64,000 nucleotides of DNA from NCBI GenBank assembly GCA_963765535.1, contig CAVXWU010000014.1, positions 391,963-455,962 on the forward strand. Reading direction: 5' to 3'. Below, one piece after another: positions 1 through 64,000 of this stretch. Made by a program: the position numbers and the translations under genes. How positions within the stretch are numbered: the first letter of the stretch is position 1; every line of letters starts with the position of its first letter. Source of the stretch: an uncultured Verrucomicrobiae bacterium (GTDB lineage Bacteria; Verrucomicrobiota; Verrucomicrobiia; Limisphaerales; JAHDYP01). The notes under the pieces were generated by a model that saw only the letters and a program-made list of their open reading frames with translations, made no database searches and was not told the origin of the DNA.

Positions 1-842
1 GCCGGGAACAGCGACAAGCCCGCCTTCGTTCCCCAGATATCAATCCCCTTCTCGCGCGTTTCCACCCCGACCTGGGCTGCCCAGGCCGACTCCAGCATCA
101 CGGTCCGGCCCCCGTTCAACCGGAGGAACACCGCACCGAAATCCTCGACGTCGAAGGTCCGCTTCGGCTCGACCTCGCCACTGCCATAGACCGTCTCACC
201 CAACCCGCGAGGACCGAACCTGGCGCTCGCCACGGCACTCACTGTCTTCACATCGAACTCGTTTAACAAAAAGAGGCACGTGTCCAGGATCCGGGAACCG
301 AGATCGGTCAAGCAACCGCCGCCGGAGAATCTTCGCTGGGTATACCAGGAACCGATGCAGGGGATCCCGGCCCGAAGCACCCAGAAACAACGGGCATGGT
401 AGATATCCCCGAGTTCGCCATTCTCGATGACTTGCCGCGCCATCTGGGTTTCTCGATTCAGCCGCAGGCCTTGCGAGACCATGAATACCCGCTTGGTCTT
501 GCGGGCCGCTTCAATCACCCGCGCCGCCTCTTTGACATTCAGTGCCAAAGGCGGCTCCAGCAACACGTGCTTCCGCGCCAGCAACGCGTCCACTGCAATC
601 TGCATATGCTGGTCATTGGGTACCGCCACCAACACCGCATCGATATCCGGTTGATCGAGCAAATCCTGATACCGGGTATAGCTCCGCGATAAACGATACC
701 GATCAGCCGCCTCCTTCGCCCGCCTGGGGTTGCTCTCGGCGATGGCCACCGCCGTCGCCTGCGTGCAGTGCAACAGACTGTTCAACTGCAACAGACCCCG
801 GGCACCGGTTCCAATTACTCCACATCGCAATCGCTCTGGCAT
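1..842 (-). CDS. Gfo/Idh/MocA family NAD(P)-dependent oxidoreductase (partial, C-terminus runs off window start)
   Basis: Absent from the ORF track because it is open at the window edge. Manual minus-strand translation from the ATG at 842 gives MPERLRCGVIGTGARGLLQLNSLLHCTQATAVAIAESNPRRAKEAADRY...AVLVAVPNDQHMQIAVDALLARKHVLLEPPLAL...: an N-terminal Rossmann GxGxxG and typical family spacing. Confidence 0.8.
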   Translation of the reverse strand, partial: MPERLRCGVIGTGARGLLQLNSLLHCTQATAVAIAESNPRRAKEAADRYRLSRSYTRYQDLLDQPDIDAVLVAVPNDQHMQIAVDALLARKHVLLEPPLALNVKEAARVIEAARKTKRVFMVSQGLRLNRETQMARQVIENGELGDIYHARCFWVLRAGIPCIGSWYTQRRFSGGGCLTDLGSRILDTCLFLLNEFDVKTVSAVASARFGPRGLGETVYGSGEVEPKRTFDVEDFGAVFLRLNGGRTVMLESAWAAQVGVETREKGIDIWGTKAGLSLFP

Positions 843-966
843 ACCAAGGCGCAAACCAAGTTGATTAGCTGATTAGTAGGGCTGAAAAATTTCGGCCCTT
901 TAGTAGTTTGTTTTGCTCCTTTGGTCAACGCGAAATCACCTTAATCTTCCTAATCCCAACAACGCG

Positions 967-994
967 TTGACAAATGAATCCCTTTCGCTAGGCT
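967..994 (+). promoter_or_regulatory. Candidate sigma70-like promoter upstream of rpsT (TTGACA-16 nt-TAGGCT)
   Basis: TTGACA at 967-972 and TAGGCT at 989-994, about 33 nt upstream of the rpsT ATG. The -35 hexamer overlaps one arm of a 9-bp inverted repeat (GTCAACGCG 924-932 / CGCGTTGAC 963-971). Sequence pattern only. Confidence 0.25.
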
Positions 995-1026
995 TTCTCG
1001 CTTTGAACTGACCGCACTCATATCCT

Positions 1027-1281
1027 ATGCCGAATACCAAGTCCGCCGCCCGTCGTATGCGCAGCAACGCCCGCCGGCGTTCCCATAACAAAAGCATCAA
1101 GAGCCACCTTAAAACCCTGGAAAAGAATTACTTGTCGCTCGCCCGCGCCGGCAAAAAAGAGGACGCATCCGCCGCCCTCCGCTCTGTTACCTCCGCTCTC
1201 GATAAAGCCACCAAGTCAGGCGTCCTCCATTCCAATACCACCTCCCGGAAAAAATCGCGCCTCGCCCTGAAATTAGCCTGA
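1027..1281 (+). CDS. rpsT: 30S ribosomal protein S20
   Basis: 84 aa, MPNTKSAARRMRSNARRRSHNKSIKSHLKTLEK...: basic, with typical S20 N-terminus and length. Confidence 0.95.
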   Translation: MPNTKSAARRMRSNARRRSHNKSIKSHLKTLEKNYLSLARAGKKEDASAALRSVTSALDKATKSGVLHSNTTSRKKSRLALKLA

Positions 1282-1316
1282 CCCTACGGCAGCCCAGATC
1301 GGCTCGAGCCGGCCGC

Positions 1317-2057
1317 ATGCGAATCGTTGGTGTCATCCCCGCGCGCTACGCCTCCTCCCGGTTCCCCGGCAAATCCCTCGCCCTGATTGCCGGCAAGCCC
1401 CTGATCCAGCGAGTCGTTGAACAGTGCCGCCAGGCCCGAGCCCTCGCCGACGTCGTTGTCGCGACCGACGACCACCGCATTGCCCGCGTCGTCGAACCCT
1501 TCTGCCGCGTCGAAATGACGCTTCCCTCCCACGCCAGCGGTTCAGACCGGATCGCCGAGGTCGCCGCGCGTCTTTCCTGCGACGCCCTCATCAATGTCCA
1601 GGGCGATGAACCACTGATTCCGCCCGCGGTTATCGAATTGATCGCCAGCACACTCAAGCAACACCCGGTCACCACCGCCGCTAGCCCGATTCGCACCATG
1701 GCCGATTATGACGATCCCAATGTCGTGAAGGTGGTTCTCAATTCCCAGCACCAAGCCCTCTACTTCTCGCGTCGCACCATCCCTTACGTCCGCGACGCCG
1801 CCACTGGCCCAGCTCAGGCCCAATTGAGCTCATTCCCGTTCCTCAAGCACCTGGGTATCTATGGCTACCAGCGCGATGCCCTCCTGCGCCTGGTCCATCT
1901 CCCGGTCTCCTCGCTCGAAGCCGCGGAAAAGCTCGAACAATTGCGCGCCCTCGAGAACGGCATTCCGATCCTCGTCCTCCAAGTCGATTACGAGAGCCAC
2001 GGGGTCGATACTCCCGAAGATATCCCCAGGATCGAGGCGATTCTTCGAAAGGCTTGA
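1317..2057 (+). CDS. kdsB: 3-deoxy-manno-octulosonate cytidylyltransferase (CMP-Kdo synthetase)
   Basis: 246 aa, MRIVGVIPARYASSRFPGKSLALIAGKPLIQ...NVQGDEPLI...: canonical KdsB motifs. Confidence 0.9.
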   Translation: MRIVGVIPARYASSRFPGKSLALIAGKPLIQRVVEQCRQARALADVVVATDDHRIARVVEPFCRVEMTLPSHASGSDRIAEVAARLSCDALINVQGDEPLIPPAVIELIASTLKQHPVTTAASPIRTMADYDDPNVVKVVLNSQHQALYFSRRTIPYVRDAATGPAQAQLSSFPFLKHLGIYGYQRDALLRLVHLPVSSLEAAEKLEQLRALENGIPILVLQVDYESHGVDTPEDIPRIEAILRKA

Positions 2058-2249
2058 TCACTTCCGCCAAGGTCACCGGCCGGATTTATAGCCGGCTTCG
2101 GCCCCAGGAGCTCCAGATTCGTGCTTCCACACTCCTTGTTCCTTGCCGGGGATGGAAAGAACCCTTAAGTATTCCCGCCAGCGTGATGGACTCGAAAGGT
2201 CGGTGCCACTTCAACAGTCCCACGGGTTCGACACGACTTGCTACGGCCT

Positions 2250-3869
2250 ATGAAGTACATCTTTGTAACCGGCGGTGTGGTCAGTTCCCTGGGCAAGGGA
2301 CTGACGGCAGCCGCGCTGGGAACGCTGCTGGAGAATCGCGGGCTTAAAATTGCCCTGCAGAAGTTTGACCCCTATTTGAACGTCGATCCCGGCACGATGA
2401 ATCCCTATCAGCACGGGGAGGTTTATGTCTTGGACGACGGCGCGGAAACGGACCTGGACCTGGGCCATTACGAACGATTCACCAACGTCAAGCTCACCCG
2501 CTTCAATAACCTCACCAGCGGCCAGGTCTACCAAACGGTCCTCGACAAAGAACGGCGGGGGGATTACCTCGGCAAGACCGTCCAGGTCATCCCCCATGTG
2601 ACTGATGAAATCCAGAATCGGATCTACCAGGTGGCCGAACATACCAAGGCCGACGTCATTATCACCGAGATCGGCGGCACCACGGGTGATATCGAAGGGT
2701 TGCCCTTCCTTGAGGCCATCCGCGAGTTCGCTCTCGAAGTGGGTCACAGTAACGCCCTGTTCATCCACGTCACGTTCGTGCCGTATATCAAGGCCGCCGG
2801 CGAACTGAAAACCAAACCTACCCAGCAATCCGTCGCCAAATTGCGCGAAATCGGAATCGCCCCGCACATCCTGATCTGCCGCTGCGAACGGCCCCTGGAC
2901 AAGGATCTGCGTCAGAAGATTTCCCTTTTCTGCAACGTCCCTTTCGAGGCGGTCGTTGAGGAGAAAGACGTGGATCATAGCATTTATGAAGTCCCCTTGA
3001 TGCTCCAACGCGAACGCCTCGATGAGCTCGTCTGCCGGTTCCTGCACCTCGACACCGGCGTCTCCAACATGACGCATTGGCAGGAAATCATACGCAAAAT
3101 CATCGCCCCGCAAAACCGCGTTCGGATCGGTGTGGTCGGCAAATATATCGACCTCCAGGACGCCTATAAATCGGTCTACGAGGCGATCATGCACGGCGGC
3201 GTTGCCAACGATTGCGGCATCGAGATCGTCAAGGTCGATGCCGAAGAAATTGAACGCGAAGGCACGGACAAAGTGCTCAAAGGCCTCGGCGGGATACTCG
3301 TGCCTGGCGGATTCGGCGAACGCGGCATCGAAGGGAAAATCAAGGCCGCCCGCTATGCCCGCGAACAAAAAGTCCCGTACCTCGGACTCTGCCTGGGCAT
3401 GCAAATCGCCACCATCGAGTTCGCTCGCGATGTGCTCGGACTCCACGGCGCCCACTCTGCCGAGTTCGACTCCCACACCCCTCACCCGGTCATCGCCTTG
3501 CTTAACGAGCAGCGCCAGGTGACCGCCAAAGGCGGAACCATGCGTCTGGGGGCTCAACCCTGCCAACTGATGGTCGGCTCGGCCGCCGCCCGGCTCTACG
3601 GCGCCTTTGTCGTCAATGAACGCCATCGGCATCGATACGAGTTCAATAACCATTACCGCGAGCAATTTGAGAAGAACGGATTCATCATCAGCGGCACTTC
3701 ACCCGATGGTTTGTTGGTCGAACTCATCGAGTTGCCCGATCATCCCTTCTTTATGGCCGCCCAGTTTCATCCCGAATTCCGCAGCAAACCGCACCAGCCC
3801 CATCCCTTGTTCAAGGGCTTCATTGCCGCCGTTCACGCCAGGATTCACCAGAAGTCCTCGAAAAACTGA
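2250..3869 (+). CDS. pyrG: CTP synthase
   Basis: [17 protein letters not shown]... N-terminus, and a glutaminase domain with GLCLGMQ and HRHRYE motifs. Start moved from the TTG at 2238 to the ATG at 2250, which gives the canonical MKYIFVTGG start. Confidence 0.97.
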
Positions 3870-3899
3870 TCCCGCGGACGCACCCGCCACCGCGCAGAG

Positions 3900-5186
3900 A
3901 TGACTTATCCCGAGGCCATCGACTTTCTGTATCGCCTGCGCCTGTTCGGGCTCAAGCTGGGCCTGGACAACACGTTGTTCCTCGCCGAGCTCGCCGGCAA
4001 CCCCCATCGCAAGCTCCGGTTCATCCACGCCGCGGGCACCAATGGCAAGGGATCGACCTGCGCGATGCTCGAGGGCATCTACCGCGCTGCCGGACTTCGC
4101 ACCGGGCTTTTTACCTCGCCTCACCTTGTCGGCTTCAGCGAAAGGATCCAGGTCAACCGCCAACCCATCTCCGGCGGCGACGTCGTCCGCCTGGTCGAGC
4201 GCGCCCGCAATCGCCTGGTTCATTTCCCGGAGGATCATCACCCGACTTTTTTTGAGGTCATCGTCGTCCTCGCCCTCGAATACTTCGTCGAACAAGGCTG
4301 CGACCTCGTGATCTGGGAAACCGGTATGGGCGGGCGCCTCGACGCGACCAATATCGTCACCCCACTGGCCAGCATCATCACCAACATCCAGTTCGATCAC
4401 CAAAAATGGCTCGGCGATACCCGCCCCAGCATCGCCGCCGAAAAGGCCGGCATAATCAAATACGAAATCCCCGTGCTCACCTCCACGGACGAACCTGACG
4501 CGCTGGAGGTCATCACCGATATCGCCCGGGCTCAACACGCACCACTCATTCTCGTCGACCGCCAACATTCGGCCTACGCCCAGGCCAGAACCATCGACTT
4601 GCCGCTCGCGGGTGAACATCAACGGCTGAACGCCGCCCTGGCGATCGCCGCCGTCTCTCTCCTCGAATCTCACATTCCGGTCACCCCCGATCAACTCCGC
4701 GCCGGGCTGGAACACGTCCACTGGCCCGGGCGGCTCCAACTCGTCCCGCTTCCGGGCGATCGTCGCGTCCTGTTGGATGGGGCGCATAACCCCGCCGGGG
4801 CGACCGCCCTCCAACAGGCCCTCGATCGGTATTTCCCCCAAACGCCCTGGACCCTGATCTTCGGCAGCCTCCAGGACAAAGATTGGCCGCGCATGGCCGG
4901 GGTCCTGGCGCCCCTGTCCAACCGCATCCTTTGCGTGCCGGTCCGAAGCGAACGCGGTGGCTCACCCGGCGAACTGGCTGCCGCCTGCCGCCAATCCAAC
5001 CCTCGGGCAGCAGTTGATGCCTGCAGCACGGTCCAACAAGCGCTCGATCAATCCGCCACCGATCCCTTCATCGTGGTGGCCGGCTCGCTTTATCTCGTGG
5101 GCGAAGTCATGGAGTTGCTCAAGTTGTCTCCCATGGATATGGGCAGCGAGGCACACCTCAATGAGTCCTTCACCCGGCCTGGCTAG
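3900..5186 (+). CDS. folC: Bifunctional folylpolyglutamate synthase / dihydrofolate synthase
   Basis: 428 aa with a Mur-ligase-type P-loop (HAAGTNGKGST), FTSPHL, and DGAHNPAG near the C-terminal domain. Confidence 0.9.
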   Translation: MTYPEAIDFLYRLRLFGLKLGLDNTLFLAELAGNPHRKLRFIHAAGTNGKGSTCAMLEGIYRAAGLRTGLFTSPHLVGFSERIQVNRQPISGGDVVRLVERARNRLVHFPEDHHPTFFEVIVVLALEYFVEQGCDLVIWETGMGGRLDATNIVTPLASIITNIQFDHQKWLGDTRPSIAAEKAGIIKYEIPVLTSTDEPDALEVITDIARAQHAPLILVDRQHSAYAQARTIDLPLAGEHQRLNAALAIAAVSLLESHIPVTPDQLRAGLEHVHWPGRLQLVPLPGDRRVLLDGAHNPAGATALQQALDRYFPQTPWTLIFGSLQDKDWPRMAGVLAPLSNRILCVPVRSERGGSPGELAAACRQSNPRAAVDACSTVQQALDQSATDPFIVVAGSLYLVGEVMELLKLSPMDMGSEAHLNESFTRPG

Positions 5187-5229
5187 ACCGTTCACCCGGC
5201 GGCACAGGACGCGCCCGCTCAAAGCCGAG

Positions 5230-5257
5230 TTGACGTAAGCCCGTTCAACCCTATAAA
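5230..5257 (+). promoter_or_regulatory. Candidate promoter of the lipid cluster operon (TTGACG-16 nt-TATAAA)
   Basis: TTGACG at 5230-5235 and TATAAA at 5252-5257, 17 nt before the ATG at 5275 (very short leader, no obvious SD). Pattern only. Confidence 0.3.
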
Positions 5258-5274
5258 CGTCCCTGGTTGCTTTC

Positions 5275-6030
5275 ATGAACTTGCCATTAGCGGGAAAAAT
5301 TGCGTTCGTCACGGGGGGAACCCGCGGCATCGGCCGGGCCATCGCACTGAAACTGGCCGAGGCGGGTTGCGACGTCGCCATTCTCTATCATAACAGCCAC
5401 GCCGAAGCCGATTCGCTCTGCGCGGCGCTTCGCGAAATGGGCCGGACGGCCGTGGCCATCCAGGCCGACGTTGGGGATGCACTCAGCCTGGATGAAGCCA
5501 CCACCGCTTTTCGCTCCACGTTCAATCGCGTCGACTTTCTGGTGAGCAACGCGGCCATCGGCGTGTTGCGGCCGACCCTCGAATTAGCCTTGAAACACTG
5601 GCGCCGTTGTCTCGAGACCAATGCCCTGGCACTGAACACCCTGGCGCAACACCTGGTTCCAATCATGGCCCCCGGCGGGCGAATCATCGCCCTCTCCAGC
5701 CTCGGCGCCGCCCGTGCCATCCCGCACTACGCCTTCATCGGGGCCTCCAAAGCCGCCCTCGAATCCCTCGTCCGCAGTCTCGCGCAGGAACTTGGGCCTC
5801 GACGCATCGCGGTGAATGTCGTCAGCGCTGGAGTAGTGGATACGGATGCATTGGCGCATTTCCCAAACCGCGAAGAATTGCTGGCGGAATACGCCCGGCG
5901 GACACCGCTCGGGCCCTCGCTGACCCCCGCCGACGTGGCCAATGCGGTGTACTTGCTCTGCCTGCCCGAAGCGGCCATGATCACCGGCCACACCCTGGTG
6001 GTGGATGGCGGTTACTGTATCTCCGGATGA
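5275..6030 (+). CDS. fabL: SDR-family enoyl-[ACP] reductase, FabL-like
   Basis: 251 aa with TGGTRGIGRAIA (TGxxxGIG), NAAIGVLRPTLELALKHW, Y..IGASKAALE, and DTDALAHFPNREELLAEYARRTPLG. From memory these blocks match B. subtilis FabL (YgaA) closely ([39 protein letters not shown]). Confidence 0.75.
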   Translation: MNLPLAGKIAFVTGGTRGIGRAIALKLAEAGCDVAILYHNSHAEADSLCAALREMGRTAVAIQADVGDALSLDEATTAFRSTFNRVDFLVSNAAIGVLRPTLELALKHWRRCLETNALALNTLAQHLVPIMAPGGRIIALSSLGAARAIPHYAFIGASKAALESLVRSLAQELGPRRIAVNVVSAGVVDTDALAHFPNREELLAEYARRTPLGPSLTPADVANAVYLLCLPEAAMITGHTLVVDGGYCISG

Positions 6031-6791
6031 ACAACCCAACCCTGCTCGATGCCGGCCTGAATGGCGGCGTGGCCATTGTGACGGGAGGCAGTCGCGGCAT
6101 CGGCCGCGCCATTGTCCTGCTCCTGGCGGCCTCGGGCATGGAGGTCGTGTTCACCTATCGCGAGAATGCCACCGCCGCAAACGAAGTGGTCGCCGCGGCT
6201 CAAGACTCCAAAGTCATCGCCGTACCCGCCGATGTGCGCGACGCCTCCTCCTGCTCCACGCTCGTCGAGCAGGTCGTCCAGCGCACCGGCAAACTGGATC
6301 TGCTCGTCAATAATGCCGGCGTGATCCGCGACAATCTCCTGGCCCTCCTCCAGGAACAGGACGTTCGCGATGTCCTCGATACCAATGTGGGCGGCGCCTT
6401 TAACATGTGCCGCGCGGCCGTCCCCCACCTCCTGAGCCAGCGCCGCGGAAAAATCGTGAACATCAGCTCCGTCGCCGGTGAAAAGGGCGGACGCGGCCAG
6501 ACCAATTATGCCGCCAGCAAAGGCGCGATCAACGCCCTCACCCGTTCCCTCGCCGTCGAACTTGCCTCCCGCGGCATCCAGGTCAACGCCGTCGCCCCCG
6601 GCGTGATCGAGACCGAGATGTCCCGCGCCGTCCGCGAGCAAGCCGGGGATCAAGTCCAATCGCGCATTCTCCTGCGGCGGATTGGCCGTCCCGAAGAGGT
6701 GGCTTATGCCGTCTGGTTTCTGGCTTCTAAATATGCCGACTATATCACCGGGCAGGTCTTGCACGTGGATGGCGGTTTCAAAATGGAATGA
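6027..6791 (+). CDS. 3-oxoacyl-[ACP] reductase, FabG-like SDR
   Basis: MNNPTLLDAGLNGGVAIVTGGSRGIGRAI...NNAGV...NISSVAGEKGGRGQTNYAASKGAINALT...: classical SDR. The track ORF starts at 5607, but its first 140 aa overlap fabL out of frame. The ATG at 6027 overlaps the fabL stop (ATGA). Confidence 0.8.
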   Translation: MNNPTLLDAGLNGGVAIVTGGSRGIGRAIVLLLAASGMEVVFTYRENATAANEVVAAAQDSKVIAVPADVRDASSCSTLVEQVVQRTGKLDLLVNNAGVIRDNLLALLQEQDVRDVLDTNVGGAFNMCRAAVPHLLSQRRGKIVNISSVAGEKGGRGQTNYAASKGAINALTRSLAVELASRGIQVNAVAPGVIETEMSRAVREQAGDQVQSRILLRRIGRPEEVAYAVWFLASKYADYITGQVLHVDGGFKME

Positions 6792-7240
6792 TGAAAATGA
6801 CCTACAACCCACCAACCCAAGAGGAAATCATGTCCGTATTTCCCAAGGTCGCTGCCACTATGGCCGACGCCTTGGGATGCGATGTGGAAAAAGTAAAGCT
6901 CAACGCCTCGCTGATCGACGATCTTGGCGCCGAATCCATCGATTTCCTCGACATCGTCTTCCGGCTCGAACGCGCCTTCAAGGTCAAGATCCCGCGCGGC
7001 AAGATCGTCGAGGAATCTCGCGGCGATCTCTCGGAGGCCGAGTTCGAAAGTGGTGGCCACGTTACTGCCGCCGGGCTGGATCGGCTCAAGGCCTATCTCA
7101 GCGAAGTGCCACCCGATCGATTCCCCACACCTCTGCCGGTCGCCCATATCCCGCGGCTCTTCACTACTGAAACATTCTGCAAACTCGTCATCCGCCAACA
7201 ACAGGCCGCCCTCGCCGAATCCGGCGGCCAGCAGTCTTGA
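6788..7240 (+). CDS. Acyl carrier protein with long C-terminal extension (150 aa)
   Basis: The phosphopantetheine attachment motif LIDDLGAESIDFLDIVF (D-x-x-x-S-[IL]-D) lies in the first about 75 aa, followed by an about 75-aa non-ACP tail. The ATG overlaps the fabG-like stop (ATGA). Confidence 0.8.
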   Translation: MMKMTYNPPTQEEIMSVFPKVAATMADALGCDVEKVKLNASLIDDLGAESIDFLDIVFRLERAFKVKIPRGKIVEESRGDLSEAEFESGGHVTAAGLDRLKAYLSEVPPDRFPTPLPVAHIPRLFTTETFCKLVIRQQQAALAESGGQQS

Positions 7241-7256
7241 CCCCCGCTACCGTGGC

Positions 7257-8090
7257 ATGAATCCACACTTCCGCGCATTTTCGTTCGTGGATCAAATCAC
7301 ACGCATGGATCGGGGAGGCGGCGCCCGGGGTCGCTACACCGTCCCCCGACAGATCAATGAATTCCCCATTTCATTGGCTGCCGAAGCGGTGGGACAACTC
7401 GCAGCCTGGGCCGCCATGGCCGCCATGGATTTCAGACTTCGGCCCGTTGCCGGCATCGCCGGAAGAGTGGACTTCTTCGCCCCCATCCTCCCCGGAATGG
7501 TCCTTGAGCTGGCCGCCGACCTCAAAACCGCCGACAGCGATGCGGTCTCCTACGACGGCGATGTCCGCTGCGACGGAGAGGTCCTCGTGCAGCTCGAGAA
7601 TTGTGTCGGGCCCATGGTCCAAGTCCGGGATTTTGATGACCCCGCCGGAGTCCGATCACGGTTCGACTTGCTCTGCGCTGGCGGCGCTCCCCCAGGCGCA
7701 TTCAAGGGCATCCCTGTCATTCCTCTAACCCGGACCGGCGGCGAACCCGGCCGATCCATCACCGCCACTCTCGTTGTCCCCGCCGAAGCGCCATTTTTCC
7801 ACGACCACTTTCCCCGTCGCCCTGTCTTTCCGGGAACGCTTCAAATCCAGGCGAATATCGAACTGGCCTCATGGCTGGCGCGTGAACTCCCGCCGGCGAC
7901 CGACGGAATGGCCTGGAAGCCCCGCAGCGTTACCGATGTCAAGCTGCGGACGTTTATTGCCCCGAACGATCATCTCGAACTCGAAGCCCGTTTATCGGAG
8001 TGCGATGACGTGTCGGCCGTCATCTCCCTGCAAACCCGAAAGATGCGGCGCCTCGCGGGCAGCGCCCGAGTCCTGCTCAAACCGCAATAA
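7257..8090 (+). CDS. Double-hotdog FabA/FabZ-like beta-hydroxyacyl-ACP dehydratase
   Basis: Start chosen at the ATG at 7257 (MNPHFRAFSFVDQI...); the track ORF from 6924 overlaps the ACP gene. The C-terminal half carries FFHDHFPRRPVFPGTL (the HxxxxP..PG dehydratase motif). 277 aa is about two hotdog folds. Confidence 0.7.
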   Translation: MNPHFRAFSFVDQITRMDRGGGARGRYTVPRQINEFPISLAAEAVGQLAAWAAMAAMDFRLRPVAGIAGRVDFFAPILPGMVLELAADLKTADSDAVSYDGDVRCDGEVLVQLENCVGPMVQVRDFDDPAGVRSRFDLLCAGGAPPGAFKGIPVIPLTRTGGEPGRSITATLVVPAEAPFFHDHFPRRPVFPGTLQIQANIELASWLARELPPATDGMAWKPRSVTDVKLRTFIAPNDHLELEARLSECDDVSAVISLQTRKMRRLAGSARVLLKPQ

Positions 8091-8095
8091 AAAGC

Positions 8096-9391
8096 ATGAG
8101 CCCCCGACGCAGGATCGCGATCACCGGCATCGGCATGGTCACACCGGTCGGCAATGACGCGCCCACTTCGTGGCGCAACCTCACTGCAGGTCATAGTGGT
8201 GTCGCCGAAATCGCCAGCTTCGACGCCGGCGGCTTCCCAACCCGCATCGGCGCCGAAGTCAAAAACTTCTATGACCATTCCGCGCTCGATCCTAAACTTC
8301 TCAAATTCGCGTCGCGCGCACACCGCTTCGCCCTCGCCGCAGCCGAGGAGGCCCTGACCGATGCGGGCATTCGGCCTGGTCCCGGCAACTTACAGGATTG
8401 GGGCTGCAGCGTCGGTGCCGGTATGATGGTCGTCGGTTTCGAGGAATTGTCCGCCGTTCACAAATTCTGCGGCGCAGGAGAGGAGTTTCGCCCCGGCGGA
8501 TTGCTCGACCCCGATTTTCCCGTGGATCCTGTGGGGTTCTGTCGCAGCCAGACCAACGCGGGCCTCGCTCTGTTGACCCGTCAGTTTCGCATTGGTGGCT
8601 ATTCGACCGCCGTGCATACGGCCTGCGCGTCGGGCGGCCAGGCATTGGGAACCGCCCTCAAAGTTATGCGCCGCGGCCATGCCCGTTTCATGCTGGCCGG
8701 GGGTTACGACTCCATGCTCAATCCCGTCGGCCTTTCCGGCTTTTGCTTGCTCGGCGCGTTGTCCACGGATAATCAGACCCCCCGGCAAGCCAGCCGCCCC
8801 TTCGATGCGACTCGCAACGGTTTCATTCTGGGCGAAGGCGCCGGCTTTCTGGTCCTGGAAGATTGGGACGACGCGAGAAGACGCGGTGCCCGGATCTATG
8901 CGGAGCTTGCCGGCGACGGCAATTCACTGAGCAGCTATCGCATCACCGACTCTCACCCCTCTGGGGACGGACCGATCCAGGCCATGCGGCAGGCCCTTGC
9001 CGATGCAAACCTCGCCCCGAACGAAATCGATTACGTGAACGCGCACGGAACCTCCACGGTCATGAATGATCGCAGCGAATGTGCCGCTCTCCGCGCGGTC
9101 ATGGGAGATCACATCGATCGCGTCGCCGTGAGCTCTACCAAAAGTTGCATGGGCCACCTCATCGCCGCCGCCGGTGCAGTCGAAGCCGGCGTGTGCGCTT
9201 TGGCGATTCATCACGGGCTCGCGCCTGTGAACGCCAACTATGCCAAAGCCGATCCCAATTGCGCGGTTCATCTCGTGCTCGGGAGTTCCCGGACCATGCC
9301 CATCAGAGCCGCGATCTCTAATTCTCTTGGATTCGGAGGTTCCAATAGCTGTCTCGCCTTCCGCCATCCGGCCCAAGTGCCTGCTCCATGA
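8096..9391 (+). CDS. Beta-ketoacyl-[ACP] synthase (FabF/FabB-type KS)
   Basis: 431 aa with the catalytic triad contexts HTACASGGQALG, NAHGTSTVMND and KSCMGHLIAAAG, and a GFGGSN end. Confidence 0.9.
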   Translation: MSPRRRIAITGIGMVTPVGNDAPTSWRNLTAGHSGVAEIASFDAGGFPTRIGAEVKNFYDHSALDPKLLKFASRAHRFALAAAEEALTDAGIRPGPGNLQDWGCSVGAGMMVVGFEELSAVHKFCGAGEEFRPGGLLDPDFPVDPVGFCRSQTNAGLALLTRQFRIGGYSTAVHTACASGGQALGTALKVMRRGHARFMLAGGYDSMLNPVGLSGFCLLGALSTDNQTPRQASRPFDATRNGFILGEGAGFLVLEDWDDARRRGARIYAELAGDGNSLSSYRITDSHPSGDGPIQAMRQALADANLAPNEIDYVNAHGTSTVMNDRSECAALRAVMGDHIDRVAVSSTKSCMGHLIAAAGAVEAGVCALAIHHGLAPVNANYAKADPNCAVHLVLGSSRTMPIRAAISNSLGFGGSNSCLAFRHPAQVPAP

Positions 9392-10686
9392 ATCCCGCAC
9401 CGCGCATCGTCATCACCGGGATCGGGGCCGTATGCGGCGCCGGCCTCTCGATCGAATCAATCTGGACGAACGCCCTTGCCGGACGCTCCGCCATCCTCCC
9501 CATCCGCCAATGGGATACTTCGGGTTGGCCCGTCAATATCGCGGCCGAAATTTACGGGGTCGACGATCGCACTCTGGTCGAGGATCGCAAACTTCACAAA
9601 ACCATCTCACGCACGGATCTCTTCGGCCTCTACGCCGCGGGGGAGGCCTTCCAGCATTCCGGCATCCTCGAAACTCGGCGCGCACTCGACGAGCCATCCG
9701 CCACCCATTTCAACGACCGAAGCGCCGTATTCGTCGGCTCCGGCGGCGGCGCCTACGAAAGCAATTACGACTTTTTTCCGCTCATGACGGCCGCCCGTGG
9801 CGAACTCCAGCGGTTCGGACGCGAATTATGCGACACCGTGAATCCGATGTGGTTGCTCAAGCATTTGCCGAACAATGTCCTCTGCCATGTCGGCATCCGC
9901 CACGGGTTCAAAGGCACTAATGCCTGTATCACCAACCACTGCGTCGGCGGCGCCCTGGCCGTGGCCGAAGCCGCCAACGCTATCCGGTTTGCCGAGGCCG
10001 ATCGCGCCATCGCTGTCGGCCACGACGCACCCATCGAGCCCGAAACCATTCTCCATTTCCACAACTTGGGCCTGCTCGCTCATGACACGGTCCGATCCTT
10101 TGACCGGGATCGCAGTGGAACGGTCCTCGGCGAAGGCGCAAGCGCAATCCTCCTCGAAAGCGAAGCCGGCGCCACCCAACGCGACGCCAATATTCTCGGC
10201 GAATTCCTCGGCGCCGGATCCGTCACCGAAGCGACCGGTGTCCTCGATGTTCGCGCCGATGGCGATGGGTTGCGCCGAGCCATCGAACTCACCCTGTCCG
10301 ACGCCGGAATGTCTCCCGGCGCCGTCGGAATGATTGTCGCTCACGCCAATGGAACGCGAGCCTCCGACGCCTCCGAGGCCCGCGCGCTACGACAGGTGTT
10401 CGGCGATAATCCGCCACCCGTCACGGCGTTTAAATGGTCTGTGGGTCATCTCATCGCGGCCTCCGGAGTCCTCGACCTGTCCCTCGCGCTGACCTGTCTG
10501 CACCGTGAAATCGTGCCGGGCATTCCCACCCTGCGAGTATTTGACCCCGTTCTTCCCACCTTGCCCGTCTCCGCGTCGGCTCAAAAACCCCGCGCCAATA
10601 CCGCGCTTATCATTTGCCGCGGATTCGGAGGCATGAACGCCGCCCTCATTGTCCGTGCCGGTCCTTCTTCCCGGACTCTCGAATGA
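9388..10686 (+). CDS. Beta-ketoacyl-[ACP] synthase, divergent second KS
   Basis: 432 aa with ITNHCVGGALAVAEA (Cys retained), VAHANGTRASD and KWSVGHLIAASG (both His retained), and a GFGGMN end. The start ATG overlaps the upstream stop (ATGA). Confidence 0.8.
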   Translation: MNPAPRIVITGIGAVCGAGLSIESIWTNALAGRSAILPIRQWDTSGWPVNIAAEIYGVDDRTLVEDRKLHKTISRTDLFGLYAAGEAFQHSGILETRRALDEPSATHFNDRSAVFVGSGGGAYESNYDFFPLMTAARGELQRFGRELCDTVNPMWLLKHLPNNVLCHVGIRHGFKGTNACITNHCVGGALAVAEAANAIRFAEADRAIAVGHDAPIEPETILHFHNLGLLAHDTVRSFDRDRSGTVLGEGASAILLESEAGATQRDANILGEFLGAGSVTEATGVLDVRADGDGLRRAIELTLSDAGMSPGAVGMIVAHANGTRASDASEARALRQVFGDNPPPVTAFKWSVGHLIAASGVLDLSLALTCLHREIVPGIPTLRVFDPVLPTLPVSASAQKPRANTALIICRGFGGMNAALIVRAGPSSRTLE

Positions 10687-11939
10687 ACCCTCCCCAGGGA
10701 ACCCGCTGTGGAATCGACACGGTCGAAATCCAGCGCATCGAAAAACTGCTGGCCTACAAAACCGACGACGAATTGACCCGGCTCTTCGCCGAAACCGAAC
10801 TCAAAGACTCCGGCTCATCGGCAGGCCGTCTGGCCAGCCTCGCCGCCCGGTTCGCCGCCAAGGAAGCTTGCTGCAAGCTCTTCCCGCGCGAGACCTCGCT
10901 GGGCATCCTCCAACCCGCTGACTTCGTCATTGAACGGTCAGGCTACGGCGAGCCGCAAGTGCGCCCCAATCCACGAGCCCAGATGGTCCTGGATCGAAAT
11001 CGGATTGCTGCGATTCGTCTCTCACTCACCCATACCGAAGCCACCGCGTCGGCCATCGCCTGGGCAGAACCCCATTCCACTTTCGTTCCATGGTTCGGCC
11101 TCGTCTGCTTCCATCTCCTCCCTTTCCGAAAGCGCCTCATCCTGTCCAACCTGCGTCGCGTGTTCGCGGACGTGGCGTCTGAACTCGAGATTCGGCGTCT
11201 CGCACAAGCCTCCTATGCCCATTTCATTCGCTGTTTGATCGAAATGGTCCGGTTGCCCTTCATGTCCCGGCAAAAACGTAACGCCTGGATCCGGATCGAG
11301 AATATCCAGTCCCCCCTCCAGGCCCATCAACAGGGCAAAGGCATCCTCCTCTTGACCGGTCACTTCGGTAACTGGGAAGTGGCCACGGTCGCCGGCCTGG
11401 GCCAGTTCCCCCAATACCGAGGTCTCCTTCACTTCCTGCGGCGCCCGCTTAAACCCTCCTGGTTCGACGCCCTGATCACCTGGCGCTTTCGAAAAGCCGG
11501 ATTCGGCACACTCGCAAAACGTGGTTCCATGGATCGAATCCTCGATCTCCTGGCCCATGGTGCGGTCATTGTGTTCACCATGGATCAACACGCCGGCAAA
11601 CCAGATGGTATCCCGGTCGATTTTTTGGGCTACCCTGCCGGAACGTTTAAAAGCCTCGCCATCCTCGCTCTCAGCACCGGCGCGCCGGTCATCCCCGCCT
11701 GCAGTTGGCGCGAACCCGATGGCGCCCATGTCCTCCACTTCGAGGATCCGCTCCCGCTCGTCGAATGCGACGACGCCGGCGAGGCGATCCGCACAAACAC
11801 GCGGGCCTTCAACCTCGCGCTCGAAAAGATGCTGCTCCGGCACCCGGAACAATGGATCTGGATGCACCGTCGATGGAAATTCAACCCCGCCCCGGCGAAG
11901 CCGACCACCAGGCATTGCGCCTCTCCCCCTTCGGATTGA
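10683..11939 (+). CDS. Fusion protein: holo-ACP synthase (AcpS-type PPTase) + LpxL/HtrB-family lipid A-type acyltransferase
   Basis: The N-terminal about 130 aa read CGIDTVEIQRIEKLL...LAARFAAKEACCKLF...RLSLTHTEATASAIAWAE (AcpS pattern). The C-terminal about 285 aa read LPFRKRLILSNLRRVF...GKGILLLTGHFGNWEVA...FTMDQHAG... (the HFGNWE motif of lauroyl/myristoyl acyltransferases). Start at the ATG at 10683 overlaps the KS stop (ATGA); the track start at 10614 is inside the KS gene. Confidence 0.75.
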   Translation: MNPPQGTRCGIDTVEIQRIEKLLAYKTDDELTRLFAETELKDSGSSAGRLASLAARFAAKEACCKLFPRETSLGILQPADFVIERSGYGEPQVRPNPRAQMVLDRNRIAAIRLSLTHTEATASAIAWAEPHSTFVPWFGLVCFHLLPFRKRLILSNLRRVFADVASELEIRRLAQASYAHFIRCLIEMVRLPFMSRQKRNAWIRIENIQSPLQAHQQGKGILLLTGHFGNWEVATVAGLGQFPQYRGLLHFLRRPLKPSWFDALITWRFRKAGFGTLAKRGSMDRILDLLAHGAVIVFTMDQHAGKPDGIPVDFLGYPAGTFKSLAILALSTGAPVIPACSWREPDGAHVLHFEDPLPLVECDDAGEAIRTNTRAFNLALEKMLLRHPEQWIWMHRRWKFNPAPAKPTTRHCASPPSD

Positions 11940-11995
11940 TCCCTGCCCGCGGGAAACGTTAACGCCAACGCGTTTCTTCCGCAGTCGTGGAGCGA

Positions 11996-12325
11996 TCAAG
12001 GATTCGAGCTGGAATTCGAAGTCCCAACTTCCGTCTCGCTTGCAGGTGGCGTATCCGTCTGCTGCCCTTGAGACCTCAGAACAGCGTCTGCAATCGTCGT
12101 AACATTCTGCAAAATAGCCTGTGCCGCGGCCGGATCCGGGATTTTGAGCCCGTATTGTTTGTCCAAAGCGACGACTAATTGCAGGGCGTCGACTGAGTCC
12201 AATCCAAGCCCCTCAGGGCCGAACAAACTTTGGTCATCCCGAATATCGGCAGACGTAATTTGTAGCATCAGATTCTCAGCCAGAAGTTTTTTGATCTGCT
12301 CTTTGAGCGTCGCCTGGTTCTCCAT
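11996..12325 (-). CDS. Acyl carrier protein (second ACP of the cluster)
   Basis: 109 aa with GLGLDSVDALQLVVALDKQYG (the DSxD/L attachment motif) and a short Ser/Thr/Pro-rich tail. Confidence 0.85.
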   Translation of the reverse strand: MENQATLKEQIKKLLAENLMLQITSADIRDDQSLFGPEGLGLDSVDALQLVVALDKQYGLKIPDPAAAQAILQNVTTIADAVLRSQGQQTDTPPASETEVGTSNSSSNP

Positions 12326-12453
12326 ATTTTCTTGTTACTATTCGCCACCGATATTGCCGGCGAGAGGGTGTGACAGTCTGCCGCTCCGCGACAAGCCATA
12401 AATCGAACCACCTGTTCCGCGCAAAGTGACTCGTCAGGGCCGGCGTCATGCTC

Positions 12454-13467
12454 TCAAATCTGTTGGAGGCGAATGCCGGAAGCCTGTTGGTTGCAGCCCA
12501 CCAGGCTTATCGTTGCCGCCCGATGCACGTCCCTGCCCAACATGTCCGCCGCCGCAACCACCTGCCACAGCGCGGCCGCCGCCAGGGCTTCGCCCAATAC
12601 GTTCTTCGGTGATATCCTCGGGCCGGACCAATCCTGCCACACCCGCGCCTCGGCGCCATCGACCCGTGGGGCTCCTTGCCCGCCGTCACATAACATTTCT
12701 CCCGAGCCCATGGCGGGAAGTTCCGCGCGCATTCGTTGACTGCAGGTCTCTCGCGACAATTCGCGCCGATAGAGATGCGGGGAAGCGATCGCGGCGACCA
12801 TAGTGCCACCCCCGGAGTTACGATCGAGCTCGAGATACAATGCCCCGGCGCCTTCGGATAGCACGACGCGGCGGGAAAACATGCCCATCGCGTCTGCCAT
12901 CATCCAATCGAGTTCTTCGGCGCCAATCACCAGGCAGCCTTCCACCTCACCCTCAAGCAGCCAGTCTACCGCGATGGCCATTCCGACCCCTACCGATCCT
13001 TGATCCCCAATGAGGGTGTAGTTCGGGCCGGCGGAATTCAACAGCGCGGCCAGGTGACTGCCAGAAGCGTTGAAGACTGTCTCGGGGAATAACAGTGGGC
13101 TCGCCAATGCCGGCTGGTGCAGTATCTCATCGTAGAACCGGCCCGTGTACCTTACGCAGCCGCACATCGTGCAAATGACGATGCCTAGCCGCATGGCGCC
13201 CTCCACGACGGGTAACCGATGCTCTCCCAGGGCCTCCAGCGCCGCGCCGACCACAAATTGGGCGATGGGTGGAGACCTGCGCAGACGAGCATCGGCGAGG
13301 AAGGCCGGCCGTGGCACCGGCGACGGGACTCGTCGAACCGACAAAGGGCGCGAGGCGCCCGGCCGGGCCAGGTCTTGCGCCGGTGCTGGTTCACCACTTG
13401 TGATGGCCTCTCTCAGACACTCGACCCCCCAACCCGCCGGACTTACCGCGCCAATGCCCCTGATCAT
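12454..13467 (-). CDS. KS-like protein lacking the active-site Cys and both His (chain-length-factor / KS-beta-like)
   Basis: MIRGIGAVSPAGWG...NYTLIGDQGSVGVGMAIAVDWL...: by eye, a Gln sits where the ACxSG Cys is expected, and there are no HGTGT or GHxxGAAG motifs. Start at the ATG at 13467, or a GTG at 13479 overlapping the upstream stop. The track start at 13752 overlaps the KS gene. Confidence 0.7.
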   Translation of the reverse strand: MIRGIGAVSPAGWGVECLREAITSGEPAPAQDLARPGASRPLSVRRVPSPVPRPAFLADARLRRSPPIAQFVVGAALEALGEHRLPVVEGAMRLGIVICTMCGCVRYTGRFYDEILHQPALASPLLFPETVFNASGSHLAALLNSAGPNYTLIGDQGSVGVGMAIAVDWLLEGEVEGCLVIGAEELDWMMADAMGMFSRRVVLSEGAGALYLELDRNSGGGTMVAAIASPHLYRRELSRETCSQRMRAELPAMGSGEMLCDGGQGAPRVDGAEARVWQDWSGPRISPKNVLGEALAAAALWQVVAAADMLGRDVHRAATISLVGCNQQASGIRLQQI

Positions 13468-13475
13468 GACTCGTC

Positions 13476-14717
13476 TCACAAACAACTCCGGAAAACCAGG
13501 CTGGCGTTGGAACCGCCAAAGCCAAAGGAATTCGAAAGCACGGCCCGAGAGGTCGCCGAACGCGGCCGAGTAACCAGTTCGAATTGACATGCGGAATCGA
13601 CCGTCTCGGTGGTGACCGTTGGTGGCAGGAATCCTTCGCGCAACGCCATGATACAAACGACCGCCTCCACAGCGCCGGCCGCACCCAGCAAATGGCCCAC
13701 GCTGGATTTCGTCGAGCTTACCGCCAATGTCCGCGCTCGCGCGCCGGCCCATCGGTTAATGGCCGATGCCTCGGCCGAATCATTCAGCACGGTGCCCGTC
13801 CCATGTGCATTCACATAGTCGATGTCGGCCGGCCCGAGGGCTGCCCTTTCGCACGCCATTTCCATCGCGGCCAAAGCCGCGGTTCCTTCCGGGTGCGGCT
13901 GGGTCAAGTGATGAATATCTGTCGCCATGCCATATCCCGCCACCACCCCAAGGATCTCCGCCCCGCGACGCCGCGCGCTGTCCGCCGTTTCCATGGCCAG
14001 GACCGCAGCACCCTCGCCCAGACCCAAACCGTCCCGGCTCGCGTCGAATGGCCGACAACGGGTGGGTGAGAGCGCCTGCAGCACGTCGAATCCGGCAAAG
14101 GTTACTTCCGCGAGGGCGTCATAGCCGCCGGCGAGCACCCGCTCTGCCCGGCCCATTCGAAGGAGCGACCAACCATGTCCGATCGCATTGGCCCCCGATG
14201 CGCAGGCGTTTGAGATGATGGTGATAGGTCCGGAGAATCCAAACGCGTCGACAATATCCAGTGCCTGGCGTTGAGCCTGGTAATGCGTCACCCGGACGGG
14301 TTGACCGCGAAACCGCGTCGGGGTAGCCAGGGCCTGGCGGTAATAAGCTTCGCCTAAGGTCATCCCGGCGCCAGTGGTTCCCAGAACCAGCGGCAGCGCC
14401 TCCGACGGTTCCCAACCCGACTGTCGCCATGCCTCTTCCGCCGCCAGCAACAATATGCGCGCCCCGCGATCCATGCGTCGGATCTGCCGGGCATTGAGCC
14501 GGGTCGCCGGCATGTCTTTCGGTAGATCGATTTCCGCCGCTTCCTTCACTCGCCGACCTGAGACGTCCAACAAAGTCACCGGCCGAAAACCCACTTGACC
14601 GGCGCGGAAACCGTCCAGGTTCTTCACCCAGCCTATTCCCAGTGCGGTCACCACTCCCACGCCCGTCACAACAATCGAGTCGCCCGGGGCGTTGGATGGA
14701 GGTAACGGAAAAAGCAC
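13476..14717 (-). CDS. Beta-ketoacyl-[ACP] synthase (FabF/FabB-type KS)
   Basis: 413 aa with ISNACASGANAIG, NAHGTGTVLND, KSSVGHLLGAAG and GFGGSNASLVF. Confidence 0.9.
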   Translation of the reverse strand: MLFPLPPSNAPGDSIVVTGVGVVTALGIGWVKNLDGFRAGQVGFRPVTLLDVSGRRVKEAAEIDLPKDMPATRLNARQIRRMDRGARILLLAAEEAWRQSGWEPSEALPLVLGTTGAGMTLGEAYYRQALATPTRFRGQPVRVTHYQAQRQALDIVDAFGFSGPITIISNACASGANAIGHGWSLLRMGRAERVLAGGYDALAEVTFAGFDVLQALSPTRCRPFDASRDGLGLGEGAAVLAMETADSARRRGAEILGVVAGYGMATDIHHLTQPHPEGTAALAAMEMACERAALGPADIDYVNAHGTGTVLNDSAEASAINRWAGARARTLAVSSTKSSVGHLLGAAGAVEAVVCIMALREGFLPPTVTTETVDSACQFELVTRPRSATSRAVLSNSFGFGGSNASLVFRSCL

Positions 14718-14818
14718 GAGGATGGATTTCGGTTAGCGAGACCTTAAAAGACCCGGCGGTCCGCCGTCAAACCCGTCCGTGAAAGGCATCGGCCTTGCCA
14801 GAAGAGCGGGATCGAATA

Positions 14819-15424
14819 TCAGTCCACCCGGTTGATTTTGAGGTCGGTCTTCAGGACCTTTCCGTCCTCGGCGGAGATGAGAACTTCGCCGATATTCACC
14901 TGGCGATTGGGGTGATCCAATTTAGCCGCCCAAAGCTTCACGTGCCAGACGGGCAGACGGTCATCACCCTGCCCATCGTCGCCCGCCCGATCCAGTTCCA
15001 ATTCGCTCGCCTTGATCGTCAACCGATCCAGCAAGGGCTCCTTCAACGCAATCTCGATGGCCCGATCCGAATCGACCTTAAGTCGTGCCCGGTCGAGCAC
15101 GGCGTTGCCCCCTCCGATCTTCTCGAAAAGACGCATCGGCCGTTTGACATCGAGTTTCTTCCCTGCGCCAAACTTGACCTCGGTGGTATCAAAGCTCGCA
15201 TCGGCATCGTAATAGACCACATACCAGATGTTCGGGATCACACCACCCACGGACTTCTGCGAACGGATCTGCACCACTTTATCCTTGGATTCGATGCCAA
15301 CATATTGATTGCCTTGCTCGATCAACTGGAACGCCGTCGGCTCCTCTGCCGCCGTAACGGCTTGCACCAGGATCCCGCCCAGGGCCATAGCCCATAACCA
15401 ACCCAATCCTATTGGTTTAATCAT
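14819..15424 (-). CDS. Exported hypothetical protein
   Basis: 201 aa with an N-terminal signal-like segment (MIKPIGLGWLWAMALGGILVQAVTAAEEP). No motif I can name with confidence; it has two loosely similar halves. Confidence 0.6.
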   Translation of the reverse strand: MIKPIGLGWLWAMALGGILVQAVTAAEEPTAFQLIEQGNQYVGIESKDKVVQIRSQKSVGGVIPNIWYVVYYDADASFDTTEVKFGAGKKLDVKRPMRLFEKIGGGNAVLDRARLKVDSDRAIEIALKEPLLDRLTIKASELELDRAGDDGQGDDRLPVWHVKLWAAKLDHPNRQVNIGEVLISAEDGKVLKTDLKINRVD

Positions 15425-15503
15425 GGGCGCATTCTAACTCGGGCCCCGTCTATTTTCAATCGCTTCTCCGGGCCCCTATTACGCGCGTTACCCGTCTCAG
15501 CGC

Positions 15504-16166
15504 TCAATCCCGAGACTCAATTTCGGCTTCGGCATCCGACAACGACCCGGGATAAATGGCGGCGGACAACTCCCCCCGTCGAATCAACTCTTGCAGATCG
15601 CGAATGATTGTCCTCCGCGCCACCCGGAATTGCCGGGCTAATGCCGATATGTTGGGACGTTCGCCCGAGGGTCCGATGATTTCCCGGATCTGCGTCTGCC
15701 GGCTCAAACGGTCGGTTGAACGACTGAGCAGCTCCTGCACATCGACGCGCTTGGAACGTTCCAGGGCGCTGAATTGCCGTACGACTTCCGCCTCTCCACA
15801 CTCGGCCAGCGCCGTATCGACCGTTCGGGCCAACAGCTCCAGGTCGACCGGTTTCACGATCACGTAGTGTGCCCGCCGCGGGCCTTGCAGCGCGCTGATC
15901 TGCTGCTGCGCCTCCAATGCGCCGGACACGACGATCACCGGCACATAGGGAAGCAGCATCCGGAACTCCCCCAGGTAATCGAGCCCCTGTTCACCGTGCG
16001 CCAGGATGTGATCCAGAATGATGAGGTGCGGCTGGATCTGGGCGATACGCTTCAGCGCGTCGCTCGCCGTGCTGGTGCGAATCAACTCGTGATGTCCCAG
16101 CGCCTCCTCATAAAGCTCGTACTGCAGGTCGTCGTCCTCAATAATCAGGATCCGCGCAGCATTCAT
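15504..16166 (-). CDS. Response regulator (REC domain) with C-terminal HTH
   Basis: ILIIEDDD...LIILDHIL...VIVVSG...VKP is the REC pattern with phospho-acceptor Asp context. The C-terminal ISALARQFRVARRTIIRDLQELIRRGEL is HTH-like. Confidence 0.85.
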   Translation of the reverse strand: MNAARILIIEDDDLQYELYEEALGHHELIRTSTASDALKRIAQIQPHLIILDHILAHGEQGLDYLGEFRMLLPYVPVIVVSGALEAQQQISALQGPRRAHYVIVKPVDLELLARTVDTALAECGEAEVVRQFSALERSKRVDVQELLSRSTDRLSRQTQIREIIGPSGERPNISALARQFRVARRTIIRDLQELIRRGELSAAIYPGSLSDAEAEIESRD

Positions 16167-16227
16167 GGTTCAGCAGACAGTGTAGCCGCTTCTCGTCCGT
16201 AGTGAAGCCATTAAATGCTCACTGCCA

Positions 16228-16562
16228 TTGCGCACTTCGGCTGGGCCGGAAAGGTCAGCGCCGACGCACGTCGGCGGCTACCCCACTCCGTAGCCGCGCT
16301 CGTGAGAGCGCGCTGACCTGGGGATTGCGGGGCCGTGCTCCTCATGTTGGTCGAGCAGAATAATTATGGAGCCCTGCTTCGGATAATCATCCTGCCCAAG
16401 AATCATTCTGCCGCTCCCCTCGCTTACACGGATCGCTCACGCCGATGTGGCAGGATGATTGTGGGCAGAATGATTGGGAAACTTTGCTTCAGGTCATGAT
16501 TCTGTCACTCCCCGGTTGCGCACTTCGTTTCCGCCGGAACGTCGGCGACTACCCCACTCCCG
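16228..16562. repeat. Composite intergenic repeat cluster between sensor kinase and response regulator genes
   Basis: Direct repeat blocks: TTGCGCACTTCG (16228-16239, 16516-16527) and CGTCGGCG[G/A]CTACCCCACTCC (16269-16290, 16540-16562). Six copies of a GCAGRAT[G/A/C]AT unit in both orientations: 16355-16366(+), 16385-16396(-), 16400-16412(-), 16449-16460(+), 16464-16475(+), 16494-16506(-). Nested GC hairpins: CCGACG-CA-CGTCGG and GGTCAGCGC...GCGCTGACC. Confidence 0.7.
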
Positions 16563-16648
16563 TGCGGTATCAAGAAATCCACCTCCTCGCCCGACAGCCG
16601 CACCCGAGGTTGCCAGTCTTCGCCGCCACGTGTCGCGACCCGCGCCGT

Positions 16649-19600
16649 TCAACTCGTCGAGACCGGCGCCATTCCGCGTTGCCGTGGCACAACGAGGCTG
16701 AAAGTCGATCCTTGTCCCGGCTGCGATTCGAGACGAAGCCCTAAGCCGAGTTCCTTCGCGATTTCGTAGACCATACTCAAACCCAGGCCGGTCCCTCGAC
16801 GGGTCGAGAAGGCTTTGGTGGTAAAGAAAGGCTCAAACACCCGCGATTGGATCTCCGCCGGAATACCGTGCCCTCGGTCCACCACGTCGATTCGGACATA
16901 AGCATCCGCGGGCGCCGGCGCCAACACCATGTCCGCCGGTGGCGAAAGAATAGTCCAAACGTTGAGCCGGATCACACCTTCACCGCCACTGGCCTCGAGG
17001 GCATTGAACACCAGATTCAAGAGTACTTGCCGGACCATGGCCGCCACGGTCAGGACCGGAACGGGCTGGGAGGGGACTTCACACTCGATGGTGGCTCGCG
17101 ATCCGGTCTGATCGCCAACCAGGCGCACCGTTTCCGTCACCAACTGGCTCAAGTCGCACGTCTGCATTGCGAGCGCGGTGCCGCGACTGAATCCGAGCAT
17201 GGCTTGCACAATGCCGCTCCCTTGTTCGACCATGGTCTTGATGCGACTCACCCGGGTCCGGATCCGCTCCTGGTCGTCGGGGTGATGTTCGATAATCTGG
17301 GCCGATCCTTTGATGATCGAGAGGATGCTGTTGAAATCATGGGCGATCCCCGCCGCGAGGGTTCCCAAGGCCCGCATCTTCTGGCTGTGGAGCAATTCCC
17401 GGTTCGCCTCCTGCAACTCCCGGGTGCGCTGCTCGACTATTCTCTCGACCTCGGTGTGACTCCGCCGCAGCCGAAGATGCCGATTGACCGCCAACCACGT
17501 CAGAAACCCCGCAACCAACAATCCTCCGCCTGCCACCACCACGATCCGCGGCTCCGCATACCAGGGCACAAAGGCCACAAACTCCCAGACCGCCGGTTCC
17601 AGTTCTTCATTTCGATTGCGATCCATCGCGCGCACTGCCAACCGATGCTCGCCGGCGGTCAGGTTGGTGAGAACCGCCACACTGGCTTCTTCGAATGGGG
17701 TCCACATGCCCTCGTTGAGTCGATGGCTGTAGACCAGCCGCTCCGCCGGGGTGTAGTTCCATTTATCGCGAGCGGCATAGTGCACGGTAAACTGCCGCGT
17801 CGTCGGCGTTTGTCGCGGGGTATCGACCGCAAAGTAGCTGGAGGGTTCGTCGAGATCCGCTTCCCGGTAATACCTCAGCAATCCCCCGGCGGTCGCGGCG
17901 TACACCGCGCCGTCCTGGTCTGGCAGGACATCTTTGACCGCGCCCGGGGGAAATCCTTCTTGCGATCCATATCCCAGCCAGGCCCGGTCGGCATAGGACC
18001 ATAACCCGGCTTCGCTTGCCACCCACACCGTCCCGTCACGAGCGCCCCGCAAAGAGTGGATCCGTCCGAACCCGGTCCTCAGCACCTGCCACGAACGCCC
18101 ATCGTACTCGACGATGGTCCCTTCCCCGCCAAACCAAATCCTCCCACCGGCCACGGCCAGGATGGCGTACATTGTTCCACCCGGCGCGCCGGGAACGGCC
18201 GCAAATTGACCCAGTCCGGGTTCCCAGACCGTGAGTCCATTGGTCCGCGCCATCCAAAGCCGGTTGCCGGCGGTACCATCCACAAAGACCACATCGTCCA
18301 ACGAGACCTCGCTCGATCGATCCTCTGGCCATCGGGTGAAGCGGCTACCGTCGAATACCTCCATCCGTCGATTCCCCTCCTGATCTGCCGTCTCGAGGAA
18401 AACGGCGCCCGGCCGATAGACTCCCAGCACGCCGATAATTGCCCTCCCCTCGGGATGTTCCACAGATTGAAACCGCTCGCTGTTGAGGTCGAAGATCAGC
18501 GGCCGCTTCTTGTCACTCGCGATCAATACCTGCTGACCTTCCAGCCACTGCACCAACCGCGATGCCTGCCCCGAAGGAGTGAAACCTGCCGGCCAACTCC
18601 ACGTTCGCCATTGCCCATCCCTCAGAAGATAAAGCGCGTCCGGCGACACCATCCACACCCCCACCCCGCGCTGTTCCACCATACCCAGGACGTCCAGGGA
18701 GGCATGACCCATTCCCGGCGGCCGGCGCCAGGTCTCGGGGGCATGCCGCACCAACCCCTCCGAAGTCGCCAGCCAATACACACCGCCCGGTTCGAACGCG
18801 GCATCTATAATTTGAGCCCGGGGCAATCCCGGGATCGCCACTGGACGCCATTGATCATCCGGACTCGATTCATAAAGCGTCCCCTTGGCTTGGGCCAAAA
18901 GCCGGCCACCGAGTCCGTTCCATGCCGCTCGTGTCCCTTCCGGCGCGGGTTTTGGGGGTTGCCAATCTTCGCCATCGAACACCAGGATCACGCGCTGTTC
19001 GTCCAGTGCCTGCTCCCCCACAACGACCAGGTTACCTGCGTCATCCTCCACGGGACGCGTCAACCCGGATAACCCCCATCCCTCGTTAACCAAGTGCTCG
19101 GGCCAGGGTGTCTCGGGCGCCAGCATTCGTATGGGCCCGGCCAGGCGGGTTACTCCCCGCAACCCGGTGATCCACACCCCGCCATCGCGAGACTCGGCGA
19201 TGTCCGTAAACTCGCCCAGATGCGTCGTCGCCGCCGAACGGAGTTGTTCCACTCGAGCCGAGGCGGGGTTCACCTTGATGAGAGCCTGGGAAAGGAGCAC
19301 GAGGACATGATCCCTTTCTGCCGGGAGCAATGGGATCGATCTTACCGCCCGCATGGTATTCGTCTGATGTTCGTCCCGGATGCCATCGACCGGATACACG
19401 ATCCATTCATCGCGTTTGAATTCCGCCAGCCCCACCTTGTTCAGCGACCAAACCTGACCCGACCTGCTCTCCCAAACCGGGAACCGGTTTTCCTCCATAC
19501 CCGGAATCACCCGCGCCTGGTATCCATCCAGCATTCCTACCGAGGCCGTCCCGGGATGTCGAATCCAGACGTGACCCCGCGGACTAACGGTTACCGACAG

Positions 19601-19744
19601 TACAAAATTCTCAACCAGCCCGTCCGGCTCACGGTATACACGCCAACGCGATGGCTCCTGACCCCGAACCGGCTGGCCGCAACTCCATGCCAATCCTATC
19701 AGCAATACAACCTGCCGCCATCCCATTGTGCCGGGAGAATTCAT
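16649..19744 (-). CDS. Sensor histidine kinase with large periplasmic beta-propeller-type sensor region
   Basis: 1031 aa: signal/TM, an about 700-aa repeat-rich extracytoplasmic region (two-component-regulator propeller / Y_Y_Y-like), a TM (IVVVAGGGLLVAGFLTWLAV), HisKA (LAAGIAHDFNSIL) and HATPase_c (DRGHGIP...GTGLGLS). Confidence 0.9.
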   Translation of the reverse strand: MNSPGTMGWRQVVLLIGLAWSCGQPVRGQEPSRWRVYREPDGLVENFVLSVTVSPRGHVWIRHPGTASVGMLDGYQARVIPGMEENRFPVWESRSGQVWSLNKVGLAEFKRDEWIVYPVDGIRDEHQTNTMRAVRSIPLLPAERDHVLVLLSQALIKVNPASARVEQLRSAATTHLGEFTDIAESRDGGVWITGLRGVTRLAGPIRMLAPETPWPEHLVNEGWGLSGLTRPVEDDAGNLVVVGEQALDEQRVILVFDGEDWQPPKPAPEGTRAAWNGLGGRLLAQAKGTLYESSPDDQWRPVAIPGLPRAQIIDAAFEPGGVYWLATSEGLVRHAPETWRRPPGMGHASLDVLGMVEQRGVGVWMVSPDALYLLRDGQWRTWSWPAGFTPSGQASRLVQWLEGQQVLIASDKKRPLIFDLNSERFQSVEHPEGRAIIGVLGVYRPGAVFLETADQEGNRRMEVFDGSRFTRWPEDRSSEVSLDDVVFVDGTAGNRLWMARTNGLTVWEPGLGQFAAVPGAPGGTMYAILAVAGGRIWFGGEGTIVEYDGRSWQVLRTGFGRIHSLRGARDGTVWVASEAGLWSYADRAWLGYGSQEGFPPGAVKDVLPDQDGAVYAATAGGLLRYYREADLDEPSSYFAVDTPRQTPTTRQFTVHYAARDKWNYTPAERLVYSHRLNEGMWTPFEEASVAVLTNLTAGEHRLAVRAMDRNRNEELEPAVWEFVAFVPWYAEPRIVVVAGGGLLVAGFLTWLAVNRHLRLRRSHTEVERIVEQRTRELQEANRELLHSQKMRALGTLAAGIAHDFNSILSIIKGSAQIIEHHPDDQERIRTRVSRIKTMVEQGSGIVQAMLGFSRGTALAMQTCDLSQLVTETVRLVGDQTGSRATIECEVPSQPVPVLTVAAMVRQVLLNLVFNALEASGGEGVIRLNVWTILSPPADMVLAPAPADAYVRIDVVDRGHGIPAEIQSRVFEPFFTTKAFSTRRGTGLGLSMVYEIAKELGLGLRLESQPGQGSTFSLVVPRQRGMAPVSTS

Positions 19745-19829
19745 CGCCCATCATCCGCGCCCCATCCCGTTCGGGACTGGCCCAGGTTGGAACCACCCCG
19801 GCCATGTCAAACCGCCGCGCCCGTTTCGT

Positions 19830-20966
19830 TCAGGGTGTTCGCACCCGATAGAACCGCCGGATAGCGTTGGTCCAGGTCACATCCACATACCCTTCCGGCG
19901 AGGGTCCCGCAGTCAGACTGGCGAGCGGGGTCCACCCCGACAGATCGGTCGAAATCTCCACCGTCAACGGTTGACCGGGATTGGCGCCGACAATGTTAAA
20001 TTGGAATCCCCCTTCTCCCACGGCGCTGTCGGTCAACGAAATGGGCTGGCCGGATATTGGCCCCGGGTTCAGGATCGTGCCCGCGTCTCCGACAATGACC
20101 GTAGTCTCCGCGCCCGCGGCAATTCCGTTTAACCAGCGCGACACTCCGGACGGGCTCTCCACCCAACGGACGCCGTCGGAAGAGGTGAGGACCAACCCGC
20201 CTTCTCCCGCAGCCACAAATCCAAATTCGTTGGTTCCCACCGCCCAGAGATACTGCGAGCGCCCGGTATATTGCAGCGCCCAGTCCAGGCCGTTGGTGGA
20301 GGTGACGACCGTCCCGAATTCTCCAACCGCGACGAACTGGCCGGCTCCAAAAGTCACATCGAACAGCCAGCGATTTGTGCCGGCATCCCGCGGCTCCCAA
20401 TCTATGGAATTGGTCGAACTCAAAATAACTCCGTCGGATCCCACCGCGACATACCGGTTCGTCGTCGCGGCCACGCCCGACAACCACTCGGCCGTGCCGG
20501 AGATGCGGTTGGTCCACGCCACCCCGTTCGTCGATGTTACGATCGTGCCGCCGTATCCCACCCCGACGAAGGAACCTCCGCCCCAGGCGACGTCATAAAG
20601 CCAATTCGTCGTGCCCGAGTCGCGTTTCGTCCACTCCGAGCCGTCCAATGACGTCATCACCAATCCTTCCGTTCCCACCGCGACAAATGTATTGTTCCCA
20701 AATCCCAGACCCAGGAACCATCGATTCGTTCCTGGATCCTCCGGCCGCCAACTGATCCCGTCCGTCGAAACGAGTACCGTCTCCTGCTCGCCCACGGCGA
20801 CAAATCGGTCCCGGCCGAACACGACATCATTCAAGGAGTGCTCGGTTCCCGAAGGACGTTCAATCCAGCGCGACTCGGCGGCCTGCAGTTCCTGGCAGGG
20901 CAACGGCAACGCGAAACCGCCCAACCCCGCGGCCAGGCCCAAGTGCAACAAAACACGAAGCTTCAT
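19830..20966 (-). CDS. Secreted beta-propeller repeat protein (Ycf48/BNR-like blades) with C-terminal beta-sandwich ending RFYRV
   Basis: 378 aa with a signal peptide, then about 7 repeats of W..R.SGT...L..V.FG...FVAVG..G.I.TS.DG..W, and a C-terminal tail ...AIRRFYRVRTP. Confidence 0.75.
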   Translation of the reverse strand: MKLRVLLHLGLAAGLGGFALPLPCQELQAAESRWIERPSGTEHSLNDVVFGRDRFVAVGEQETVLVSTDGISWRPEDPGTNRWFLGLGFGNNTFVAVGTEGLVMTSLDGSEWTKRDSGTTNWLYDVAWGGGSFVGVGYGGTIVTSTNGVAWTNRISGTAEWLSGVAATTNRYVAVGSDGVILSSTNSIDWEPRDAGTNRWLFDVTFGAGQFVAVGEFGTVVTSTNGLDWALQYTGRSQYLWAVGTNEFGFVAAGEGGLVLTSSDGVRWVESPSGVSRWLNGIAAGAETTVIVGDAGTILNPGPISGQPISLTDSAVGEGGFQFNIVGANPGQPLTVEISTDLSGWTPLASLTAGPSPEGYVDVTWTNAIRRFYRVRTP

Positions 20967-21129
20967 AAGCTGATGATGCCCGCAACCTAGCAGCGCCGGG
21001 GACGAATTTCCAAGATCTTTCCCGACCGCAGCCCGACCACACCAATCCGCGAAACAAGTGCTGGCCTTTTCAATGGTTTCTGTTTAGAAGCATGGGCTCC
21101 GCGCTACATGCAAGCTTACCGAATCATCG

Positions 21130-23220
21130 ATGAAAACGTTTCTCTCTAAGGATCTCCGTAACTTCGCAATCGTCGGCCACGCCTCGGCCGGCAAAACGAT
21201 GCTCAGCGAGTGCATGCTCGCCTGCGGTGGAACCACTAATCGCCTCGGCAGCATCGCCGCCGGCACTACCGTTTCCGATTATCACGCCGACGAAAAGGAT
21301 CGCAAAATTTCCATCCATGCCTCGCTGCTCCATACCGAATGGCTGGACAAAAAATTTAACATCGTCGACACCCCCGGCTATCTCGATTTCATCAGCGAAG
21401 GCCTCGGCGCCCTACGCGTGGCGGACTTTGCCCTCGTGGTCATTAATGCCACCCACGGCGTCGGCGTTGGCACGGATCAGGTCTGGAAATACGCCACCCA
21501 ATACGGCATCCCCAAAGTCATCGTCGTCAATGGCCTCGACAAGGAAAATGTCGATTTCGATACGACTCTCCAGCAAATCCGCGCCCGGTATGGAGACCGC
21601 GCCTTTCCTCTCGCGCTGCCCATCAACGCCGGCCCCGGCTTCAATCAGGTCCTCGATGTCATGCGCAGCGAGTTCATCACCTACCAAACCGATGGCTCCG
21701 GAAAATTCGAGGAAAAACCCGCGGCCGACGAACACAAAGCCCGGGTTAATCAACTCCATTCCCTGCTCATCGAATATATCGCCGAGTCCGATGATTCCCT
21801 GCTCGAAAAATTCTTCGCCCAGGGCGGCCTCTCCGAAGACGAAATGCGCGCCGGCGTCCACGCCGCGGTTCAGAAGCAGTCCTTTGTCCCCGTGTTCTGC
21901 ACTTCGGCCGAGACCAATGTCGGCGTCGCCCGGCTGATGGATTTCATCGCCAAATACGGCTCATCACCCGTCGACCGCGCGAAAATCGAGGCGCTCGATG
22001 CCAACGACATTCCCGTGAGCGTTGCCCTGGATCAGCCGGATCCCGTCCTCTATGTGTTCAAGACCATGAGTGAGGCCCAGTTTGGTGAACTCTCCTTCTT
22101 CCGCCTCTATTCTGGCTCGGTTCGTGTGGGCCAGGACCTCTATAATAGCGACCGAAAAATCACTGAACGTTTCGGCCAGATCTACGCACTCAATGGGAAG
22201 AATCGCATCGCCGCGGAGGTTCTTAATGCCGGGGACATCGGTGCCACGGTCAAACTGAAGGACACCCACACCGGGAACACCCTCTGCAACCCCAAGAACC
22301 AGGTCACTCTCACCAAAGTCGTTTACCCCAAACCGAACATCCACGCCGCCCTCCGCCTCAAGTCCAAGGGCGAAGAAGACAAAATCGCCACCGGCCTCGC
22401 CGCCCTTCACGAGGAGGACCAGACCTTCCTTTATAAGGTCGATTCCGAACTCCACCAGACCGTCATCTCCGGCCAGGGCGAACTCCACCTCCAGGTCATC
22501 GCCGCCCGGCTCCGTTCCCGTTTCCGGGTCGACTTCGACCTCATCGAACCCAAAGTCCCCTACCGCGAAACGATCAAAGCCCGCGGCGAAGCCAAATACC
22601 GCCATAAGAAACAGACGGGCGGCGCCGGACAGTTCGCCGAGGTCTGGATGCGAATCGAACCGAAGGAACGCGACAGCGGTATCGAATTCACCGAGTCCCT
22701 TACCGGCCAAAATGTCGATCGCGTCTTTGTGCCGTCCGTGGAAAAAGGCGTGGCCGCCGCTGCTCGCGAAGGCATCCTCGCCGGTTACCGCATCGTCGAT
22801 CTCAAAGTCGACTTCTACGATGGCAAAATGCACCCGGTCGACTCCAAGGATATCGCCTTCCAAATCGCCGGCAAAGAGGCTTTCAAGGAATCTTTCCTCG
22901 CTGCGCGGCCCTGTATGCTCGAGCCGATCTGCGTCGTCGAAATCCGCATCCCGGACGAGGCCATGGGCAATGTAATCGGAGATCTCTCGAGCCGTCGCGG
23001 CAAGATCCTCGGGATGGACACCGCGGAGGGCACCCAAATTGTCCGGGCGAACGTCCCGCAAAAGGAGCTTTACCAATACTCCACCGTCCTGCGCTCGCTT
23101 ACCGGCGGTCGCGGCCTCCATACGGAGGAATTCAGCCACTACGAGGAAATGCCCAAGGACCTCGAATCCAAGGTCATTGCCGAATCCAAAAAGGCCAAAG
23201 AGGAACCCGCCCCGGCCTGA
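21130..23220 (+). CDS. Elongation factor G family GTPase (stand-alone paralog, not in an rpsL-rpsG-fusA-tuf context)
   Basis: 696 aa with AIVGHASAGKTML (G1), DTPGYLDF (G3), NGLDKE (G4-like), and the full EF-G domain order through domain V. Confidence 0.95.
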   Translation: MKTFLSKDLRNFAIVGHASAGKTMLSECMLACGGTTNRLGSIAAGTTVSDYHADEKDRKISIHASLLHTEWLDKKFNIVDTPGYLDFISEGLGALRVADFALVVINATHGVGVGTDQVWKYATQYGIPKVIVVNGLDKENVDFDTTLQQIRARYGDRAFPLALPINAGPGFNQVLDVMRSEFITYQTDGSGKFEEKPAADEHKARVNQLHSLLIEYIAESDDSLLEKFFAQGGLSEDEMRAGVHAAVQKQSFVPVFCTSAETNVGVARLMDFIAKYGSSPVDRAKIEALDANDIPVSVALDQPDPVLYVFKTMSEAQFGELSFFRLYSGSVRVGQDLYNSDRKITERFGQIYALNGKNRIAAEVLNAGDIGATVKLKDTHTGNTLCNPKNQVTLTKVVYPKPNIHAALRLKSKGEEDKIATGLAALHEEDQTFLYKVDSELHQTVISGQGELHLQVIAARLRSRFRVDFDLIEPKVPYRETIKARGEAKYRHKKQTGGAGQFAEVWMRIEPKERDSGIEFTESLTGQNVDRVFVPSVEKGVAAAAREGILAGYRIVDLKVDFYDGKMHPVDSKDIAFQIAGKEAFKESFLAARPCMLEPICVVEIRIPDEAMGNVIGDLSSRRGKILGMDTAEGTQIVRANVPQKELYQYSTVLRSLTGGRGLHTEEFSHYEEMPKDLESKVIAESKKAKEEPAPA

Positions 23221-23309
23221 CGACCCCGAGCCTTCGTCGCGGGATGTCCATCATGAGCTCACATGTTTCGCGAACCGACCCTCGAACGGCATGAAAAATC
23301 CGGGCTCTA

Positions 23310-23443
23310 GAAAACCGCGCCCAGCAAAGAAATCCCAGCGTATCCTTCTGCCGTCGGGATCAAAACAATGCCGACTTTCCATAGACAGGGTTGTGACCGT
23401 CTGTTGGTGATCGGGAATTTCTTTCAAAGGGGGCGCGGTTTTC
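23310..23443. repeat. Long-range inverted repeat in the convergent intergenic region (fusA-like / lipoprotein gene)
   Basis: GAAAACCGCGCCC (23310-23322) is the perfect reverse complement of GGGCGCGGTTTTC (23431-23443). The arms extend imperfectly (AAAGAAATCCC / GGGAATTTCTTTC) to about 27 nt, with an about 80-nt interior containing smaller hairpins. Confidence 0.6.
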
Positions 23444-23516
23444 AACTAACCCGCACAATCTTGAGCCATTCGCTTGAAGCGGAGCCAATGATGCATCTTC
23501 GAATGAAATGTGCGGG

Positions 23517-23891
23517 CTAGCGCCACACCTTCTCCCATGCGGCCAAAACACCCTCCGTATTGAATGTCAGCCGCAGGTACTGCCCCGATCGACCCGAGGT
23601 TACACTCTGTCCAACCCCCACCCCGCTACCACTACCGTAATATCCCGTCCCCACACCGAACGACATCGATGAACCCGCTCGGACAAACCATTCGGCCACT
23701 TTCGTTCCGTCGCTCAACTCCGAGGAACGTTCGGGCGGCCCCATATCGAGAACCGCCTGATCAAAGGTGTACCTTCCCATCCGGCTGTTCCAATCCACCT
23801 TCGGCGTCGATGCACAGGACACCGCCATGCATACGAGCGCCAGCACACCGGTAGCACGAACCGCCGTCCACCAGGACCTTTCGTTCCACAT
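23517..23891 (-). CDS. Small lipoprotein (hypothetical)
   Basis: 124 aa with a lipobox-like LVCMAVSC followed by AST, and a Gly/Ser-rich middle. Confidence 0.6.
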   Translation of the reverse strand: MWNERSWWTAVRATGVLALVCMAVSCASTPKVDWNSRMGRYTFDQAVLDMGPPERSSELSDGTKVAEWFVRAGSSMSFGVGTGYYGSGSGVGVGQSVTSGRSGQYLRLTFNTEGVLAAWEKVWR

Positions 23892-24018
23892 GACCCAAGG
23901 TTAACTGAGCCCGCGCCAAAAAGCGAACGCCGGATTGACCGGGCGTCATCGAAAGTGAAGCCGCCCCCGACCTGGCCGCTTTCCTCCCACGCGCAATCCT
24001 GTTAGGCTGCTCAGGCAT

Positions 24019-25596
24019 ATGGCTGAGATCGTCCTGGCAACCCTCAACGCAAAATACATCCATGCCAGCCTCGCCCTGCGCTATCTCCTCGCCAATCTCG
24101 ACGATCTCCAACCTCAAACCGCCCTTCTCGAGTTCGAAATCTCTCAACGTCCCCTCGACATCGTCGAATCGATCCTCCAACACAATCCGCGGGTGGTTGG
24201 CTTTGGCGTTTACATCTGGAACACCGCCCCCACCGCGCAGGTCGTGCTCGCACTGAAACGGCTTCGGCCCGAACTGACGGTCATTCTCGGTGGTCCGGAG
24301 GTCAGTTACGAAACGGACCAACAACCCATCGTTAACCACGCCGATTATGTCATCACCGGTGAGGCCGATCTCGCTTTCGCTGCACTCTGCCGCGCGATTC
24401 TCGCGGGCTCAGCGCCCGCCGCGAAGATCGTCCACGCCCCTTTGCCCGATCTTGCCGACATCCGGCTGCCCTACTCGTTTTACACCGACGATGACGTGGC
24501 CCATCGCATTCTCTATGTGGAAGCCTCGCGCGGTTGCCCCTTTTCCTGTGAGTTTTGCCTCTCCTCCCTCGATATCCCGGTGCGCCAATTTCATCTCCCG
24601 GATCTGCTCGATTCTTTCGAGCGCCTCCTCGCCCGCGGTACCACGCATTTCAAGTTCGTCGATCGCACTTTCAATCTCAATCTTGCGACCGCCACCCGGC
24701 TGCTCGACTTCTTCCATACCAACTACCGGCCCGGCCTGTTCCTCCATTTCGAAATGATCCCCGATCGGCTGCCGGAACCTGTCCGGCAAAGGATTACCCG
24801 GTTCCCGCCAGGCGCCCTCCAGTTCGAAATCGGCATTCAATCCCTGAATCCCGAAGTGAGTGAGCGAATCTCACGCCGGCAAGACTTCACGCGGATCGAG
24901 GAGAACTTCCGGTTCCTCCGCGAGGAAACGGGCGTTCACATTCACGCCGACCTAATTGCGGGGCTTCCGGGCGAAACCCTCGATAGTTTCGCCGCCGGCT
25001 TTGATTGGCTCCTCGCCCTTCGCCCGCATGAGATTCAAGTCGGAATTCTCAAACGCCTTCGCGGTACTCCCATCATCCGCCACGACGATGCCTTCGAGAT
25101 GATTTATTCGAGCGATCCACCCTACGAGATTCTTCAAAACAAGCATCTGGACTTCCCCACCATGCAGCGTCTCCGTCGGTTCGCGCGTTACTGGGATTTG
25201 ATCTACAATAGCGGCCGCTTCCGGGAAACGGCCGCCCTGATCTGGAACGGCCATTTCTCCGCCTTCAATGCGTTCATGGACTGGAGCGAATGGCTGTATC
25301 GGCAGGCCGGCACTCGACATGGCATTGCGCTCAATCGTCTGGCCAACTTCCTGTTCCAGTATCTCACCCAGGAACTGGGCCTCGCTCCCGTCCACGTCAA
25401 AAGCGTGCTTCGCTCGGATTTTGCCCGCAACGGTCGCACCGATACTCCACCCTTCTTGAAATCTCCCGATGCCCCGATCGTAACCTCATCGACTCTGAAT
25501 CAACCCACGCCAGCCGTGGACCATCCCGCACCGATCCTGACCTTGCCCCTGCCTCGCCACTCCCGGCGCCAACAACGTCACCGGCCGTTGCCCTGA
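24019..25596 (+). CDS. B12-binding-domain radical SAM protein (DUF4080-type)
   Basis: 525 aa with an N-terminal cobalamin-binding-like domain (VGFGVYIWN...ILGGPEVS), a radical SAM cluster motif (SRGCPFSCEFC), and a long C-terminal domain. Confidence 0.85.
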   Translation: MAEIVLATLNAKYIHASLALRYLLANLDDLQPQTALLEFEISQRPLDIVESILQHNPRVVGFGVYIWNTAPTAQVVLALKRLRPELTVILGGPEVSYETDQQPIVNHADYVITGEADLAFAALCRAILAGSAPAAKIVHAPLPDLADIRLPYSFYTDDDVAHRILYVEASRGCPFSCEFCLSSLDIPVRQFHLPDLLDSFERLLARGTTHFKFVDRTFNLNLATATRLLDFFHTNYRPGLFLHFEMIPDRLPEPVRQRITRFPPGALQFEIGIQSLNPEVSERISRRQDFTRIEENFRFLREETGVHIHADLIAGLPGETLDSFAAGFDWLLALRPHEIQVGILKRLRGTPIIRHDDAFEMIYSSDPPYEILQNKHLDFPTMQRLRRFARYWDLIYNSGRFRETAALIWNGHFSAFNAFMDWSEWLYRQAGTRHGIALNRLANFLFQYLTQELGLAPVHVKSVLRSDFARNGRTDTPPFLKSPDAPIVTSSTLNQPTPAVDHPAPILTLPLPRHSRRQQRHRPLP

Positions 25597-25778
25597 TTTC
25601 ATTGATCGCCTCGCGCGCGCCTTTTCGATCCCAGGCTTCCATGCCCACGCTTGCCTTTTTCCATCGCGTGAGGGATATCTGCAGGCAAGTTGTGCCTTCG
25701 CCGGCGTGGAAAACAGCTCAGTGGTCCCGGACATCGAAGGATGGTGGCTTCACCGCGATCAGGTTCGATCGCGGTTTG

Positions 25779-26756
25779 ATGGGTACCCATGCACCAACTA
25801 CCGTCGTGAACGAATCATCACATCCGATCCTTGCCGTCAGGTGTCGCGGTCTGACCAAATGCTATGGCGACGTCGTGGCGCTGGCCGGTTTGGATCTCGA
25901 AGTGCGCCGCGGCGAATGCTTCGGAATGCTGGGCCCCAATGGCGCCGGCAAAACAACCTCCGTGGAGATCTTCGAAGGCCTCCGCACCCCCGATGCCGGA
26001 GAGCTCGAAGTCCTGGGCGATCGATGGCGCGGGGATGGCCTGCGCCTGCGCGCCCAGCTCGGCATTCAATTGCAGGAAACCAAGTTCCCGGACAAACTCC
26101 GCGTCCGCGAAGTCCTAACCCTCTTCCGCAGCTTTTATCCACAAGGTTTCCAAATCTCCGACGTGCTTCGCCAGGTCGGCCTGCAGGAGAAAGCCTCCGC
26201 GCAGGTTCGCACCCTGTCCGGCGGACAAAAACAGCGCCTCTCGCTCGGTTGCGCCCTCGTAGGCGACCCCGAGTTGCTCTTCCTGGACGAACCGACGACC
26301 GGCCTCGATCCCCAATCCCGCCGCCAAACGTGGGACATCGTCGGCCGGTTGAAAGAACGCGGACGAACGGTCCTCCTCACGACCCATTACATGGAAGAGG
26401 CCGCCCGGCTCTGCGATCGAGTCGCCGTCGTCGATCAAGGCAAGGTGATCGCCCTCGGAACACCCCGTGACTTGGTCGCCTCGCTCGGCGCTGAACATGT
26501 GGTCGAATTTACCGTCGACGAGCAGGGGGCTGACCCGCTCTCCGCGGACACCCTTCGGACCCTCCCCAGCGTCGAGGGCGTCAGCCAGGACCGTGATCTT
26601 TGGCGGCTGACCGTCCGCGAGGTCCATCGGGCCGTCCCCGCCCTCTTGACGACTCTGACGGAACATGGCGCGGAGCCGACTCATCTCACCACTCATCACG
26701 CGACGCTCGAAGACGTTTTCGTGGCGCTTACCGGACGGAGACTGCGCGATGGCTGA
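25779..26756 (+). CDS. ABC transporter ATP-binding protein (ABC-2/drug-exporter type)
   Basis: Walker A (GPNGAGKTT), signature (LSGGQKQRL), Walker B (LLFLDEPTTGLD). Start set at the ATG at 25779; the track ORF from 25290 overlaps the radical SAM gene with a Pro/Arg-rich out-of-frame extension. Confidence 0.9.
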   Translation: MGTHAPTTVVNESSHPILAVRCRGLTKCYGDVVALAGLDLEVRRGECFGMLGPNGAGKTTSVEIFEGLRTPDAGELEVLGDRWRGDGLRLRAQLGIQLQETKFPDKLRVREVLTLFRSFYPQGFQISDVLRQVGLQEKASAQVRTLSGGQKQRLSLGCALVGDPELLFLDEPTTGLDPQSRRQTWDIVGRLKERGRTVLLTTHYMEEAARLCDRVAVVDQGKVIALGTPRDLVASLGAEHVVEFTVDEQGADPLSADTLRTLPSVEGVSQDRDLWRLTVREVHRAVPALLTTLTEHGAEPTHLTTHHATLEDVFVALTGRRLRDG

Positions 26757-27804
26757 ACGCACCCCCGGTGATAAAGTTCAAATGCCGCTGGTCGAGCTTA
26801 CCCGTGCCCGACTGAGGGAGCTCATTCGTGAGCCAGAGGCTGTGTTTTGGGTGTTCATCTTTCCGATCCTACTGGCCACGATCCTGGGGCTCGCATTCCG
26901 AAGTCGTCCCCCCGAGCCAATCCCCGTCGGGGTCGTCGCCGGCCCACAAGCGGACGCCCAATTGGCCGCGCTGTCATCGAATACCGACATCAAAGCAATC
27001 CTCCTCTCGGAGGCGGAAGCCCATAAATCCCTGGCCCGTGGTCGCGTGGCTCTGGTGGTATCGGGTAAGGATACACCAGTCTATGCCTTCGACCCCACTC
27101 GCCCCGAAAGCCGCACCGCGCGGCTGGCGGTCGATGCTGCGCTTCAAAATGCCGCAGGACGCAAAGACCCATTCACTCCCGGCCAGGCGAAATTAACCGA
27201 ACCCGGCGCCCGTTATGTCGACTTCCTCGTCCCCGGCCTCCTCGGCATGAATCTCATGGGAACGGGAATGTGGGGAATCGGTTTTTCCCTGGTCGTGGCC
27301 CGAAATGGCAATCTGCTGAAACGCCTCATTGCGGCGCCCGTGCATCGGAGCCATTTGTTGGCGGCACAAGTCGTTTCCCGCCTGGTTTTCCTCGTGCCTG
27401 AGGCGGGGGCCTTGCTCCTCTTTGCGCATGTGATCCTCGGCGTTCCGTTCCGCGGCTCATTGATTCTGCTCGGAGCGGTCTCGGTTTTGGGCGCACTGGC
27501 ATTCAGCGGCCTCGGACTGCTGACGGCGGCGCGACCACGAACCATCGAAGGGATTTCCGGAATCATGAACCTGGTGATGGTCCCGATGTGGATTTTCTCC
27601 GGCATATTCTTTTCCACGGAGCGATTTCCGGCGGTGATGCAGCCCTTTGTGCAGGCCCTCCCATTGACCGCCCTCAACAATGCCCTGCGCGGGGTCATGT
27701 TGGACGGCGTCGGCTTGTGGTCCATCGGCCGCGAACTGCTGCTCCTCGCGGCCTGGGGCGTGATCAGTTTCCTCCTGGCCCTGAAAATCTTCCGGTGGCA
27801 ATAG
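26749..27804 (+). CDS. ABC-2 type transporter permease
   Basis: About 351 aa and multi-TM. Start at the ATG at 26749 overlaps the ATPase stop by 8 nt; the N-terminal LRELIREPEAVFWVFIFPILL is typical of ABC-2 permeases. Confidence 0.85.
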   Translation: MAERTPGDKVQMPLVELTRARLRELIREPEAVFWVFIFPILLATILGLAFRSRPPEPIPVGVVAGPQADAQLAALSSNTDIKAILLSEAEAHKSLARGRVALVVSGKDTPVYAFDPTRPESRTARLAVDAALQNAAGRKDPFTPGQAKLTEPGARYVDFLVPGLLGMNLMGTGMWGIGFSLVVARNGNLLKRLIAAPVHRSHLLAAQVVSRLVFLVPEAGALLLFAHVILGVPFRGSLILLGAVSVLGALAFSGLGLLTAARPRTIEGISGIMNLVMVPMWIFSGIFFSTERFPAVMQPFVQALPLTALNNALRGVMLDGVGLWSIGRELLLLAAWGVISFLLALKIFRWQ

Positions 27805-27826
27805 CCACGCTCACGGCCGTCGATTA

Positions 27827-29806
27827 TTGCGCCTCACGATCCGGGAATCATCCGCCGGCCGCGTCTTCAGCATTGGCAGTTGGTCCGGCGACTGGCAAGA
27901 TCTGACCGTGAATCCCAATCTCCTGGCTCTTGCTCTCTCGCTTCCCCTGGCCCTCTGGCCGGGCTCCACCAGCCAGGCCGCGACTGCCGAGCGCCCAAAT
28001 ATCCTTTGGCTTACTGCCGAGGATATGAGCTTGGAACTCGGCTGTTATGAAAATCCCGACGCGCGGACGCCCCGGTTGGATGCGTTCGCCGGGCAGGCTG
28101 TCCGCTACACTCAGGCGTTCGCCACCGCCCCGGTCTGCTCGCCGGCCCGGTCCTGCCTCATCACCGGAATGTTCGCGACGTCTCTGGGAACGCAACGGCT
28201 TCGTTCGGCTTTCCCCGTGCCGGCGGAATTCGGCCCGTTTACCGCGCAACTTCGCAAGGCGGGATATCACTGCTCGAACAATGTGAAGACCGATTACAAC
28301 CTGCGCAATGAGGCGGCGTTCATCCGGGCGGGCTGGGACGAAAGCTCGCCGAAAGCGCACTGGCGGGATCGGCGCGAGGGCCAGCCATTCTTCGCGGTGT
28401 TCAATTTCATGACGACCCATCAGTCGCGCACGAGCGTCTGGTCGCATGAGGAATTCGAGAAGGAAGTCGGCTCAAAGCTTTCGCCCGGTGAACGTCACGA
28501 TCCGGCGCGCCTCACGCTGCCGCCATTTTACCCGGACACCGCCGAGGCGCGGCGGGCCTGGGCCCGTTATCACGATTGCATCACACTCATGGACCGCCAG
28601 GTCGGCGATATCCTCGATCAACTGGCCGCCGATGGCCTGGCCGAAAACACGATTGTCTTCTTCTACTCGGACCATGGCATGGGTATGCCGCGCGGCAAAC
28701 GATGCCTGCAAGACTCCGGGCTGCACGTCCCCTTGCTGGTGCGCTTCCCGAAACGGTGGGCACACCTCGCCCCCGGATCTCCCGGTTCCTCGACGGATCG
28801 CCTGGTCAGCTTCGTCGATTTCGCACCCACAGTGCTGAGCCTTTGCGGAGTGAAATCACCCGCTCACTTCCAGGGTACTGCATTCCTCGGGGCTGACGCC
28901 GGCACGCCCCGGACATTTGTCTATGGCGCGCGCGACCGGGTGGATGAGGCCTTTGACGTCGCTCGCAGTGTCCGCAACGCGCGCTGGCTTTACATCCGAA
29001 ATTTCATGCCGCACTTGTCCTGGATGCAACCCGAAGGCTACTCCGACGCTTCGACTTTCCGCCAGGAACTCAAACGACTCGCCGCCGAAGGCAAGCTCGG
29101 TCCCGGCCCCCGTACCTATGCCGCTCCACGTCGCACGCTCGAAGAACTCTACGATACGGAGTCCGACCCCGCCCAACTCCACAACCTCGCCGCCTCCCCC
29201 GAGGGCCAACCGGTCCTCGAACAAATGCGCGCCGAACTCCGGCACTGGCAACTCGACACCCGCGACGCCGGTTTTCTCACCGAACCCCAGATGTGGGCCA
29301 AGCTTCGCGGCGAGGATACCCCGTGGTCCGTTGCGCGCGATGAATCTCGATACCCACTCGAACGGTTGCTGGAGGTCGCCGACGCCGTGGGCCGCACCAA
29401 TGCCGCGCCGCGACAACGCGACTGGTTGGGCAACTCCGACGATGGCATCCGCTACTGGGCCGCCGTCGGCCTCCACGCCCAGCCCAACCTGACCGAGCCC
29501 GATCGCGAAGTCTTGCGCCACGCCTTGCTTGACCTATCTCCCGTGGTCCGCATCGAGGCCGCCGCCGCACTCGCCGACCACGGCGAAGCCGAACCCGCGC
29601 TGCCCGTGCTCATCACCGCGTTGGGGGACGAGTCCACCAATATTGCGCTCCATGCCGCCCGCGCCCTTGAATTACTCGGCCCAACCGCGCGGCCGGCCGA
29701 GCCCGCGATGCGTACCGCCCTCACCCGTGCGACTGAATCCGAAAAGGATGGGGATATCCTGGCGATGTTCATTCGCTTCAGCCTCGAAGCCGCACTACAG
29801 CCCTGA
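27827..29806 (+). CDS. Sulfatase (formylglycine-dependent) with C-terminal HEAT-like repeats
   Basis: Signal peptide, PNILWLTAEDM, and the CSPARSCLITG (C-x-P-x-R) motif. The C-terminal about 150 aa have HEAT-like repeats (VRIEAAAALADHG...ALHAARALELLG). The true start may be an internal GTG near 27908. Confidence 0.85.
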   Translation: MRLTIRESSAGRVFSIGSWSGDWQDLTVNPNLLALALSLPLALWPGSTSQAATAERPNILWLTAEDMSLELGCYENPDARTPRLDAFAGQAVRYTQAFATAPVCSPARSCLITGMFATSLGTQRLRSAFPVPAEFGPFTAQLRKAGYHCSNNVKTDYNLRNEAAFIRAGWDESSPKAHWRDRREGQPFFAVFNFMTTHQSRTSVWSHEEFEKEVGSKLSPGERHDPARLTLPPFYPDTAEARRAWARYHDCITLMDRQVGDILDQLAADGLAENTIVFFYSDHGMGMPRGKRCLQDSGLHVPLLVRFPKRWAHLAPGSPGSSTDRLVSFVDFAPTVLSLCGVKSPAHFQGTAFLGADAGTPRTFVYGARDRVDEAFDVARSVRNARWLYIRNFMPHLSWMQPEGYSDASTFRQELKRLAAEGKLGPGPRTYAAPRRTLEELYDTESDPAQLHNLAASPEGQPVLEQMRAELRHWQLDTRDAGFLTEPQMWAKLRGEDTPWSVARDESRYPLERLLEVADAVGRTNAAPRQRDWLGNSDDGIRYWAAVGLHAQPNLTEPDREVLRHALLDLSPVVRIEAAAALADHGEAEPALPVLITALGDESTNIALHAARALELLGPTARPAEPAMRTALTRATESEKDGDILAMFIRFSLEAALQP

Positions 29807-29837
29807 TTTACCGCCGCCAAAACCTCTCAACCATTCC

Positions 29838-30431
29838 ATGTGCATTTCCATGATGACGAGCTGCCCCCATCTCCGCAATCGCGTTCGCAGGAGCACACTG
29901 ACTTGCCTTTCGTACCTCGTTCGACTGGAAAAGTCGGCGCCGACTTGTGTCGGCAGCTCAAATTGCCCCTCCTTGAAACCATTGCCTCGCCTGGTTCACT
30001 TGATCTGGCTTGCCCTGTCCATCCTGTCCCTCGCAAACATCGGAGTCCACGCCGCGCAAAATCCGGAAACCGACGCCGATCCGGATTCCCCAGCCCGTCG
30101 GATGCGAAATCGATTCGGAGCGGGAGCACTCACCCCACTTCCGATCACCGTGTCTGCCCCGGATGGAACGATTGAAGCCTGCGTGTTCGTCAATCCTGAC
30201 GGACAACTCTGTTATTCCTCGGAACGGATGCAGCCTCATACCGTCCTTCTGGAATCCTCTCCGCTCGGGATTACCGTCGACCACGCCGATCTCGGCCTGA
30301 ACGCTGAGATCCGCGGTTATCATGTCGCCTTGCTCAACGAACACTTTCCCTGGCGTGGAGTTCATGCGACGGCAACCAACCACTGCAGCGCTGCGCAAAT
30401 CATGCTGCACCATCGTCCTTCCGGCGTGTAA
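29838..30431 (+). pseudogene. Possible truncated remnant of a GH97-type glycoside hydrolase (N-terminal domain only)
   Basis: The last about 115 aa (SAPDGTIEACVFVNPDGQLCYSSERMQPHTVLLESSPLGITVDHADLG...NEHFPWRGVH) resemble, by eye, the N-terminal beta-sandwich of GH97 enzymes. The ORF stops after about 198 aa where a full enzyme would continue for more than 500 aa. The upstream part of the 300-aa track ORF overlaps the sulfatase gene. Confidence 0.35.
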
Positions 30432-30439
30432 CTCGGCTC

Positions 30440-30475
30440 TCCGATCTGAAATTTCAAATTAGAAATCTCAGAGGA
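30440..30475. terminator. AT-rich imperfect hairpin between convergent genes (candidate bidirectional terminator)
   Basis: TCCGATCTGAAATTTC-AAATTA-GAAATCTCAGAGGA: TCC/GGA, TCTGA/TCAGA and ATTTC/GAAAT pair. It lies between the stop at 30431 (+) and the stop at 30501 (-). Confidence 0.4.
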
Positions 30476-30500
30476 TTCCGTCCCACGTGCGTTTTCCACC

Positions 30501-31580
30501 TTAATCCTCCAACTCGACCCACTGTCTCGCTTCTGACGACCGCATTGCTGCGTCCATAACTCGCTGCGCCCGCACTCCATCGTGGAAACTCGGGAGACAC
30601 GGACGTTGATTTCGGATGGCGTCCACGAACTCCCACGCCTGGTCATAACGAAACGTCACCAGCGGATCACCCGCTTGTGGATCTCGCGGGCTGCCCGGCC
30701 ACTTCCAGAAGGACTCCGGCACAGGAATCGTTTCGTATCCCGGTCCGCCCAATCTTCCAACTTGAAGCGAATTCCAGTTCCCGGTGCTGAATCCAAACGA
30801 CTGTTCGCTGCCGTTGACCTCCACTGAATCCAGGCTCCGCCAGCTTTCGTTGCGGCCGCTGGCGATCTTACTACTCTCCAGCACACCCGTCGCACCGGAT
30901 CTGAACTCCGCCAGAACGGCCACCCAATCCTCCAAATCACTTGTTTTGCCCTGGCGCGCGGGATGAAACTGCTTTTCGCCGGCTACCAGCCGCCGCATCG
31001 GGCCCAGCAGCAAATGCGCGAAATCAATCCGGTGCGACAACATATCGCCTAACTCGCCCGTACCCGCCAAAGCACGATTCTGGCGCCATCCCAAATCCCG
31101 CGTCCCCCAATCCTGCAACCGGCATGAGCGGTAATGATGGGGCTCGCCCAAATCGCCTCGCTTCACCAAATGCGAGAGATACTGCATCGCCGGCACAAAC
31201 CGGTAAGTGAAGGCCGTCATGTGCCGGACGCCGGCCGCATCAGCGGCATCGGCCATCTTTTGGGCATCCGTGGCATTCATGGCCAGGGGCTTCTCACAAA
31301 GCACGTGCTTGCCCGCGGCGACCGCCGCCAGCGCGATTGTCGGGTGCATGATGTTTGGCGTCGCGATAATAACCGCGTCTACGTCATCCCGCGACACCAC
31401 CTCTTCGTAGCGCGAGGAGTGGCATTTTACGCCGGTCTGTTGTCGTGCGCGTTCAAGTGACTGCGGGTCGGTATCGCACAGCGCCACCAATCGTGTATCG
31501 GGACAGAGCGCCAAGCCGGGCAGATGATTCTGCAGCGTAATCCCGCCGCAGCCCACGATCGCGATCCCCAACGCCTTCAT
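30501..31580 (-). CDS. Gfo/Idh/MocA family oxidoreductase
   Basis: 359 aa, MKALGIAIVGCGGITLQNHLPGL...AVIIATPNIMHPTIALAAVAAGKHVLCEKPLA (GxGxxG plus the EKP motif). Confidence 0.9.
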   Translation of the reverse strand: MKALGIAIVGCGGITLQNHLPGLALCPDTRLVALCDTDPQSLERARQQTGVKCHSSRYEEVVSRDDVDAVIIATPNIMHPTIALAAVAAGKHVLCEKPLAMNATDAQKMADAADAAGVRHMTAFTYRFVPAMQYLSHLVKRGDLGEPHHYRSCRLQDWGTRDLGWRQNRALAGTGELGDMLSHRIDFAHLLLGPMRRLVAGEKQFHPARQGKTSDLEDWVAVLAEFRSGATGVLESSKIASGRNESWRSLDSVEVNGSEQSFGFSTGNWNSLQVGRLGGPGYETIPVPESFWKWPGSPRDPQAGDPLVTFRYDQAWEFVDAIRNQRPCLPSFHDGVRAQRVMDAAMRSSEARQWVELED

Positions 31581-31623
31581 GTGAATCCTCAGGTTGCCGC
31601 GTCACCGACTCGATCGGCCCGGC

Positions 31624-31923
31624 TCAACTAATCAACTCCCACAAAGTGATCCGCGGCGCTTCCGCCAACAGGCCCCCGGCCTTGTCAAGAAAGGCCTTCA
31701 AATGCGGCCGGTTCAAGTGATCGTCAAGATGCTGTTGGCTCGTCCAATTCTCATGAAACATGAACGAGCCGGGATCATCCTTCGCCTGATGCAGATCGTA
31801 GTTGATGCAACCGGGTTCTTTCCGCGTCGTCGGGATCAATGCCAACAACTCCTGTCGCAGGCTCTGTTCCTGCCCAGGCTTCGCCTTCATATGCGCCACC
31901 ACCGTTAATGGCTTGTCGTTCAT
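31624..31923 (-). CDS. Antibiotic-biosynthesis-monooxygenase (ABM) family protein / putative quinol monooxygenase
   Basis: MNDKPLTVVAHMKAKPGQEQSLRQELLALIPTTRKEPGCINYDLHQAKDDPGSFMFHENWTSQQHLDDHL: ferredoxin-like ABM pattern. Start moved to the internal ATG at 31923. Confidence 0.75.
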   Translation of the reverse strand: MNDKPLTVVAHMKAKPGQEQSLRQELLALIPTTRKEPGCINYDLHQAKDDPGSFMFHENWTSQQHLDDHLNRPHLKAFLDKAGGLLAEAPRITLWELIS

Positions 31924-32130
31924 GTGCTGATCATCCTGTGCGCTCACTCCACTGGCAATAGCGATTCGCGGCCGCAGAGATAACCACACTCGCCGGAGGA
32001 ACTCGGCTCGCCGGAGGGAGACGAGTCCCCAACTTCACGCCGGAGGACGAGCTCCGCGAGTCCCCAAACATCCCCATTCCGCCGCCTACTACGCGGCCTC
32101 GTGTAACTCGGCCCTCCGACCGTGCAAAAT

Positions 32131-33321
32131 TCAACCCAGCTTCGGCATGGGTGTCCATCCCCCTTTGTTACCCCCGCTCTTCAGGCAGGTCTCGATGAAC
32201 GCGATTCCCATCCAACCATCCTCAACATTTGCGTATTTCGAACCGTCACTGGAAAACGACTCTCCCGCCTTCCACTTGCGCACGTCGGCTTCAAAACAAC
32301 GATGCAACCGCGCAAAAGCGTCGTGGAATGCCTCGGGATGGCCCGCGGGCACTGTGGGCTCGGCCAGCAGATCGGCCGGCACATCCTTCGGTAAAAACCC
32401 ATCGTCAGGCGTAACCGCCCCCCGCCAATACACCCGATCCGGTTGGTTGGAAAGATAGACCGTCAGACACTCCGGATCCTCCTGACGCCACACCAATGTC
32501 CCTTTGGTGCCGTTGATCTCGATCCCGAGATCGTTCTTATGACCGATGGCGATTTGCGTTGCTCGCACGAGGGCCTTGCCGCCGTTGCTCAGCCTGCAAT
32601 AAATGGTAAAATGATCGTCGAGGGCGCGGCCTTCCACGAACGTCTCGAGTTGGGCCGAAAGTTCGCTCACATCCAACCCCGTCACATACCGCAATTGCAT
32701 CAGGGCGTGTGTGCCAATGTCTCCGCCACAACCGGAACCACCGGCCATCTTCGGGTTCGTCCGCCACACCGCCTGTTGCACCCCGGTGGCTTCGACCTTG
32801 GTGGCCAGCCAGCCCTGGAGATAATACGAATCCACCCAACGCACATCGCCAATCAATCCCGCCCGCACGATGTACCGCGATAATCGGCTCGTCCAGTGTC
32901 CCAGGTATGTGTGCGCCACGCCAAATGGGATCTTCAGGGATTTCACGGTCTTCACCAGCTCTGCCGATTCTTGAAGGGTCACCGTCAGCGGTTTCTCGCA
33001 AAACACCGGAATGCCCGCTTTCAAGGCCTTCATGGCCGGATCGAAATGCACAAAGTTCGGCGTGACGATCAGCACATAATCCAGCCGTTGTTCGGCCGGC
33101 AAACTCGCTTGCGCTGAAATCATCTCGTCATAGGACCCATATCCCTTGATCGGATACGGCCAGTTCTCCGCCTCTTCCAATGCGATCTTCGGATCGGGAA
33201 ATAGCGCGCCGGCAACCACGCGCCGCGTCCCGTCAAAATGGATCGCCTTTTGATGCGGATTGACGATGAACGCGCCTCGGCCGCCACCGATTAAACCTAC
33301 ATTGAGGGGTATTTTCGCCAT
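32131..33321 (-). CDS. Gfo/Idh/MocA family oxidoreductase
   Basis: MAKIPLNVGLIGGGRGAFIV...YVLIVTPNFVHFDPAMKALKAGIPVFCEKPLT. Start moved to the ATG at 33321. Confidence 0.9.
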   Translation of the reverse strand: MAKIPLNVGLIGGGRGAFIVNPHQKAIHFDGTRRVVAGALFPDPKIALEEAENWPYPIKGYGSYDEMISAQASLPAEQRLDYVLIVTPNFVHFDPAMKALKAGIPVFCEKPLTVTLQESAELVKTVKSLKIPFGVAHTYLGHWTSRLSRYIVRAGLIGDVRWVDSYYLQGWLATKVEATGVQQAVWRTNPKMAGGSGCGGDIGTHALMQLRYVTGLDVSELSAQLETFVEGRALDDHFTIYCRLSNGGKALVRATQIAIGHKNDLGIEINGTKGTLVWRQEDPECLTVYLSNQPDRVYWRGAVTPDDGFLPKDVPADLLAEPTVPAGHPEAFHDAFARLHRCFEADVRKWKAGESFSSDGSKYANVEDGWMGIAFIETCLKSGGNKGGWTPMPKLG

Positions 33322-33473
33322 AAGATGAATAGCTTGGATTGTTACTCTGCTTTTCGTTTCCGTCCTGTAGGGAAACCCCACCGGGGACCCAACGTTCTTG
33401 GATTGAAGGGCTTCACCCTAAATCAATGCCCGTCCCATTCAAGTCATTTCGTGCTGATCGCCAAGAATGAATA

Positions 33474-33501
33474 TTGAATTGACGCTGGCGAACCCTATAG
33501 T
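33474..33501 (+). promoter_or_regulatory. Candidate promoter upstream of panD (TTGAAT-16 nt-TATAGT)
   Basis: TTGAAT at 33474-33479 and TATAGT at 33496-33501, 78 nt upstream of the panD ATG. Pattern only. Confidence 0.3.
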
Positions 33502-33578
33502 GACCAGTAACTTGTAGGCGACCGGACCGTCCGGCCGCCAGTTCGCCGGCCCAATGCCCGTGAAGATTCCATTCAACT

Positions 33579-33941
33579 ATGTTGATCAGTGTCCTGAAAT
33601 CGAAGATCCATCGCGCCATCATCACCGCGGCCAGCCTCGATTACCAAGGCAGCCTCTCCGTCCCCGAGGACCTAATGACCCTCGTCGGTTTGCTCCCTTA
33701 CGAGCGCATTCTCTGCAGTAACCTCGCCAATGGCCATCGCTTCGAAACCTATGCCATCGCCGGACCGGCCGGCAGTGGCGAAATCTGCCTCAATGGCGCC
33801 ACCGCGCACCTTGGCAAAGTCGGCAACCGCCTGGTCATCATGAGCTTCATCCAAATCGATCCCGGCGCCGCGCGCGAATGGCACCCCAAAATCATTGTCC
33901 TCGGTGAAGCGAATGCCGTCATCAGCCAACGCGGCCTATGA
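33579..33941 (+). CDS. panD: Aspartate 1-decarboxylase
   Basis: 120 aa, [28 protein letters not shown]... with the G-S self-cleavage site, and ...GDRLVIMSF-like NRLVIMSF. Confidence 0.95.
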
Positions 33942-33996
33942 CCCGACCTCTCCCACCCGCTCCCCTTCCACCCGGCCCGATACTCATCTGACCGCC

Positions 33997-35017
33997 ATGA
34001 ACATAACTGCCGGTGAAGTCGCCCATCATCTCGAAGGCTCCGTGATTGGTGACAGCGCAGTCACCCTCACCAGCTTCGCCCAAGCCGATCGAGCCAAAGA
34101 TGGGGACCTCACATTTGCCGAAAACAATACCTACTTCGCGCGCGCCGACCAAAGCGCCGCTTCCGCTATTCTCATCGACACCCTTTACGGCGCCAGCCGA
34201 AAGACCTTGATCCGCGTGCCCAACGCACGCATCGCCTTCGCCAAAGCCCTTGCCCTCTTCTTCCCCGAACCGGAGTTGCCCCCGGGCGTCCATCCCACCT
34301 CGGTCATTGCCCCTACGGCCCAGATCGATCCCTCCGCCTGCATCGGAGCCCATTGTGTGGTTGGCGATTTCGTCCAGATCGGCCCGCGCGCCGCCTTGCA
34401 CGGCGGCAACCATGTCGGCGCCCATTGTTCCATCGGCGAGGCCTCACAACTCTTCCCCCGCGTCGTCCTCTATCCCCGCACGCTGATCGGCCAACGAGTT
34501 CGCATCCATGCCGGCGCCATCATCGGCTCGGATGGCTTCGGCTACGTCCTCGACGGCGGCTTTCATCGAAAAGTCCCTCAAGTCGGTCAAGTCATCATTC
34601 ATGACGACGTCGAGATCGGCGCCAACTCAACCATCGACCGCGGCGCCCTCGGCCCCACTACGATCGGACGCGGCACCAAGGTCGATAACCTGGTCCAGAT
34701 CGCCCACAACGTCACCTTCGGCGAGCACTGCATGGTCGTCGCCCAATCCGGCATCGCCGGCAGGTACCAAACTCGGCAACTATGTCACCCTCGCCGGCCA
34801 GGTCGGCCTCGCCGGCCATCTCAAAATCGGCAACCGGGTCGTGATCGCTGCCCAGTCCGGCGTGATGCATGATATCCCGGACGATGACAAATGGTTCGGC
34901 TATCCCGCCCAGCCCGATCGACAGATGAAACGACAAATCCTCGCCATCCAACAACTCCCCCAACTCCTCCGCCGTGTCGCCGAACTCGAAAAAAACCTCG
35001 CCCAGAAGACTCCCTGA
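33997..35017 (+). pseudogene. lpxD: UDP-3-O-acylglucosamine N-acyltransferase (LpxD) interrupted by a 1-nt frameshift near 34762-34764
   Basis: Frame A (33997-34761) gives ...hexapeptide repeats...[11 protein letters not shown] and then nonsense ([16 protein letters not shown]...). Frame B from 34763 gives (G)[50 protein letters not shown]...*. Deleting one G of GGC-A-GG-TACC restores GGC AGT ACC AAA, which reads G-S-T-K. The joined length of about 339 aa is typical of LpxD. Confidence 0.85.
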
Positions 35018-35215
35018 GCGACGCGACATCCCCAGGCTGAGTTCGCAAAAGGCCCCCACCCGTAACCCGCCTCCGCTCGATGACGCGGATTTCCGAGATG
35101 AAACTTTCGACTTCATACTTGCTCCTCCCCTCCTCCGCTCTTATGCTCCGGACACTCCGTTTGAGATCCAACATGCGCCGATCCGTCCACTCCACCACGC
35201 CCCTCCCCAAAGGTT

Positions 35216-35875
35216 ATGAATCGAACAAGCCATGCCGTCAGAATCAAAGCACTGACTACCTGCCTATCGTGCTATGCGCTCTGCTGCACGGCGGCGGCGC
35301 CGCCACCTGTTGATCTGGATCTTGCATCCGCCGAGGTTTCGCGCTGTTACGCCAACGCTCACCCTGAGGTTCAGGAATTTGTCCTTCACACAGCGCGCAC
35401 ATTCGGAGCCAACGGTATGTGGCTCAATGAAAATGCCTGCGCCACGCTCAAACCCGAGGAGCGTGAAACCAGAATTGTCTATCTCAGGCAACTGTTCAAC
35501 GAAGCCGAGTACGGGCGCCACCTTTGTGCTGCACTGGCCGAAGCCAGCGCCTTTAAGGATCCCCGGCTCGTCAGCGGACTGCTCAAAGTGGCGGCATACC
35601 ATGCGGACGATAGGGATTACGATTGCCGCCCCAAATGGATGGCCATCGCGGCACTTGCTCGTCAGGAATCACCGGAGGCAGTGCCGGTCTTGGTTAGTCT
35701 GGTGGATCATGGCAACCAGAACACGCGCTTTTGGGCGCGCGCTGCCCTGGCGCGCATGGCGAAGGCCGATTTCAAGAACGACAAACAAGCCTGGAACGAG
35801 TGGTGGATCGCTCATGGCCACCCGGCAATCGACGCGAAACTTCTGACGCCCTACGCACCACCTCCCTCAAAATGA
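35216..35875 (+). CDS. Exported HEAT-repeat-like hypothetical protein
   Basis: 219 aa with a signal-like N-terminus. The helical-repeat segment ESPEAVPVLVSLVDHGNQNTRFWARAALARM resembles HEAT/PBS-lyase repeats. Confidence 0.6.
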   Translation: MNRTSHAVRIKALTTCLSCYALCCTAAAPPPVDLDLASAEVSRCYANAHPEVQEFVLHTARTFGANGMWLNENACATLKPEERETRIVYLRQLFNEAEYGRHLCAALAEASAFKDPRLVSGLLKVAAYHADDRDYDCRPKWMAIAALARQESPEAVPVLVSLVDHGNQNTRFWARAALARMAKADFKNDKQAWNEWWIAHGHPAIDAKLLTPYAPPPSK

Positions 35876-35950
35876 GCAGGGCTACGATGATAACGATGAT
35901 CCCGAAAGCGCGCCACAATGGGAGGTCATTTGAGCTCATCGTATGCAACA

Positions 35951-36049
35951 CTGACCGAACGATGAGGCCAGCCATGCCGGGCCACTGATGACCGAAGAAG
36001 CCCGAGCCGGACTCCCGGCATCAGGGGCGAGCCGACTGGTTCGCTGCAG
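35951..36049 (-). repeat. attC-like imperfect palindrome 1 (downstream of the nucleotidyltransferase cassette)
   Basis: Gene-orientation sequence: CTGCAGCGAACCAGTCGGCTCGCCCCTGATGCCGGG...CCCGGCATGGCTGGCCTCATCGTTCGGTCAG. It abuts the stop codon at 36050-36052. The internal 8-bp arms ATGCCGGG / CCCGGCAT pair. Confidence 0.5.
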
Positions 36050-36589
36050 TCATTTCCTATCAGGTGGATCAAGTCGTCTCTTCAAATCGTCCGACAGCAG
36101 CATCCACAGTCGAGGGTGCGCTTCGAGCAGGCGTGCAACATCACCGAGATCCTTGATTCGCTTGCTCTGCCTCCTGTCTGGATCCGACCATGCCTTCATC
36201 TTGCCTTTCAGTGTGTCCTCCAATGAAGCAACGCGGAGCAGAATGCCATGCACGTCAGCCGCAACACCCCGATCGGGATAGTCCCGATAGCACTCCTCTG
36301 TGCTTAGTTGGATGCTGAGCTTGGATCGCCCCCTGAAGTTAATAGACCACTGGAACCGCTCGGCAGTGAATCCGGCCGCCTCCAAAATGCCCACGGTCTG
36401 CTCCACAGCGTCAGTCGCAACCACAAAATCCACATCCTGGGTCACCATCGGCTCATCAGCCCAATGATTCACGGCAACCCCTCCTATCGCGCACCAGGGG
36501 ATGTCGGCGCGCTCAAGGCAATCCACAAGGCGCATCACGTCATCTGTGCCTCCCGCAGTCTGCCAATCGTAGAACTGTTTCGCCGTCAC
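36050..36589 (-). CDS. Pol-beta-superfamily nucleotidyltransferase (minimal NTase / MNT-like), GTG start
   Basis: 179 aa with AIGGVAVNHWADEPMVTQDVDFVV, matching the G[GS]-x(9-13)-[DE]x[DE] NTase signature. No HEPN partner is adjacent. Confidence 0.7.
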   Translation of the reverse strand: MTAKQFYDWQTAGGTDDVMRLVDCLERADIPWCAIGGVAVNHWADEPMVTQDVDFVVATDAVEQTVGILEAAGFTAERFQWSINFRGRSKLSIQLSTEECYRDYPDRGVAADVHGILLRVASLEDTLKGKMKAWSDPDRRQSKRIKDLGDVARLLEAHPRLWMLLSDDLKRRLDPPDRK

Positions 36590-36640
36590 GCCCGAAGCGT
36601 ATCAAGCCGGAAAAGCGCCGCGACATTTTTCCGCCGAACG

Positions 36641-36742
36641 TAGGTATAGCGACCGCCGCCGGAAACGCCCGGTCGGCTGCAAGAGTCGCTGACAAATCAC
36701 CCGAACCGTCCAACTGCCCAGCGGGGCGGCGGTTCGCTGCAG
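36641..36742 (-). repeat. attC-like imperfect palindrome 2 (downstream of the zinc-ribbon cassette)
   Basis: Gene orientation: GCAGCGAACCGCCGCCCCGC...GCGTTTCCGGCGGCGGTCGCTATACCTACGTTCGGCGG. CGAAC/GTTCG and CGCCGCC/GGCGGCG pair, with an about 14-nt asymmetric bulge on the 3' side. Confidence 0.5.
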
Positions 36743-36769
36743 CGCCCTGGTTCGACAGCAGGGTCCTAG

Positions 36770-36991
36770 TCAAAACATACTAAACTTCTTGCATGTCCGG
36801 CACCAGCCGCCGCCGCCGAGAGTCGCCCAAACCAGTAAGTAAATACCTGTGAGAACAAGAATGATGGCCGGAGCCCAAAACCAATGCAGATAAAACGGGA
36901 TGACAATCGAACCCAGCATCAGCACTCCAACTGTGACGAGCCGGGTTCGGCTCTTCTGAATCATCTCTCCGCCACAAGTCTTGCAGTTCAT
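36770..36991 (-). CDS. Small zinc-ribbon membrane protein (hypothetical)
   Basis: MNCKTCGGEM...two predicted TM helices...WCRTCKKFSMF (CxxC ... CxxC). Start at the ATG at 36991, 13 nt after attC-like site 3; the longer track start (37042) would lie inside that site. Confidence 0.5.
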   Translation of the reverse strand: MNCKTCGGEMIQKSRTRLVTVGVLMLGSIVIPFYLHWFWAPAIILVLTGIYLLVWATLGGGGWCRTCKKFSMF

Positions 36992-37004
36992 AAAAAACTG
37001 GATT

Positions 37005-37090
37005 CCGCCGAACGACAGAGGACCGATGAGCGGCCCTCCCAAACCATTGATATTCCAACTGCACGTGCTGGCCGCTCATTCGGTCGCTCG
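37005..37090 (-). repeat. attC-like imperfect palindrome 3 (downstream of the hicBA-GNAT cassette)
   Basis: Gene orientation: CGAGCGAC-CGAATGAGCGGCC...GGCCGCTCATCG-GTCCTCT-GTCGTTCGGCGG. The 13-bp arm pairing has one bulged A, and the outer arms CGAGCGAC/GTCGTTCG have one mismatch. It begins 5 nt after the GNAT stop. Confidence 0.5.
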
Positions 37091-37095
37091 ATTGG

Positions 37096-37563
37096 CTAGG
37101 CATATTCACGCTTTCGCTCCCACCTCCACACAGTGCCATCTTCGGGGTCGATCACCTGCCCGACACTCCGAAATCCAGCCTTCAGAACGACACGGGACGA
37201 AGCGCCGGTGGGATCTAAAGTGTGGGCGATCACCATTTGGACTTCAGCACTCTCGAACGCTACCCGAAGCAAAGCACGCGCAACTTGCGTCGCATACCCT
37301 CGCCCTTCGAATGGCGGCGAAATGCCGTAGGCAATTTCAACGACTCCGTTGACAGGCGGCATCTTAAATCCTCCCTGTCCGATTAGAGCCCCGTCTTCGG
37401 CGCGAACCGCTGTGTACCCGAGCGTCCAATGGTCAACCGACGGAGAATTGATCCGCGCATGCCACTCCGGCGACACCTGCGCACGGTGGGGAGGCGGCAG
37501 CGCTTCGATCATTGCCAGCGCATCCTTCGCGGTTTTGGGAACGAGTTTTATGACATCTGCCAT
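37096..37563 (-). CDS. GNAT family N-acetyltransferase
   Basis: 155 aa with VEIAYGISPPFEGRGYATQVARALLRVAF (acetyl-CoA binding motif A-like R/Q-x-x-G-x-G/A) and RimJ/L-like length. Confidence 0.8.
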   Translation of the reverse strand: MADVIKLVPKTAKDALAMIEALPPPHRAQVSPEWHARINSPSVDHWTLGYTAVRAEDGALIGQGGFKMPPVNGVVEIAYGISPPFEGRGYATQVARALLRVAFESAEVQMVIAHTLDPTGASSRVVLKAGFRSVGQVIDPEDGTVWRWERKREYA

Positions 37564-37727
37564 GACGGACAGCTATTTTGCCTAACGGAAATATAGGCAC
37601 GCCGGGCCGAGCGAGTCCGCTCCACACGATGACGGCGTCCCGGCGTTGCTTGCCGCATCGAGACGAATCCTAACGCCTCCAGAATCCGACACACCTCGCG
37701 AGGCTTCAGGACTGGCAGCTTCCCCAT
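37548..37727 (-). CDS. hicA: HicA-family mRNA interferase toxin (divergent or possibly degraded C-terminus)
   Basis: 59 aa. MGKLPVLKPREVCRILEALGFVSMRQ matches the HicA N-terminal pattern (K/R..EV.R.LE..GF...RQ). The C-terminal half is atypical, and an alternative frame (track ORF 37433..37627) reads WSGLARPGVPIFPLGK, so a frameshift cannot be excluded. It overlaps the hicB stop and the GNAT start. Confidence 0.55.
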   Translation of the reverse strand: MGKLPVLKPREVCRILEALGFVSMRQATPGRRHRVERTRSARRAYISVRQNSCPSWQMS

Positions 37728-37939
37728 GTCTGCCCCACTTGGATCATCTGTGTTCCGACAAACTCCGTCTGCAGTGGCGGTTCGCCATCCTCCAACAGCA
37801 TCCCGACAACCTCCTCGAGATTGCGCTTCAACTCGTCCAAAGAGTCGCCCTGCGAATGCGCCCCGGCGAAACCCGGCACGTACCCGACATAAAGGCCGGT
37901 GTCCGGGCATTTCTCAACGACTGCCGTGAACGACTTCAT
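37706..37939 (-). CDS. hicB: HicB-family antitoxin (UPF0150-type, no DNA-binding extension)
   Basis: 77 aa. MKSFTAVVEKCPDTGLYVGYVPGFAGAHSQGDSLDELKRNLEEVVGMLLE is the classic HicB N-terminal fold pattern. Confidence 0.75.
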   Translation of the reverse strand: MKSFTAVVEKCPDTGLYVGYVPGFAGAHSQGDSLDELKRNLEEVVGMLLEDGEPPLQTEFVGTQMIQVGQTWGSCQS

Positions 37940-38000
37940 GTGCAGACGCTATGCGCTTCGTCCCAGCGAGTCAAAGCTTGCGACACCGCACGAAATGCTA

Positions 38001-38115
38001 CAGGCCGAACGTAGAACTGCGCGACTGCCGCCGGAAACGCAAGCTTGAGCGTCAGCGGCGCGTTCGAATTGACGCCTCGCGTCAAGCGGAGAGGCGGGGC
38101 GGCAGTTCGTCTGCC
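38001..38115 (-). repeat. attC-like imperfect palindrome 4 (upstream of the hicB cassette)
   Basis: Gene orientation: GCAGACGAACTGCCGCCCCGC...TTGACGC-GAG-GCGTCAA...GCGTTTCCGGCGGCAGTCGCGCAGTTCTACGTTCGGCCTG. Both ends are nearly identical to site 2 over about 20 and about 35 nt, while the centre differs. Confidence 0.5.
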
Positions 38116-38245
38116 GGGTAGGGGCCGGGGTTGCATCTCCATAGAACTCTTGATCCGGAGATCCGATCCGATCAAGACTCCGCCCGTCCTCAACGACTTT
38201 GGGCGGTGATGGATTTCAGTGGGCAGGGTCGGTGGGATAATCGGT

Positions 38246-40108
38246 ATGACGCTTCATCCGATCGATTTGATCATCATCGCGGTTTATCTGCTCTCGACGG
38301 TGGCGATTGGTTTGCTGCTGCAACGGCGGGCGGCGCGGAGCATGGACGCCTATTTCCTGGGGGGAAAGACACTGCCGTGGTACCTGCTCGGGTTGTCGAA
38401 TGCCTCGGGGATGTTCGACATCTCGGGGACGATGTGGATGGTGACCCTGGCGTTTGTTTATGGGTTAAAGAGTATCTGGGTGCCGTGGCTATGGCCGGTG
38501 TTCAACCAGATCTTTCTGATGATCTACCTCTCCGCCTGGCTGCGACGGTCCAATGTTCTGACCGGCGCGGAATGGATTCGGAAGCGGTTCGGGGATGGCC
38601 CGGGGGGACGATTATCGCACTGGGTAGTGGTGGGTTTTGCGGTCATCGGCGTGGTGGGTTTTCTGAGTTACGGGTTTATCGGGATTGGCAAGTTCATCGC
38701 GATTTTCATCCCGTGGGATGCGGTGGCGCCGTTTGTGCCTTTTGAGATTCCGCCCGAGTATGTGCCCCATTTTTATGGAATCCTGTTCACGGGCATCACG
38801 ACTTTTTACGTCATACTGGGCGGCATGTTGAGCATCGTCTGGGCGGACGTGATGCAATTCTCGATCATGTTTGTTTCGTCGATTGCGGTCGGACTGATCG
38901 CGATGAGCCGGGTCGATCCCGCCATGGTCCGGGGAATGGTGCCGGAGGGATGGATGAGCCCATTCTTTGGTTGGCGGCTTGATTTGGACTGGAGCGGGCA
39001 CTTGGCGTCCGTGAATGAAAAGATCGCCTCGGATGGTTTCACGCTGTTCGGTCTTTTCTTCATGATGATGTTATTCAAGGGGGTGTTCGCCGCGATGGCG
39101 GGGCCGGCGCCGAACTACGACATGCAAAAGATCCTTTCGACGCGCACCCCGGCGGAGGCGTGCAAGATGAGCGGTTTTGTGTCGGTGGTGCTCTTGTTCC
39201 CGCGCTATTTCATGATCACCGGGTTTGCGGTGTTGGCGGTGGTCTTTTTCCGTGGCGATTTCCAACAGATGGGAGGGGCGGTCGATTTCGAAAAAGTGCT
39301 GCCTTTGGCGATCAAGGAATTCGTGCCGCCGGGATGGACGGGGCTATTGTTGGCGGGATTGTTTGCGGCATTCATGGGAACGTTTGCCTCGACGATGAAC
39401 GCGGCGCCGGCGTACCTGATCAACGACGTCTACCTGCGTTACATCAATCCAAAGGCCACCGGAAAGAAGCTCATCTACGGCAGTTACCTGGTCTGCGCGC
39501 TGGTTGTCATTCTGAGCACGGTGGTCGGTTTTTTTGTGGCGGACATCAACAGTATATTGCAGTGGATCGTTTCGGCATTGTATGGGGGATATATCGCCGC
39601 GAACGTCCTCAAGTGGCATTGGTGGCGGTTCAATGGCCATGGTTACTTCTGGGGCATGCTGGCGGGAATCGCGGCTTCGATGGTGTTCCCGCTCCTTTTC
39701 CCCGGAGCCCTGCCGCTCTATTATTTCCCACTGACCCTCGCCGTTTCGGTGTTGGGCTGCATCGCAGGGACATTCGCGACCCCGCCCACGGACGAAAATG
39801 TGTTGATGGAATTCTATCGCACGACGCGGCCATGGGGTTTTTGGAGGCCGGTACACGACCGGGTAGTCGCGGCCGATCCCGATTTTGAGCGGAACACCGA
39901 GTTTCGGCGGGACATGGTCAACGTGGCGGTGGGCATCGTCTGGCAACTCTGTCTGACGATTGTGCCCATATACATTGTGCTGAAACAGGGTCTGCCTTTG
40001 GCGGCGTCTGTGGCGATCCTCGGAGTGACTTCCGTGATCCTGAAGAAGAACTGGTATGATCGGCTGGATTACGGCGCGCCTATCGGACCTGGAACCAAAT
40101 CGTCTTGA
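38246..40108 (+). CDS. Sodium:solute symporter (SSS) family transporter
   Basis: About 620 aa with 13 or more predicted TM helices. The N-terminal MTLHPIDLIIIAVYLLSTVAIGLL...YFLGGKTLPWYLLGLS is the typical SSS start. Confidence 0.9.
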   Translation: MTLHPIDLIIIAVYLLSTVAIGLLLQRRAARSMDAYFLGGKTLPWYLLGLSNASGMFDISGTMWMVTLAFVYGLKSIWVPWLWPVFNQIFLMIYLSAWLRRSNVLTGAEWIRKRFGDGPGGRLSHWVVVGFAVIGVVGFLSYGFIGIGKFIAIFIPWDAVAPFVPFEIPPEYVPHFYGILFTGITTFYVILGGMLSIVWADVMQFSIMFVSSIAVGLIAMSRVDPAMVRGMVPEGWMSPFFGWRLDLDWSGHLASVNEKIASDGFTLFGLFFMMMLFKGVFAAMAGPAPNYDMQKILSTRTPAEACKMSGFVSVVLLFPRYFMITGFAVLAVVFFRGDFQQMGGAVDFEKVLPLAIKEFVPPGWTGLLLAGLFAAFMGTFASTMNAAPAYLINDVYLRYINPKATGKKLIYGSYLVCALVVILSTVVGFFVADINSILQWIVSALYGGYIAANVLKWHWWRFNGHGYFWGMLAGIAASMVFPLLFPGALPLYYFPLTLAVSVLGCIAGTFATPPTDENVLMEFYRTTRPWGFWRPVHDRVVAADPDFERNTEFRRDMVNVAVGIVWQLCLTIVPIYIVLKQGLPLAASVAILGVTSVILKKNWYDRLDYGAPIGPGTKSS

Positions 40109-41690
40109 GATGCGCCGGCTCGTTACGGGTGATGGGAAAATCAAAAGGCTGAGCACAATAGTGCCATCGGAGGATGCGCCGGCCGGCGGCGGCGATCGAC
40201 TCGGATAGAACTTTAAGAAACACCTCGGCAGGGAGGCGAGCGGTGTTGGCCGAGGCGAAGAGGATGCCCCCGGCGGCCAAGAGCGGCAGCGCCGCGGCGA
40301 TGAGCCTGGAATAATCCTTCTCGACCTGGAACACGCCATGGTGCTTCGAACGTGAGAAGGTGGGGGGATCGAGCAGGATCGCGTCAAAGCAACGTTGCTT
40401 TCGGGCCAGCCGTCGGAATCCGTCGAACACGTCGCCCACGAGGAAGGCATGGGCTTCCGGGCGTAGGTCATTCAGTCGGAAGTTGGTTTTGGCCCAATCG
40501 AGGTATCGTGGGGAGAGATCGAGGTTGGTTGTGAGGGCGCCCGCCAGGGCGGCGCACACGGAGAATCCGGCGGTGTAGGCGAAGGCATTGAGGATTTGCG
40601 GGTGAGTGTCGCGAGCGGAGCACACCGGGAAATGGGCGGCAATGTGGTTCGCAAGCAACCGGCGTCGATTCTCGCGTTGGTCGAGAAACAGTCCAACGGA
40701 ATACCCGGCGCCGAGGTCGAGTTGGAATCGGACGCCATTCTCGACAATGTGGATGATGGACGATGCGCTTTGACCCATGACGAGCTGAGGCGCAGATGCT
40801 GTTGCCGAAGGGCCATTCGGTTTACGCAGCAGCGTCTTGTGATAGCCGGCCCGGCAAGGGAGGGTTTGCATCAAGTGGGAAACCCGCGCGCGCTGCGCGT
40901 CCGTGAGCGGTGCCGCAGACTGGCTCAGAAGGACGTCCCCCAATCGATCCAGATACCAGCGCGGATGAGCGTCGGCGGCGCCATGCACTAATCGATAGGC
41001 ATTGGTCTCCGCCACAGGGATCAGGGCAGCGCGCAACGCCAGCCCGGGATCCGAATCAAAATCGGGCGGGCACTCGAAACAACGCTGCTCGTCGGTGACC
41101 GGATGGCGGAGGATGATGCGCCAGGCGTGGAGACAAAGCCTCGGCGCGGGGCGCCCGCCATAGAGTGCGTCGCCCAGGATCGGAAAGCCAAGTTCGGCGG
41201 CGTGAACGCGAATCTGATGGGTCTTGCCGGTCAGGGGGCGGGCTTGGATGCACGGGTGGCCGGAGAGCGCGGAGACCGGATGGAAGAGTGTCTCGGCAAT
41301 ATCCGCACCGGCATGAGGCGGGCGGGAGTGGTAACGATCACCGGAGCGGACCAGGGCGGTCCGGAGCCGGAGTTCGGCGGTGCCGAGCGGACGTTGGGTG
41401 AGGAGAAGGTAGGTCTTCTCAATTACGGCTTCTGAGAACTGGCGGGAGAGCGACGTATTGGCTCGGGACGATTTCGCGAAAACCATGACGCCGGAAGTCT
41501 CCTTGTCGAGGCGATGGATCAGGGCAAGGGAGGCCCAGCGAGGCATCCGATGTCGCAGCCATTCGTAGAGACCCTCGCCGGCGTGTGGCGAAGGGGAGTG
41601 GGAGTTGATCCCCGCCGGTTTATTGACCACCAGGAGATCATTGTCCTCGAACACGACGCATGGCGGGAGAGCATTCACCAGAAATGCCAT
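40080..41690 (-). CDS. Fusion: RluA-family pseudouridine synthase + class I SAM-dependent (RlmI-like) RNA methyltransferase
   Basis: The N-terminal half has VVFEDNDLLVVNKPAG...LIHRLDKETSGVMVFAK (catalytic Asp in HRLD) and ...HQIRVHAAELGFPILGD. The C-terminal half has GLFLDQRENRR...LNAFAYTAGFSV...DAILLDPPTFSRSK (RlmI/K-type). The start is uncertain: the ATG at 41690 or a GTG at 41678 overlapping the upstream stop. Confidence 0.8.
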   Translation of the reverse strand: MAFLVNALPPCVVFEDNDLLVVNKPAGINSHSPSPHAGEGLYEWLRHRMPRWASLALIHRLDKETSGVMVFAKSSRANTSLSRQFSEAVIEKTYLLLTQRPLGTAELRLRTALVRSGDRYHSRPPHAGADIAETLFHPVSALSGHPCIQARPLTGKTHQIRVHAAELGFPILGDALYGGRPAPRLCLHAWRIILRHPVTDEQRCFECPPDFDSDPGLALRAALIPVAETNAYRLVHGAADAHPRWYLDRLGDVLLSQSAAPLTDAQRARVSHLMQTLPCRAGYHKTLLRKPNGPSATASAPQLVMGQSASSIIHIVENGVRFQLDLGAGYSVGLFLDQRENRRRLLANHIAAHFPVCSARDTHPQILNAFAYTAGFSVCAALAGALTTNLDLSPRYLDWAKTNFRLNDLRPEAHAFLVGDVFDGFRRLARKQRCFDAILLDPPTFSRSKHHGVFQVEKDYSRLIAAALPLLAAGGILFASANTARLPAEVFLKVLSESIAAAGRRILRWHYCAQPFDFPITRNEPAHLKTIWFQVR

Positions 41691-42346
41691 GCCCCTCGCC
41701 AGACGACCCATAAGCCAAGCAACAAATTGGTGACGGCGTGGGCGCAGATGGCGTCGCCCAGCCGGCCGCGCCGGCAAACAAGGCCCTGGTAAATCGCTCC
41801 ACACAGGAAGCCGGCGAGCCATTCATAATGGGCCAGGCCGAAGATGCCTGCGGTCAGGAAGAAAGGCCCCCATCGAACCACGCGGAACGAAACCGTCTCG
41901 AAGGCGGGATGGACCAGGTAGCGATAAAGAAAGGATCGGTAGAAGATCTCTTCGATCGGGGGGACAACGATCGCGGAGCCGAGAATGCGGCAGATTACGA
42001 AAAAGCAGGCCAGCGCATGGTGACCGGAAAAGGCGGCGAACGGATCCCACGTGGTTGGGCTCTTGCCCCACTTGGGATAGAACGGGTCCAGGCCGACCCA
42101 TAGCAGAGCCACCAGCGACCCGGCCGCGACGGCTGTCCAGGAAAACCGCCAGCGCATCTCGGGAACCATCGGCCAAATCTGCCAAATCAGTGCGGCTCCG
42201 ACCCCGGTCTTGAGGACGTAGATCCAGTATCGCGAACCTTCGCCGAACCATCCCTGGAAGACCGTCAGGGCCACGAAAACCGCAAAGGGCAGAACCCGGG
42301 CTTGGACGGGCGACAGCCGCGGGGCGGGCTTAGTGGTCTGTTTCAT
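41675..42346 (-). CDS. CPBP family intramembrane glutamic endopeptidase (CAAX protease-like)
   Basis: PPIEEIFYRSFLYRYL (EExxxR), IFGLAHYE (FxxxH), ICAHAVTNLLLG (HxxxN). Start set at the ATG at 42346 (MKQTTKPAPRLSP...), which lies inside the left arm of the 35-bp inverted repeat. Confidence 0.8.
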   Translation of the reverse strand: MKQTTKPAPRLSPVQARVLPFAVFVALTVFQGWFGEGSRYWIYVLKTGVGAALIWQIWPMVPEMRWRFSWTAVAAGSLVALLWVGLDPFYPKWGKSPTTWDPFAAFSGHHALACFFVICRILGSAIVVPPIEEIFYRSFLYRYLVHPAFETVSFRVVRWGPFFLTAGIFGLAHYEWLAGFLCGAIYQGLVCRRGRLGDAICAHAVTNLLLGLWVVWRGAWHFW

Positions 42347-42608
42347 AAATACGGTCACGTTCGTTGCGCCCAATTTGGCCTGACGCAAGGCGCGAGGGCG
42401 AGAGTGTATCCCCTGCGATACTCGACCGACCGAGCAACGCCGCCCCAGGCCAAATTCGGCGCAACCCTCCGGGCGGCCGTTCTTTTTCGGCCAGACTTCG
42501 TTGCTCGCGCCTTACAGACCGCTGCGGGTATGCTCGTTGCTCGCGCCTCGTCTGGCCGAAAAACCCCTGGCCGCGAACGTAACCGTATTTATGAAACAGA
42601 CCACTAAG
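42329..42608. repeat. 280-bp element bounded by 35-bp inverted repeats (1 mismatch) with two nested internal hairpins
   Basis: Left arm 42329-42363 is CTTAGTGGTCTGTTTCATAAATACGGTCACGTTCG. Right arm 42574-42608 is CGAACGTAACCGTATTTATGAAACAGACCACTAAG. Internal inverted repeats are 42364-42380/42448-42464 and 42483-42496/42550-42563, and a 15-nt direct repeat TCGTTGCTCGCGCCT occurs at 42498 and 42534. Confidence 0.85.
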
Positions 42609-42720
42609 TTTCCGGATTATCGGTTTTATCAGGGCCGGCCATAGAGCAGCGGGTAGGGGCGAGCCTCGCCTGTTATGCCGCGGCGTCACGGCTCATCGCG
42701 CGACCACTTTAATTCTCGAC

Positions 42721-43374
42721 TCAAAAGCTCGGCAAGGTCAGCACAAGGTTGGTCCCCGATCGGCTCAGGGTGACTCGACCCGGTTCGACTTCGATGATCC
42801 GCGCCTCGCCAATGGAGTCGCCCTTCCTCAGCACCTCTCCGTTAATCACTACTATGGGATTACGACTGTAAATTACACTCTGGAGTCGAAGTTCGAACAG
42901 GCCGGGCGGTGGCTGCGGCAATGACGCGTCGGCTGAATTGCCCGGTGCCGGGGTCATCGCCGAATCCGTGCCCGCTGGGATGGAAGGCGCAGCGCGTGTT
43001 GAGATCGGAGCGCGCGTTGTGTCCGGGCTTTCCCGGAGCACGCGAGGGGGATCGACTTTGGGCTCCGTCGCCGGCACGGATGAGGGATTCGAAACTGTTC
43101 GGTTTGGAATCACTCGTGAAGCGAATGGCGCAGGCAAGCGATTGCCCATAACTTCGGACGGACCGGTTTTGGGAGGGGTTGAAGGCGTGCCGGCCCAGCG
43201 GAAGAACGACCATAGCGAGAGGATGAGGAGGCCGACAACGGCCATCGGGAGCCAAAGGCCGAAGCTGCGCTTGGGGACTGGCTCCACAGGTTGCAGCCGC
43301 ATATTGGGGGGGCTTTCACCCCGCAGGCGCTCAGCTTCGCGGGCCCGCTTGAGGGCATCATTGATCAGACTCAT
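42721..43374 (-). CDS. GspB-like protein (partner of the ExeA/GspA-type ATPase)
   Basis: 217 aa: MSLINDALKRAREAE (a GspB-type N-terminus), one TM, a Pro/Ser-rich linker, and a conserved C-terminal beta-rich segment. The start overlaps the upstream gene's stop by 4 nt. Confidence 0.6.
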   Translation of the reverse strand: MSLINDALKRAREAERLRGESPPNMRLQPVEPVPKRSFGLWLPMAVVGLLILSLWSFFRWAGTPSTPPKTGPSEVMGNRLPAPFASRVIPNRTVSNPSSVPATEPKVDPPRVLRESPDTTRAPISTRAAPSIPAGTDSAMTPAPGNSADASLPQPPPGLFELRLQSVIYSRNPIVVINGEVLRKGDSIGEARIIEVEPGRVTLSRSGTNLVLTLPSF

Positions 43375-44186
43375 GCGGTAATATTCCCTTCAAGTTCCCG
43401 GACGGCGAGGGCGGCGAGCGGAAGATCGATCCGAGGCGAGCCTTTGACGAAACCGGCGAGGAGGCATTTATCGCAGAGGGCATTGACGAGGCGCGGGATT
43501 CCTTTGGTGTAGGCGTAGATTCGCCAGAGAGCACCCATGGTAAAGATGGGCTCACCCTGGGAGCCCGCCACATGAAGCCGGTGTTGAATGTAAGGCCAGA
43601 GCTCCCAGCGTTTGAGGGGATCGAGGTGGAAACGCACGGTGATGCGCTGCCGGAGTTGTCGCAAATTGTGGGCATTGAGCCGGGATCGCAATTCCGGTTG
43701 TCCGAGCAGGACGATCTGGAGGAGCTTGCGATCTTCGGTCTCAAGATTGGAAAGCAGGCGGATTTGTTCAAGGAGCTCCGGGGTAAGATCCTGGGCCTCG
43801 TCGATGATCAGGACCGCGTCGCGACCCTCGTAGAGCAGATCAATGAGAAACTGATTGAGTGTCGAAAGGATTTCGAAGCGATCCATGCCTTTGGCGTTCA
43901 GGCCATACTCGTGGGCCACCGCGCGAAGGAGTTGATCGGGATCGAGGACGGGGTTGAGAATCAGGGCGGTGGCGTAATGATCACCCAATTCTTTGAGGAT
44001 GGCGCGGCAGATCGTGGTTTTGCCGCAGCCGACTTCGCCGGTGAGCTGAACGAAGCCTTTGCGTTCACGGATGCCATAGATAATGTGGTTAAAGGCCTCC
44101 CGGTAACGTGGGTTGTAAAAGAGATAACGCGGATTGGGCGCCAAATCGAACGGCGCCTCTTTCAAACCATAGAAATCCAGATACAC
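43371..44186 (-). CDS. ExeA/GspA/MshM-family AAA ATPase
   Basis: 271 aa with MYLDFYGLKEAPFDLAPNPRYLF, Walker A (GEVGCGKTT) and Walker B (LIIDEAQ). Confidence 0.85.
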   Translation of the reverse strand: MYLDFYGLKEAPFDLAPNPRYLFYNPRYREAFNHIIYGIRERKGFVQLTGEVGCGKTTICRAILKELGDHYATALILNPVLDPDQLLRAVAHEYGLNAKGMDRFEILSTLNQFLIDLLYEGRDAVLIIDEAQDLTPELLEQIRLLSNLETEDRKLLQIVLLGQPELRSRLNAHNLRQLRQRITVRFHLDPLKRWELWPYIQHRLHVAGSQGEPIFTMGALWRIYAYTKGIPRLVNALCDKCLLAGFVKGSPRIDLPLAALAVRELEGNITA

Positions 44187-44196
44187 GCGGGGAGAT

Positions 44197-45369
44197 TTAA
44201 GCGAGTTTCCGAGTGGTGGGAAGTAGAAGTTGGCAGGCCCGCAGCAGCGCCTGCATCTCGCTCTCGGTTCCGATGCTGATGCGGAGGCAATCGTTCACCG
44301 GTGAACCCGGGAACCAGCGAACCAGGATACGCCGCTCGCGGAGTCTGGCGAGCCAGGTTTCTGCCGGAAAATGGGGCGGCCGGACGAGGAGAAAGTTGGT
44401 TTGGCTGGGCCAGACTTTAAAGTCCAGGTCTTGCAGTTTACGGGAGATGCGGTCGCGGGTCCGAACGATGCGTTGGAAGTTGCGGCGATAATAAGGGAGA
44501 TGATCGAGCGTGGCACAGGCGGCGATTTGGCCGAGGCCATTGACATTGTAGCTGTCGCGGATTTTGTGGAGGGCGGTGATGAGATCGGGAGGACCGATGA
44601 GATAGCCGATGCGTTGGAAACAGAGCGAATATGCCTTCGAGAAGGTTCGCGCGACCAGGACATTGGGAAGGCTCAAGGCGAGCTCGAGCGCATTCTCTTT
44701 CGCGAAATCGACGTAGGTTTCGTCGAGGATGACCACGCCGCGCTGAGCTCGACAGAGGGCATCCAGTTCGTGCGTGGCATAACCGCGGCCACTGGGGGCG
44801 TTGGGTGTTGTCACATACGTCAGGGCGGCCCGGGAATCCCCAGCGCGCATCCGGCGCAGTTCGCCCGACGTGGGCAGGGCAAAGTCGGAACGCAGTGGAA
44901 CGGCATGGCGGATCGCGCCGTGAATATCGGCCAGGACGGGATAGAGCGAGTAGCTGGGAGTGAAGAACTGAATCGTCGATCCAGAAACCGCGCCTGCACC
45001 GCTGCCTCCTCGCGTGGGCGCCGGTTCAACAAAAGCTCGGGTGGCGAGGGCGAGCAGTTCGTCGGCGCCATTGCCAGCGATGATTTGATCGGGGGAACAA
45101 CCGTGATATTGGGCAAGTTTATTGCGGAGGACCTGCGCGGTGGGATCCGGGTAGAGCCGGAGCCTGCCATCGATCGCCGCACGAATGGCGGCGAGCACGG
45201 CCGGAGCGGGTGGGTAAGGGTTCTCATTGGTATTGAGTTTGATGAGTCCGCGGATGTGCGGTTGTTCACCAGGGACGTAGCCGGACAAACGTTGCACCAA
45301 GGGTCGGATGAGGCTGGACCTCTTTCGATGCGGGGCCGGTGGACGGGCAGGAGTCTTGGATTTGGGCAT
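44197..45369 (-). CDS. hisC: Histidinol-phosphate aminotransferase
   Basis: ...LNTNENPYPP..., the PLP-Lys context RTFSKAYSL, and ...LRISIGT. Start set at the ATG at 45369; the track start at 45420 is a TTG. Confidence 0.9.
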   Translation of the reverse strand: MPKSKTPARPPAPHRKRSSLIRPLVQRLSGYVPGEQPHIRGLIKLNTNENPYPPAPAVLAAIRAAIDGRLRLYPDPTAQVLRNKLAQYHGCSPDQIIAGNGADELLALATRAFVEPAPTRGGSGAGAVSGSTIQFFTPSYSLYPVLADIHGAIRHAVPLRSDFALPTSGELRRMRAGDSRAALTYVTTPNAPSGRGYATHELDALCRAQRGVVILDETYVDFAKENALELALSLPNVLVARTFSKAYSLCFQRIGYLIGPPDLITALHKIRDSYNVNGLGQIAACATLDHLPYYRRNFQRIVRTRDRISRKLQDLDFKVWPSQTNFLLVRPPHFPAETWLARLRERRILVRWFPGSPVNDCLRISIGTESEMQALLRACQLLLPTTRKLA

Positions 45370-45423
45370 GGAGATCAAGAGTGATGGGAATCTCTCCGGT
45401 TGTGAAGAATGGTGGACCAATTC

Positions 45424-46752
45424 TCAGTCGGGGCGTTTGCGAACAACCTTTTTCCGTGATCGAGCCAGCCGTATGGCCGCGGAGTGCCCATGCGCGTCGA
45501 GTCCCTCAAGTGCGGCGAATTTCTGGATGAGCGGAACGGAATTGCGCAAGGCCGAGCGGTCGTAATGGACGAGGCTGGTGCGTCGCTGGAATTGGTCAAC
45601 CGTGAGGCCGGCAAAGCTGGCGCCGCTGCCACCGGTGGGCAAGGTATGGCTGGGACCGGCGACGTAATCGCCCAGGACGGTAGGCGTCCATGAGCCGAGG
45701 AAGATGGCGCCCGCAGAAATGATTTTGTCGGCAATACCAGCGGGGCGGCGGGTCATGATCTCGCAATGTTCGGGGGCAAGGTCATTGGCGAGGGCAGCCG
45801 CATCGTCGAGCGAGCGGACCTGGATGAGCCAGCCGTGGTTGTCGAGGGCGATGGAGATCAATTCGCGTCGGGCGCGTGCGGGGAGCTGGCGCGCTACTTC
45901 CCGTTGGACCGAACGGATAAGTCGGCCGGAGGTCGTGATCAGCCAAACGCGTTCGCGGCCGGAACCATGTTCGGCCTGGGCAATGAGATCGGCGGCAATC
46001 CAGTCCGGCCGCGCGGTGTCGTCGGCGATAACCAGCAGTTCACTGGGGCCGGGGAGAAGGTCAACAGCCACATGTCCAAAGAGAAGCCGTTTAGCGGCGA
46101 CGACGTAGGCGTTGCCGGGGCCGAAAATCTTTCCGACGCGGCGGATCGTGGGCGTCCCATAGGCCAGGGCGGCGATCGCCTGGGCACCGCCCAGCCGATA
46201 AACTTCGGTGGCGCCAGCAGTCCGGATAGCGAAAAGCAGTGCGGCATTGAGGGTGCCGTCCGCACTACAAGGCGTCGTGACGACGATCTCGGGGCAACCG
46301 GCCACCTTGGCGAGGGTAATCGTCATCAACGCCGTCGAAATGAGCGGGGCCTTGCCGCCGGGCACATAGATGCCGATCCGCCGGAAGGGATCGAATTTCT
46401 CGCCCACAACGCCCGCCTGGGCATTCCTGGTTGACCAATCGCGTCTCAATGCTTTTCGGCTGAATCGTTCGATGTTTCCACGGGCTGCGGAGACGGCCTC
46501 GCGCAGCGATTCGTCGGCGCGAAGAGCCGCGGCAATAAACTCCGCCTGGGTGACCGGAAGTTGGTCGGGGCAGAGAGTGGCTCCATCAAATTTGCGCGTG
46601 AGTTCGACGAGGGCGGAGTCTCCCTCCGTCCGGACGGCTTCAAGTATTTCGCGGCAACGCTCTTCGATGACCGGGTCGAAGAGGCTGCTTTGTGCGGTCA
46701 GTTCCCGAATTTTGTCGGCAAAGGCGCAGTCGGAAGAGCGCAGGACGTTCAT
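45424..46752 (-). CDS. hisD: Histidinol dehydrogenase
   Basis: 442 aa with ...IGIYVPGGKAPL..., AQAEHG and ...GDYVAGPSHTLPTGG... Confidence 0.95.
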   Translation of the reverse strand: MNVLRSSDCAFADKIRELTAQSSLFDPVIEERCREILEAVRTEGDSALVELTRKFDGATLCPDQLPVTQAEFIAAALRADESLREAVSAARGNIERFSRKALRRDWSTRNAQAGVVGEKFDPFRRIGIYVPGGKAPLISTALMTITLAKVAGCPEIVVTTPCSADGTLNAALLFAIRTAGATEVYRLGGAQAIAALAYGTPTIRRVGKIFGPGNAYVVAAKRLLFGHVAVDLLPGPSELLVIADDTARPDWIAADLIAQAEHGSGRERVWLITTSGRLIRSVQREVARQLPARARRELISIALDNHGWLIQVRSLDDAAALANDLAPEHCEIMTRRPAGIADKIISAGAIFLGSWTPTVLGDYVAGPSHTLPTGGSGASFAGLTVDQFQRRTSLVHYDRSALRNSVPLIQKFAALEGLDAHGHSAAIRLARSRKKVVRKRPD

Positions 46753-46858
46753 AGTGCGATGACACTAGATTCCCTGATCTCCCAAAGTCAATGCAGCCAG
46801 GTCCGTCCCCAGCCTTGCCGGGGCTCGACAATAGAGGGGTGTCTGCTAGTTTTGCGGC

Positions 46859-48094
46859 ATGAGTTTTGTGGCCGAATACAATCGGCTTCCATTGCAGGCC
46901 CTGCTGAATCTAGCGAATTGCGCCTCGACGAGTTCGGTACGGGCGGGTCTGGAGCGTACGGAGGGCTCGCTGGCGGACTTTGCCGTTTTGATCTCGCCGG
47001 CGGCCGCGGAATTTCTGGAAACGATGGGGGCGCGGTCGCAAGCAATTACACGACAGCGATTCGGCAAAGTGATCCGGATGTTCGCTCCATTATACCTGTC
47101 CAACGAATGTATCAACAACTGCCAGTATTGTGGGTTTTCACGCGACAACCCGATACTGCGGGTGACGTTGAACGAGGAGGATGTCCGTCGTGAGGCGCGG
47201 GCCCTGCGCAGCCAGGGGTTCCGCAATATTCTGTTGGTGGCGGGAGAGCATCCGAAGTTCGTGGGGCACGAATACGTGGCGTCGTGTATTGAAGTCGTCC
47301 GTGGCGAGGCCCCAAGCGTCTCCCTCGAAATCGGGCCGATGGAAACGCGCGATTACGTACCCCTGGTGGCGGCCGGCGCGGATGGGTTGGTGGTCTACCA
47401 GGAAACGTACGACCCGGCACTCTACGCCGAACTCCATACTGCCGGCCCGAAGCGGGACTTCAACTGGCGGATGGAGACTCCGGAACGGGCTTATGTGGCC
47501 GGATTCCGGCGTTTGGGCATCGGGGCACTATTCGGATTGGCGGACTGGCGGATGGAGGCCCTGAGCATGGCCGCACATGCACGTTACCTGCTGCGACAGT
47601 GTTGGAAAGCTCAGTTGACAATCTCACTTCCGCGCCTGCGCCCGTGCGCCGGGGAATTCCAGCCCCGAACGCGCATGAGCGACCGCGAACTGGTCCAATT
47701 GGTGTGCGCGTTTCGATTAATGTTTCCGGATGTGGGCCTGGTGCTTTCCACGCGCGAGCCGGCGAAGTTGCGGGATGGCCTGATCACGCTGGGAATCACG
47801 CTGATGAGTGCCGGCAGTCATACGGAACCGGGCGGATACACCGGTGTGGACCGCCAGAAGTTGCATCGAACCGAGCGCGGTCGGATTGTGGAACTCGGCG
47901 CGAGCGAATGGTTGAGCGGCGCGGGAAGCGACGTGGGGGCAACGCGCCAATTCGATATCGCCGACGGGCGTTCGCCAGCGGAGGTGGCCGAACAGATACG
48001 GAACCTGGGCTATGAACCGGTATGGAAAGACTGGGATACCGGGTTGGGTGGACGCGCCGACCACCGCAAACCCGTCGAGGCTGTGATTTCATGA
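46859..48094 (+). CDS. thiH: 2-iminoacetate synthase ThiH (radical SAM)
   Basis: APLYLSNECINNCQYCGFSRDN (CxxxCxxC). The N-terminus is collinear, from memory, with E. coli ThiH (..LISPAAA..L......ITRQRFG). thiS lies downstream. Confidence 0.85.
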   Translation: MSFVAEYNRLPLQALLNLANCASTSSVRAGLERTEGSLADFAVLISPAAAEFLETMGARSQAITRQRFGKVIRMFAPLYLSNECINNCQYCGFSRDNPILRVTLNEEDVRREARALRSQGFRNILLVAGEHPKFVGHEYVASCIEVVRGEAPSVSLEIGPMETRDYVPLVAAGADGLVVYQETYDPALYAELHTAGPKRDFNWRMETPERAYVAGFRRLGIGALFGLADWRMEALSMAAHARYLLRQCWKAQLTISLPRLRPCAGEFQPRTRMSDRELVQLVCAFRLMFPDVGLVLSTREPAKLRDGLITLGITLMSAGSHTEPGGYTGVDRQKLHRTERGRIVELGASEWLSGAGSDVGATRQFDIADGRSPAEVAEQIRNLGYEPVWKDWDTGLGGRADHRKPVEAVIS

Positions 48095-48109
48095 GCGATC
48101 GGGATTGAG

Positions 48110-48538
48110 GTGCGTTCGATGGAACCTGTGAAGTCTGCACCCAAGCCGATCCTCTTCCTGGTGGGAGGTCTCGTCGTGTTACTGGCCTCGACAGTCCTGT
48201 TCGGGTTGCCCCAGGTGCGGCGGGCGGCTCGGATTGGCGCAGCGGCGCGTGCCCGATACCAAATGCAACAATGGGCGCGCGCGTCGGAGGCTTATCGGCA
48301 GGAGCACCAGCGGATGCCCGAGGGTGATTTGGCGGCGGTGCTCGCGACATTGCGCCGTGACCCTGCTTCGCGAACATTCCTTGTAACTCAGGAAACGGGC
48401 GATTCGGGGCGGCTGCTTTTGGATCCGTGGGGAACGCCCTGGCAAATTCGGGACGGCGAACGGATTGAGATTCACTCTGCCGGACCCAATCGGCGGTTTG
48501 GGGATGATGATGATTTATCGTCGTTGAATCTCCGTTGA
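48110..48538 (+). CDS. GspG-like pseudopilin-domain protein lacking a canonical prepilin leader
   Basis: 142 aa with one N-terminal TM. The C-terminal LLDPWGTPWQIRDGERIEIHSAGPNRRFGDDDDL resembles the T2SS GspG C-terminal motif (DPWG.PY...S.G.DG..G..DDI). Confidence 0.5.
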   Translation: MRSMEPVKSAPKPILFLVGGLVVLLASTVLFGLPQVRRAARIGAAARARYQMQQWARASEAYRQEHQRMPEGDLAAVLATLRRDPASRTFLVTQETGDSGRLLLDPWGTPWQIRDGERIEIHSAGPNRRFGDDDDLSSLNLR

Positions 48539-48583
48539 ATGGAGCGGGGAAAGACCGGCCGGCGGTCAGCGAGGAAGTTCAGG

Positions 48584-48790
48584 ATGAAAGCCAAGGTAAT
48601 TGCGAACGGAAAAGAGACGGAGCTGGACCTGCCCAATACGATTGAGGCTTTCGTGCGGTTGCTGGGCCTGGCGCCCCGAAGCGTAGTGGTCGAGCATAAT
48701 GGTGAGGCGGTCGCGCCCTCGGAATTCGCGCACCGTCATCTGAGCGCCGGGGACCGATTGGAGATCGTCAGGATTGTGGCGGGCGGATGA
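48584..48790 (+). CDS. thiS: Sulfur carrier protein ThiS
   Basis: 68 aa, MKAKVIANGKETELD...GDRLEIVRIVAGG, ending in Gly-Gly. Start moved to the ATG at 48584. Confidence 0.8.
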   Translation: MKAKVIANGKETELDLPNTIEAFVRLLGLAPRSVVVEHNGEAVAPSEFAHRHLSAGDRLEIVRIVAGG

Positions 48791-48831
48791 ACCCGGAATT
48801 TGGATAGTGCCCGCGAACCGGCGGGCGAGCT

Positions 48832-49197
48832 TCACTTGAAGAGGGCAAGCCGGAGGCCGACGAGAACCAGGAACAAACCAAAGACCCGTTTGAGATTCTC
48901 CGCCGGGATCATGGTCGTAAGCCAGGCCCCGAGGTAGCCGCCGAGGATCGCCAACGGCAGCAGGGCAAGGGCGGTGCGCCAATCGACGTTTCCCTGGCTG
49001 AAGTGTTTGACGGAACCCACCAATGCCGTGGGAACGATGACCACCAATGAGGTGCCGATGGCCTGCTTGATGTCGCGGATCGGTGGATGAAGAAGAAAAA
49101 TCATCGCCGGCACCATCACGATTCCACCTCCGACTCCGAAAAGGCCGCTGGTTACCCCGCCCACCAATCCGATCAGACCTGCCACGAGGAAGTTCAT
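48832..49197 (-). CDS. TauE/SafE (TSUP) family membrane protein, half-size (121 aa, about 4 TM)
   Basis: GGVTSGLFGVGGGIVMVPAMIF and the GTSL motif are typical of DUF81/TSUP; the length is about half of usual family members. Confidence 0.7.
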   Translation of the reverse strand: MNFLVAGLIGLVGGVTSGLFGVGGGIVMVPAMIFLLHPPIRDIKQAIGTSLVVIVPTALVGSVKHFSQGNVDWRTALALLPLAILGGYLGAWLTTMIPAENLKRVFGLFLVLVGLRLALFK

Positions 49198-49297
49198 GAC
49201 CCACCTTATGGCCGGAGCACCGCAGACAGGACAATACTAAACCAAGCAACGATCCCGAAGACTACGCAAGGGGACCAGCTTCGGATACCGCGGAACG

Positions 49298-50116
49298 TCA
49301 TCGTATTGGAACTGTGAAATGCCGGCGAGCTCGAAACCGGCGTGTCTCCAAATAACCGACGCTCCGTGCGAGTTCCAGGGCCGCGCGGAAGTCCATGCCG
49401 GTTTCGCCGGCGGCATGCGAATCGGAACCGAAAGTGATGGGGACGCGTCGCTGGCAGGCGAGTTCGAGCAACGCGCGAGAAGGATAGATCTCGCGACAGT
49501 CCTTGCGAAGGCCCGCGGTGTTCAATTCGATGGCGACATCGGCGGCCACGGCGGCCTCCAGGAATTGATCATAGAGCGGGGTGCAATCACGTTCCGGACG
49601 GATGCCGAATTTCTTGGGCAGATCGGCATGTCCGATAATGTCGAAGAGTTGTGAGGCCGCGGCCTGGCGGAGACAATCGAAGTAGACGGACCAGACCTCG
49701 AACGGATCACGCTGATTCCACCTCGAGAGCTGGCTGGGATCGTCAATGGCCCAATCCTCCGAGATGTAATGGACCGAGCCGATGAAATAATCCCAAGGAT
49801 GCCGAGTGGCCAATTCGCGGATCCAATCCACCTGGTCCGGCAGGTAATCCACTTCCAGCCCGAGCCGAATGATCAGTCTGGGCTGGTCCCGGCGCGCCTT
49901 TTCCACGCGCTCAACGTATTCGTCGAGCTGGTTGGAGTTCATTCGCCAATTGTCGAAGTCGTCCCGGGGCATCGGGGCATGATCGGAAAAGCCGATTTCA
50001 TCCAGTCCAACCGTCACGGCGCGGGCGGCATATTCGGTGGGTTCGCCTGTCGCGTGCCGGCACAGGGGAGTGTGGAGGTGATAGTCCGCAGGCAACATGG
50101 AATGATTAGAGGCCAA
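49298..50116 (-). CDS. Histidinol-phosphatase, PHP (HisJ/HisK) family
   Basis: 272 aa with DYHLHTPLCRHA, IGFSDHAP, GSVHYI and TFGSDSH: the PHP metal-binding motif series. Confidence 0.85.
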   Translation of the reverse strand: MASNHSMLPADYHLHTPLCRHATGEPTEYAARAVTVGLDEIGFSDHAPMPRDDFDNWRMNSNQLDEYVERVEKARRDQPRLIIRLGLEVDYLPDQVDWIRELATRHPWDYFIGSVHYISEDWAIDDPSQLSRWNQRDPFEVWSVYFDCLRQAAASQLFDIIGHADLPKKFGIRPERDCTPLYDQFLEAAVAADVAIELNTAGLRKDCREIYPSRALLELACQRRVPITFGSDSHAAGETGMDFRAALELARSVGYLETRRFRARRHFTVPIR

Positions 50117-50253
50117 GGTGCGGCGGGACGAAAGCGAATTTCAGTTCATTTGTCGATCGCACCCATCTCAAGTCGAACTGGATAATTCCCTCACGGGCGG
50201 GTAGACTGGCCCGGAGTTTGGCAAGTCCCGTTTACAGAAACCGAAATAATCAA

Positions 50254-50505
50254 ATGCCTCTCTACGAATACGAAGTCTGTGACAGCAACGGCGGCTGCAA
50301 AGTCTGCGGCGGGACATTCACGCTCCGTCGCCCCATTGGCGCAAGTCCGGTCACCCGGTGCCCACTTTGCAAGCGTCCCGTCAGAAAGCTCATTTCAAAT
50401 TTCAGCTCCCCCTCCAAGCTTAAGCCCCTTTCCGTGTCCGATGCCAAGAACGCCGGATTCACAGTCCTCAAACGCGTCAACAAGGGCGAATATGAAAAAC
50501 AGTAA
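50254..50505 (+). CDS. FmdB-family zinc-ribbon protein (CxxC_CxxC_SSSS)
   Basis: MPLYEYEVCDSNGGCKVCGGTFTLRRPIGASPVTRCPLCKRPVRKLIS: the typical MP.YEY start with two Cys pairs. Confidence 0.75.
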   Translation: MPLYEYEVCDSNGGCKVCGGTFTLRRPIGASPVTRCPLCKRPVRKLISNFSSPSKLKPLSVSDAKNAGFTVLKRVNKGEYEKQ

Positions 50506-50674
50506 ACCCGGTCCAACCCTCAGAGCGCGCCTCCGCTGTTCCCCGTCGAAGATTTGCCGGCGGGGCGGTGTCGACACCGGGCTTGCACACTCACGGCAGG
50601 TGCCGCATCTTTCCACACGTTTTCATGCCGCTACGCTTGCGGCTCACGCCATTCTGTCCGGGATCTGACAAGCC

Positions 50675-51376
50675 ATGGAAGATGGGAACAATACTCTCGG
50701 CCCCGCCTCGCACGCTCAACATCCAACCGAGGGTTGGGGGCGGTCGCAACGTTCCTCGGATCCAGAACATGGGTCCCTGCTCGATGAACGCCTGCAATAC
50801 ATCGGCGCGTTTTTTCGCAATCCTGCCGCGGTCGGCTCCCTCTGGCCAAGTTCACCGGCCCTGGCCCGGGCCACACTTTCCAACTGCGATCTCCGCAGTG
50901 CGCGTCTGGTGGTCGAACTTGGCCCGGGCACCGGGGCCTTTACCCGTGTCATCATGGATCGATTGGGGGAACAAACCGAATTCTTCGTTGTCGAGCTCGA
51001 TTCCAATAGCACGGTTCAGCTTCGGCAGAGATTCCCTGGCCTGCATGTCGTCAATGATTCGGCCGAAAACCTCAACCGGCATGTCGAACGCATCGGCCAT
51101 AAAGTGGACTTCGTCATCAGTGGTTTGCCCTGGGCTAATATGAAAGCCGAGCTCCAGGATCGGATTCTGGACAATATCTTCGATTCCCTCTCCGAGCGAG
51201 GCGCCTTCACGACTTTCGGCTACTGGCACGCCTCGTTCCTTCCCGCTTCCCGCCGCTTCCGCGCCCGCCTCGAATCACGCTTTGGTTCCGTGAAACGCAG
51301 CCGGGTGATATGGCGAAATTGTCCCCCCGCGCTCTTTTATTGGTGCCGTCATCCGCGTCACGCTGTCGCTCCCTGA
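50675..51376 (+). CDS. Class I SAM-dependent methyltransferase (phospholipid N-methyltransferase / COG3963-like)
   Basis: FFRNPAAVGSLWPSSPALA...VVELGPGTGAFT...DFVISGLPWANM pattern. The exact start is uncertain. Confidence 0.7.
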   Translation: MEDGNNTLGPASHAQHPTEGWGRSQRSSDPEHGSLLDERLQYIGAFFRNPAAVGSLWPSSPALARATLSNCDLRSARLVVELGPGTGAFTRVIMDRLGEQTEFFVVELDSNSTVQLRQRFPGLHVVNDSAENLNRHVERIGHKVDFVISGLPWANMKAELQDRILDNIFDSLSERGAFTTFGYWHASFLPASRRFRARLESRFGSVKRSRVIWRNCPPALFYWCRHPRHAVAP

Positions 51377-51400
51377 CCTGAACGGCGACTTCGCCGCGAC

Positions 51401-53434
51401 TCAGTTGCGGACCCTTAACACAGTATCGGGCGGGAAAACGGGCCCCAACTCGACCGGCCCTTTGAATCCATGCGTCTTCACCGTCATCCGATGGTTCGAC
51501 CACTGCCAGTCCACCCTGCCCAACCGGGTTGGCAATCCCTTGACGGACATCGGCTCCTCGAGCCAGTCCTCCCGCACTCCCAATCCGACCCGCAGCACAG
51601 GCTCCGGGCCCGCCTCGTCCAAACACGCGAGCATGTCCAACTGCAATAACAATATCTCCGCGGCAGTCCAGTAATGCGGCGTGACGTGCGCGGGCGTCAC
51701 CCATCCCCGGATCGGTTCCCACCGCCCGTAGGTGTTCTCTTCCCCTTCGCCCTCCCACCAGGTGTAGAGACCCGGCGATGCCTGATGGGCCCAGAACCAC
51801 TCCAGATCATTCCACGCCTCGGCAGGACGCTCCAATGCCAGCCATTGGTGCGCCTCGGCTGCGTTGAAATAAGTCCACAGCGGTCTGTCATTCTCCATAT
51901 CATCTTCGCCATGCGTTCGGCGGCGTCGTTCCGCCAACTTCCGCTCATACCCTTCGCGATCCTTGACAATCCAGCTCGGATACAAGCCGCAGATATAGGT
52001 GCGATCGTTCTCCTCCAGTTCCCCCGCCGCTTTTGACCAGGCCGCCCGCAATTCGATCGCGCGTTCCCGCCAGTTCCCGGCCTCGCGCGCCTTTCCGAGT
52101 CGTGCCGCCAATTCCGCGGCATTCATCAGGCCACGGTAGCTCACCGCATTGACGTAGAGGATGGGGCGTTGCCAGTCCATCCGGCCCATGATCAGTCCGT
52201 CGCGTGCTGGATCGCACACCAAATCCAGGTCCGCCTGTCCCCGATGCGCTGGAACGACCGGTCCCGTGAACGATTTTCGCACCGCATTCGTGGCGCTTAA
52301 CATTCCCAGGATCAGCTCCGCCTTCCGCTGCGCGTGCGGCCACAGCCATTCGTCGAATCGCGCGTCGCGACGCATACCGGCCACTTCTGTCAATGCCCAC
52401 AAGGCGAGCCCCGGCCCATCCGCCTCCGCGCCGAATCCGCCAAAGAAGTCGCGCTCGCCGAACTCCCGGCAAAGTTCAGCGGCCACCTCGAGTTGTCCGG
52501 CCCGGGCCAAAGCCACAATCACATAGGCCCCGTCGCGCAGCCAGTTGAGCGGATAATTGTTGGGATCGCCGGGACGGGTTTCGAGTCCCACCAGTCCCAT
52601 CATCAAATGGGCCACCTGGGCCTCCATGCAATCCGTGAATTTGCGTTCCGGAACCTGAACGTCCACTTCGGGGTGGAGCTTCGTAAACTTGAGCGGATCC
52701 GCCGGAGGAATGACAGCATCCTCGATGGTCACCCAGTGTTCTTCCTGTCCCAGCAGGGTGAATTTGGCATACCCCCATTCCGCTTCTTCCGGCCAGGTCA
52801 CTGTGCCCACCGATTCCTTCACCGGGGACGCTCCCGTCGGTGGCACAACTTCAACCTTCGCGGGCCGAAAGCTAAAACTCACCACCCAGCGGTCATTCAC
52901 AAACAGCCGATTGTCGTCATACCAGTGCAGCGTCTTGATCGCGGCTCCGGCCGGTCCCACACTCCGCAGCACCAACACCACAGAATTCGTCCCCCGTGCT
53001 CTGGCGCGCAATTGCCACCGGTTTTCCCCTAACGTGGACCATTCGGCTTCGTAATATGGAGTGACGGTCCGAATACCGGGGACATCGGGATGTCTCGGCC
53101 ATATCCGCTGAGGTGGCCAATAAAACTCCTGTTCGATCTCCTCCATGGGCATCGTTTCACTCGACGTGAGCCGTTTGCCTTTATCGTCCGCCACCCAGAA
53201 CGAGAGCCCAAAACTACCAAAGGCCGGGCTGAAATTCCCGCCCGGCTCGTGATACCCTTTGAAATCCTCCCGGCTGCCCGGCCAGGCAAGGATGACGTGG
53301 CCCTTCCCCCGCGGCCACGGATCGTTCGGGCGCAGAATCATGGCATTGACCACTGACAACCGTCCGTTCTCTGCCGCTTGGGCACTGAAGCGGGTCGCCA
53401 GGAGCAGCACCAGGTAGAACAAGATTGGACGCAT
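51401..53434 (-). CDS. Exported putative glycoside hydrolase with (alpha/alpha)6-barrel-like C-terminal half (GH15-like)
   Basis: Signal peptide MRPILFYLVLLLATRFSAQA. NYPLNWLRDGAYVIVALARAG resembles the W.RD.A motif of six-hairpin glucoamylase-like enzymes. The assignment is tentative. Confidence 0.6.
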   Translation of the reverse strand: MRPILFYLVLLLATRFSAQAAENGRLSVVNAMILRPNDPWPRGKGHVILAWPGSREDFKGYHEPGGNFSPAFGSFGLSFWVADDKGKRLTSSETMPMEEIEQEFYWPPQRIWPRHPDVPGIRTVTPYYEAEWSTLGENRWQLRARARGTNSVVLVLRSVGPAGAAIKTLHWYDDNRLFVNDRWVVSFSFRPAKVEVVPPTGASPVKESVGTVTWPEEAEWGYAKFTLLGQEEHWVTIEDAVIPPADPLKFTKLHPEVDVQVPERKFTDCMEAQVAHLMMGLVGLETRPGDPNNYPLNWLRDGAYVIVALARAGQLEVAAELCREFGERDFFGGFGAEADGPGLALWALTEVAGMRRDARFDEWLWPHAQRKAELILGMLSATNAVRKSFTGPVVPAHRGQADLDLVCDPARDGLIMGRMDWQRPILYVNAVSYRGLMNAAELAARLGKAREAGNWRERAIELRAAWSKAAGELEENDRTYICGLYPSWIVKDREGYERKLAERRRRTHGEDDMENDRPLWTYFNAAEAHQWLALERPAEAWNDLEWFWAHQASPGLYTWWEGEGEENTYGRWEPIRGWVTPAHVTPHYWTAAEILLLQLDMLACLDEAGPEPVLRVGLGVREDWLEEPMSVKGLPTRLGRVDWQWSNHRMTVKTHGFKGPVELGPVFPPDTVLRVRN

Positions 53435-53720
53435 TGGTTGAATCTCGGAACAAAAGGCCCCCAACTCAATGATAAAACAACTGTCACTTCACTTCGGGAT
53501 CGGCCCGCCAGAGACCACGCATGCCAACCTGTTGTAACCTTTCCCCACGGCCAACCGTCACTCACAATAAGACAGCAGAATCCCATCACATGTACCCGTC
53601 TCACAAACAAGTCGGCCCATTGCTTCGACTTCCGCGAATCGCTGATGCGATTCAATCAAACGACCCATCCGGTTTGACATCAGCCGCGCCGCGCCCACGA
53701 CGTTACCGTCTATAGAGACC

Positions 53721-55463
53721 ATGCGCGCGCTGACCTTGTCCTCATCGCTATCAATTTCTTGCGCCCTGGGCCTCCTCAGTTTGTGGGTGGCCGGTTGCAG
53801 TTCGGCCCATCAACGGCGTGCCGCCGACCAGGAAGTTTATGGGCTCATCTCCGGTGCGGAGCGCCAGGTGCTCGGCCGGACTAACGCATTCACCATCGAT
53901 ACCGCTTACTCCGACCGTGACCCCCGGGCCATCCTGCCCGCAGAAATTATCGACGACCGCACCGCCACCAATCGACTGGTGCTCACCATCGACCAGGCCC
54001 TCGATTTGGCGGTCAAAAATAGCCGCAACTATCAAACTCAAAAAGAACAACTCTACCTCACCGCGCTCACGCTCACCTCCGCCACCCACGCGTTCGCTCC
54101 CATCTTCACACATAGCACCGATGCCGGATTTCAAGGCACCGTCGGCGGCCCGCACGGCGTCGGCGCCAATACCCGCATCAGTGTCAGTAAACTCCTTAAG
54201 ACCGGAGGCGACTTATCCCTCACCCTGGCCAATGACCTCTTTCGATGGTACGCGGGCCCCGCGGCGCCGGCCACCCGCAATACCGCCCGCAATATCGTCA
54301 GCGTCAGCCTGCTTCAACCTTTGCTCCGCGGATTTGGAGCCAACGATCCCGCGGTCGAAAATCTCACCCAGGCCGAGCGCGACCTGGTCTATGCCATCCG
54401 CAGCTACAGTCAATTCCAGGACCAGTTTGCCGTGGATATCGTCAACAACTACTTCGAGCTCCTCCAAAATCGCTCCGATCTTCGCAACAGCTACACCAAC
54501 TACCTCCGTCGCGTCGAGACGACCCGATATACGCAAGCCCGCTCCGTTGACCGCGCCAGTCCGCTGGACGTCGAGGATGCCCGCTTTCAGGAACTCCAGG
54601 CCCGCATCGGCTATATCAATTCGGTTGCCCAGTACCTCAATCGATTGGACGCGTTCAAAATCACCCTCGGTTTGCCGATCAGCGAAACAATCTACCTCGA
54701 CGACACTCCATTACAGGTCGTCGATCAGGCCGGCCCCGTCCCCGCCGACATCAGCCGCGAAGCCGCCTTCCGCCTCGCGACCGAGCGACATGCCTCCATC
54801 CTGAATGCGGTGGACGAATTTGAAGATGCCAAGCGCCAGATCCGCCTTGCCGCCGACCGTTTCAAACCCGTCCTCAATCTTACCGGGCAGGCCAGCCTCG
54901 CTTCGGATGCCCCAACGGACCTTACCCAATTTGATCTCGACAATCTCAGTTATTCCGGCGGCTTTCTGCTCCAGCTTCCTCTCGATACGCTCCCCCAACG
55001 GAACGCCTATCGCCAAACCCTCATCCGCTTTGAACAGGCCATCCGCTCCCTCAGCCTCACCCTGGACACGTTCAAACAAAGAATCGACGGCAACCTGCGC
55101 ACCCTGGAACAACAACGCCTGAATATCCTCAGCCGGCAAACAGCGCTCGCCTCCGCTGAACGCCGTCTCGCCTCGAGCACGATTCTTTTCCAGGCGGGGC
55201 GCCGCGAGATCCGTGACGTCCGCGAAGCCCAGGACAATCTGATCGAGGCCCAAAATGACCTGACGGCCTCGATCGTGAGTTATCTTCAGGCTCGCCTTCA
55301 GCTCCTTCTCGATATCGGGGTGATGGAGACCGACCAGAATCAATTTTGGCTCGCCGATCCCCTCGAACAAGTCCTCACGCCCGATATGCGCGGCGGATCC
55401 CCATTGGAAATGCCTCGGGACGAATTGATCCCGCCCAACCAATTCCTCGAACCCAAATCATGA
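53721..55463 (+). CDS. TolC-family outer membrane efflux protein
   Basis: 580 aa with a signal/lipobox-like LWVAGCSS, and two tandem OEP repeats with long coiled segments. Confidence 0.9.
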   Translation: MRALTLSSSLSISCALGLLSLWVAGCSSAHQRRAADQEVYGLISGAERQVLGRTNAFTIDTAYSDRDPRAILPAEIIDDRTATNRLVLTIDQALDLAVKNSRNYQTQKEQLYLTALTLTSATHAFAPIFTHSTDAGFQGTVGGPHGVGANTRISVSKLLKTGGDLSLTLANDLFRWYAGPAAPATRNTARNIVSVSLLQPLLRGFGANDPAVENLTQAERDLVYAIRSYSQFQDQFAVDIVNNYFELLQNRSDLRNSYTNYLRRVETTRYTQARSVDRASPLDVEDARFQELQARIGYINSVAQYLNRLDAFKITLGLPISETIYLDDTPLQVVDQAGPVPADISREAAFRLATERHASILNAVDEFEDAKRQIRLAADRFKPVLNLTGQASLASDAPTDLTQFDLDNLSYSGGFLLQLPLDTLPQRNAYRQTLIRFEQAIRSLSLTLDTFKQRIDGNLRTLEQQRLNILSRQTALASAERRLASSTILFQAGRREIRDVREAQDNLIEAQNDLTASIVSYLQARLQLLLDIGVMETDQNQFWLADPLEQVLTPDMRGGSPLEMPRDELIPPNQFLEPKS

Positions 55464-57463
55464 AGACGCCATCTCTCTCTTCTCGTCTGTCGGCCGCCGT
55501 GCGCCGCCGACCTGCCAGGTTCATCGTCGGGGCCGTGGTCCTGCTCATTGTCGTCGTCGCGATCCTCCGGTCGTCCACCACCCAAATGCCGGAGACGGCC
55601 TACTACGAGGTTCGACGGGGTGACTTCACCGTATCGATTGTCGAAGGAGGCACGCTCGAGGCCGTTAATGAAGTCAGTATTCGCAATGTCGTCGAGGGCA
55701 CTTCTCGCATCATTTACATCGTCCCCGAAGGGTCCTACGTCAAAAAGGACGATCTCCTGGTCCAACTCGACTCGTCCCAGGCGGAAGATCAATACAACCA
55801 ACAGGAAATCAATTTCGAGAAAGCCCAATTCGCCCTCATCCAAGCCCAACAACAGCTCGAAATCCAAAAGAGTGTCGTCGAAAGCGAAATCCGCGCGGCC
55901 AGCCTCAAATTGAAGTTCGCCGAAATGGACCTCGAGAAATACCTTCATGGCGAGTCGCTGGTCGCGCTGCTCAGCGCCACCAACAATATCACTGAGACCG
56001 CCGAACAATTGACCATCAGCAAGGACACCCTCAAATGGACCGAGGAGCTGGTGAAAAACGAGTTCGAAACCAAAACCAAACTCGACTCCGATCGACTCGC
56101 CGTCCTCCGTCAGGAGCTCAATCTCCAAATCCAGGAGACCAACCTCTGGATGATCCTCAATTACGATTACCCCAAGCAAGTCGAGGAATTCCGCTCCGCC
56201 GTCACCGAAGCCCAAAAAGACCTCGAGCGCGTCAAACAACAGGGTGATCGCCAACTCGCCCAATACGAGGCCGACATGATCACCCAGTCCAATACCCTGG
56301 TTCTGAATGAAAGAAAACTCGAGCGTGACCGCAAGAACCTCGATAATGCGAAGATTTACGCCAAACAAAGCGGCCTCGTCGTCTATCCCATCAGCGAAAA
56401 CCGCTTCAGCAGCGAGTCACTCATCGAGGAAGGGGCCACCGTCCGCAACCGCCAGGAACTCCTCAAAATCCCGGACATATCCAGAATGAAGGTTACGGTC
56501 AAAGTCCACGAATCCTACGTGAACATGCTCCAAACCGGCCTGCCCGCTTTTGTCGTCCTTGATTCCATGCCCGATCAGCGCTTCCGAGCCATCGTCGAGC
56601 GGATTGGCCTCCTCCCCGATACCCAGGCCAGATGGGGCAATCCCAACCTCAAAGTCTATAACACCGAAGTCCGAATCACCGACCCGTTGCCCGATGTCAA
56701 ACCGGGCGTCTCCGCCCGCGCCGAGATTATCATCACCAATATCCAGGATGTCATCTCCGTCCCGATCCAGGCCATCACGACCCTCAATGGCAACCAGGTC
56801 GCTTACGTGGTCCATGGCGGCAACGCGGATCCCGTGGCGGTCCAAATCGGCATGTTCAATACCCGGTTCATCGAGGTCACCTCCGGCCTCAAACCCGGCG
56901 ACCGCATCCTGCTCTCCCCGCCATTCGACGTAAAAGAGAAGGAAATCGAAGGTGCGATCATTACTGACGAGGAGAAGTCCGCGCTCACAAACACACCTGC
57001 TATCAATCGGCAATCCCCGGAAAACGCTCCTCGTACTCCTATCCCCGCCCCGGAGTCCACCGACACGAGGCCGGGAGCAGGCAGGCCCGATTCCACCCCC
57101 CAGCTCGCGGCGGGTCAGGAGCGACCCTCCATGCCCAACCTGGAGGAGATGGTTAAACGCTTCGATACCGATGGCGACGGTCAACTGAACGATGACGAAC
57201 GCCAGGCCATGCGCGCCCAGATGCAGCAGCGCTTCGGCGGCCAAGGTGGCCAGGGCGGCCAGGGCTTCAACCGCGAGGAAATGGTCAAGCAATTCGACAA
57301 GGACGGCGACGGCGAACTCAACGATGAAGAGCGCCAGGCCATGCGCGCCCAGATGCAACAGCGCTTCGGCGGTCAAGGCGGTCAAGGCGGCCAAGGCGGC
57401 CAGGGCCGCCAGCGCGAACGCGGGGCAGCCCGCGAGCCATCAGGCAATACCCCCACCCCCTAA
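55460..57463 (+). CDS. Efflux periplasmic adaptor (HlyD/MacA-type membrane fusion protein) with C-terminal tandem EF-hand extension
   Basis: MKTPSLSS...TM...YYEVRRGDFTVSIVEGGTLEA (barrel-sandwich start), long coiled-coil, and beta-barrel/MP domains to about residue 520. These are followed by a Pro-rich linker and 2x [MVK.FD.DGDG.LNDxERQAMRAQMQQRFGGQGGQGGQG]. The ATG overlaps the TolC stop (ATGA). Confidence 0.85.
   Translation: MKTPSLSSRLSAAVRRRPARFIVGAVVLLIVVVAILRSSTTQMPETAYYEVRRGDFTVSIVEGGTLEAVNEVSIRNVVEGTSRIIYIVPEGSYVKKDDLLVQLDSSQAEDQYNQQEINFEKAQFALIQAQQQLEIQKSVVESEIRAASLKLKFAEMDLEKYLHGESLVALLSATNNITETAEQLTISKDTLKWTEELVKNEFETKTKLDSDRLAVLRQELNLQIQETNLWMILNYDYPKQVEEFRSAVTEAQKDLERVKQQGDRQLAQYEADMITQSNTLVLNERKLERDRKNLDNAKIYAKQSGLVVYPISENRFSSESLIEEGATVRNRQELLKIPDISRMKVTVKVHESYVNMLQTGLPAFVVLDSMPDQRFRAIVERIGLLPDTQARWGNPNLKVYNTEVRITDPLPDVKPGVSARAEIIITNIQDVISVPIQAITTLNGNQVAYVVHGGNADPVAVQIGMFNTRFIEVTSGLKPGDRILLSPPFDVKEKEIEGAIITDEEKSALTNTPAINRQSPENAPRTPIPAPESTDTRPGAGRPDSTPQLAAGQERPSMPNLEEMVKRFDTDGDGQLNDDERQAMRAQMQQRFGGQGGQGGQGFNREEMVKQFDKDGDGELNDEERQAMRAQMQQRFGGQGGQGGQGGQGRQRERGAAREPSGNTPTP
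57149..57412 (+). repeat. Tandem 132-bp coding duplication (2 x about 44 aa EF-hand + GGQ module)
   Basis: 57149-57280 and 57281-57412 are about 85% identical by eye. They encode the DTDGDGQLNDDE and DKDGDGELNDEE loops, each followed by RQAMRAQMQQRFGGQGGQGGQG. Confidence 0.9.
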
Positions 57464-57481
57464 GGCCGGGCCGTCCAATCC

Positions 57482-58219
57482 ATGACATCCCCCAACCAGG
57501 AATTGATGCTCCGGATTGTCGAGCTCCGGAAAACATATGAATTGGGCGGAGAAAATCGTGTTCACGCCCTGCGCGGTGTCAACCTCAATGTCGAGCGCGG
57601 CTGCTACCTTGCCATCATGGGACCTTCCGGCTCCGGCAAATCGACCATGCTCAATCTTATCGGCTGCCTCGATCGCCCAACCGCGGGCCAATACTTCCTT
57701 GGCGATGAAGACGTCTCGCGCATGAGTGATGACGAATTGTCGGAGGTGCGGGGCCGGCGGATCGGGTTCATTTTCCAATCTTACAACCTCATCGCCCAAC
57801 TCAGCGTCCTCGAGAATATCCAGGTCCCGCTCTTCTACCAGGGCCGTAATCTCAAGGAGAGTTTCGACCGCTGTGTCGAACTCGCCTCGCTCGTCGGTCT
57901 GGGTGATCGCCTTGATCATCGCCCCAACCAGCTCTCCGGCGGCCAGCAACAGCGCGTCGCGGTCGCGCGCTCGCTGGTCAATGATCCGCTCATGATACTC
58001 GCCGACGAACCGACGGGCAACCTGGATTCGAAAACCGGCGCCGAAGTCCTGGACCTGATTGATCGGCTGAACCAAAGCGGTAAAACCATTGTCCTCGTCA
58101 CTCACGATGACCGCGTCGCCTCTCGAGCGCATCGCACGATCCATATGAAGGACGGCCTCATTGATCGGGAGATCATCAACCGGCCCATTCGAGGGCCCAT
58201 CCCGGCCGCGGCCGGCTAG
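57482..58219 (+). CDS. ABC transporter ATP-binding protein (MacB/LolD-type)
   Basis: [35 protein letters not shown], and the H-loop VTHD. Confidence 0.95.
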
Positions 58220-58224
58220 AGCTC

Positions 58225-59511
58225 ATGCTTCCCACTCAATTCCTCAGCACGGTTCGCTTGGGCGTCAAGAGTTTGATGCTCCATAAACTGCGCTCAATGC
58301 TGACCATGCTCGGCATCATCTTCGGCGTCTGCTCGGTGATCGCCATGCTCGCCATTGGCGAAGGCGCCTCCTACGAAGCCCAGGAAGCCATCAAAAAGCT
58401 GGGGAGCAATAATATCCTCATCAACAGCATCAAACCTCCCGAAGATACCAAACAGTCGGGCACCGGTCGGGCCATGATGCTCGACTATGGCCTCACCTAC
58501 GATGACGGCTCACGCATCCAAACCACGATACCCGGCGTCAAACGCGTCCTGCCGATGCGGATCATCCGCGACAATGTCCGTTTCAATCGTAATGAGGTCC
58601 CCTGCCAGGTCATTGGCACCCTCCCCTTCTACACTGAAGTCGTCGGTCTGGAACTCGTCCGCGGCCGGTTCCTCACCCACGTCGATGAAGTTCATGCCGC
58701 GAACATCTGCGTCATCACGATCGGGTTGGCCCAGCGCCTGTTTCCCTACGAGGATCCCCTCCAACACTCCATAAAAATCGACGCCTTCTACTATCGGATT
58801 GTCGGTATGGTCCGCGAAACCGGTACCGCCGAACAACGACCCAAAAAAACAAAAACCGAAGGCGAACCCATTGATAACAACGTCTATATCCCCCTCGCCA
58901 CCTCACGCACCCGCTTCGGCGAAGTCCTGATGCGCCGCACCGCCGGCAGCTTTGAAATTGAAAGGGTCGAACTCCATCGAATCACAGTGCAGATGGAAGA
59001 CGTCGCCGCCGTCGAAACGGCCGATCCCCAGATCAAAACCGTGCTCGGTCGATTTCACGAGAAGAATGATTTCGAAGTGATTGTCCCCCTCCAGTTGCTC
59101 CGCCAGGCCGAACGAACCAAACAGATCTTTAATGTCGTTCTCGGGTCCATCGCCGCAATCTCCCTGCTCGTCGGCGGCATCGGTATTATGAATATCATGC
59201 TGGCCACGGTCACGGAACGAACGCGGGAGATCGGCGTCCGCCGCGCCCTCGGCGCCAAGAAACGGGATATCACCACCCAATTCCTCGTCGAAACGGTGGT
59301 GTTGTCCATTGGCGGCGGCATCATCGGAGTGATGGTGGGAATCCTGACCCCCTTCATCGTTTCTCATCTCACGGAGATGAAAACGATCATTACCGTCTGG
59401 TCGGTCCTCCTGGCCTTTGGAATCTCCGGCGCGGTGGGGATTATTTTTGGGCTCTACCCGGCCAACGCGGCCGCGGCCCTCGATCCGATCGAAGCGCTCC
59501 GCCACGAATAA
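58225..59511 (+). CDS. ABC transporter permease (MacB/FtsX-type, 4 TM with a large periplasmic domain)
   Basis: 428 aa with a MacB_PCD-like region between TM1 and TM2. The C-terminal FtsX domain has REIGVRRALGAKKRDI and a ...YPANAAAALDPIEALRHE tail. Confidence 0.9.
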   Translation: MLPTQFLSTVRLGVKSLMLHKLRSMLTMLGIIFGVCSVIAMLAIGEGASYEAQEAIKKLGSNNILINSIKPPEDTKQSGTGRAMMLDYGLTYDDGSRIQTTIPGVKRVLPMRIIRDNVRFNRNEVPCQVIGTLPFYTEVVGLELVRGRFLTHVDEVHAANICVITIGLAQRLFPYEDPLQHSIKIDAFYYRIVGMVRETGTAEQRPKKTKTEGEPIDNNVYIPLATSRTRFGEVLMRRTAGSFEIERVELHRITVQMEDVAAVETADPQIKTVLGRFHEKNDFEVIVPLQLLRQAERTKQIFNVVLGSIAAISLLVGGIGIMNIMLATVTERTREIGVRRALGAKKRDITTQFLVETVVLSIGGGIIGVMVGILTPFIVSHLTEMKTIITVWSVLLAFGISGAVGIIFGLYPANAAAALDPIEALRHE

Positions 59512-59538
59512 CTACTCGCCCCCAAATAACCGCCTGAT

Positions 59539-59847
59539 TTACTCTGGCGGCCCCGTGATATCGAACAACCGATGCATCCGGGTAATGTCGAATAACATTT
59601 GCACTCGCGGTGTCGGGTTCAGCAATCGCATCGTCCCCTGCCGGCTCGAGGTCGCCTTGCGCAGGCTGATCAATGCACCCAAACCGCAGCTGTCCAAATA
59701 GTCCGTCTTGGAAAGATCCACAATGATGTTCCGACACCCGGGGAGAAGCGCTGAATGAATTTGATCTCGAAAAGCCTGGCAGTTTTCCGCCCCCAACTCT
59801 TTAATTTCCCCAACGCTGATCGTGTCGCCGTCTACCATGAGTCTCAT
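59539..59847 (-). CDS. STAS-domain anti-sigma-factor antagonist-like protein
   Basis: IIVDLSKTDYLDSCGLGALISLRK: the SpoIIAA-type phosphorylatable Ser context (DS.G). Start moved to the ATG at 59847. Confidence 0.8.
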   Translation of the reverse strand: MRLMVDGDTISVGEIKELGAENCQAFRDQIHSALLPGCRNIIVDLSKTDYLDSCGLGALISLRKATSSRQGTMRLLNPTPRVQMLFDITRMHRLFDITGPPE

Positions 59848-59972
59848 AATTTCACCCCTCCACCCTGCCGCACGGGGCAGGCAACGCACACACTAATCGC
59901 AGTGATAAAAATGTAAAGTGACAAATAAGATACCCCCAGATCACGAATTGCCACGCCAAAAAACCTCATCCC

Positions 59973-60272
59973 ATGCCCGCCTTGCCTGACTTCGTTACCT
60001 TGGGGTCCAATGGGGTATTCCTTGCCGTCAAGGTCCAGCCCAGAGCTCGCAAGAACGCCCTCGCCGGCCTGCTCGGGTCGGAATTGCGTATCACCCTGAC
60101 CGCCCCACCTGTGGACGACGCCGCCAACGCAACCCTTGTCCGGTTTCTGGCGGATCAACTCGATTGCGGCCGCGGCCAAGTCCAAATTATTCGGGGTCGC
60201 ACCTCGCGCCACAAACTCGTCGGCGTCCAGGGGGTCTCCCTGGAAACCATCGTTCGATGTCTCGTCGCGTAG
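59973..60272 (+). CDS. DUF167 (YggU) family protein
   Basis: 99 aa with LAVKVQPRARKNA...LRITLTAPPVDDAANATLVRFLA...IIRGRTSRHK. Confidence 0.85.
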   Translation: MPALPDFVTLGSNGVFLAVKVQPRARKNALAGLLGSELRITLTAPPVDDAANATLVRFLADQLDCGRGQVQIIRGRTSRHKLVGVQGVSLETIVRCLVA

Positions 60273-60420
60273 CCCGCACATCTCTTGTATTGCTGCTTCC
60301 ATAGCTTCGCTTTCTGCAAGAGACCATAGTCTAAGGGGTCAAAGTCTGACATTTTCGCGCAGATTTTCACGCCGCCAGTTGGGTCCAGAGGGTGTGGGTG
60401 TCTTGCGACGAAGTCGCTTA

Positions 60421-60524
60421 CACATTTCGCAGGCCGGCGCCACCGTGGGCATCGGCTTTTCAATCAACCACCCGACGTAAGGGGCGGCCACTTTGGTTCC
60501 GGCCACGCCGGCCTGCGAAATGTG
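60421..60524. repeat. Perfect 19-bp inverted repeat with a 66-nt spacer in a convergent intergenic region
   Basis: CACATTTCGCAGGCCGGCG (60421-60439) is the exact reverse complement of CGCCGGCCTGCGAAATGTG (60506-60524). It lies between the DUF167 stop (60272) and the minus-strand stop (60575). Confidence 0.85.
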
Positions 60525-60574
60525 CAGGGCTAGCGAGTCGGCCCCACCGGCCGTGCAAGGTCCAGTCGATCAGA

Positions 60575-61396
60575 TCAGATGTCATCCCCGGCCGGCCGGC
60601 GCATCCCGCCCAGTACCACAAAATGACCCTGCTTATCCCGCCGGAGCACGGGGCGGGTGTCTGTGGATTCGTAAGTCTCGCGCCGGGTCAGGGTTCCGTT
60701 GGGATCTACCACGCAATAGGTGAAATCGCGCGCCCCGGTCTGCCATAGGACATGGAGTCGGGTCTGCTCATCGATTTGCTCCTCTGGATCGCTGATCGAC
60801 AACATCAACCCCAGCGGCAACGTCCCATAAATTCGATTCCCCAAGCCATCGGTCACCCGGACATAGAGTTTCATCTGCTTGATGTGCATCGCCTGCTGCA
60901 AAATATAACGTCGCACTTCCGGCGCGCGCGTCTCGCCATCCGGCACTGGCAAACCGACCTCCTTCTGCCACAGCGTCATCCCCCGCACCACCGCGAACGG
61001 CATGGGTTTGCTGCGAAATTCCTGGCCCCAGGCCGCAATCCGTATCGTGGCGATCACGGAATACGTCTTCGGCTCTTCAAAATCATAATAGGGCGTCAAA
61101 TCCAATCGCTTGGTCGCCATCTTCGCTGAAGGCAATTCAAACGCGCCCTTGACCGGAACGGTCCCCCGGCTGGAAACCGATATCCCATCCGGCCGCTCGA
61201 TCACGAATTGCAGCCACTCGTCGTCCTGACCGAGCGAAAGCGTTTGCCCGGAGTAGTTGATCACCCGGGCCGCCACCCGAAGGCTCTCCCCGGGCAAGAC
61301 CTGGTCCTGTTCCAATTCCACCACAACCTGCACCTGGGCCTGAGACCAACCTGAAGCGGCCCAGATCGCCCACATCATGACGAGTATACTTTTCAC
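60575..61396 (-). CDS. Exported hypothetical protein
   Basis: 273 aa with signal peptide MKSILVMMWAIWAASGWSQA. Coding-like composition; no recognisable motif. Confidence 0.6.
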   Translation of the reverse strand: MKSILVMMWAIWAASGWSQAQVQVVVELEQDQVLPGESLRVAARVINYSGQTLSLGQDDEWLQFVIERPDGISVSSRGTVPVKGAFELPSAKMATKRLDLTPYYDFEEPKTYSVIATIRIAAWGQEFRSKPMPFAVVRGMTLWQKEVGLPVPDGETRAPEVRRYILQQAMHIKQMKLYVRVTDGLGNRIYGTLPLGLMLSISDPEEQIDEQTRLHVLWQTGARDFTYCVVDPNGTLTRRETYESTDTRPVLRRDKQGHFVVLGGMRRPAGDDI

Positions 61397-61448
61397 AATT
61401 CCTTTCCCACCTCGGCGCCCGGCCCGACAGATTCTGTAGCGAGACGAT

Positions 61449-61841
61449 TCATTGCTTCAAGATCTTGAATGCCTTTGCCGGATTCGAAGTTCGAAGGATG
61501 AGCAACCCGCGCCTGGATTTGGGATGAGTCGCGCTGTAACAATACTCAATATTAACCTTGGCCTTTGCCAGCCGATGACAAATGCGCGCCAATACCCCCG
61601 GCTTGTTGTCGTCGTCCAGCATCAATACGTCATCCTCAACCACCAGCGTCCCGTGTTCTTCAAAGATCAACAATGCCCGGCGTGGGTCGCTCACCACCAT
61701 GCGGATCACCGAATGATCCACCGTGTCACTCGTGGTAATGGCGTGGATGCTTATTCCGGCTCCAGCCAGTTCGTCACATACCCGAGCCAATGTTCCGGGC
61801 TTGTTCTCCAGAAATAGCGCCAACTGCTTCGTGATTTGCAT
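61449..61841 (-). CDS. ACT domain-containing protein (tandem ACT)
   Basis: MQITKQLALFLENKPGTLARVCDELAGAGISIHAI... and a second ...DDNKPGVLARICHRLAKAKVNIEY: two ACT-type beta-alpha-beta-beta-alpha-beta starts. Start moved to the ATG at 61841. Confidence 0.75.
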   Translation of the reverse strand: MQITKQLALFLENKPGTLARVCDELAGAGISIHAITTSDTVDHSVIRMVVSDPRRALLIFEEHGTLVVEDDVLMLDDDNKPGVLARICHRLAKAKVNIEYCYSATHPKSRRGLLILRTSNPAKAFKILKQ

Positions 61842-61989
61842 GAACTGGTTCTTCAATGGGCGGCCGGCCACCGCCACGTTCCGTTTTCAGGCCGGCTTTA
61901 TGGTCAAGCGACCTTACCAGATCTCACTCTGCCTGCAACCGTTCGCTTTTGCTCTTGGGCAACGAGCCTGCCACCCGTAATCTGACCCC

Positions 61990-62295
61990 ATGTCGAATCC
62001 TGCCCGTCGAATCCGGCGCACGTTCGGTCTGGCATTCCTCGCCCTCGCAATCCTGCTCCTGCTCGCCGGTCAAACCCTCCTTCGCGATCGCCTTCATGGC
62101 GCCCGATACGCCCTTTACTGGTTAACCTGCCTGTTTCTTGTTGCGTTGGCCCTGCTGTGCGCCTTGCTCGACCTCCGCCTGATCCGGCGCCATGCTCGCC
62201 GTCAGCAATTGAACCTGATTCAGGAAACCCTGGGGCACCACCATCCCGCTGAACTCCCGCCCGAAATCACGCCTCCCCCACATCCTCCCGACTGA
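61990..62295 (+). CDS. Small membrane protein (hypothetical)
   Basis: 101 aa with two hydrophobic helices (FGLAFLALAILLLLAG; YWLTCLFLVALALLCALL). Weak support. Confidence 0.4.
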   Translation: MSNPARRIRRTFGLAFLALAILLLLAGQTLLRDRLHGARYALYWLTCLFLVALALLCALLDLRLIRRHARRQQLNLIQETLGHHHPAELPPEITPPPHPPD

Positions 62296-62366
62296 AAACC
62301 ACATGGCCTGACGCAAACGGTTGATTTTCGATTCCATTGCTGGGATAACTCAAGTCGCCGACACCC

Positions 62367-63233
62367 ATGAAGCCGTCCGCCACCAAGACTACCGCTACCC
62401 GCCTCCCGGAGAGCCAGAAGATCGCGCTCATTAAACTGCTCGCCGATGAAGAACCCTCCGTCTATCAGGCGGTCCGTCAGAAAATCCTTTCGACGGAAGA
62501 AGATGCCTGGCTTCGGCCGCACTCTCTCAGCCCGGATCCGTTAACCCGCCGCCGGGTCCAGGAAATCCTGGATCATCTCGACCGCCAAAAGACCGATGAC
62601 CGGTTTCTGGCGTTTTGCCTGAATCAAGGCGAGGAATTCGATATCGAGGAAGCCGCATGGCTGCTCGCGCTCACCCGTTATCCCGAGATCAACACGGCCG
62701 CCTACCAGGCTCTCCTCGACAGCTACGCCGCGGATCTCCATCACCGGGTAGATGCCACCCACCCCACCCGCAAAACTTTGCTCGCCCTCAACCGTTATCT
62801 CTTCCATGAACTCGCCTTCCACGGAGACGAGGCCGATTATTACAATCCCGAAAACAGTTATCTGAACCGGGTGATCGACCGGCGCAGCGGCAATCCCATC
62901 AGCCTTTCCATGATCTATCTTTGCCTCGCCCGCCGATTCAAACTCCCGATCGCCGTGATCGCCATGCCGGGCCATTGCATCTGCCGTTTCCAGACCCCGA
63001 CGGAGACGATCTATATCGATGCCTTTAACCGCGGCCGATTCCTGACCAAGGCCGATTGCATTCGTTACCTTCAGCAATCAAGTTATGGCGCCCAGGAAGG
63101 TTTCCTTGCTCCGGCCTCACCTCGACGCTTGCTCCTTCGAACGTGCTCCAACCTCCATCAGATTTACACCCAGTTGAAACTCAAAGATGAAAGCGCCCGC
63201 CTCCAACGATACGTCGTGGCTCTCGCCCGCTAG
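62367..63233 (+). CDS. SirB1/UPF0162-like protein (transglutaminase-like core + TPR-like tail)
   Basis: 288 aa with YYNPENSYLNRVIDRRSGNPISLSMIYLCLARRFKLPIAVIAMPGHCICRF, the typical SirB1/transglutaminase-like block. Confidence 0.75.
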   Translation: MKPSATKTTATRLPESQKIALIKLLADEEPSVYQAVRQKILSTEEDAWLRPHSLSPDPLTRRRVQEILDHLDRQKTDDRFLAFCLNQGEEFDIEEAAWLLALTRYPEINTAAYQALLDSYAADLHHRVDATHPTRKTLLALNRYLFHELAFHGDEADYYNPENSYLNRVIDRRSGNPISLSMIYLCLARRFKLPIAVIAMPGHCICRFQTPTETIYIDAFNRGRFLTKADCIRYLQQSSYGAQEGFLAPASPRRLLLRTCSNLHQIYTQLKLKDESARLQRYVVALAR

Positions 63234-63323
63234 CGGCGTCCGCCCTCACGTTCGACGGCGATCCCCAACCCGCAATTCTCCAGAGCCTTACTCCAATCCT
63301 CCCGGCGGCAGTCTCGCCCCGGA

Positions 63324-64000
63324 TTAAAAACCCCTTCCAATCCGCTCCGACAAAATCCGCTCCAATTCGCGATGGTTCGTCTTACCCGTGCCCAGCTTCG
63401 GTATCTCCCGTACCGCATAGAGCGCACGTGGCACACACAGGTTGGTCATCCCGCGGTTCCGAATCGCTGCCCGGAGATCCTCCGGGGTTAATCGCGGCTC
63501 ATTCGTGGCGGCCACCAGGACCTCGCCCTTGTGCTCATCCGGACAACTCAATACCGCCAATTCGAACCGTAATCCGAACTGCGGGAAAGCGCCGGCAAGA
63601 GCCTCTTCCACCGCGGCAAGACTCACCATCTCCCCGCTAATCTTCGCGAACCGTTTGAGACGCCCCAGCAGATGCATAAATCCATCTTCATCGATCCGTG
63701 CCAGGTCGCCCGTGTCGTACCACCCTTCCAACGCCTTGAATCTCGCATCGTCCGCCACGTTCACATAACCCCGCATCACGTTCGGGCCACGGACGAACAA
63801 TCGACCTCCCGATTCGACCCCCTCCACAAAGTCGATCCGGCACTCCATCCCCGGCAACAACCGTCCCACCGAACCGATCCGCACTTCTTGTCCGCTATTG
63901 ACACAAACGGCCGGACTGCATTCGGTGACCCCGTAGCCTTCGATCGGCCGGACCCCGAACTTACGGCACCACAAATCAATCGTGCTTTCCTGGAGCTTCT
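63324..64000 (-). CDS. AMP-binding enzyme, C-terminal part (acyl-ACP synthetase / Aas-like); N-terminus beyond the window end
   Basis: ...TIDLWCRKFGVRPIEGYGVTECSP...GWYDTGDLARIDEDGFMHLLGRLKRFAKISGEMVSL...PKLGTGKTNHREL. The reading frame stays open to position 64000. Confidence 0.85.
   Translation of the reverse strand, partial: KLQESTIDLWCRKFGVRPIEGYGVTECSPAVCVNSGQEVRIGSVGRLLPGMECRIDFVEGVESGGRLFVRGPNVMRGYVNVADDARFKALEGWYDTGDLARIDEDGFMHLLGRLKRFAKISGEMVSLAAVEEALAGAFPQFGLRFELAVLSCPDEHKGEVLVAATNEPRLTPEDLRAAIRNRGMTNLCVPRALYAVREIPKLGTGKTNHRELERILSERIGRGF

Follow-up and report, generated by a model that had tools for sequence, protein, structure and literature searches.

Two convergent gene modules in a Verrucomicrobial genome: a putative analogue of the rhizobial acpXL-lpxXL system and a separate ketosynthase/chain-length-factor unit

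The region from 5275 to 15424 of the window (the whole 64-kb stretch of DNA that was analysed) consists of two separate conserved gene modules lying tail to tail, as seen from synteny and domain content. Modules A and B converge with a gap of 57 bp and are independent of each other, an observation made as directly as those on domains, motifs, synteny and taxon distribution. We hold with moderate confidence to the explanation as a whole, in which module A is an AcpXL/LpxXL analogue acting on lipid A and module B is a separate unit. We found no published characterisation of the modules in the literature.

A preliminary description of this DNA had read the region as a single, expanded relative of the rhizobial locus, which is right only in part, since the region falls into two modules that do not belong to a common cluster. 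The ten genes and domains that it had listed were recovered at the same positions when open reading frames and Pfam matches were re-examined. They are real genes and not chance reading frames, with Pfam E-values from 1e-7 to 1e-68 and plus-strand colinearity in relatives. Also in the window are kdsB and lpxD, both outside the plus-strand operon, as had been reported. The features are as follows.

Module A, 5275-11939, plus strand: seven genes, G1-G7
G1, 5275..6030, plus strand: enoyl-ACP reductase of the FabL type, 251 aa (NCBIfam NF005975, PF13561)
G2, 6027..6791, plus strand: 3-oxoacyl-ACP reductase of the FabG type, 254 aa (TIGR01830, NF009466)
G3, 6788..7240, plus strand: dedicated ACP, 150 aa (PF00550 at residues 20-73)
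G4, 7257..8090, plus strand: pseudo-dimeric double-hotdog 3-hydroxyacyl-ACP dehydratase, 277 aa (PF07977, hhalign)
G5, 8096..9391, plus strand: condensing ketosynthase (KS) of the FabF type, Cys-His-His, 431 aa (TIGR03150, 417.8 bits)
G6, 9388..10686, plus strand: divergent partner KS, 432 aa, full-length, with ATGA overlaps on both sides
G7, 10683..11939, plus strand: AcpS-type 4'-phosphopantetheinyl transferase (about residues 1-130) fused to an LpxL/PatA-type acyltransferase (about 137-400) (PF01648 and PF03279)
Module B, 11996-15424, minus strand: secreted 201-aa protein, KS, Gln-type chain-length-factor KS and ACP
G8, 11996..12325, minus strand: ACP, 109 aa (PF00550, 9.8e-8; DSV serine motif)
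G9, 12454..13479, minus strand: KS-beta/chain-length-factor (CLF) type, 337-341 aa, with Gln at the catalytic Cys position
G10, 13476..14717, minus strand: condensing KS, Cys-His-His, 413 aa (PF00109 and PF02801; TIGR03150, 353 bits)
Fourth gene of module B, 14819..15424, minus strand: secreted 201-aa protein with a signal peptide and faint PepSY similarity, absent from the preliminary description

Module A and the rhizobial acpXL-lpxXL locus

Of the 80 related loci compared with module A, 62 have room for seven genes, and in 57 of these 62 all seven genes are colinear (22 in Verrucomicrobiota and 35 in Burkholderiales or others, the Burkholderiales carriers being Casimicrobiaceae). The module is thus common to two phyla, at 52-66% identity, and we propose that it has been shared horizontally. 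ATGA overlaps are present at 6027 (the start of G2 within the stop of G1), 6788, 9388 and 10683, as originally described, and join four of the six operon junctions; they are not strictly consecutive, since G3/G4 and G4/G5 are spaced by 16 bp and 5 bp.

G1 scores 321.4 bits against the FabL family NF005975, below its cut-off of 328 (PF13561, 3.6e-66), carries the Y-x6-K motif of its SDR type (HYAFIGASK, read from the translation), and is 57-79% identical to its orthologues across related loci. G2 matches TIGR01830 at 273 bits and NF009466 at 241 bits (cut-off 222), has a Y-x3-K motif, and shares 45% identity with the housekeeping FabG of a Casimicrobiaceae carrier, L069. In G3, about 60 aa follow the ACP core as an extension or insertion, which is conserved across 58 orthologues. 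This protein lies below every NCBIfam cut-off for AcpP, its top PDB match is 2kw2, a 'specialized ACP', and in BLAST comparisons it is closer to Sinorhizobium AcpXL (55 bits) than to AcpP (43.5 bits); of the characterised ACPs, the AcpXL type is the nearest. Pfam recognises a FabA/FabZ hotdog in G4 at residues 167-251 only. However, the N-terminal half aligns with the C-terminal half in hhalign (97% probability, E 8e-11), and G4 is therefore a true double hotdog. Its His motif (FFHDHFPRRPVFPG) is found in the C-terminal half only, and the Glu-bearing helix (AEAVGQLAAW) in the N-terminal half only.

Both KS proteins of the operon are full-length. In G5, Cys177, His317, Lys349 and His354 are kept in all true orthologues. 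In G6, His319, Lys349 and His354 are invariant in the ortholog alignment. At position 185, that of the nucleophile, the window protein and its Verrucomicrobial orthologues carry Cys, and the Burkholderiales orthologues carry Ser, in rare cases Gly, Val or Thr. Since the nucleophile is dispensable in half of the orthologues, G6 is probably a priming decarboxylase or chain-length subunit; as Cys-His-His is intact in the window, it may itself condense here, as a second true condensing enzyme.

The fusion protein G7 has more than 3000 homologues, and precomputed Pfam matches show the same fusion in 118 of the top 120 listed. D12, K60 and E61 of the AcpS domain are invariant, as is H227-x4-E232 of the acyltransferase. 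In an AF2 model (pLDDT 79), the first domain matches AcpS with a TM score of 0.8, and the acyltransferase is closer to PatA (0.68-0.72) than to LpxM (0.61-0.63). The acyltransferase domain matches PF03279 (Lip_A_acyltrans) at 141.7 bits and remains under all NCBIfam cut-offs (best 129.7 bits versus 248). It is 26% identical to LpxXL and 25% to E. coli LpxL, with LpxM and PatA about equally distant (only about 40 bits by phmmer; 20-26% identity over the modelled fold). It has the PF03279 fold and the invariant H-x4-E dyad in common with LpxL, LpxM, LpxP and PatA. Unlike LpxL-type enzymes, G7 has an AcpS domain in place of the N-terminal membrane helix, and its predicted donor is a private ACP and not AcpP or CoA.

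In rhizobia, acpXL-fabZXL-fabF(1/2)XL-(adhA2XL)-lpxXL is responsible for the very-long-chain acylation of lipid A (PMC5613085). The proposed likeness in core order, ACP-DH-KS-KS-acyltransferase, holds against a genuine locus of this kind (L086, Sinorhizobium sp. M103): in both, a dedicated ACP comes first, then a FabZ-type dehydratase, two KS and finally a PF03279 acyltransferase, and both pair an active KS with a divergent one, the Sinorhizobium partner lacking the Cys and the first His. G4 is 35% identical to Sinorhizobium FabZXL. However, only module A has its own enoyl reductase, ketoreductase and fused AcpS, its ACP has 150 aa with the conserved extension, its dehydratase is a fused double hotdog, and it lacks the Zn-alcohol dehydrogenase of the rhizobial cluster. 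The hosts also differ, being Verrucomicrobiota and Casimicrobiaceae as opposed to Alphaproteobacteria. Orthology was considered and rejected: G5 scores higher with housekeeping FabF (288 bits) than with the Sinorhizobium XL KS (197 bits), G6 reaches no more than 41 bits with the Cys-less partner of the XL system, and G7 is as distant from LpxXL as given above. Module A is, judging from these comparisons, a separately arisen analogue and not an orthologue.

Proposed function of module A and its acceptor lipid

We suggest that module A works as an autonomous type II system for fatty-acid elongation that also includes the enzyme for off-loading the chain. In G7, the AcpS domain would convert apo-G3 to holo-G3. 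We infer the sources of both primer and malonyl groups; malonyl loading would fall to the cell's own FabD, since module A has no such gene. G5 would then condense together with G6, presumably as a heterodimer, and G2, G4 (with a single active site) and G1 would carry out full reduction in each round to yield a saturated acyl-G3. Chain length is likewise a matter of prediction, and nothing points to a very long chain. Finally, the H-x4-E domain of G7 would attach the chain to an envelope lipid, at a hydroxyl group. By analogy with AcpXL/LpxXL in Rhizobiales, the acceptor is most likely a secondary, acyloxyacyl position of lipid A.

It is possible, though we consider it less likely, that module A acylates another envelope lipid, such as a lysophospholipid, glycolipid or aminolipid. 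PF03279 includes PatA, a PIM acyltransferase and the best structural match to G7, and G7 is without LpxL's N-terminal membrane anchor, its Pfam match starting from profile position 44, after the AcpS domain. The near-equal distance of the acyltransferase domain from LpxXL, LpxL, LpxM and PatA, the last not a lipid A enzyme, also tells against lipid A. Burkholderiales carriers would be expected to have an ordinary LpxL already. Furthermore, accessory genes recur upstream of the operon in both phyla. In many loci these encode a PapA5/condensation-like protein and a GxSxG-bearing lipoprotein; neither is a known lipid A enzyme, and both might speak for a different lipid. If module A did act on another lipid, the PapA5-like acyltransferase, the lipoprotein and an ICMT-like methyltransferase seen in other genomes would help to make a new lipid class.

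Several observations argue against another lipid and for lipid A. In nine Burkholderiales loci a gene of the type of LpxO, a lipid A hydroxylase, lies downstream of the G7 orthologue on the same strand, starting within 160 bp of it in eight (about 1.1 kb in L078). This gene is near-threshold for NF033391 (454 bits, cut-off 500) and reaches only 110 bits against OlsC. The linkage is limited to related Casimicrobiaceae and may reflect a single ancestral event. Among the closest relatives of the acyltransferase domain by sequence are an LpxK::acyltransferase fusion and tandem double-acyltransferase proteins, the characterised ACP nearest to G3 is specific to lipid A, and the operon was seen in LPS-bearing phyla only. 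Upstream of the operon there is often an ICMT-family methyltransferase; the family includes the lipid A methylase LmtA, but similarity to LmtA itself is faint (15.8 bits).

Module B and its relation to module A

Module B appears to be a minimal unit of KS, Gln-type CLF and ACP with a conserved secreted partner. The active-site motifs of G10 are intact, and its stop overlaps the start of G9 (GTGA, 13476-13479). G9 has lost both His residues, and its C-terminal KS domain is not recognised by Pfam. About 4000 G9 homologues were found, and those with a source name are Verrucomicrobial; directly upstream of each homologue examined is a G10 orthologue of 411-413 aa. At the position of G8, four loci (L084, L085, L090 and L091) encode ACPs of 78-107 aa. 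The secreted protein has no family match above threshold; however, its counterpart beside the trio is 69% identical in L084 and 59% in L085, and two further module B contexts have a protein of 194-200 aa in the same position. The KS/CLF/ACP trio is thus conserved on its own in Verrucomicrobia and occurs in other surroundings, and its adjacency to module A is confined to this lineage. Like a minimal type II PKS, module B couples the translation of an active KS to that of a Gln-type KS-like protein, with an ACP following. Module B differs in the short G9 without both His and without a C-terminal KS domain visible to Pfam, in having no cyclases or aromatases, in the extra secreted partner, and in its Verrucomicrobial host.

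The claim that the trio expands the plus-strand operon into one cluster, in which it would supply a starter or second chain, is very unlikely and is largely refuted by synteny. The modules do converge, 57 bp apart in the window, and both are widespread among Verrucomicrobia. Module B here is also without the SDR ketoreductase present in other copies, and could therefore borrow G2. However, the trio is not within 10 kb of the operon in any of the 80 related loci. In the closest relative (78% identical) it is absent, with cupin and sigma-70 genes at its position, and in the Burkholderiales carriers that were examined the operon has no module B beside it. Among the examined module B copies with long flanks, the closest (L084, 67% identical) is also ketoreductase-less, and it adjoins an ABC transporter instead of module A.

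Aryl-polyene, housekeeping and ladderane-type systems

It is extremely improbable that the region represents an aryl-polyene (APE) cluster or another highly reducing type II PKS pigment cluster. It does share the general parts list of the E. coli CFT073 reference (apeA-apeR, L089), namely two ACPs, a KS/CLF pair, a ketoreductase, a dehydratase and an LPLAT-family acyltransferase. In addition, G8 and G10 give sub-threshold matches to NF006617 and NF006618, and other module B copies lie near FAD halogenase-like, methyltransferase, AMP-ligase and MMPL::LPLAT genes. However, there is no specific sequence kinship with the Ape proteins: in BLASTP searches against all 18 CFT073 Ape proteins, G7 had no match to ApeD and G9 none to ApeC, and the KS proteins resemble FabF more than they do ApeO or ApeR. 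Unlike the APE cluster, the region includes an enoyl reductase, so that the chain would be saturated, and its parts lie in two unlinked modules. It also lacks APE-type genes for aryl starter activation, thioesterase, glycosyltransferase and export, the window having no ligase, thioesterase, glycosyltransferase, LolA or MMPL gene. The rejection of this class in the preliminary description is upheld by the missing ApeD and ApeC matches and these absent genes.

That the plus-strand operon is the organism's housekeeping fatty-acid synthase has a negligible probability: G5, G2 and G1 resemble FabF, FabG and FabL, and the 64-kb window shows no further fab genes, but the operon lacks fabD, fabH, acc and plsX, has an atypical ACP under all AcpP cut-offs, is coupled with an LpxL-type acyltransferase fusion, recurs in two phyla at the identity given above, and coexists in one carrier, L069, with a separate canonical plsX-fabH-fabD-fabG-acpP-fabF set 2-7 kb away, which agrees with the original view of a dedicated lipid-chain module.

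The candidate ladderane cassette of anammox bacteria, kuste3603-3606, encodes an ACP, FabZ, FabF and a non-canonical FabF (PMC4790861), and antiSMASH 'ladderane' calls have been reported to be enriched in Verrucomicrobia and to occur in Streptomyces as well (PMC7298704). Module A has the same ACP-DH-KS-divergent KS order, a likeness in gene order alone, but no radical-SAM or desaturase genes lie in or beside it. As a lead, module A may be what antiSMASH labels 'ladderane'. We observed ACPs with the G3 extension on Streptomyces plasmids, and G3-type ACPs next to KS pairs in exactly these two groups, Verrucomicrobia and Streptomyces.

Two adjacent modules and their separate distribution

All ten genes that a preliminary description had listed in this region were found as placed when we mapped ORFs, examined the translations and scanned them against Pfam and NCBIfam, and the ATGA overlaps at 6027, 6788, 9388 and 10683 were found as well.

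Genes of module A (G1 to G7) and module B (G8 to G10), by window position
G1, 5275-6030, plus strand: SDR enoyl reductase, FabL equivalog score 321 bits (cut-off 328), Y-x6-K spacing as in enoyl reductases
G2, 6027-6791, plus strand: FabG-type ketoreductase
G3, 6788-7240, plus strand: ACP, 150 aa
G4, 7257-8090, plus strand: dehydratase, 277 aa
G5, 8096-9391, plus strand: ketosynthase (KS), full-length
G6, 9388-10686, plus strand: ketosynthase, full-length
G7, 10683-11939, plus strand: AcpS domain fused to a PF03279 (LpxL-type) acyltransferase
G8, 11996-12325, minus strand: ACP
G9, 12454-13479, minus strand: KS-like protein, GTGA overlap with the G10 stop
G10, 13476-14717, minus strand: KS

Upstream of G1 lie kdsB, pyrG and a folC-like gene, and past G10 come a gene for a secreted protein of 201 aa, then a response regulator gene and a histidine kinase gene. 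The remainder of the window consists of housekeeping genes, including a single lpxD. A promoter and terminator scan of 5-16.5 kb gave counts at chance level.

The ten genes had been described as one expanded cluster resembling the rhizobial acpXL-lpxXL locus. That interpretation holds in part: a dedicated module with acpXL-like order is present, but the single expanded cluster is not. In a scan of species-representative genomes, we obtained 80 loci related to module A, of which 62 have room for all seven genes, and in 57 of these 62 the seven plus-strand genes are all present and colinear. Twenty-two of the colinear loci belong to Verrucomicrobiota (Limisphaerales, Chthoniobacterales and Verrucomicrobiales/Akkermansiaceae), and the other 35 to Burkholderiales-type MAGs, chiefly Casimicrobiaceae, at 52-66% identity. 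The G7 fusion has more than 3000 homologues, and those named among the best 120 (65-78% identity) are Verrucomicrobial; a protein of this type is also present in a cultured Alcaligenaceae species, Zwartia panacis (WP_290238083.1). G8-G10 were found within 10 kb of module A in none of the 80 loci, and in the five other contexts that we read, the KS-G9-ACP unit occupies a different genomic site. The closest relative (78% identity) keeps kdsB-pyrG-folC-G1 to G7, followed by cupin and sigma-70 genes. The region is thus two modules, A (5275-11939) and B (11996-15424), rather than one cluster, and since the two are separate elsewhere, their side-by-side placement in the window is a lineage-specific accident. 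Further genes that recur beside the operon (fmt, pyrH, frr, pheT, a sulfatase and an S9 peptidase) were considered as LPS genes and rejected, as they are housekeeping genes instead.

Module B has the parts of a minimal type II PKS, namely a KS-alpha with Cys-His-His (G10), a KS-beta with Gln in place of Cys (G9), an adjacent ACP (G8) and GTGA coupling. Since cyclases and aromatases are absent, this likeness is one of architecture only and does not place the module in the aromatic-polyketide family. G9 has approximately 4000 homologues, and those with a named source are Verrucomicrobial. The five other contexts usually have an SDR gene between G9 and the ACP, which the window's lineage has lost, and often lie near FAD-dependent halogenase-like and methyltransferase genes. 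A protein of ~194-201 aa accompanies module B in four of the five (not L090), and that of the window is 59-69% identical to its counterpart in the two contexts compared. Directly upstream of module B (15504-19744, minus strand) are the response regulator, with receiver and HTH domains, and the 1031-aa histidine kinase, with Reg_prop beta-propeller repeats; because such a pair also flanks module B in L084, another of these contexts, it is a possible dedicated regulator. In L090, a Verrucomicrobial contig, a 1116-aa MMPL::Lip_A_acyltrans fusion is encoded from 17017 onward, 7 kb from the module B copy, and recalls the ApeM/ApeD export-anchoring pair.

Membership of the window genes in an aryl-polyene cluster, which the preliminary description had also rejected, is excluded by several findings together. 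We compared all 18 proteins of the E. coli CFT073 ape cluster with the window proteins by BLASTP (E <= 0.01), and at this threshold G7 had no match to ApeD and G9 none to ApeC, while the KS proteins of the window are nearer to FabF than to the ape-cluster KS. The window has a FabL-type enoyl reductase, whereas the aryl-polyene cluster has no enoyl reductase, and no aryl-starter ligase, thioesterase, glycosyltransferase or LolA/MMPL gene was found between 1 and 23 kb of the window.

Parts of module A and how they could work together

In G7, residues 1-130 form the AcpS domain and the Pfam match begins at profile position 44, so that the AcpS domain stands in place of the N-terminal membrane helix that is usual in LpxL, LpxM and LpxP. 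The acyltransferase scores 141.7 bits on PF03279 (cut-off 22.3) and has the H-x4-D/E dyad of late acyltransferases, and it remains below the curated equivalog cut-offs (at best 129.7 against 248 for NF006270, and 92.6 against 297.8 for TIGR02207). Residues D12, K60 and E61 of the AcpS half are invariant, as is the dyad H227-x4-E232 of the acyltransferase (H227 and E232 in 22 sequences), and this conservation indicates that both halves are active.

The remaining subunits also have features of their own. G3 carries an extension of ~60 residues past the ACP core, which is kept in 58 orthologues. G4 is an internally duplicated hotdog protein (hhalign 97%) with the His motif in the C-terminal half only and the Glu-bearing central helix in the N-terminal half only, so the two halves together provide one complete FabZ-type active site. 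In G5, Cys-His-His-Lys is kept in all true orthologues. In G6, the two His and the Lys are invariant among orthologues; as nucleophile, the Verrucomicrobial proteins, that of the window among them, have Cys, and those of Burkholderiales have Ser (rarely Gly, Val or Thr). This pattern is less in keeping with a second obligatory condensing enzyme than with a partner subunit that makes the primer by decarboxylation or sets the chain length, and such a role would account for the missing FabH.

We propose that the AcpS domain would activate G3, that the host's FabD would load malonate, that G5/G6 would elongate the chain together with G2, G4 and G1, and that the acyltransferase domain of G7 would off-load it. 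A fully saturated chain is expected, as the module includes a ketoreductase, a dehydratase and a FabL-type enoyl reductase. Module A was also considered as the housekeeping type II FAS and rejected, as it is without fabD, fabH and acc and its G3 falls below all AcpP cut-offs. A separate housekeeping fab set was present in a Casimicrobiaceae locus (L069), whose operon is followed, 2-7 kb downstream, by a canonical plsX-fabH-fabD-fabG-acpP-fabF cluster; the window covers 64 kb only of its own genome.

Relation to AcpXL/LpxXL and possible link to 'ladderane' clusters

In rhizobia, the product of the AcpXL/LpxXL system is an (omega-1)-hydroxy C26-C30 acid on lipid A. VLCFA-modified lipid A is defined by a cluster of acpXL, fabZXL, two fabF-XL genes and lpxXL (PMC5613085). 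We located a genuine copy in Sinorhizobium sp. M103 (L086, 4326-9765): it was reached through AcpXL, which G3 matches best in this 3.5-Mb record and whose gene lies 5 kb from the best match to G7 there, and a direct tblastn search brought out the locus. The five-gene set (ACP, FabZ-type dehydratase, two KS and LpxL-type acyltransferase) is clustered there in the order of G3-G7, as ACP-DH-KS-KS-(ADH)-acyltransferase, which bears out the shared core order given in the preliminary description. The first KS-like protein of Sinorhizobium is without the Cys and the first His, and is therefore also a degenerate partner. The record itself (NZ_CP104127.1), labelled a plasmid, is evidently a chromosome, and its gene for the active XL ketosynthase (L086, 6478-7888) is apparently frameshifted near 7340. 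A match from a plasmid collection (H14) was rejected as an acpXL cluster site, since it is an unrelated LPLAT with no KS nearby.

With Sinorhizobium AcpXL, G3 reaches 55 bits, compared with 43.5 for housekeeping AcpP, and its best PDB match is the 'specialized ACP' 2kw2, by a small margin (39.9 bits, with the next ACP at 38.0); judged by its sequence, 2kw2 is plainly an AcpXL orthologue. On NF005079, G3 reaches 46 bits (cut-off 83), and its ~60-aa extension is additional to AcpXL. The enzymes are not orthologous to their rhizobial counterparts. For G5, housekeeping FabF (288 bits) is a better match than the active XL KS (197 bits), and G6 also matches FabF best (154 bits), followed by the active XL KS (116 bits) and, far lower, the Cys-less XL protein (41 bits). 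G7 is 26% identical to LpxXL (68 bits), which is no better than its identity to E. coli LpxL (25%). Therefore, module A is an analogue of separate origin, to which an enoyl reductase, a ketoreductase and a PPTase are added relative to the rhizobial cluster. Overall, we regard module A as a real, widespread, previously uncharacterised and horizontally shared module, whose working would be AcpXL/LpxXL-like and which stands outside that family.

Similar arrangements have been noted elsewhere. A survey of soil MAGs found antiSMASH 'ladderane' clusters, of unknown function and earlier seen in Streptomyces, to be enriched in Verrucomicrobia (PMC7298704), and the anammox candidate cassette kuste3603-3606 consists of ACP, FabZ, FabF and a non-canonical FabF (PMC4790861), in the same gene order as G3-G6. 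On Streptomyces plasmids, we found G3-type extended ACPs beside AcpS and a pair of KS and Cys-less KS. Module A may plausibly be what the 'ladderane' surveys flagged. Among the open-access papers searched, we found none characterising the operon, the AcpS::LpxL fusion or a Verrucomicrobial VLCFA system. One of the Streptomyces loci (L088; Streptomyces sp. NBC_01003, plasmid NZ_CP108708.1, record positions 118142-131278) has an ACP with a G3-like C-terminal extension (37% identity over 115 aa); the genes after it encode AcpS and then four ketosynthase-type proteins, namely a KS, a Cys-less KS in which Asp replaces the Cys, one of 788 aa and one like KSIII. It is flanked by genes for an acyl-CoA carboxylase, FabD, an AKR, an FAD monooxygenase and an ester cyclase, and belongs to an unassigned type II PKS-like cluster on linear plasmids.

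The acceptor of the acyl chain and its implications

Whether lipid A is the acceptor of G7 is, in our estimate, close to an even call. Indirect evidence in its favour comes from 9 of the 40 Burkholderiales loci with downstream sequence, in which the G7 orthologue is followed by a co-oriented LpxO-type gene, at a distance of 160 bp or less in eight of them and of ~1.1 kb in L078. The score of this gene is 454 bits with the LpxO equivalog model (cut-off 500) and 110 bits with OlsC.

Casimicrobiaceae-type loci with an LpxO-type gene (lipid A hydroxylase)
L029, L030, L033, L038, L039, L046, L052, L071, L078

Further points in favour of lipid A come from a search of 1.8 billion proteins for relatives of the G7 acyltransferase domain. 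The closest include stand-alone acyltransferases of ~290 aa (37-46% identity) and a 713-aa fusion (P0383) of LpxK (tetraacyldisaccharide 4'-kinase) with an LpxL-type domain, 34% identical to that of G7; several proteins of ~600 aa with tandem PF03279 domains are also close relatives. In addition, a membrane methyltransferase of the ICMT family, which includes the Leptospira lipid A methylase LmtA, is frequently encoded upstream of the operon, with a faint match to LmtA.

The acceptor could instead be another envelope lipid, to which we assign a smaller, though substantial, probability. PatA, a PIM acyltransferase, lies no further from the G7 acyltransferase than the lipid A acyltransferases do, and genes for a PapA5/condensation-like protein and a GxSxG lipoprotein, neither of them known as a lipid A enzyme, recur upstream in both phyla. 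In many loci of both, these two (the lipoprotein without a family match) and an ICMT/PEMT-family methyltransferase precede the seven-gene core on the same strand, as in L014 (1280-4483) and L018 (495-4547). A rough count of ORFs in loci long enough to hold the PapA5-like gene finds it in 7 of 18 from Verrucomicrobia and in 19 of 34 from Burkholderiales. The PapA5-like, lipoprotein, ICMT-like and LpxO genes had no match in the window. The AlphaFold model of G7 (pLDDT 79) superposes on AcpS (TM ~0.8) and on PatA/LpxM (TM 0.6-0.7), which confirms both domains, and since the PDB fold search did not separate PatA-like from LpxM-like, the model is uninformative on the acceptor. The ornithine-lipid OlsH/OlsI pathway, considered because of a faint NCBIfam ACP match, was rejected, as OlsH is GH3-like and OlsI an alpha/beta-hydrolase, and neither is in the window.

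A possible, if doubtful, overall picture is that module A is a transferable envelope-lipid factory with its own PPTase, carrier, full reduction cycle and transferase, which moved between Verrucomicrobiota and Burkholderiales. The acyl chain that it might place on lipid A, or on an undescribed outer-membrane lipid of a phylum among the most abundant in soil and fresh water, would be unusual and possibly very long or altered by accessory enzymes (PapA5-like, ICMT-like and LpxO-type), and the module might be the true identity of the Verrucomicrobial 'ladderane' BGC calls. It would then be an independently evolved counterpart of AcpXL/LpxXL in Rhizobiales.

Verrucomicrobiota are abundant in soil, water and guts and, to our knowledge, almost nothing is known of their envelope lipids. 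Module A is probably a second, independently assembled way of doing what AcpXL/LpxXL does in Rhizobiales, with all that it needs, the PPTase included, packaged for horizontal transfer. From a dedicated acylation module of such wide occurrence, one would expect a specific change to lipid A or another outer-membrane lipid, and this change would affect membrane rigidity, stress tolerance and innate immune recognition. The genome-mining labels 'ladderane' and 'arylpolyene' may conceal envelope-lipid modules in these phyla, and the cultured carrier Zwartia panacis makes module A experimentally tractable.

Some other features of the window were observed. Genes at 24019-29806 encode a radical SAM protein that binds B12 and carries DUF4080, a pair of ABC-2 exporter proteins and a sulfatase with C-terminal HEAT repeats. 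On the minus strand, 40080-41822 encodes a pseudouridine synthase fused to a SAM-dependent methyltransferase; on the plus strand, 55346-57463 encodes an HlyD-type membrane-fusion protein with C-terminal EF-hand motifs, adjoining an outer-membrane efflux protein. The GC skew is positive at 38001-50000 and negative elsewhere; the positive stretch coincides with a run of minus-strand genes at ~39.3-50.1 kb and not with an obvious replication landmark.

What the first reader, a model, noticed from the sequence alone, without database searches (positions are those of the whole stretch)
35951..38115. Integron-like cassette array (CALIN-type) with four attC-like sites carrying NTase, zinc-ribbon, and hicBA-GNAT cassettes
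SEEN: Between two unrelated genes (HEAT-like protein ending at 35875 and SSS symporter starting at 38246) lie five small genes, all on the minus strand, forming three units.
- Each unit is followed within 0-27 nt of its stop by an 86-115-bp imperfect palindrome.
- In gene orientation the four sites begin GCAGCGAACC (36049), GCAGCGAACC (36742), CGAGCGACCG (37090) and GCAGACGAACT (38115).
- All four end in CGTTCGG(C/T): ...CATCGTTCGGTCAG, ...CTACGTTCGGCGG, ...TGTCGTTCGGCGG, ...CTACGTTCGGCCTG.
- The outer CGAAC/GTTCG boxes and an inner box pair (for example CGCCGCC/GGCGGCG, or CGAATGAGCGGCC/GGCCGCTCATCG with a bulged A) are complementary, with asymmetric unpaired bases. The centres are unrelated between sites 1, 3 and 2/4.
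- ORF starts lie 13-61 nt after the preceding site.
- After the last site a short ORF (ATG 35939, MSSNDLPLWRAFGIIVIIVALLIL...) runs into the 3' end of the convergent core gene, as expected for a truncated terminal cassette.
ESTABLISHED: integron cassettes are promoterless ORFs, each followed by an attC site with conserved R''(..AAC)/R'(GTT..) ends, L boxes, extrahelical bases and a variable centre. Toxin-antitoxin pairs and GNATs are typical cargo of chromosomal arrays. Clusters of attC sites lacking an integrase (CALINs) are known.
INFERENCE: this is a small CALIN-type array with non-canonical attC cores (GTTCGGY instead of GTTRRRY), in a lineage where integron cassettes are little studied. 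No tyrosine recombinase is in the window.
Basis: partly seen in the sequence, partly recalled or inferred. Interest (0 to 1): 0.8.

Follow-up and report, generated by a model that had tools for sequence, protein, structure and literature searches.

The report
Small integron cassette array without integrase
Four small mobile "gene cassettes", each ending in an integron recombination site, sit between two ordinary genes of a Verrucomicrobiota genome with no integrase nearby; this is a real but already well-known kind of element (a CALIN), and here it is partly decayed.

Summary
The four palindromes at 35951-38132 (minus strand) are true integron attC sites.

- **Same family elsewhere.** A genome-collection scan seeded with the arms of two of them found the same family in more than 80 loci, mostly Verrucomicrobiota and Planctomycetota MAGs. 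There the sites form arrays spaced about 0.4-0.6 kb apart.
- **Link to integrases.** At least 11 of the arrays lie next to integron integrases (7 tested with TIGR02249: 400-479 bits, cut-off 265).
- **Model scores.** A covariance model built only from those foreign sites scores the window's sites at 93.9, 54.3, 50.2 and 23.4 bits. Nothing else in the 64 kb scores. The same model finds textbook class 1 attC sites.
- **Cassette mobility.** The NTase and hicBA cassettes recur between attC sites in unrelated arrays.
- **No integrase.** No IntI is present in the window, so this is a CALIN.

- For sites 2 and 4, the "R'' box" GCAGCGAAC is really an inner CGA[A]C bulge motif. The true R'' lies about 15 nt upstream.
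- GTTCGGY is a common variant in this lineage (C at position 4 in 40 of 120 sites), not an oddity.
- hicA is truncated and is followed by a probable attC remnant. That makes four cassettes rather than three units.
- Several sites are degenerate.

Integrons and CALINs are already documented in Verrucomicrobia, so this is a new member of a known kind.

The parts
38001..38132 (-). attC site S4 (type B, 5' outer part and R'' degenerate). It is the leftover attC of a lost upstream cassette. R' GTTCGGC lies at 38010-38004.
   Evidence: R1 scores 72.8 bits, E 1e-16, as a global match. R2 scores 54.3 bits, E 1.3e-11, as a local match to model positions 23-108 only. The stem CGA[A]CTGCCGCC/GGCGGCAGTCG shows a compensatory C-G to T-A change relative to S2. 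The site is 82% identical to L123 attC 6562-6668.
37706..37939 (-). hicB-like antitoxin gene (77 aa), first gene of cassette 1.
   Evidence: Pfam UPF0150/HicB_lk_antitox, E 8e-6 and 1e-4, both just below cut-off. It is 60% identical to the hicB of an intact hicBA cassette lying between two attC sites in L057.
37548..37727 (-). Truncated hicA toxin gene. Only the first 26 codons (37727-37650) are HicA-like; the rest of the ORF reads through remnant attC sequence.
   Evidence: Pfam HicA_toxin matches residues 10-38 only, at 19.8 bits against a cut-off of 27. tblastn aligns residues 1-26 (69% identity) to the 74-aa hicA of L057.
37577..37667 (-). Probable remnant attC (S5). It has an inner stem ACGCCGGGACG/CGGCCCGGCGT and a canonical R' GTTAGGC (37586-37580). 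R'' has been lost. It would separate a hicBA' cassette from the GNAT cassette.
   Evidence: Inverted repeat I25. R2 gives only 7.5 bits (E 0.023 in a 201-nt search, not significant window-wide). The GNAT ATG lies 17 nt after this R', as for the other cassettes. This part is weakly supported.
37096..37563 (-). GNAT acetyltransferase gene (155 aa), cassette 2.
   Evidence: Pfam Acetyltransf_3 E 1e-15 and Acetyltransf_1 E 4e-9.
37004..37104 (-). attC site S3. R'' is GCCTAGC (37101-37095; AAC mutated to AGC, and it contains the GNAT stop codon). The stem is GACCGA[A]TGAGCGGCC/GGCCGCTCATCGGTC. R' GTTCGGC lies at 37013-37007.
   Evidence: R2 scores 50.2 bits, E 1.4e-10, full length. The bottom strand folds as a hairpin with one bulged base, z -2.56.
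36770..36991 (-). 73-aa CxxC...CxxC membrane protein gene ('zinc ribbon'), cassette 3.
   Evidence: ORF seen. It has no Pfam family and is a singleton at 90% identity in the protein collection.
36630..36759 (-). attC site S2 (type A, 124 nt from R'' to R'). R'' GTCGAAC lies at 36756-36750. The inner stem is GCGA[A]CCGCCGCC/GGCGGCGGTCGC. R' GTTCGGC lies at 36639-36633.
   Evidence: R1 scores 116 bits, E 6e-28. R2 scores 93.9 bits, E 1.5e-21. It is near-identical in body to type-A sites that lie next to intI in L063 and L088.
36050..36589 (-). Nucleotidyltransferase (AbiEii/MNT-like) gene, 179 aa, cassette 4.
   Evidence: Pfam AbiEii E 2e-7. It falls in a 90%-identity cluster with 9 members. An 82%-nt homologue lies between two attC sites in L122-L125, and the homology starts at the R' crossover.
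35951..36048 (-). attC site S1, the most divergent. R'' AGCGAAC lies at 36045-36039 and R' GTTCGGT at 35960-35954. The 5' arm is partly degenerate.
   Evidence: R2 scores 23.4 bits, E 7e-4, full length, about the same as the qacG2 attC (23.1 bits). The 3' arm is 94% identical to that of L123 attC 1667-1762.
35876..35950 (-). 75-nt tail between S1 and the stop of the convergent HEAT gene. It could be the stub of a further cassette, but this is unverified.
   Evidence: It is only an ORF start (ATG 35939). tblastn of the ORF against all loci found no homologue. HEAT homologues are 210-215 aa, so the HEAT gene is intact.

Best explanation
**What it is.** This is a short, partly decayed integron gene-cassette array that lacks its own integrase (a CALIN), in a Verrucomicrobiota chromosome. 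Read on the minus strand, it is:

S4 (orphan attC) | hicB-hicA' (+ remnant attC S5) | GNAT + S3 | Zn-ribbon membrane protein + S2 | NTase + S1.

**Site architecture.** Each site follows the lineage's attC plan:
- R'' (RYYYAAC-like, for example GCCTAAC or GTCGAAC).
- About 13 nt of spacer.
- A CGA[A]C motif opening a long variable stem.
- The complementary arm, ending in GTCGC.
- About 11 nt of spacer.
- R' (GTTAGGC or GTTCGGC).

**How it works (inferred).** This follows established integron biology. The bottom strand folds into a hairpin with extrahelical bases. An IntI tyrosine recombinase binds the folded strand and cuts between G and TT of R'. Each ORF-plus-attC unit can therefore be excised as a circle and reinserted elsewhere.

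**Consequences here (inferred).** No integrase and no attI/Pc lie within the window (at least 25.9 kb on each side). Movement would therefore need an IntI supplied in trans. Expression would need cassette-internal or read-through promoters.

**State of the sites.** S2 looks intact. S3 carries a mutation in the R'' core. S1 has a degenerate arm. S4 has lost R''. The hicA toxin is truncated. The array is best read as a remnant of a larger array that is now eroding.

**Shown versus inferred.**
- Shown: family membership of the sites, their association with IntI elsewhere, recurrence of the cassettes in other arrays, and absence of IntI in the window.
- Inferred: the recombination chemistry, present-day (in)activity, and origin.
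For: 1. **Family found in other genomes.** The genome-contig scan used the S2/S4 arms (CGAACYGCCGCC N50-80 GGCGGCRGTCGC). It hit 119 or more stretches, mostly in Verrucomicrobiota and Planctomycetota MAGs. 71 matches were exactly 88 nt long.
2. **Canonical core boxes.** The flanks of those hits carry canonical R'' GCCTAAC and R' GTTAGGC.
3. **Arrays next to integrases.** The sites form unidirectional arrays, for example 14 in L110, 13 in L013 and 8 in L088. Full-length IntI lies beside them: tblastn gives 43-57% identity to IntI1 in 10 loci. TIGR02249 scores 400-479 bits, against a cut-off of 265, in 6 of 6 tested, and 453 bits in L127.
4. **Covariation.** On 120 sites, 93.1% of cells are paired against 78% in shuffles. 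21 of 24 pairs show compensatory changes. Slid controls give 19-44%.
5. **Model on the window.** Models R1 and R2 contain no window sequence. R2 finds S2, S4, S3 and S1 (93.9, 54.3, 50.2 and 23.4 bits) and nothing else in 64 kb.
6. **Reciprocal test.** R2 finds the class 1 attC sites of aadA2 (46.7 bits) and of two cassettes in pABWA45_2 (36.3 and 23.1 bits) exactly between the cassette genes. It finds nothing else in 26 kb at E below 0.3.
7. **Cassette mobility.** The NTase homologue (82% nt) lies between attC sites in L122-L125 with different neighbours. The homology starts at the R' crossover and ends at R''. An intact hicBA cassette lies between attC sites in L057.
8. **No integrase here.** No IntI-like sequence is in the window, even at E up to 10.
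9. **Cargo.** TA systems and acetyltransferases are typical cassette cargo. Integrons are reported in Verrucomicrobia(ota) (PMC4889954, PMC8618304).
Against: - S1 is only marginally significant (E 7e-4 with roughly calibrated E-values). Its MFE fold is not the canonical hairpin.
- S4 lacks R'', and S3 has AGC instead of AAC in R''. At most one or two sites may still be recombinogenic.
- MFE z-scores of the individual window sites are weak (-0.4 to -2.6).
- IntegronFinder's own attC model could not be run.
- Only 64 kb of a 459-kb contig was visible, so an intI further away or on another contig cannot be excluded. No strain-level relatives were available to show presence/absence polymorphism at this locus.
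Confidence: 0.93

Rival explanations
1. The palindromes are generic repetitive extragenic palindromes or transcription terminators that happen to follow small genes. They would have nothing to do with integrons.
For: They are GC-rich imperfect palindromes placed directly after stop codons. Their individual MFE z-scores are unremarkable.
Against: - No T-tract or terminator pattern exceeds the shuffled expectation.
- There are no further copies elsewhere in 64 kb.
- In other genomes the family occurs in unidirectional arrays next to TIGR02249 integrases.
- The family model recognises textbook attC sites.
- There is no Rfam match.
Confidence: 0.02
2. The array is not an eroding relic but a functional satellite of a complete integron encoded elsewhere in the same genome. 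This could come about by a rearrangement or by off-target insertion. Its cassettes would still be exchanged in trans.
For: - S2 is near-consensus (93.9 bits), and S3 folds as a proper hairpin.
- The array's GC content (0.59) equals that of the host (0.60), so the cassettes are native to the lineage.
- Cury et al. report that about half of CALINs lie in replicons that also encode IntI (PMC4889954).
- Complete integrons with this attC family are common in the phylum.
Against: - Decay is visible. S4 has no R''. S3 has AAC mutated to AGC. The S1 arm is degenerate. hicA is truncated, with half an attC deleted.
- No intI lies within 25.9 kb or more on either side.
- An orphan attC (S4) upstream of the first gene argues against simple off-target insertion of single cassettes.
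Confidence: 0.3
3. Only S2-S4 are attC sites. S1 and the S5 remnant would be chance palindromes, making the array smaller: three sites and two or three cassettes.
For: S1 scores 13 bits (E 0.33) with R1 and 23.4 bits with R2. S5 scores 7.5 bits.
Against: - S1 has R'' AGCGAAC and R' GTTCGGT at a full-length model alignment.
- Its 3' arm is 94% identical to that of a strong attC in L123 (45 bits).
- It scores as well as the genuine qacG2 attC.
- It lies 4 nt after the NTase stop, on the correct strand.
- S5 has a canonical GTTAGGC 17 nt before the GNAT start and sits exactly where the L057 hicBA cassette has its attC.
Confidence: 0.1

Closest known systems
CALIN (cluster of attC sites lacking an integron-integrase), as defined by Cury et al. 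2016 (IntegronFinder; PMC4889954)
   Same: - It has two or more attC sites on one strand, each following a promoterless small ORF.
- No intI lies nearby.
- It is small: 83% of CALINs have fewer than 6 sites.
- Its cargo is not homologous to clinical resistance cassettes.
- The same possible origins apply (loss of intI, rearrangement, off-target insertion).
   Different: - The integrase test here was done with a self-built lineage model and BLAST, not with IntegronFinder.
- Several sites are visibly eroded.
- Only 64 kb of the genome could be inspected.
Sedentary chromosomal integron arrays with homogeneous long attC sites, e.g. the Vibrio cholerae superintegron with its ~120-nt VCR repeats (established knowledge)
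   Same: - The attC sites are long (93-126 nt) and fall into a few highly conserved sequence types, including the centre.
- TA cassettes (here hicBA) and acetyltransferases are among the cargo.
- The cassettes are 0.37-0.68 kb long.
   Different: - There is no adjacent intI or attI, and only 4-5 sites.
- The conserved types are shared across orders and even phyla rather than within one species.
- The TA module is inactivated.
Class 1 integron attC sites (for example attC of aadA2 on pFBAOT6, and of qacG2 on pABWA45_2)
   Same: - The R''-spacer-stem(with bulge)-stem'-spacer-R' architecture is the same.
- The AAC/GTT core triplets are the same.
- Model R2, trained on the Verrucomicrobiota family, detects them at 46.7, 36.3 and 23.1 bits.
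   Different: - The class 1 sites shown are 60-105 nt, against 92-126 nt here.
- R' here is GTTCGGY (C at position 4) rather than GTTRRRY.
- The bulge motif CGA[A]C is lineage-typical.
HicAB type II toxin-antitoxin cassettes
   Same: The hicB-hicA gene order is the same, with hicA starting before hicB ends (4 nt upstream of its stop codon). There is 60-69% identity to an intact cassette-borne pair in L057.
   Different: The toxin gene is cut after codon 26, so the module is almost certainly non-functional. hicB scores just below Pfam cut-offs.

Membership tests
Integron attC recombination site | Inverted core sites: R'' (RYYYAAC) at the 5' end and R' (GTTRRRY) at the 3' end in gene orientation, mutually complementary. 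| tested here: met
   - S2: GTCGAAC / GTTCGGC.
- S1: AGCGAAC / GTTCGGT.
- S3: GCCTAGC / GTTCGGC, with AAC mutated.
- S4: R' only.
- Family consensus is GCCTAAC / GTTAGGC. Position 4 covaries (T-A 66, G-C 27).
- C at position 4 of R' departs from the RRR consensus but occurs in 40 of 120 family sites.
Integron attC recombination site | Imperfect palindrome (L boxes or long stem) with extrahelical bases on one arm only, and an unpaired spacer between the R and L boxes. | tested here: met
   - A conserved bulged A sits on the top strand (T on the bottom strand) in CGA[A]C of S2, S3 and S4. A second bulged base occurs in the family.
- Spacers of about 5-7 nt are unpaired in the folds of the reference sites and of S3.
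- 21 of 24 pairs show compensatory changes.
Integron attC recombination site | Length about 57-141 nt. The site follows the ORF on the same strand. The sequence is variable but the structure conserved. | tested here: met
   - R''-to-R' lengths are 92 nt (S1), 124 nt (S2) and 95 nt (S3). S4 spans about 126 nt by the global model alignment, although its R'' is degenerate.
- Each R'' starts from overlapping the stop codon to 13 nt after it.
- Family lengths are 93-174 nt, median 121.5.
Integron attC recombination site | The family is physically associated with integron integrase genes (intI with the IntI-specific domain) in complete integrons. | tested here: met
   - IntI lies next to arrays of the same family in L063, L088, L072, L087, L114 and L048 (TIGR02249 400-479 bits, cut-off 265).
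- The same holds in L127 (453 bits).
- tblastn hits occur in 10 loci.
Integron attC recombination site | Recognised by a covariance model of attC sites. | tested here: met
   - The lineage model R2 (no window sequences in its training set) scores 93.9, 54.3, 50.2 and 23.4 bits.
- The same model detects textbook class 1 attC sites.
- IntegronFinder's own model (attc_4.cm) was not available, so that specific test was not run.
Integron attC recombination site | The folded bottom strand is bound and recombined by IntI. | not testable with these tools
   This needs an in vivo or in vitro recombination assay.
Mobile gene cassette | The same ORF (plus its boundary at the G|TT crossover) is found in different arrays with different neighbours. 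| tested here: met
   - NTase: the homology to L122-L125 begins at R' (window 36643) and ends at R'' (36033). The flanking cassettes differ.
- hicBA: an intact copy lies between attC sites in L057.
- The GNAT and Zn-ribbon cassettes have no close relatives.
CALIN (Cury et al. 2016) | [quoted passage not shown] | tested here: met
   - Four significant sites are present.
- No IntI-like sequence is in the 64-kb window with IntI1 or with a Verrucomicrobiota IntI as query, even at E up to 10.
- The rest of the genome could not be inspected.
Complete integron | intI gene, attI site and Pc promoter adjacent to the array. | tested here: not met
   - No intI or intI pseudogene is in the window.
- The sequence upstream of S4 runs directly into the divergent symporter gene.
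- No promoter-like site exceeds chance on the array strand.
REP/BIME-type repeats or intrinsic terminators | Dispersed genome-wide after unrelated genes; for terminators, a stem followed by a T-run. | tested here: not met
   There are no copies outside the array in 64 kb. Terminator-like sites do not exceed shuffles and do not coincide with the sites.

The most novel reading that the evidence does not exclude
**The reading.** The attC 'types' seen here are 126-nt sequences conserved almost base for base, including the normally variable centre. They occur in MAGs from several verrucomicrobial orders, in Planctomycetota, and next to a proteobacterial IntI. They may mark one prolific cassette-producing lineage whose cassettes flood other phyla. 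Alternatively, the conserved centre may carry an extra function.

**A related observation.** The NTase ORF is joined to two unrelated attC bodies (S1 type in the window, type B in L123), with the homology ending exactly at R''. This could be a natural trace of attC replacement or de novo ORF-attC joining. That is the still unknown step of cassette genesis.
Probability: 0.12. Interest if true: 0.6.

Novelty: new member of a known kind. Interest (0 to 1): 0.25.

Why it matters
For this window, little changes. It is a correct call of an ordinary, eroding CALIN, and integrons and CALINs are already recorded in Verrucomicrobia.

The useful by-products are practical:
- A defined sequence-and-structure consensus and covariance model for the attC family of Verrucomicrobiota and Planctomycetota. 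The consensus is R'' GCCTAAC, about 13 nt of spacer, CGA[A]C plus stem ... stem' plus GTCGC, about 11 nt of spacer, then R' GTTAGGC or GTTCGGC.
- A caution on reading these long sites. The inner CGAAC motif is easily mistaken for R''.
- Two examples of cassettes shared between arrays, one of them carrying a different attC. These could feed studies of cassette flow and cassette origin in environmental phyla.

Tried and rejected
Z-scores were weak except for S3. Single-sequence folding is not a usable test here, so I relied on comparative models instead.
- **RNAalifold on the first alignment.** It recovered only the invariant stem imposed by the search pattern, so I supplied the structure by hand.
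- **Empty-site or polymorphism test.**
  - The window's own contig could not be fetched.
  - The closest symporter homologues (87% and 80%) are not syntenic.
  - HEAT homologues share no neighbours with the window.
  - An exact 35-mer from the symporter start is absent from the metagenome contigs.
- **REP/terminator reading.** Rejected.
- **Known RNA family.** None matched.
- **Fifth attC between hicA' and GNAT.** It is plausible by eye and by comparison with L057, but scores only 7.5 bits. I keep it as 'probable remnant', not as a finding.
- **'Truncated terminal cassette' ORF (ATG 35939).** There is no supporting homology, and the HEAT gene is full length. It remains unsupported.
- **Idea that the HEAT gene marks a conserved integron locus.** One homologue (L127) lies next to a complete integron. 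Four other contexts do not, or show only weak hits. This is not established.

Full report
**What is in the sequence.**

On the minus strand between 38132 and 35951 lie five small ORFs. They are flanked by a HEAT-repeat gene (35216-35875, plus strand) and a sodium:solute symporter (38246-40108, plus strand). Pfam assigns them as follows:
- An AbiEii/MNT-like nucleotidyltransferase (36050-36589).
- A GNAT acetyltransferase (37096-37563).
- A HicB-like protein (37706-37939).
- A HicA-like ORF (37548-37727), of which only residues 10-38 match.
- No family for the 73-aa CxxC...CxxC membrane protein (36770-36991).

CGTTCGGY occurs 12 times in the window against 9.7 expected. Four of these copies lie on one strand inside 2.2 kb, where about 0.17 are expected. 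That gives P of about 3e-5 (my Poisson estimate). The window comes from a Verrucomicrobiota MAG. Its symporter is 100% identical to a protein on a 459-kb NCBI/ENA contig and 87% identical to one from a 'Verrucomicrobia bacterium' MAG.

**The sites belong to a widespread family.**

Sites 2 and 4 share both arms, with a compensatory change (CGAAC[C/T]GCCGCC ... GGCGGC[G/A]GTCGC) and a bulged A. I scanned one genome per species with that pattern. It returned 119 or more stretches, overwhelmingly from Verrucomicrobiota and Planctomycetota MAGs. 71 matches were exactly 88 nt long, and several loci carried 2-3 copies.

About 13 nt upstream of the CGAAC motif is a canonical R'' box (GCCTAAC, GCCGAAC, GTTCAAC). 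About 11 nt downstream of GTCGC is a canonical R' box (GTTAGGC, GTTCGGC, GTTGGGC).

The full site is therefore: R'' - spacer - CGA[A]C + variable stem ... stem' + GTCGC - spacer - R'. It is 93-126 nt long in most cases.

**The family is integron attC.**

- **Integrases beside the sites.**
  - tblastn with IntI1 found full-length homologues (43-57% identity) beside these sites in ten loci.
  - Six of six tested ORFs hit NCBIfam TIGR02249 'integron integrase' at 400-479 bits, against a cut-off of 265.
- **Arrays.** Covariance model R1 was built from 70 foreign sites. It found 272 hits in 93 loci, arranged as unidirectional arrays with 0.4-0.6 kb spacing. Examples are eight sites directly downstream of a divergent intI in L088, and 14 sites in L110.
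- **Covariation.**
  - On 120 aligned sites, 93% of cells pair, against 78% in shuffles and 19-44% when partners are slid.
  - 21 of 24 pairs show compensatory changes.
  - The alignment was fitted to the model, which inflates these figures somewhat.
- **Folds.** Bottom strands of reference sites fold into the textbook hairpin. It has a 7-bp R box, an unpaired spacer, and a long stem with two bulged bases on one arm.
- **Reciprocal test.**
  - Model R2, built from 120 Verrucomicrobiota-type sites, detects the attC of aadA2 on pFBAOT6 at 46.7 bits. It detects the two cassette attCs of pABWA45_2 at 36.3 and 23.1 bits. All three sit exactly between the cassette genes.
  - Nothing else in 26 kb has E below 0.3.

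**The window's sites.**

R2 was run over the whole window without filters. It returns the four sites below, all on the minus strand, and no other forward hit with E below 0.5 (R1 gives the same order).

| Site | Coordinates | Bits | E-value | Match |
|---|---|---|---|---|
| S2 | 36630-36759 | 93.9 | 1.5e-21 | full length |
| S4 | 38022-38109 | 54.3 | 1.3e-11 | local, model positions 23-108 |
| S3 | 37004-37104 | 50.2 | 1.4e-10 | full length |
| S1 | 35951-36048 | 23.4 | 7e-4 | full length |

Corrected anatomy of each site:
- **S2** has R'' GTCGAAC (36756-36750) and R' GTTCGGC (36639-36633).
- **S3** has R'' GCCTAGC (37101-37095) and R' at 37013-37007. The conserved AAC is mutated to AGC, and the box contains the GNAT stop codon.
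- **S1** has R'' AGCGAAC (36045-36039) and R' GTTCGGT (35960-35954). Its 5' arm no longer matches its 3' arm well. That 3' arm is 94% identical to the arm of a strong attC in L123.
- **S4** has the inner stem and R' (38010-38004), but its R'' region is degenerate.

In S2 and S4 it is the inner bulge motif. GTTCGGY is not exotic in this lineage, because 40 of 120 reference sites have C at position 4 of R'.

**The cassettes are mobile units.**

- **NTase.**
  - It belongs to a 90%-identity cluster seen in several metagenomes.
  - In contigs L122-L125 its 82%-nt homologue lies between two attC sites (35 and 82 bits), next to a DDE transposase and Phd/RelB-like cassettes.
  - Homology with the window begins at the R' of the upstream attC and ends just after R''. 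The attC upstream of R' and the attC body after R'' are unrelated in the two genomes.
- **hicBA.** An intact hicB-hicA cassette lies between two attC sites in L057. It is 60% and 69% identical to the window's pair, and its hicA is 74 aa long.
- **Truncated hicA.**
  - In the window, hicA homology stops after codon 26.
  - What follows looks like the inner stem and 3' half of an attC, ending in a canonical GTTAGGC (37586-37580). That R' lies 17 nt before the GNAT start.
  - R2 gives this element only 7.5 bits, so I list it as a probable remnant.
- **Cassette sizes.** If the remnant is accepted, the array has four cassettes of 424, 573, 374 and 679 nt, preceded by an orphan attC (S4).

**No integrase; state and origin.**

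No IntI-like sequence exists in the window, using either IntI1 or a Verrucomicrobiota IntI as query, even at E up to 10. The element therefore meets the CALIN definition of Cury et al. (PMC4889954).

Several features indicate erosion:
- The orphan, 5'-degenerate S4.
- The half-deleted site after hicA'.
- The mutated R'' of S3.
- The degenerate arm of S1.

These point to a remnant of a larger array rather than a fresh off-target insertion. Whether an IntI elsewhere in the genome can still move S2/S3-flanked cassettes cannot be decided here. The array's GC content (0.59) equals that of its surroundings (0.59-0.60). No promoter-like or terminator-like pattern exceeds chance, and no Rfam family matches.

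**What could not be done.**

The source contig could not be retrieved. The nearest relatives are not syntenic. An exact junction-proximal 35-mer is absent from the metagenome contigs. The presence/absence test therefore remains open. The convergent HEAT gene is full length relative to 616 homologues.

**Comparison with the known, and verdict.**

Integrons have been reported in Verrucomicrobia and Planctomycetes, and CALINs are common. Toxin-antitoxin and acetyltransferase cassettes are among the most frequent cargo (PMC4889954, PMC8618304). This locus is a genuine, slightly decayed CALIN, which makes it a new member of a known kind. Interest is low to moderate.

Noticed in passing
window 36033-36643 versus L123:5947-6557 and L123:6542-6673: The same NTase ORF (82% nt identity) carries two unrelated attC bodies. 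In the window it is the 92-nt S1 type. In L122-L125 it is a 132-nt type B site that is 82% identical to window S4. Homology ends exactly after R''. This may be a trace of attC replacement or of a deletion between neighbouring attC sites.
   Followed up: partly
L072:314-445 and 1392-2381; L068; L026; versus L063, L088 and others: The 126-nt type-A attC is conserved almost base for base, including its centre. It occurs in MAGs labelled Verrucomicrobiota and Planctomycetota. It also occurs in Proteobacteria: the Methylobacillus flagellatus L1B isolate contig, next to an IntI 57% identical to IntI1, and a Competibacteraceae MAG. This suggests cross-phylum cassette flow, or in some cases MAG mis-binning.
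   Followed up: partly
L127:2057-7636: A 77%-identical homologue of the window's HEAT-repeat protein lies directly after a complete integron. The intI is at 2057-3121, and attC sites are at 3501, 3955, 4316, 4834 and 5315. Other HEAT homologue contexts (L126, L128-L133) show no attC hits or only weak ones. The HEAT gene shares no other neighbours between loci.
   Followed up: partly
L131:8858-16529: Downstream of another HEAT homologue lies a run of 16 small same-strand ORFs, including a UPF0175/DUF3368 TA pair. It looks like a cassette array but yields only one weak attC hit (23 bits). It may carry a different attC type, or it may not be an integron.
   Followed up: no
L123:2740-4059 and 4671-5588: A group II intron reverse transcriptase and a DDE transposase are embedded among attC sites in the array that carries the NTase homologue.
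   Followed up: no
window 37095-37101: The GNAT stop codon (TAG) lies inside the R'' box of S3 (GCCTAGC). With the consensus GCCTAAC the same frame would end in TAA. The attC therefore supplies the stop codon, and the A-to-G change keeps a stop while damaging the conserved AAC.
   Followed up: no
window 37665-37676: A second CGTTAGG string lies inside the conserved 5' part of hicA (codons EALGF). It is most likely coincidental.
   Followed up: no
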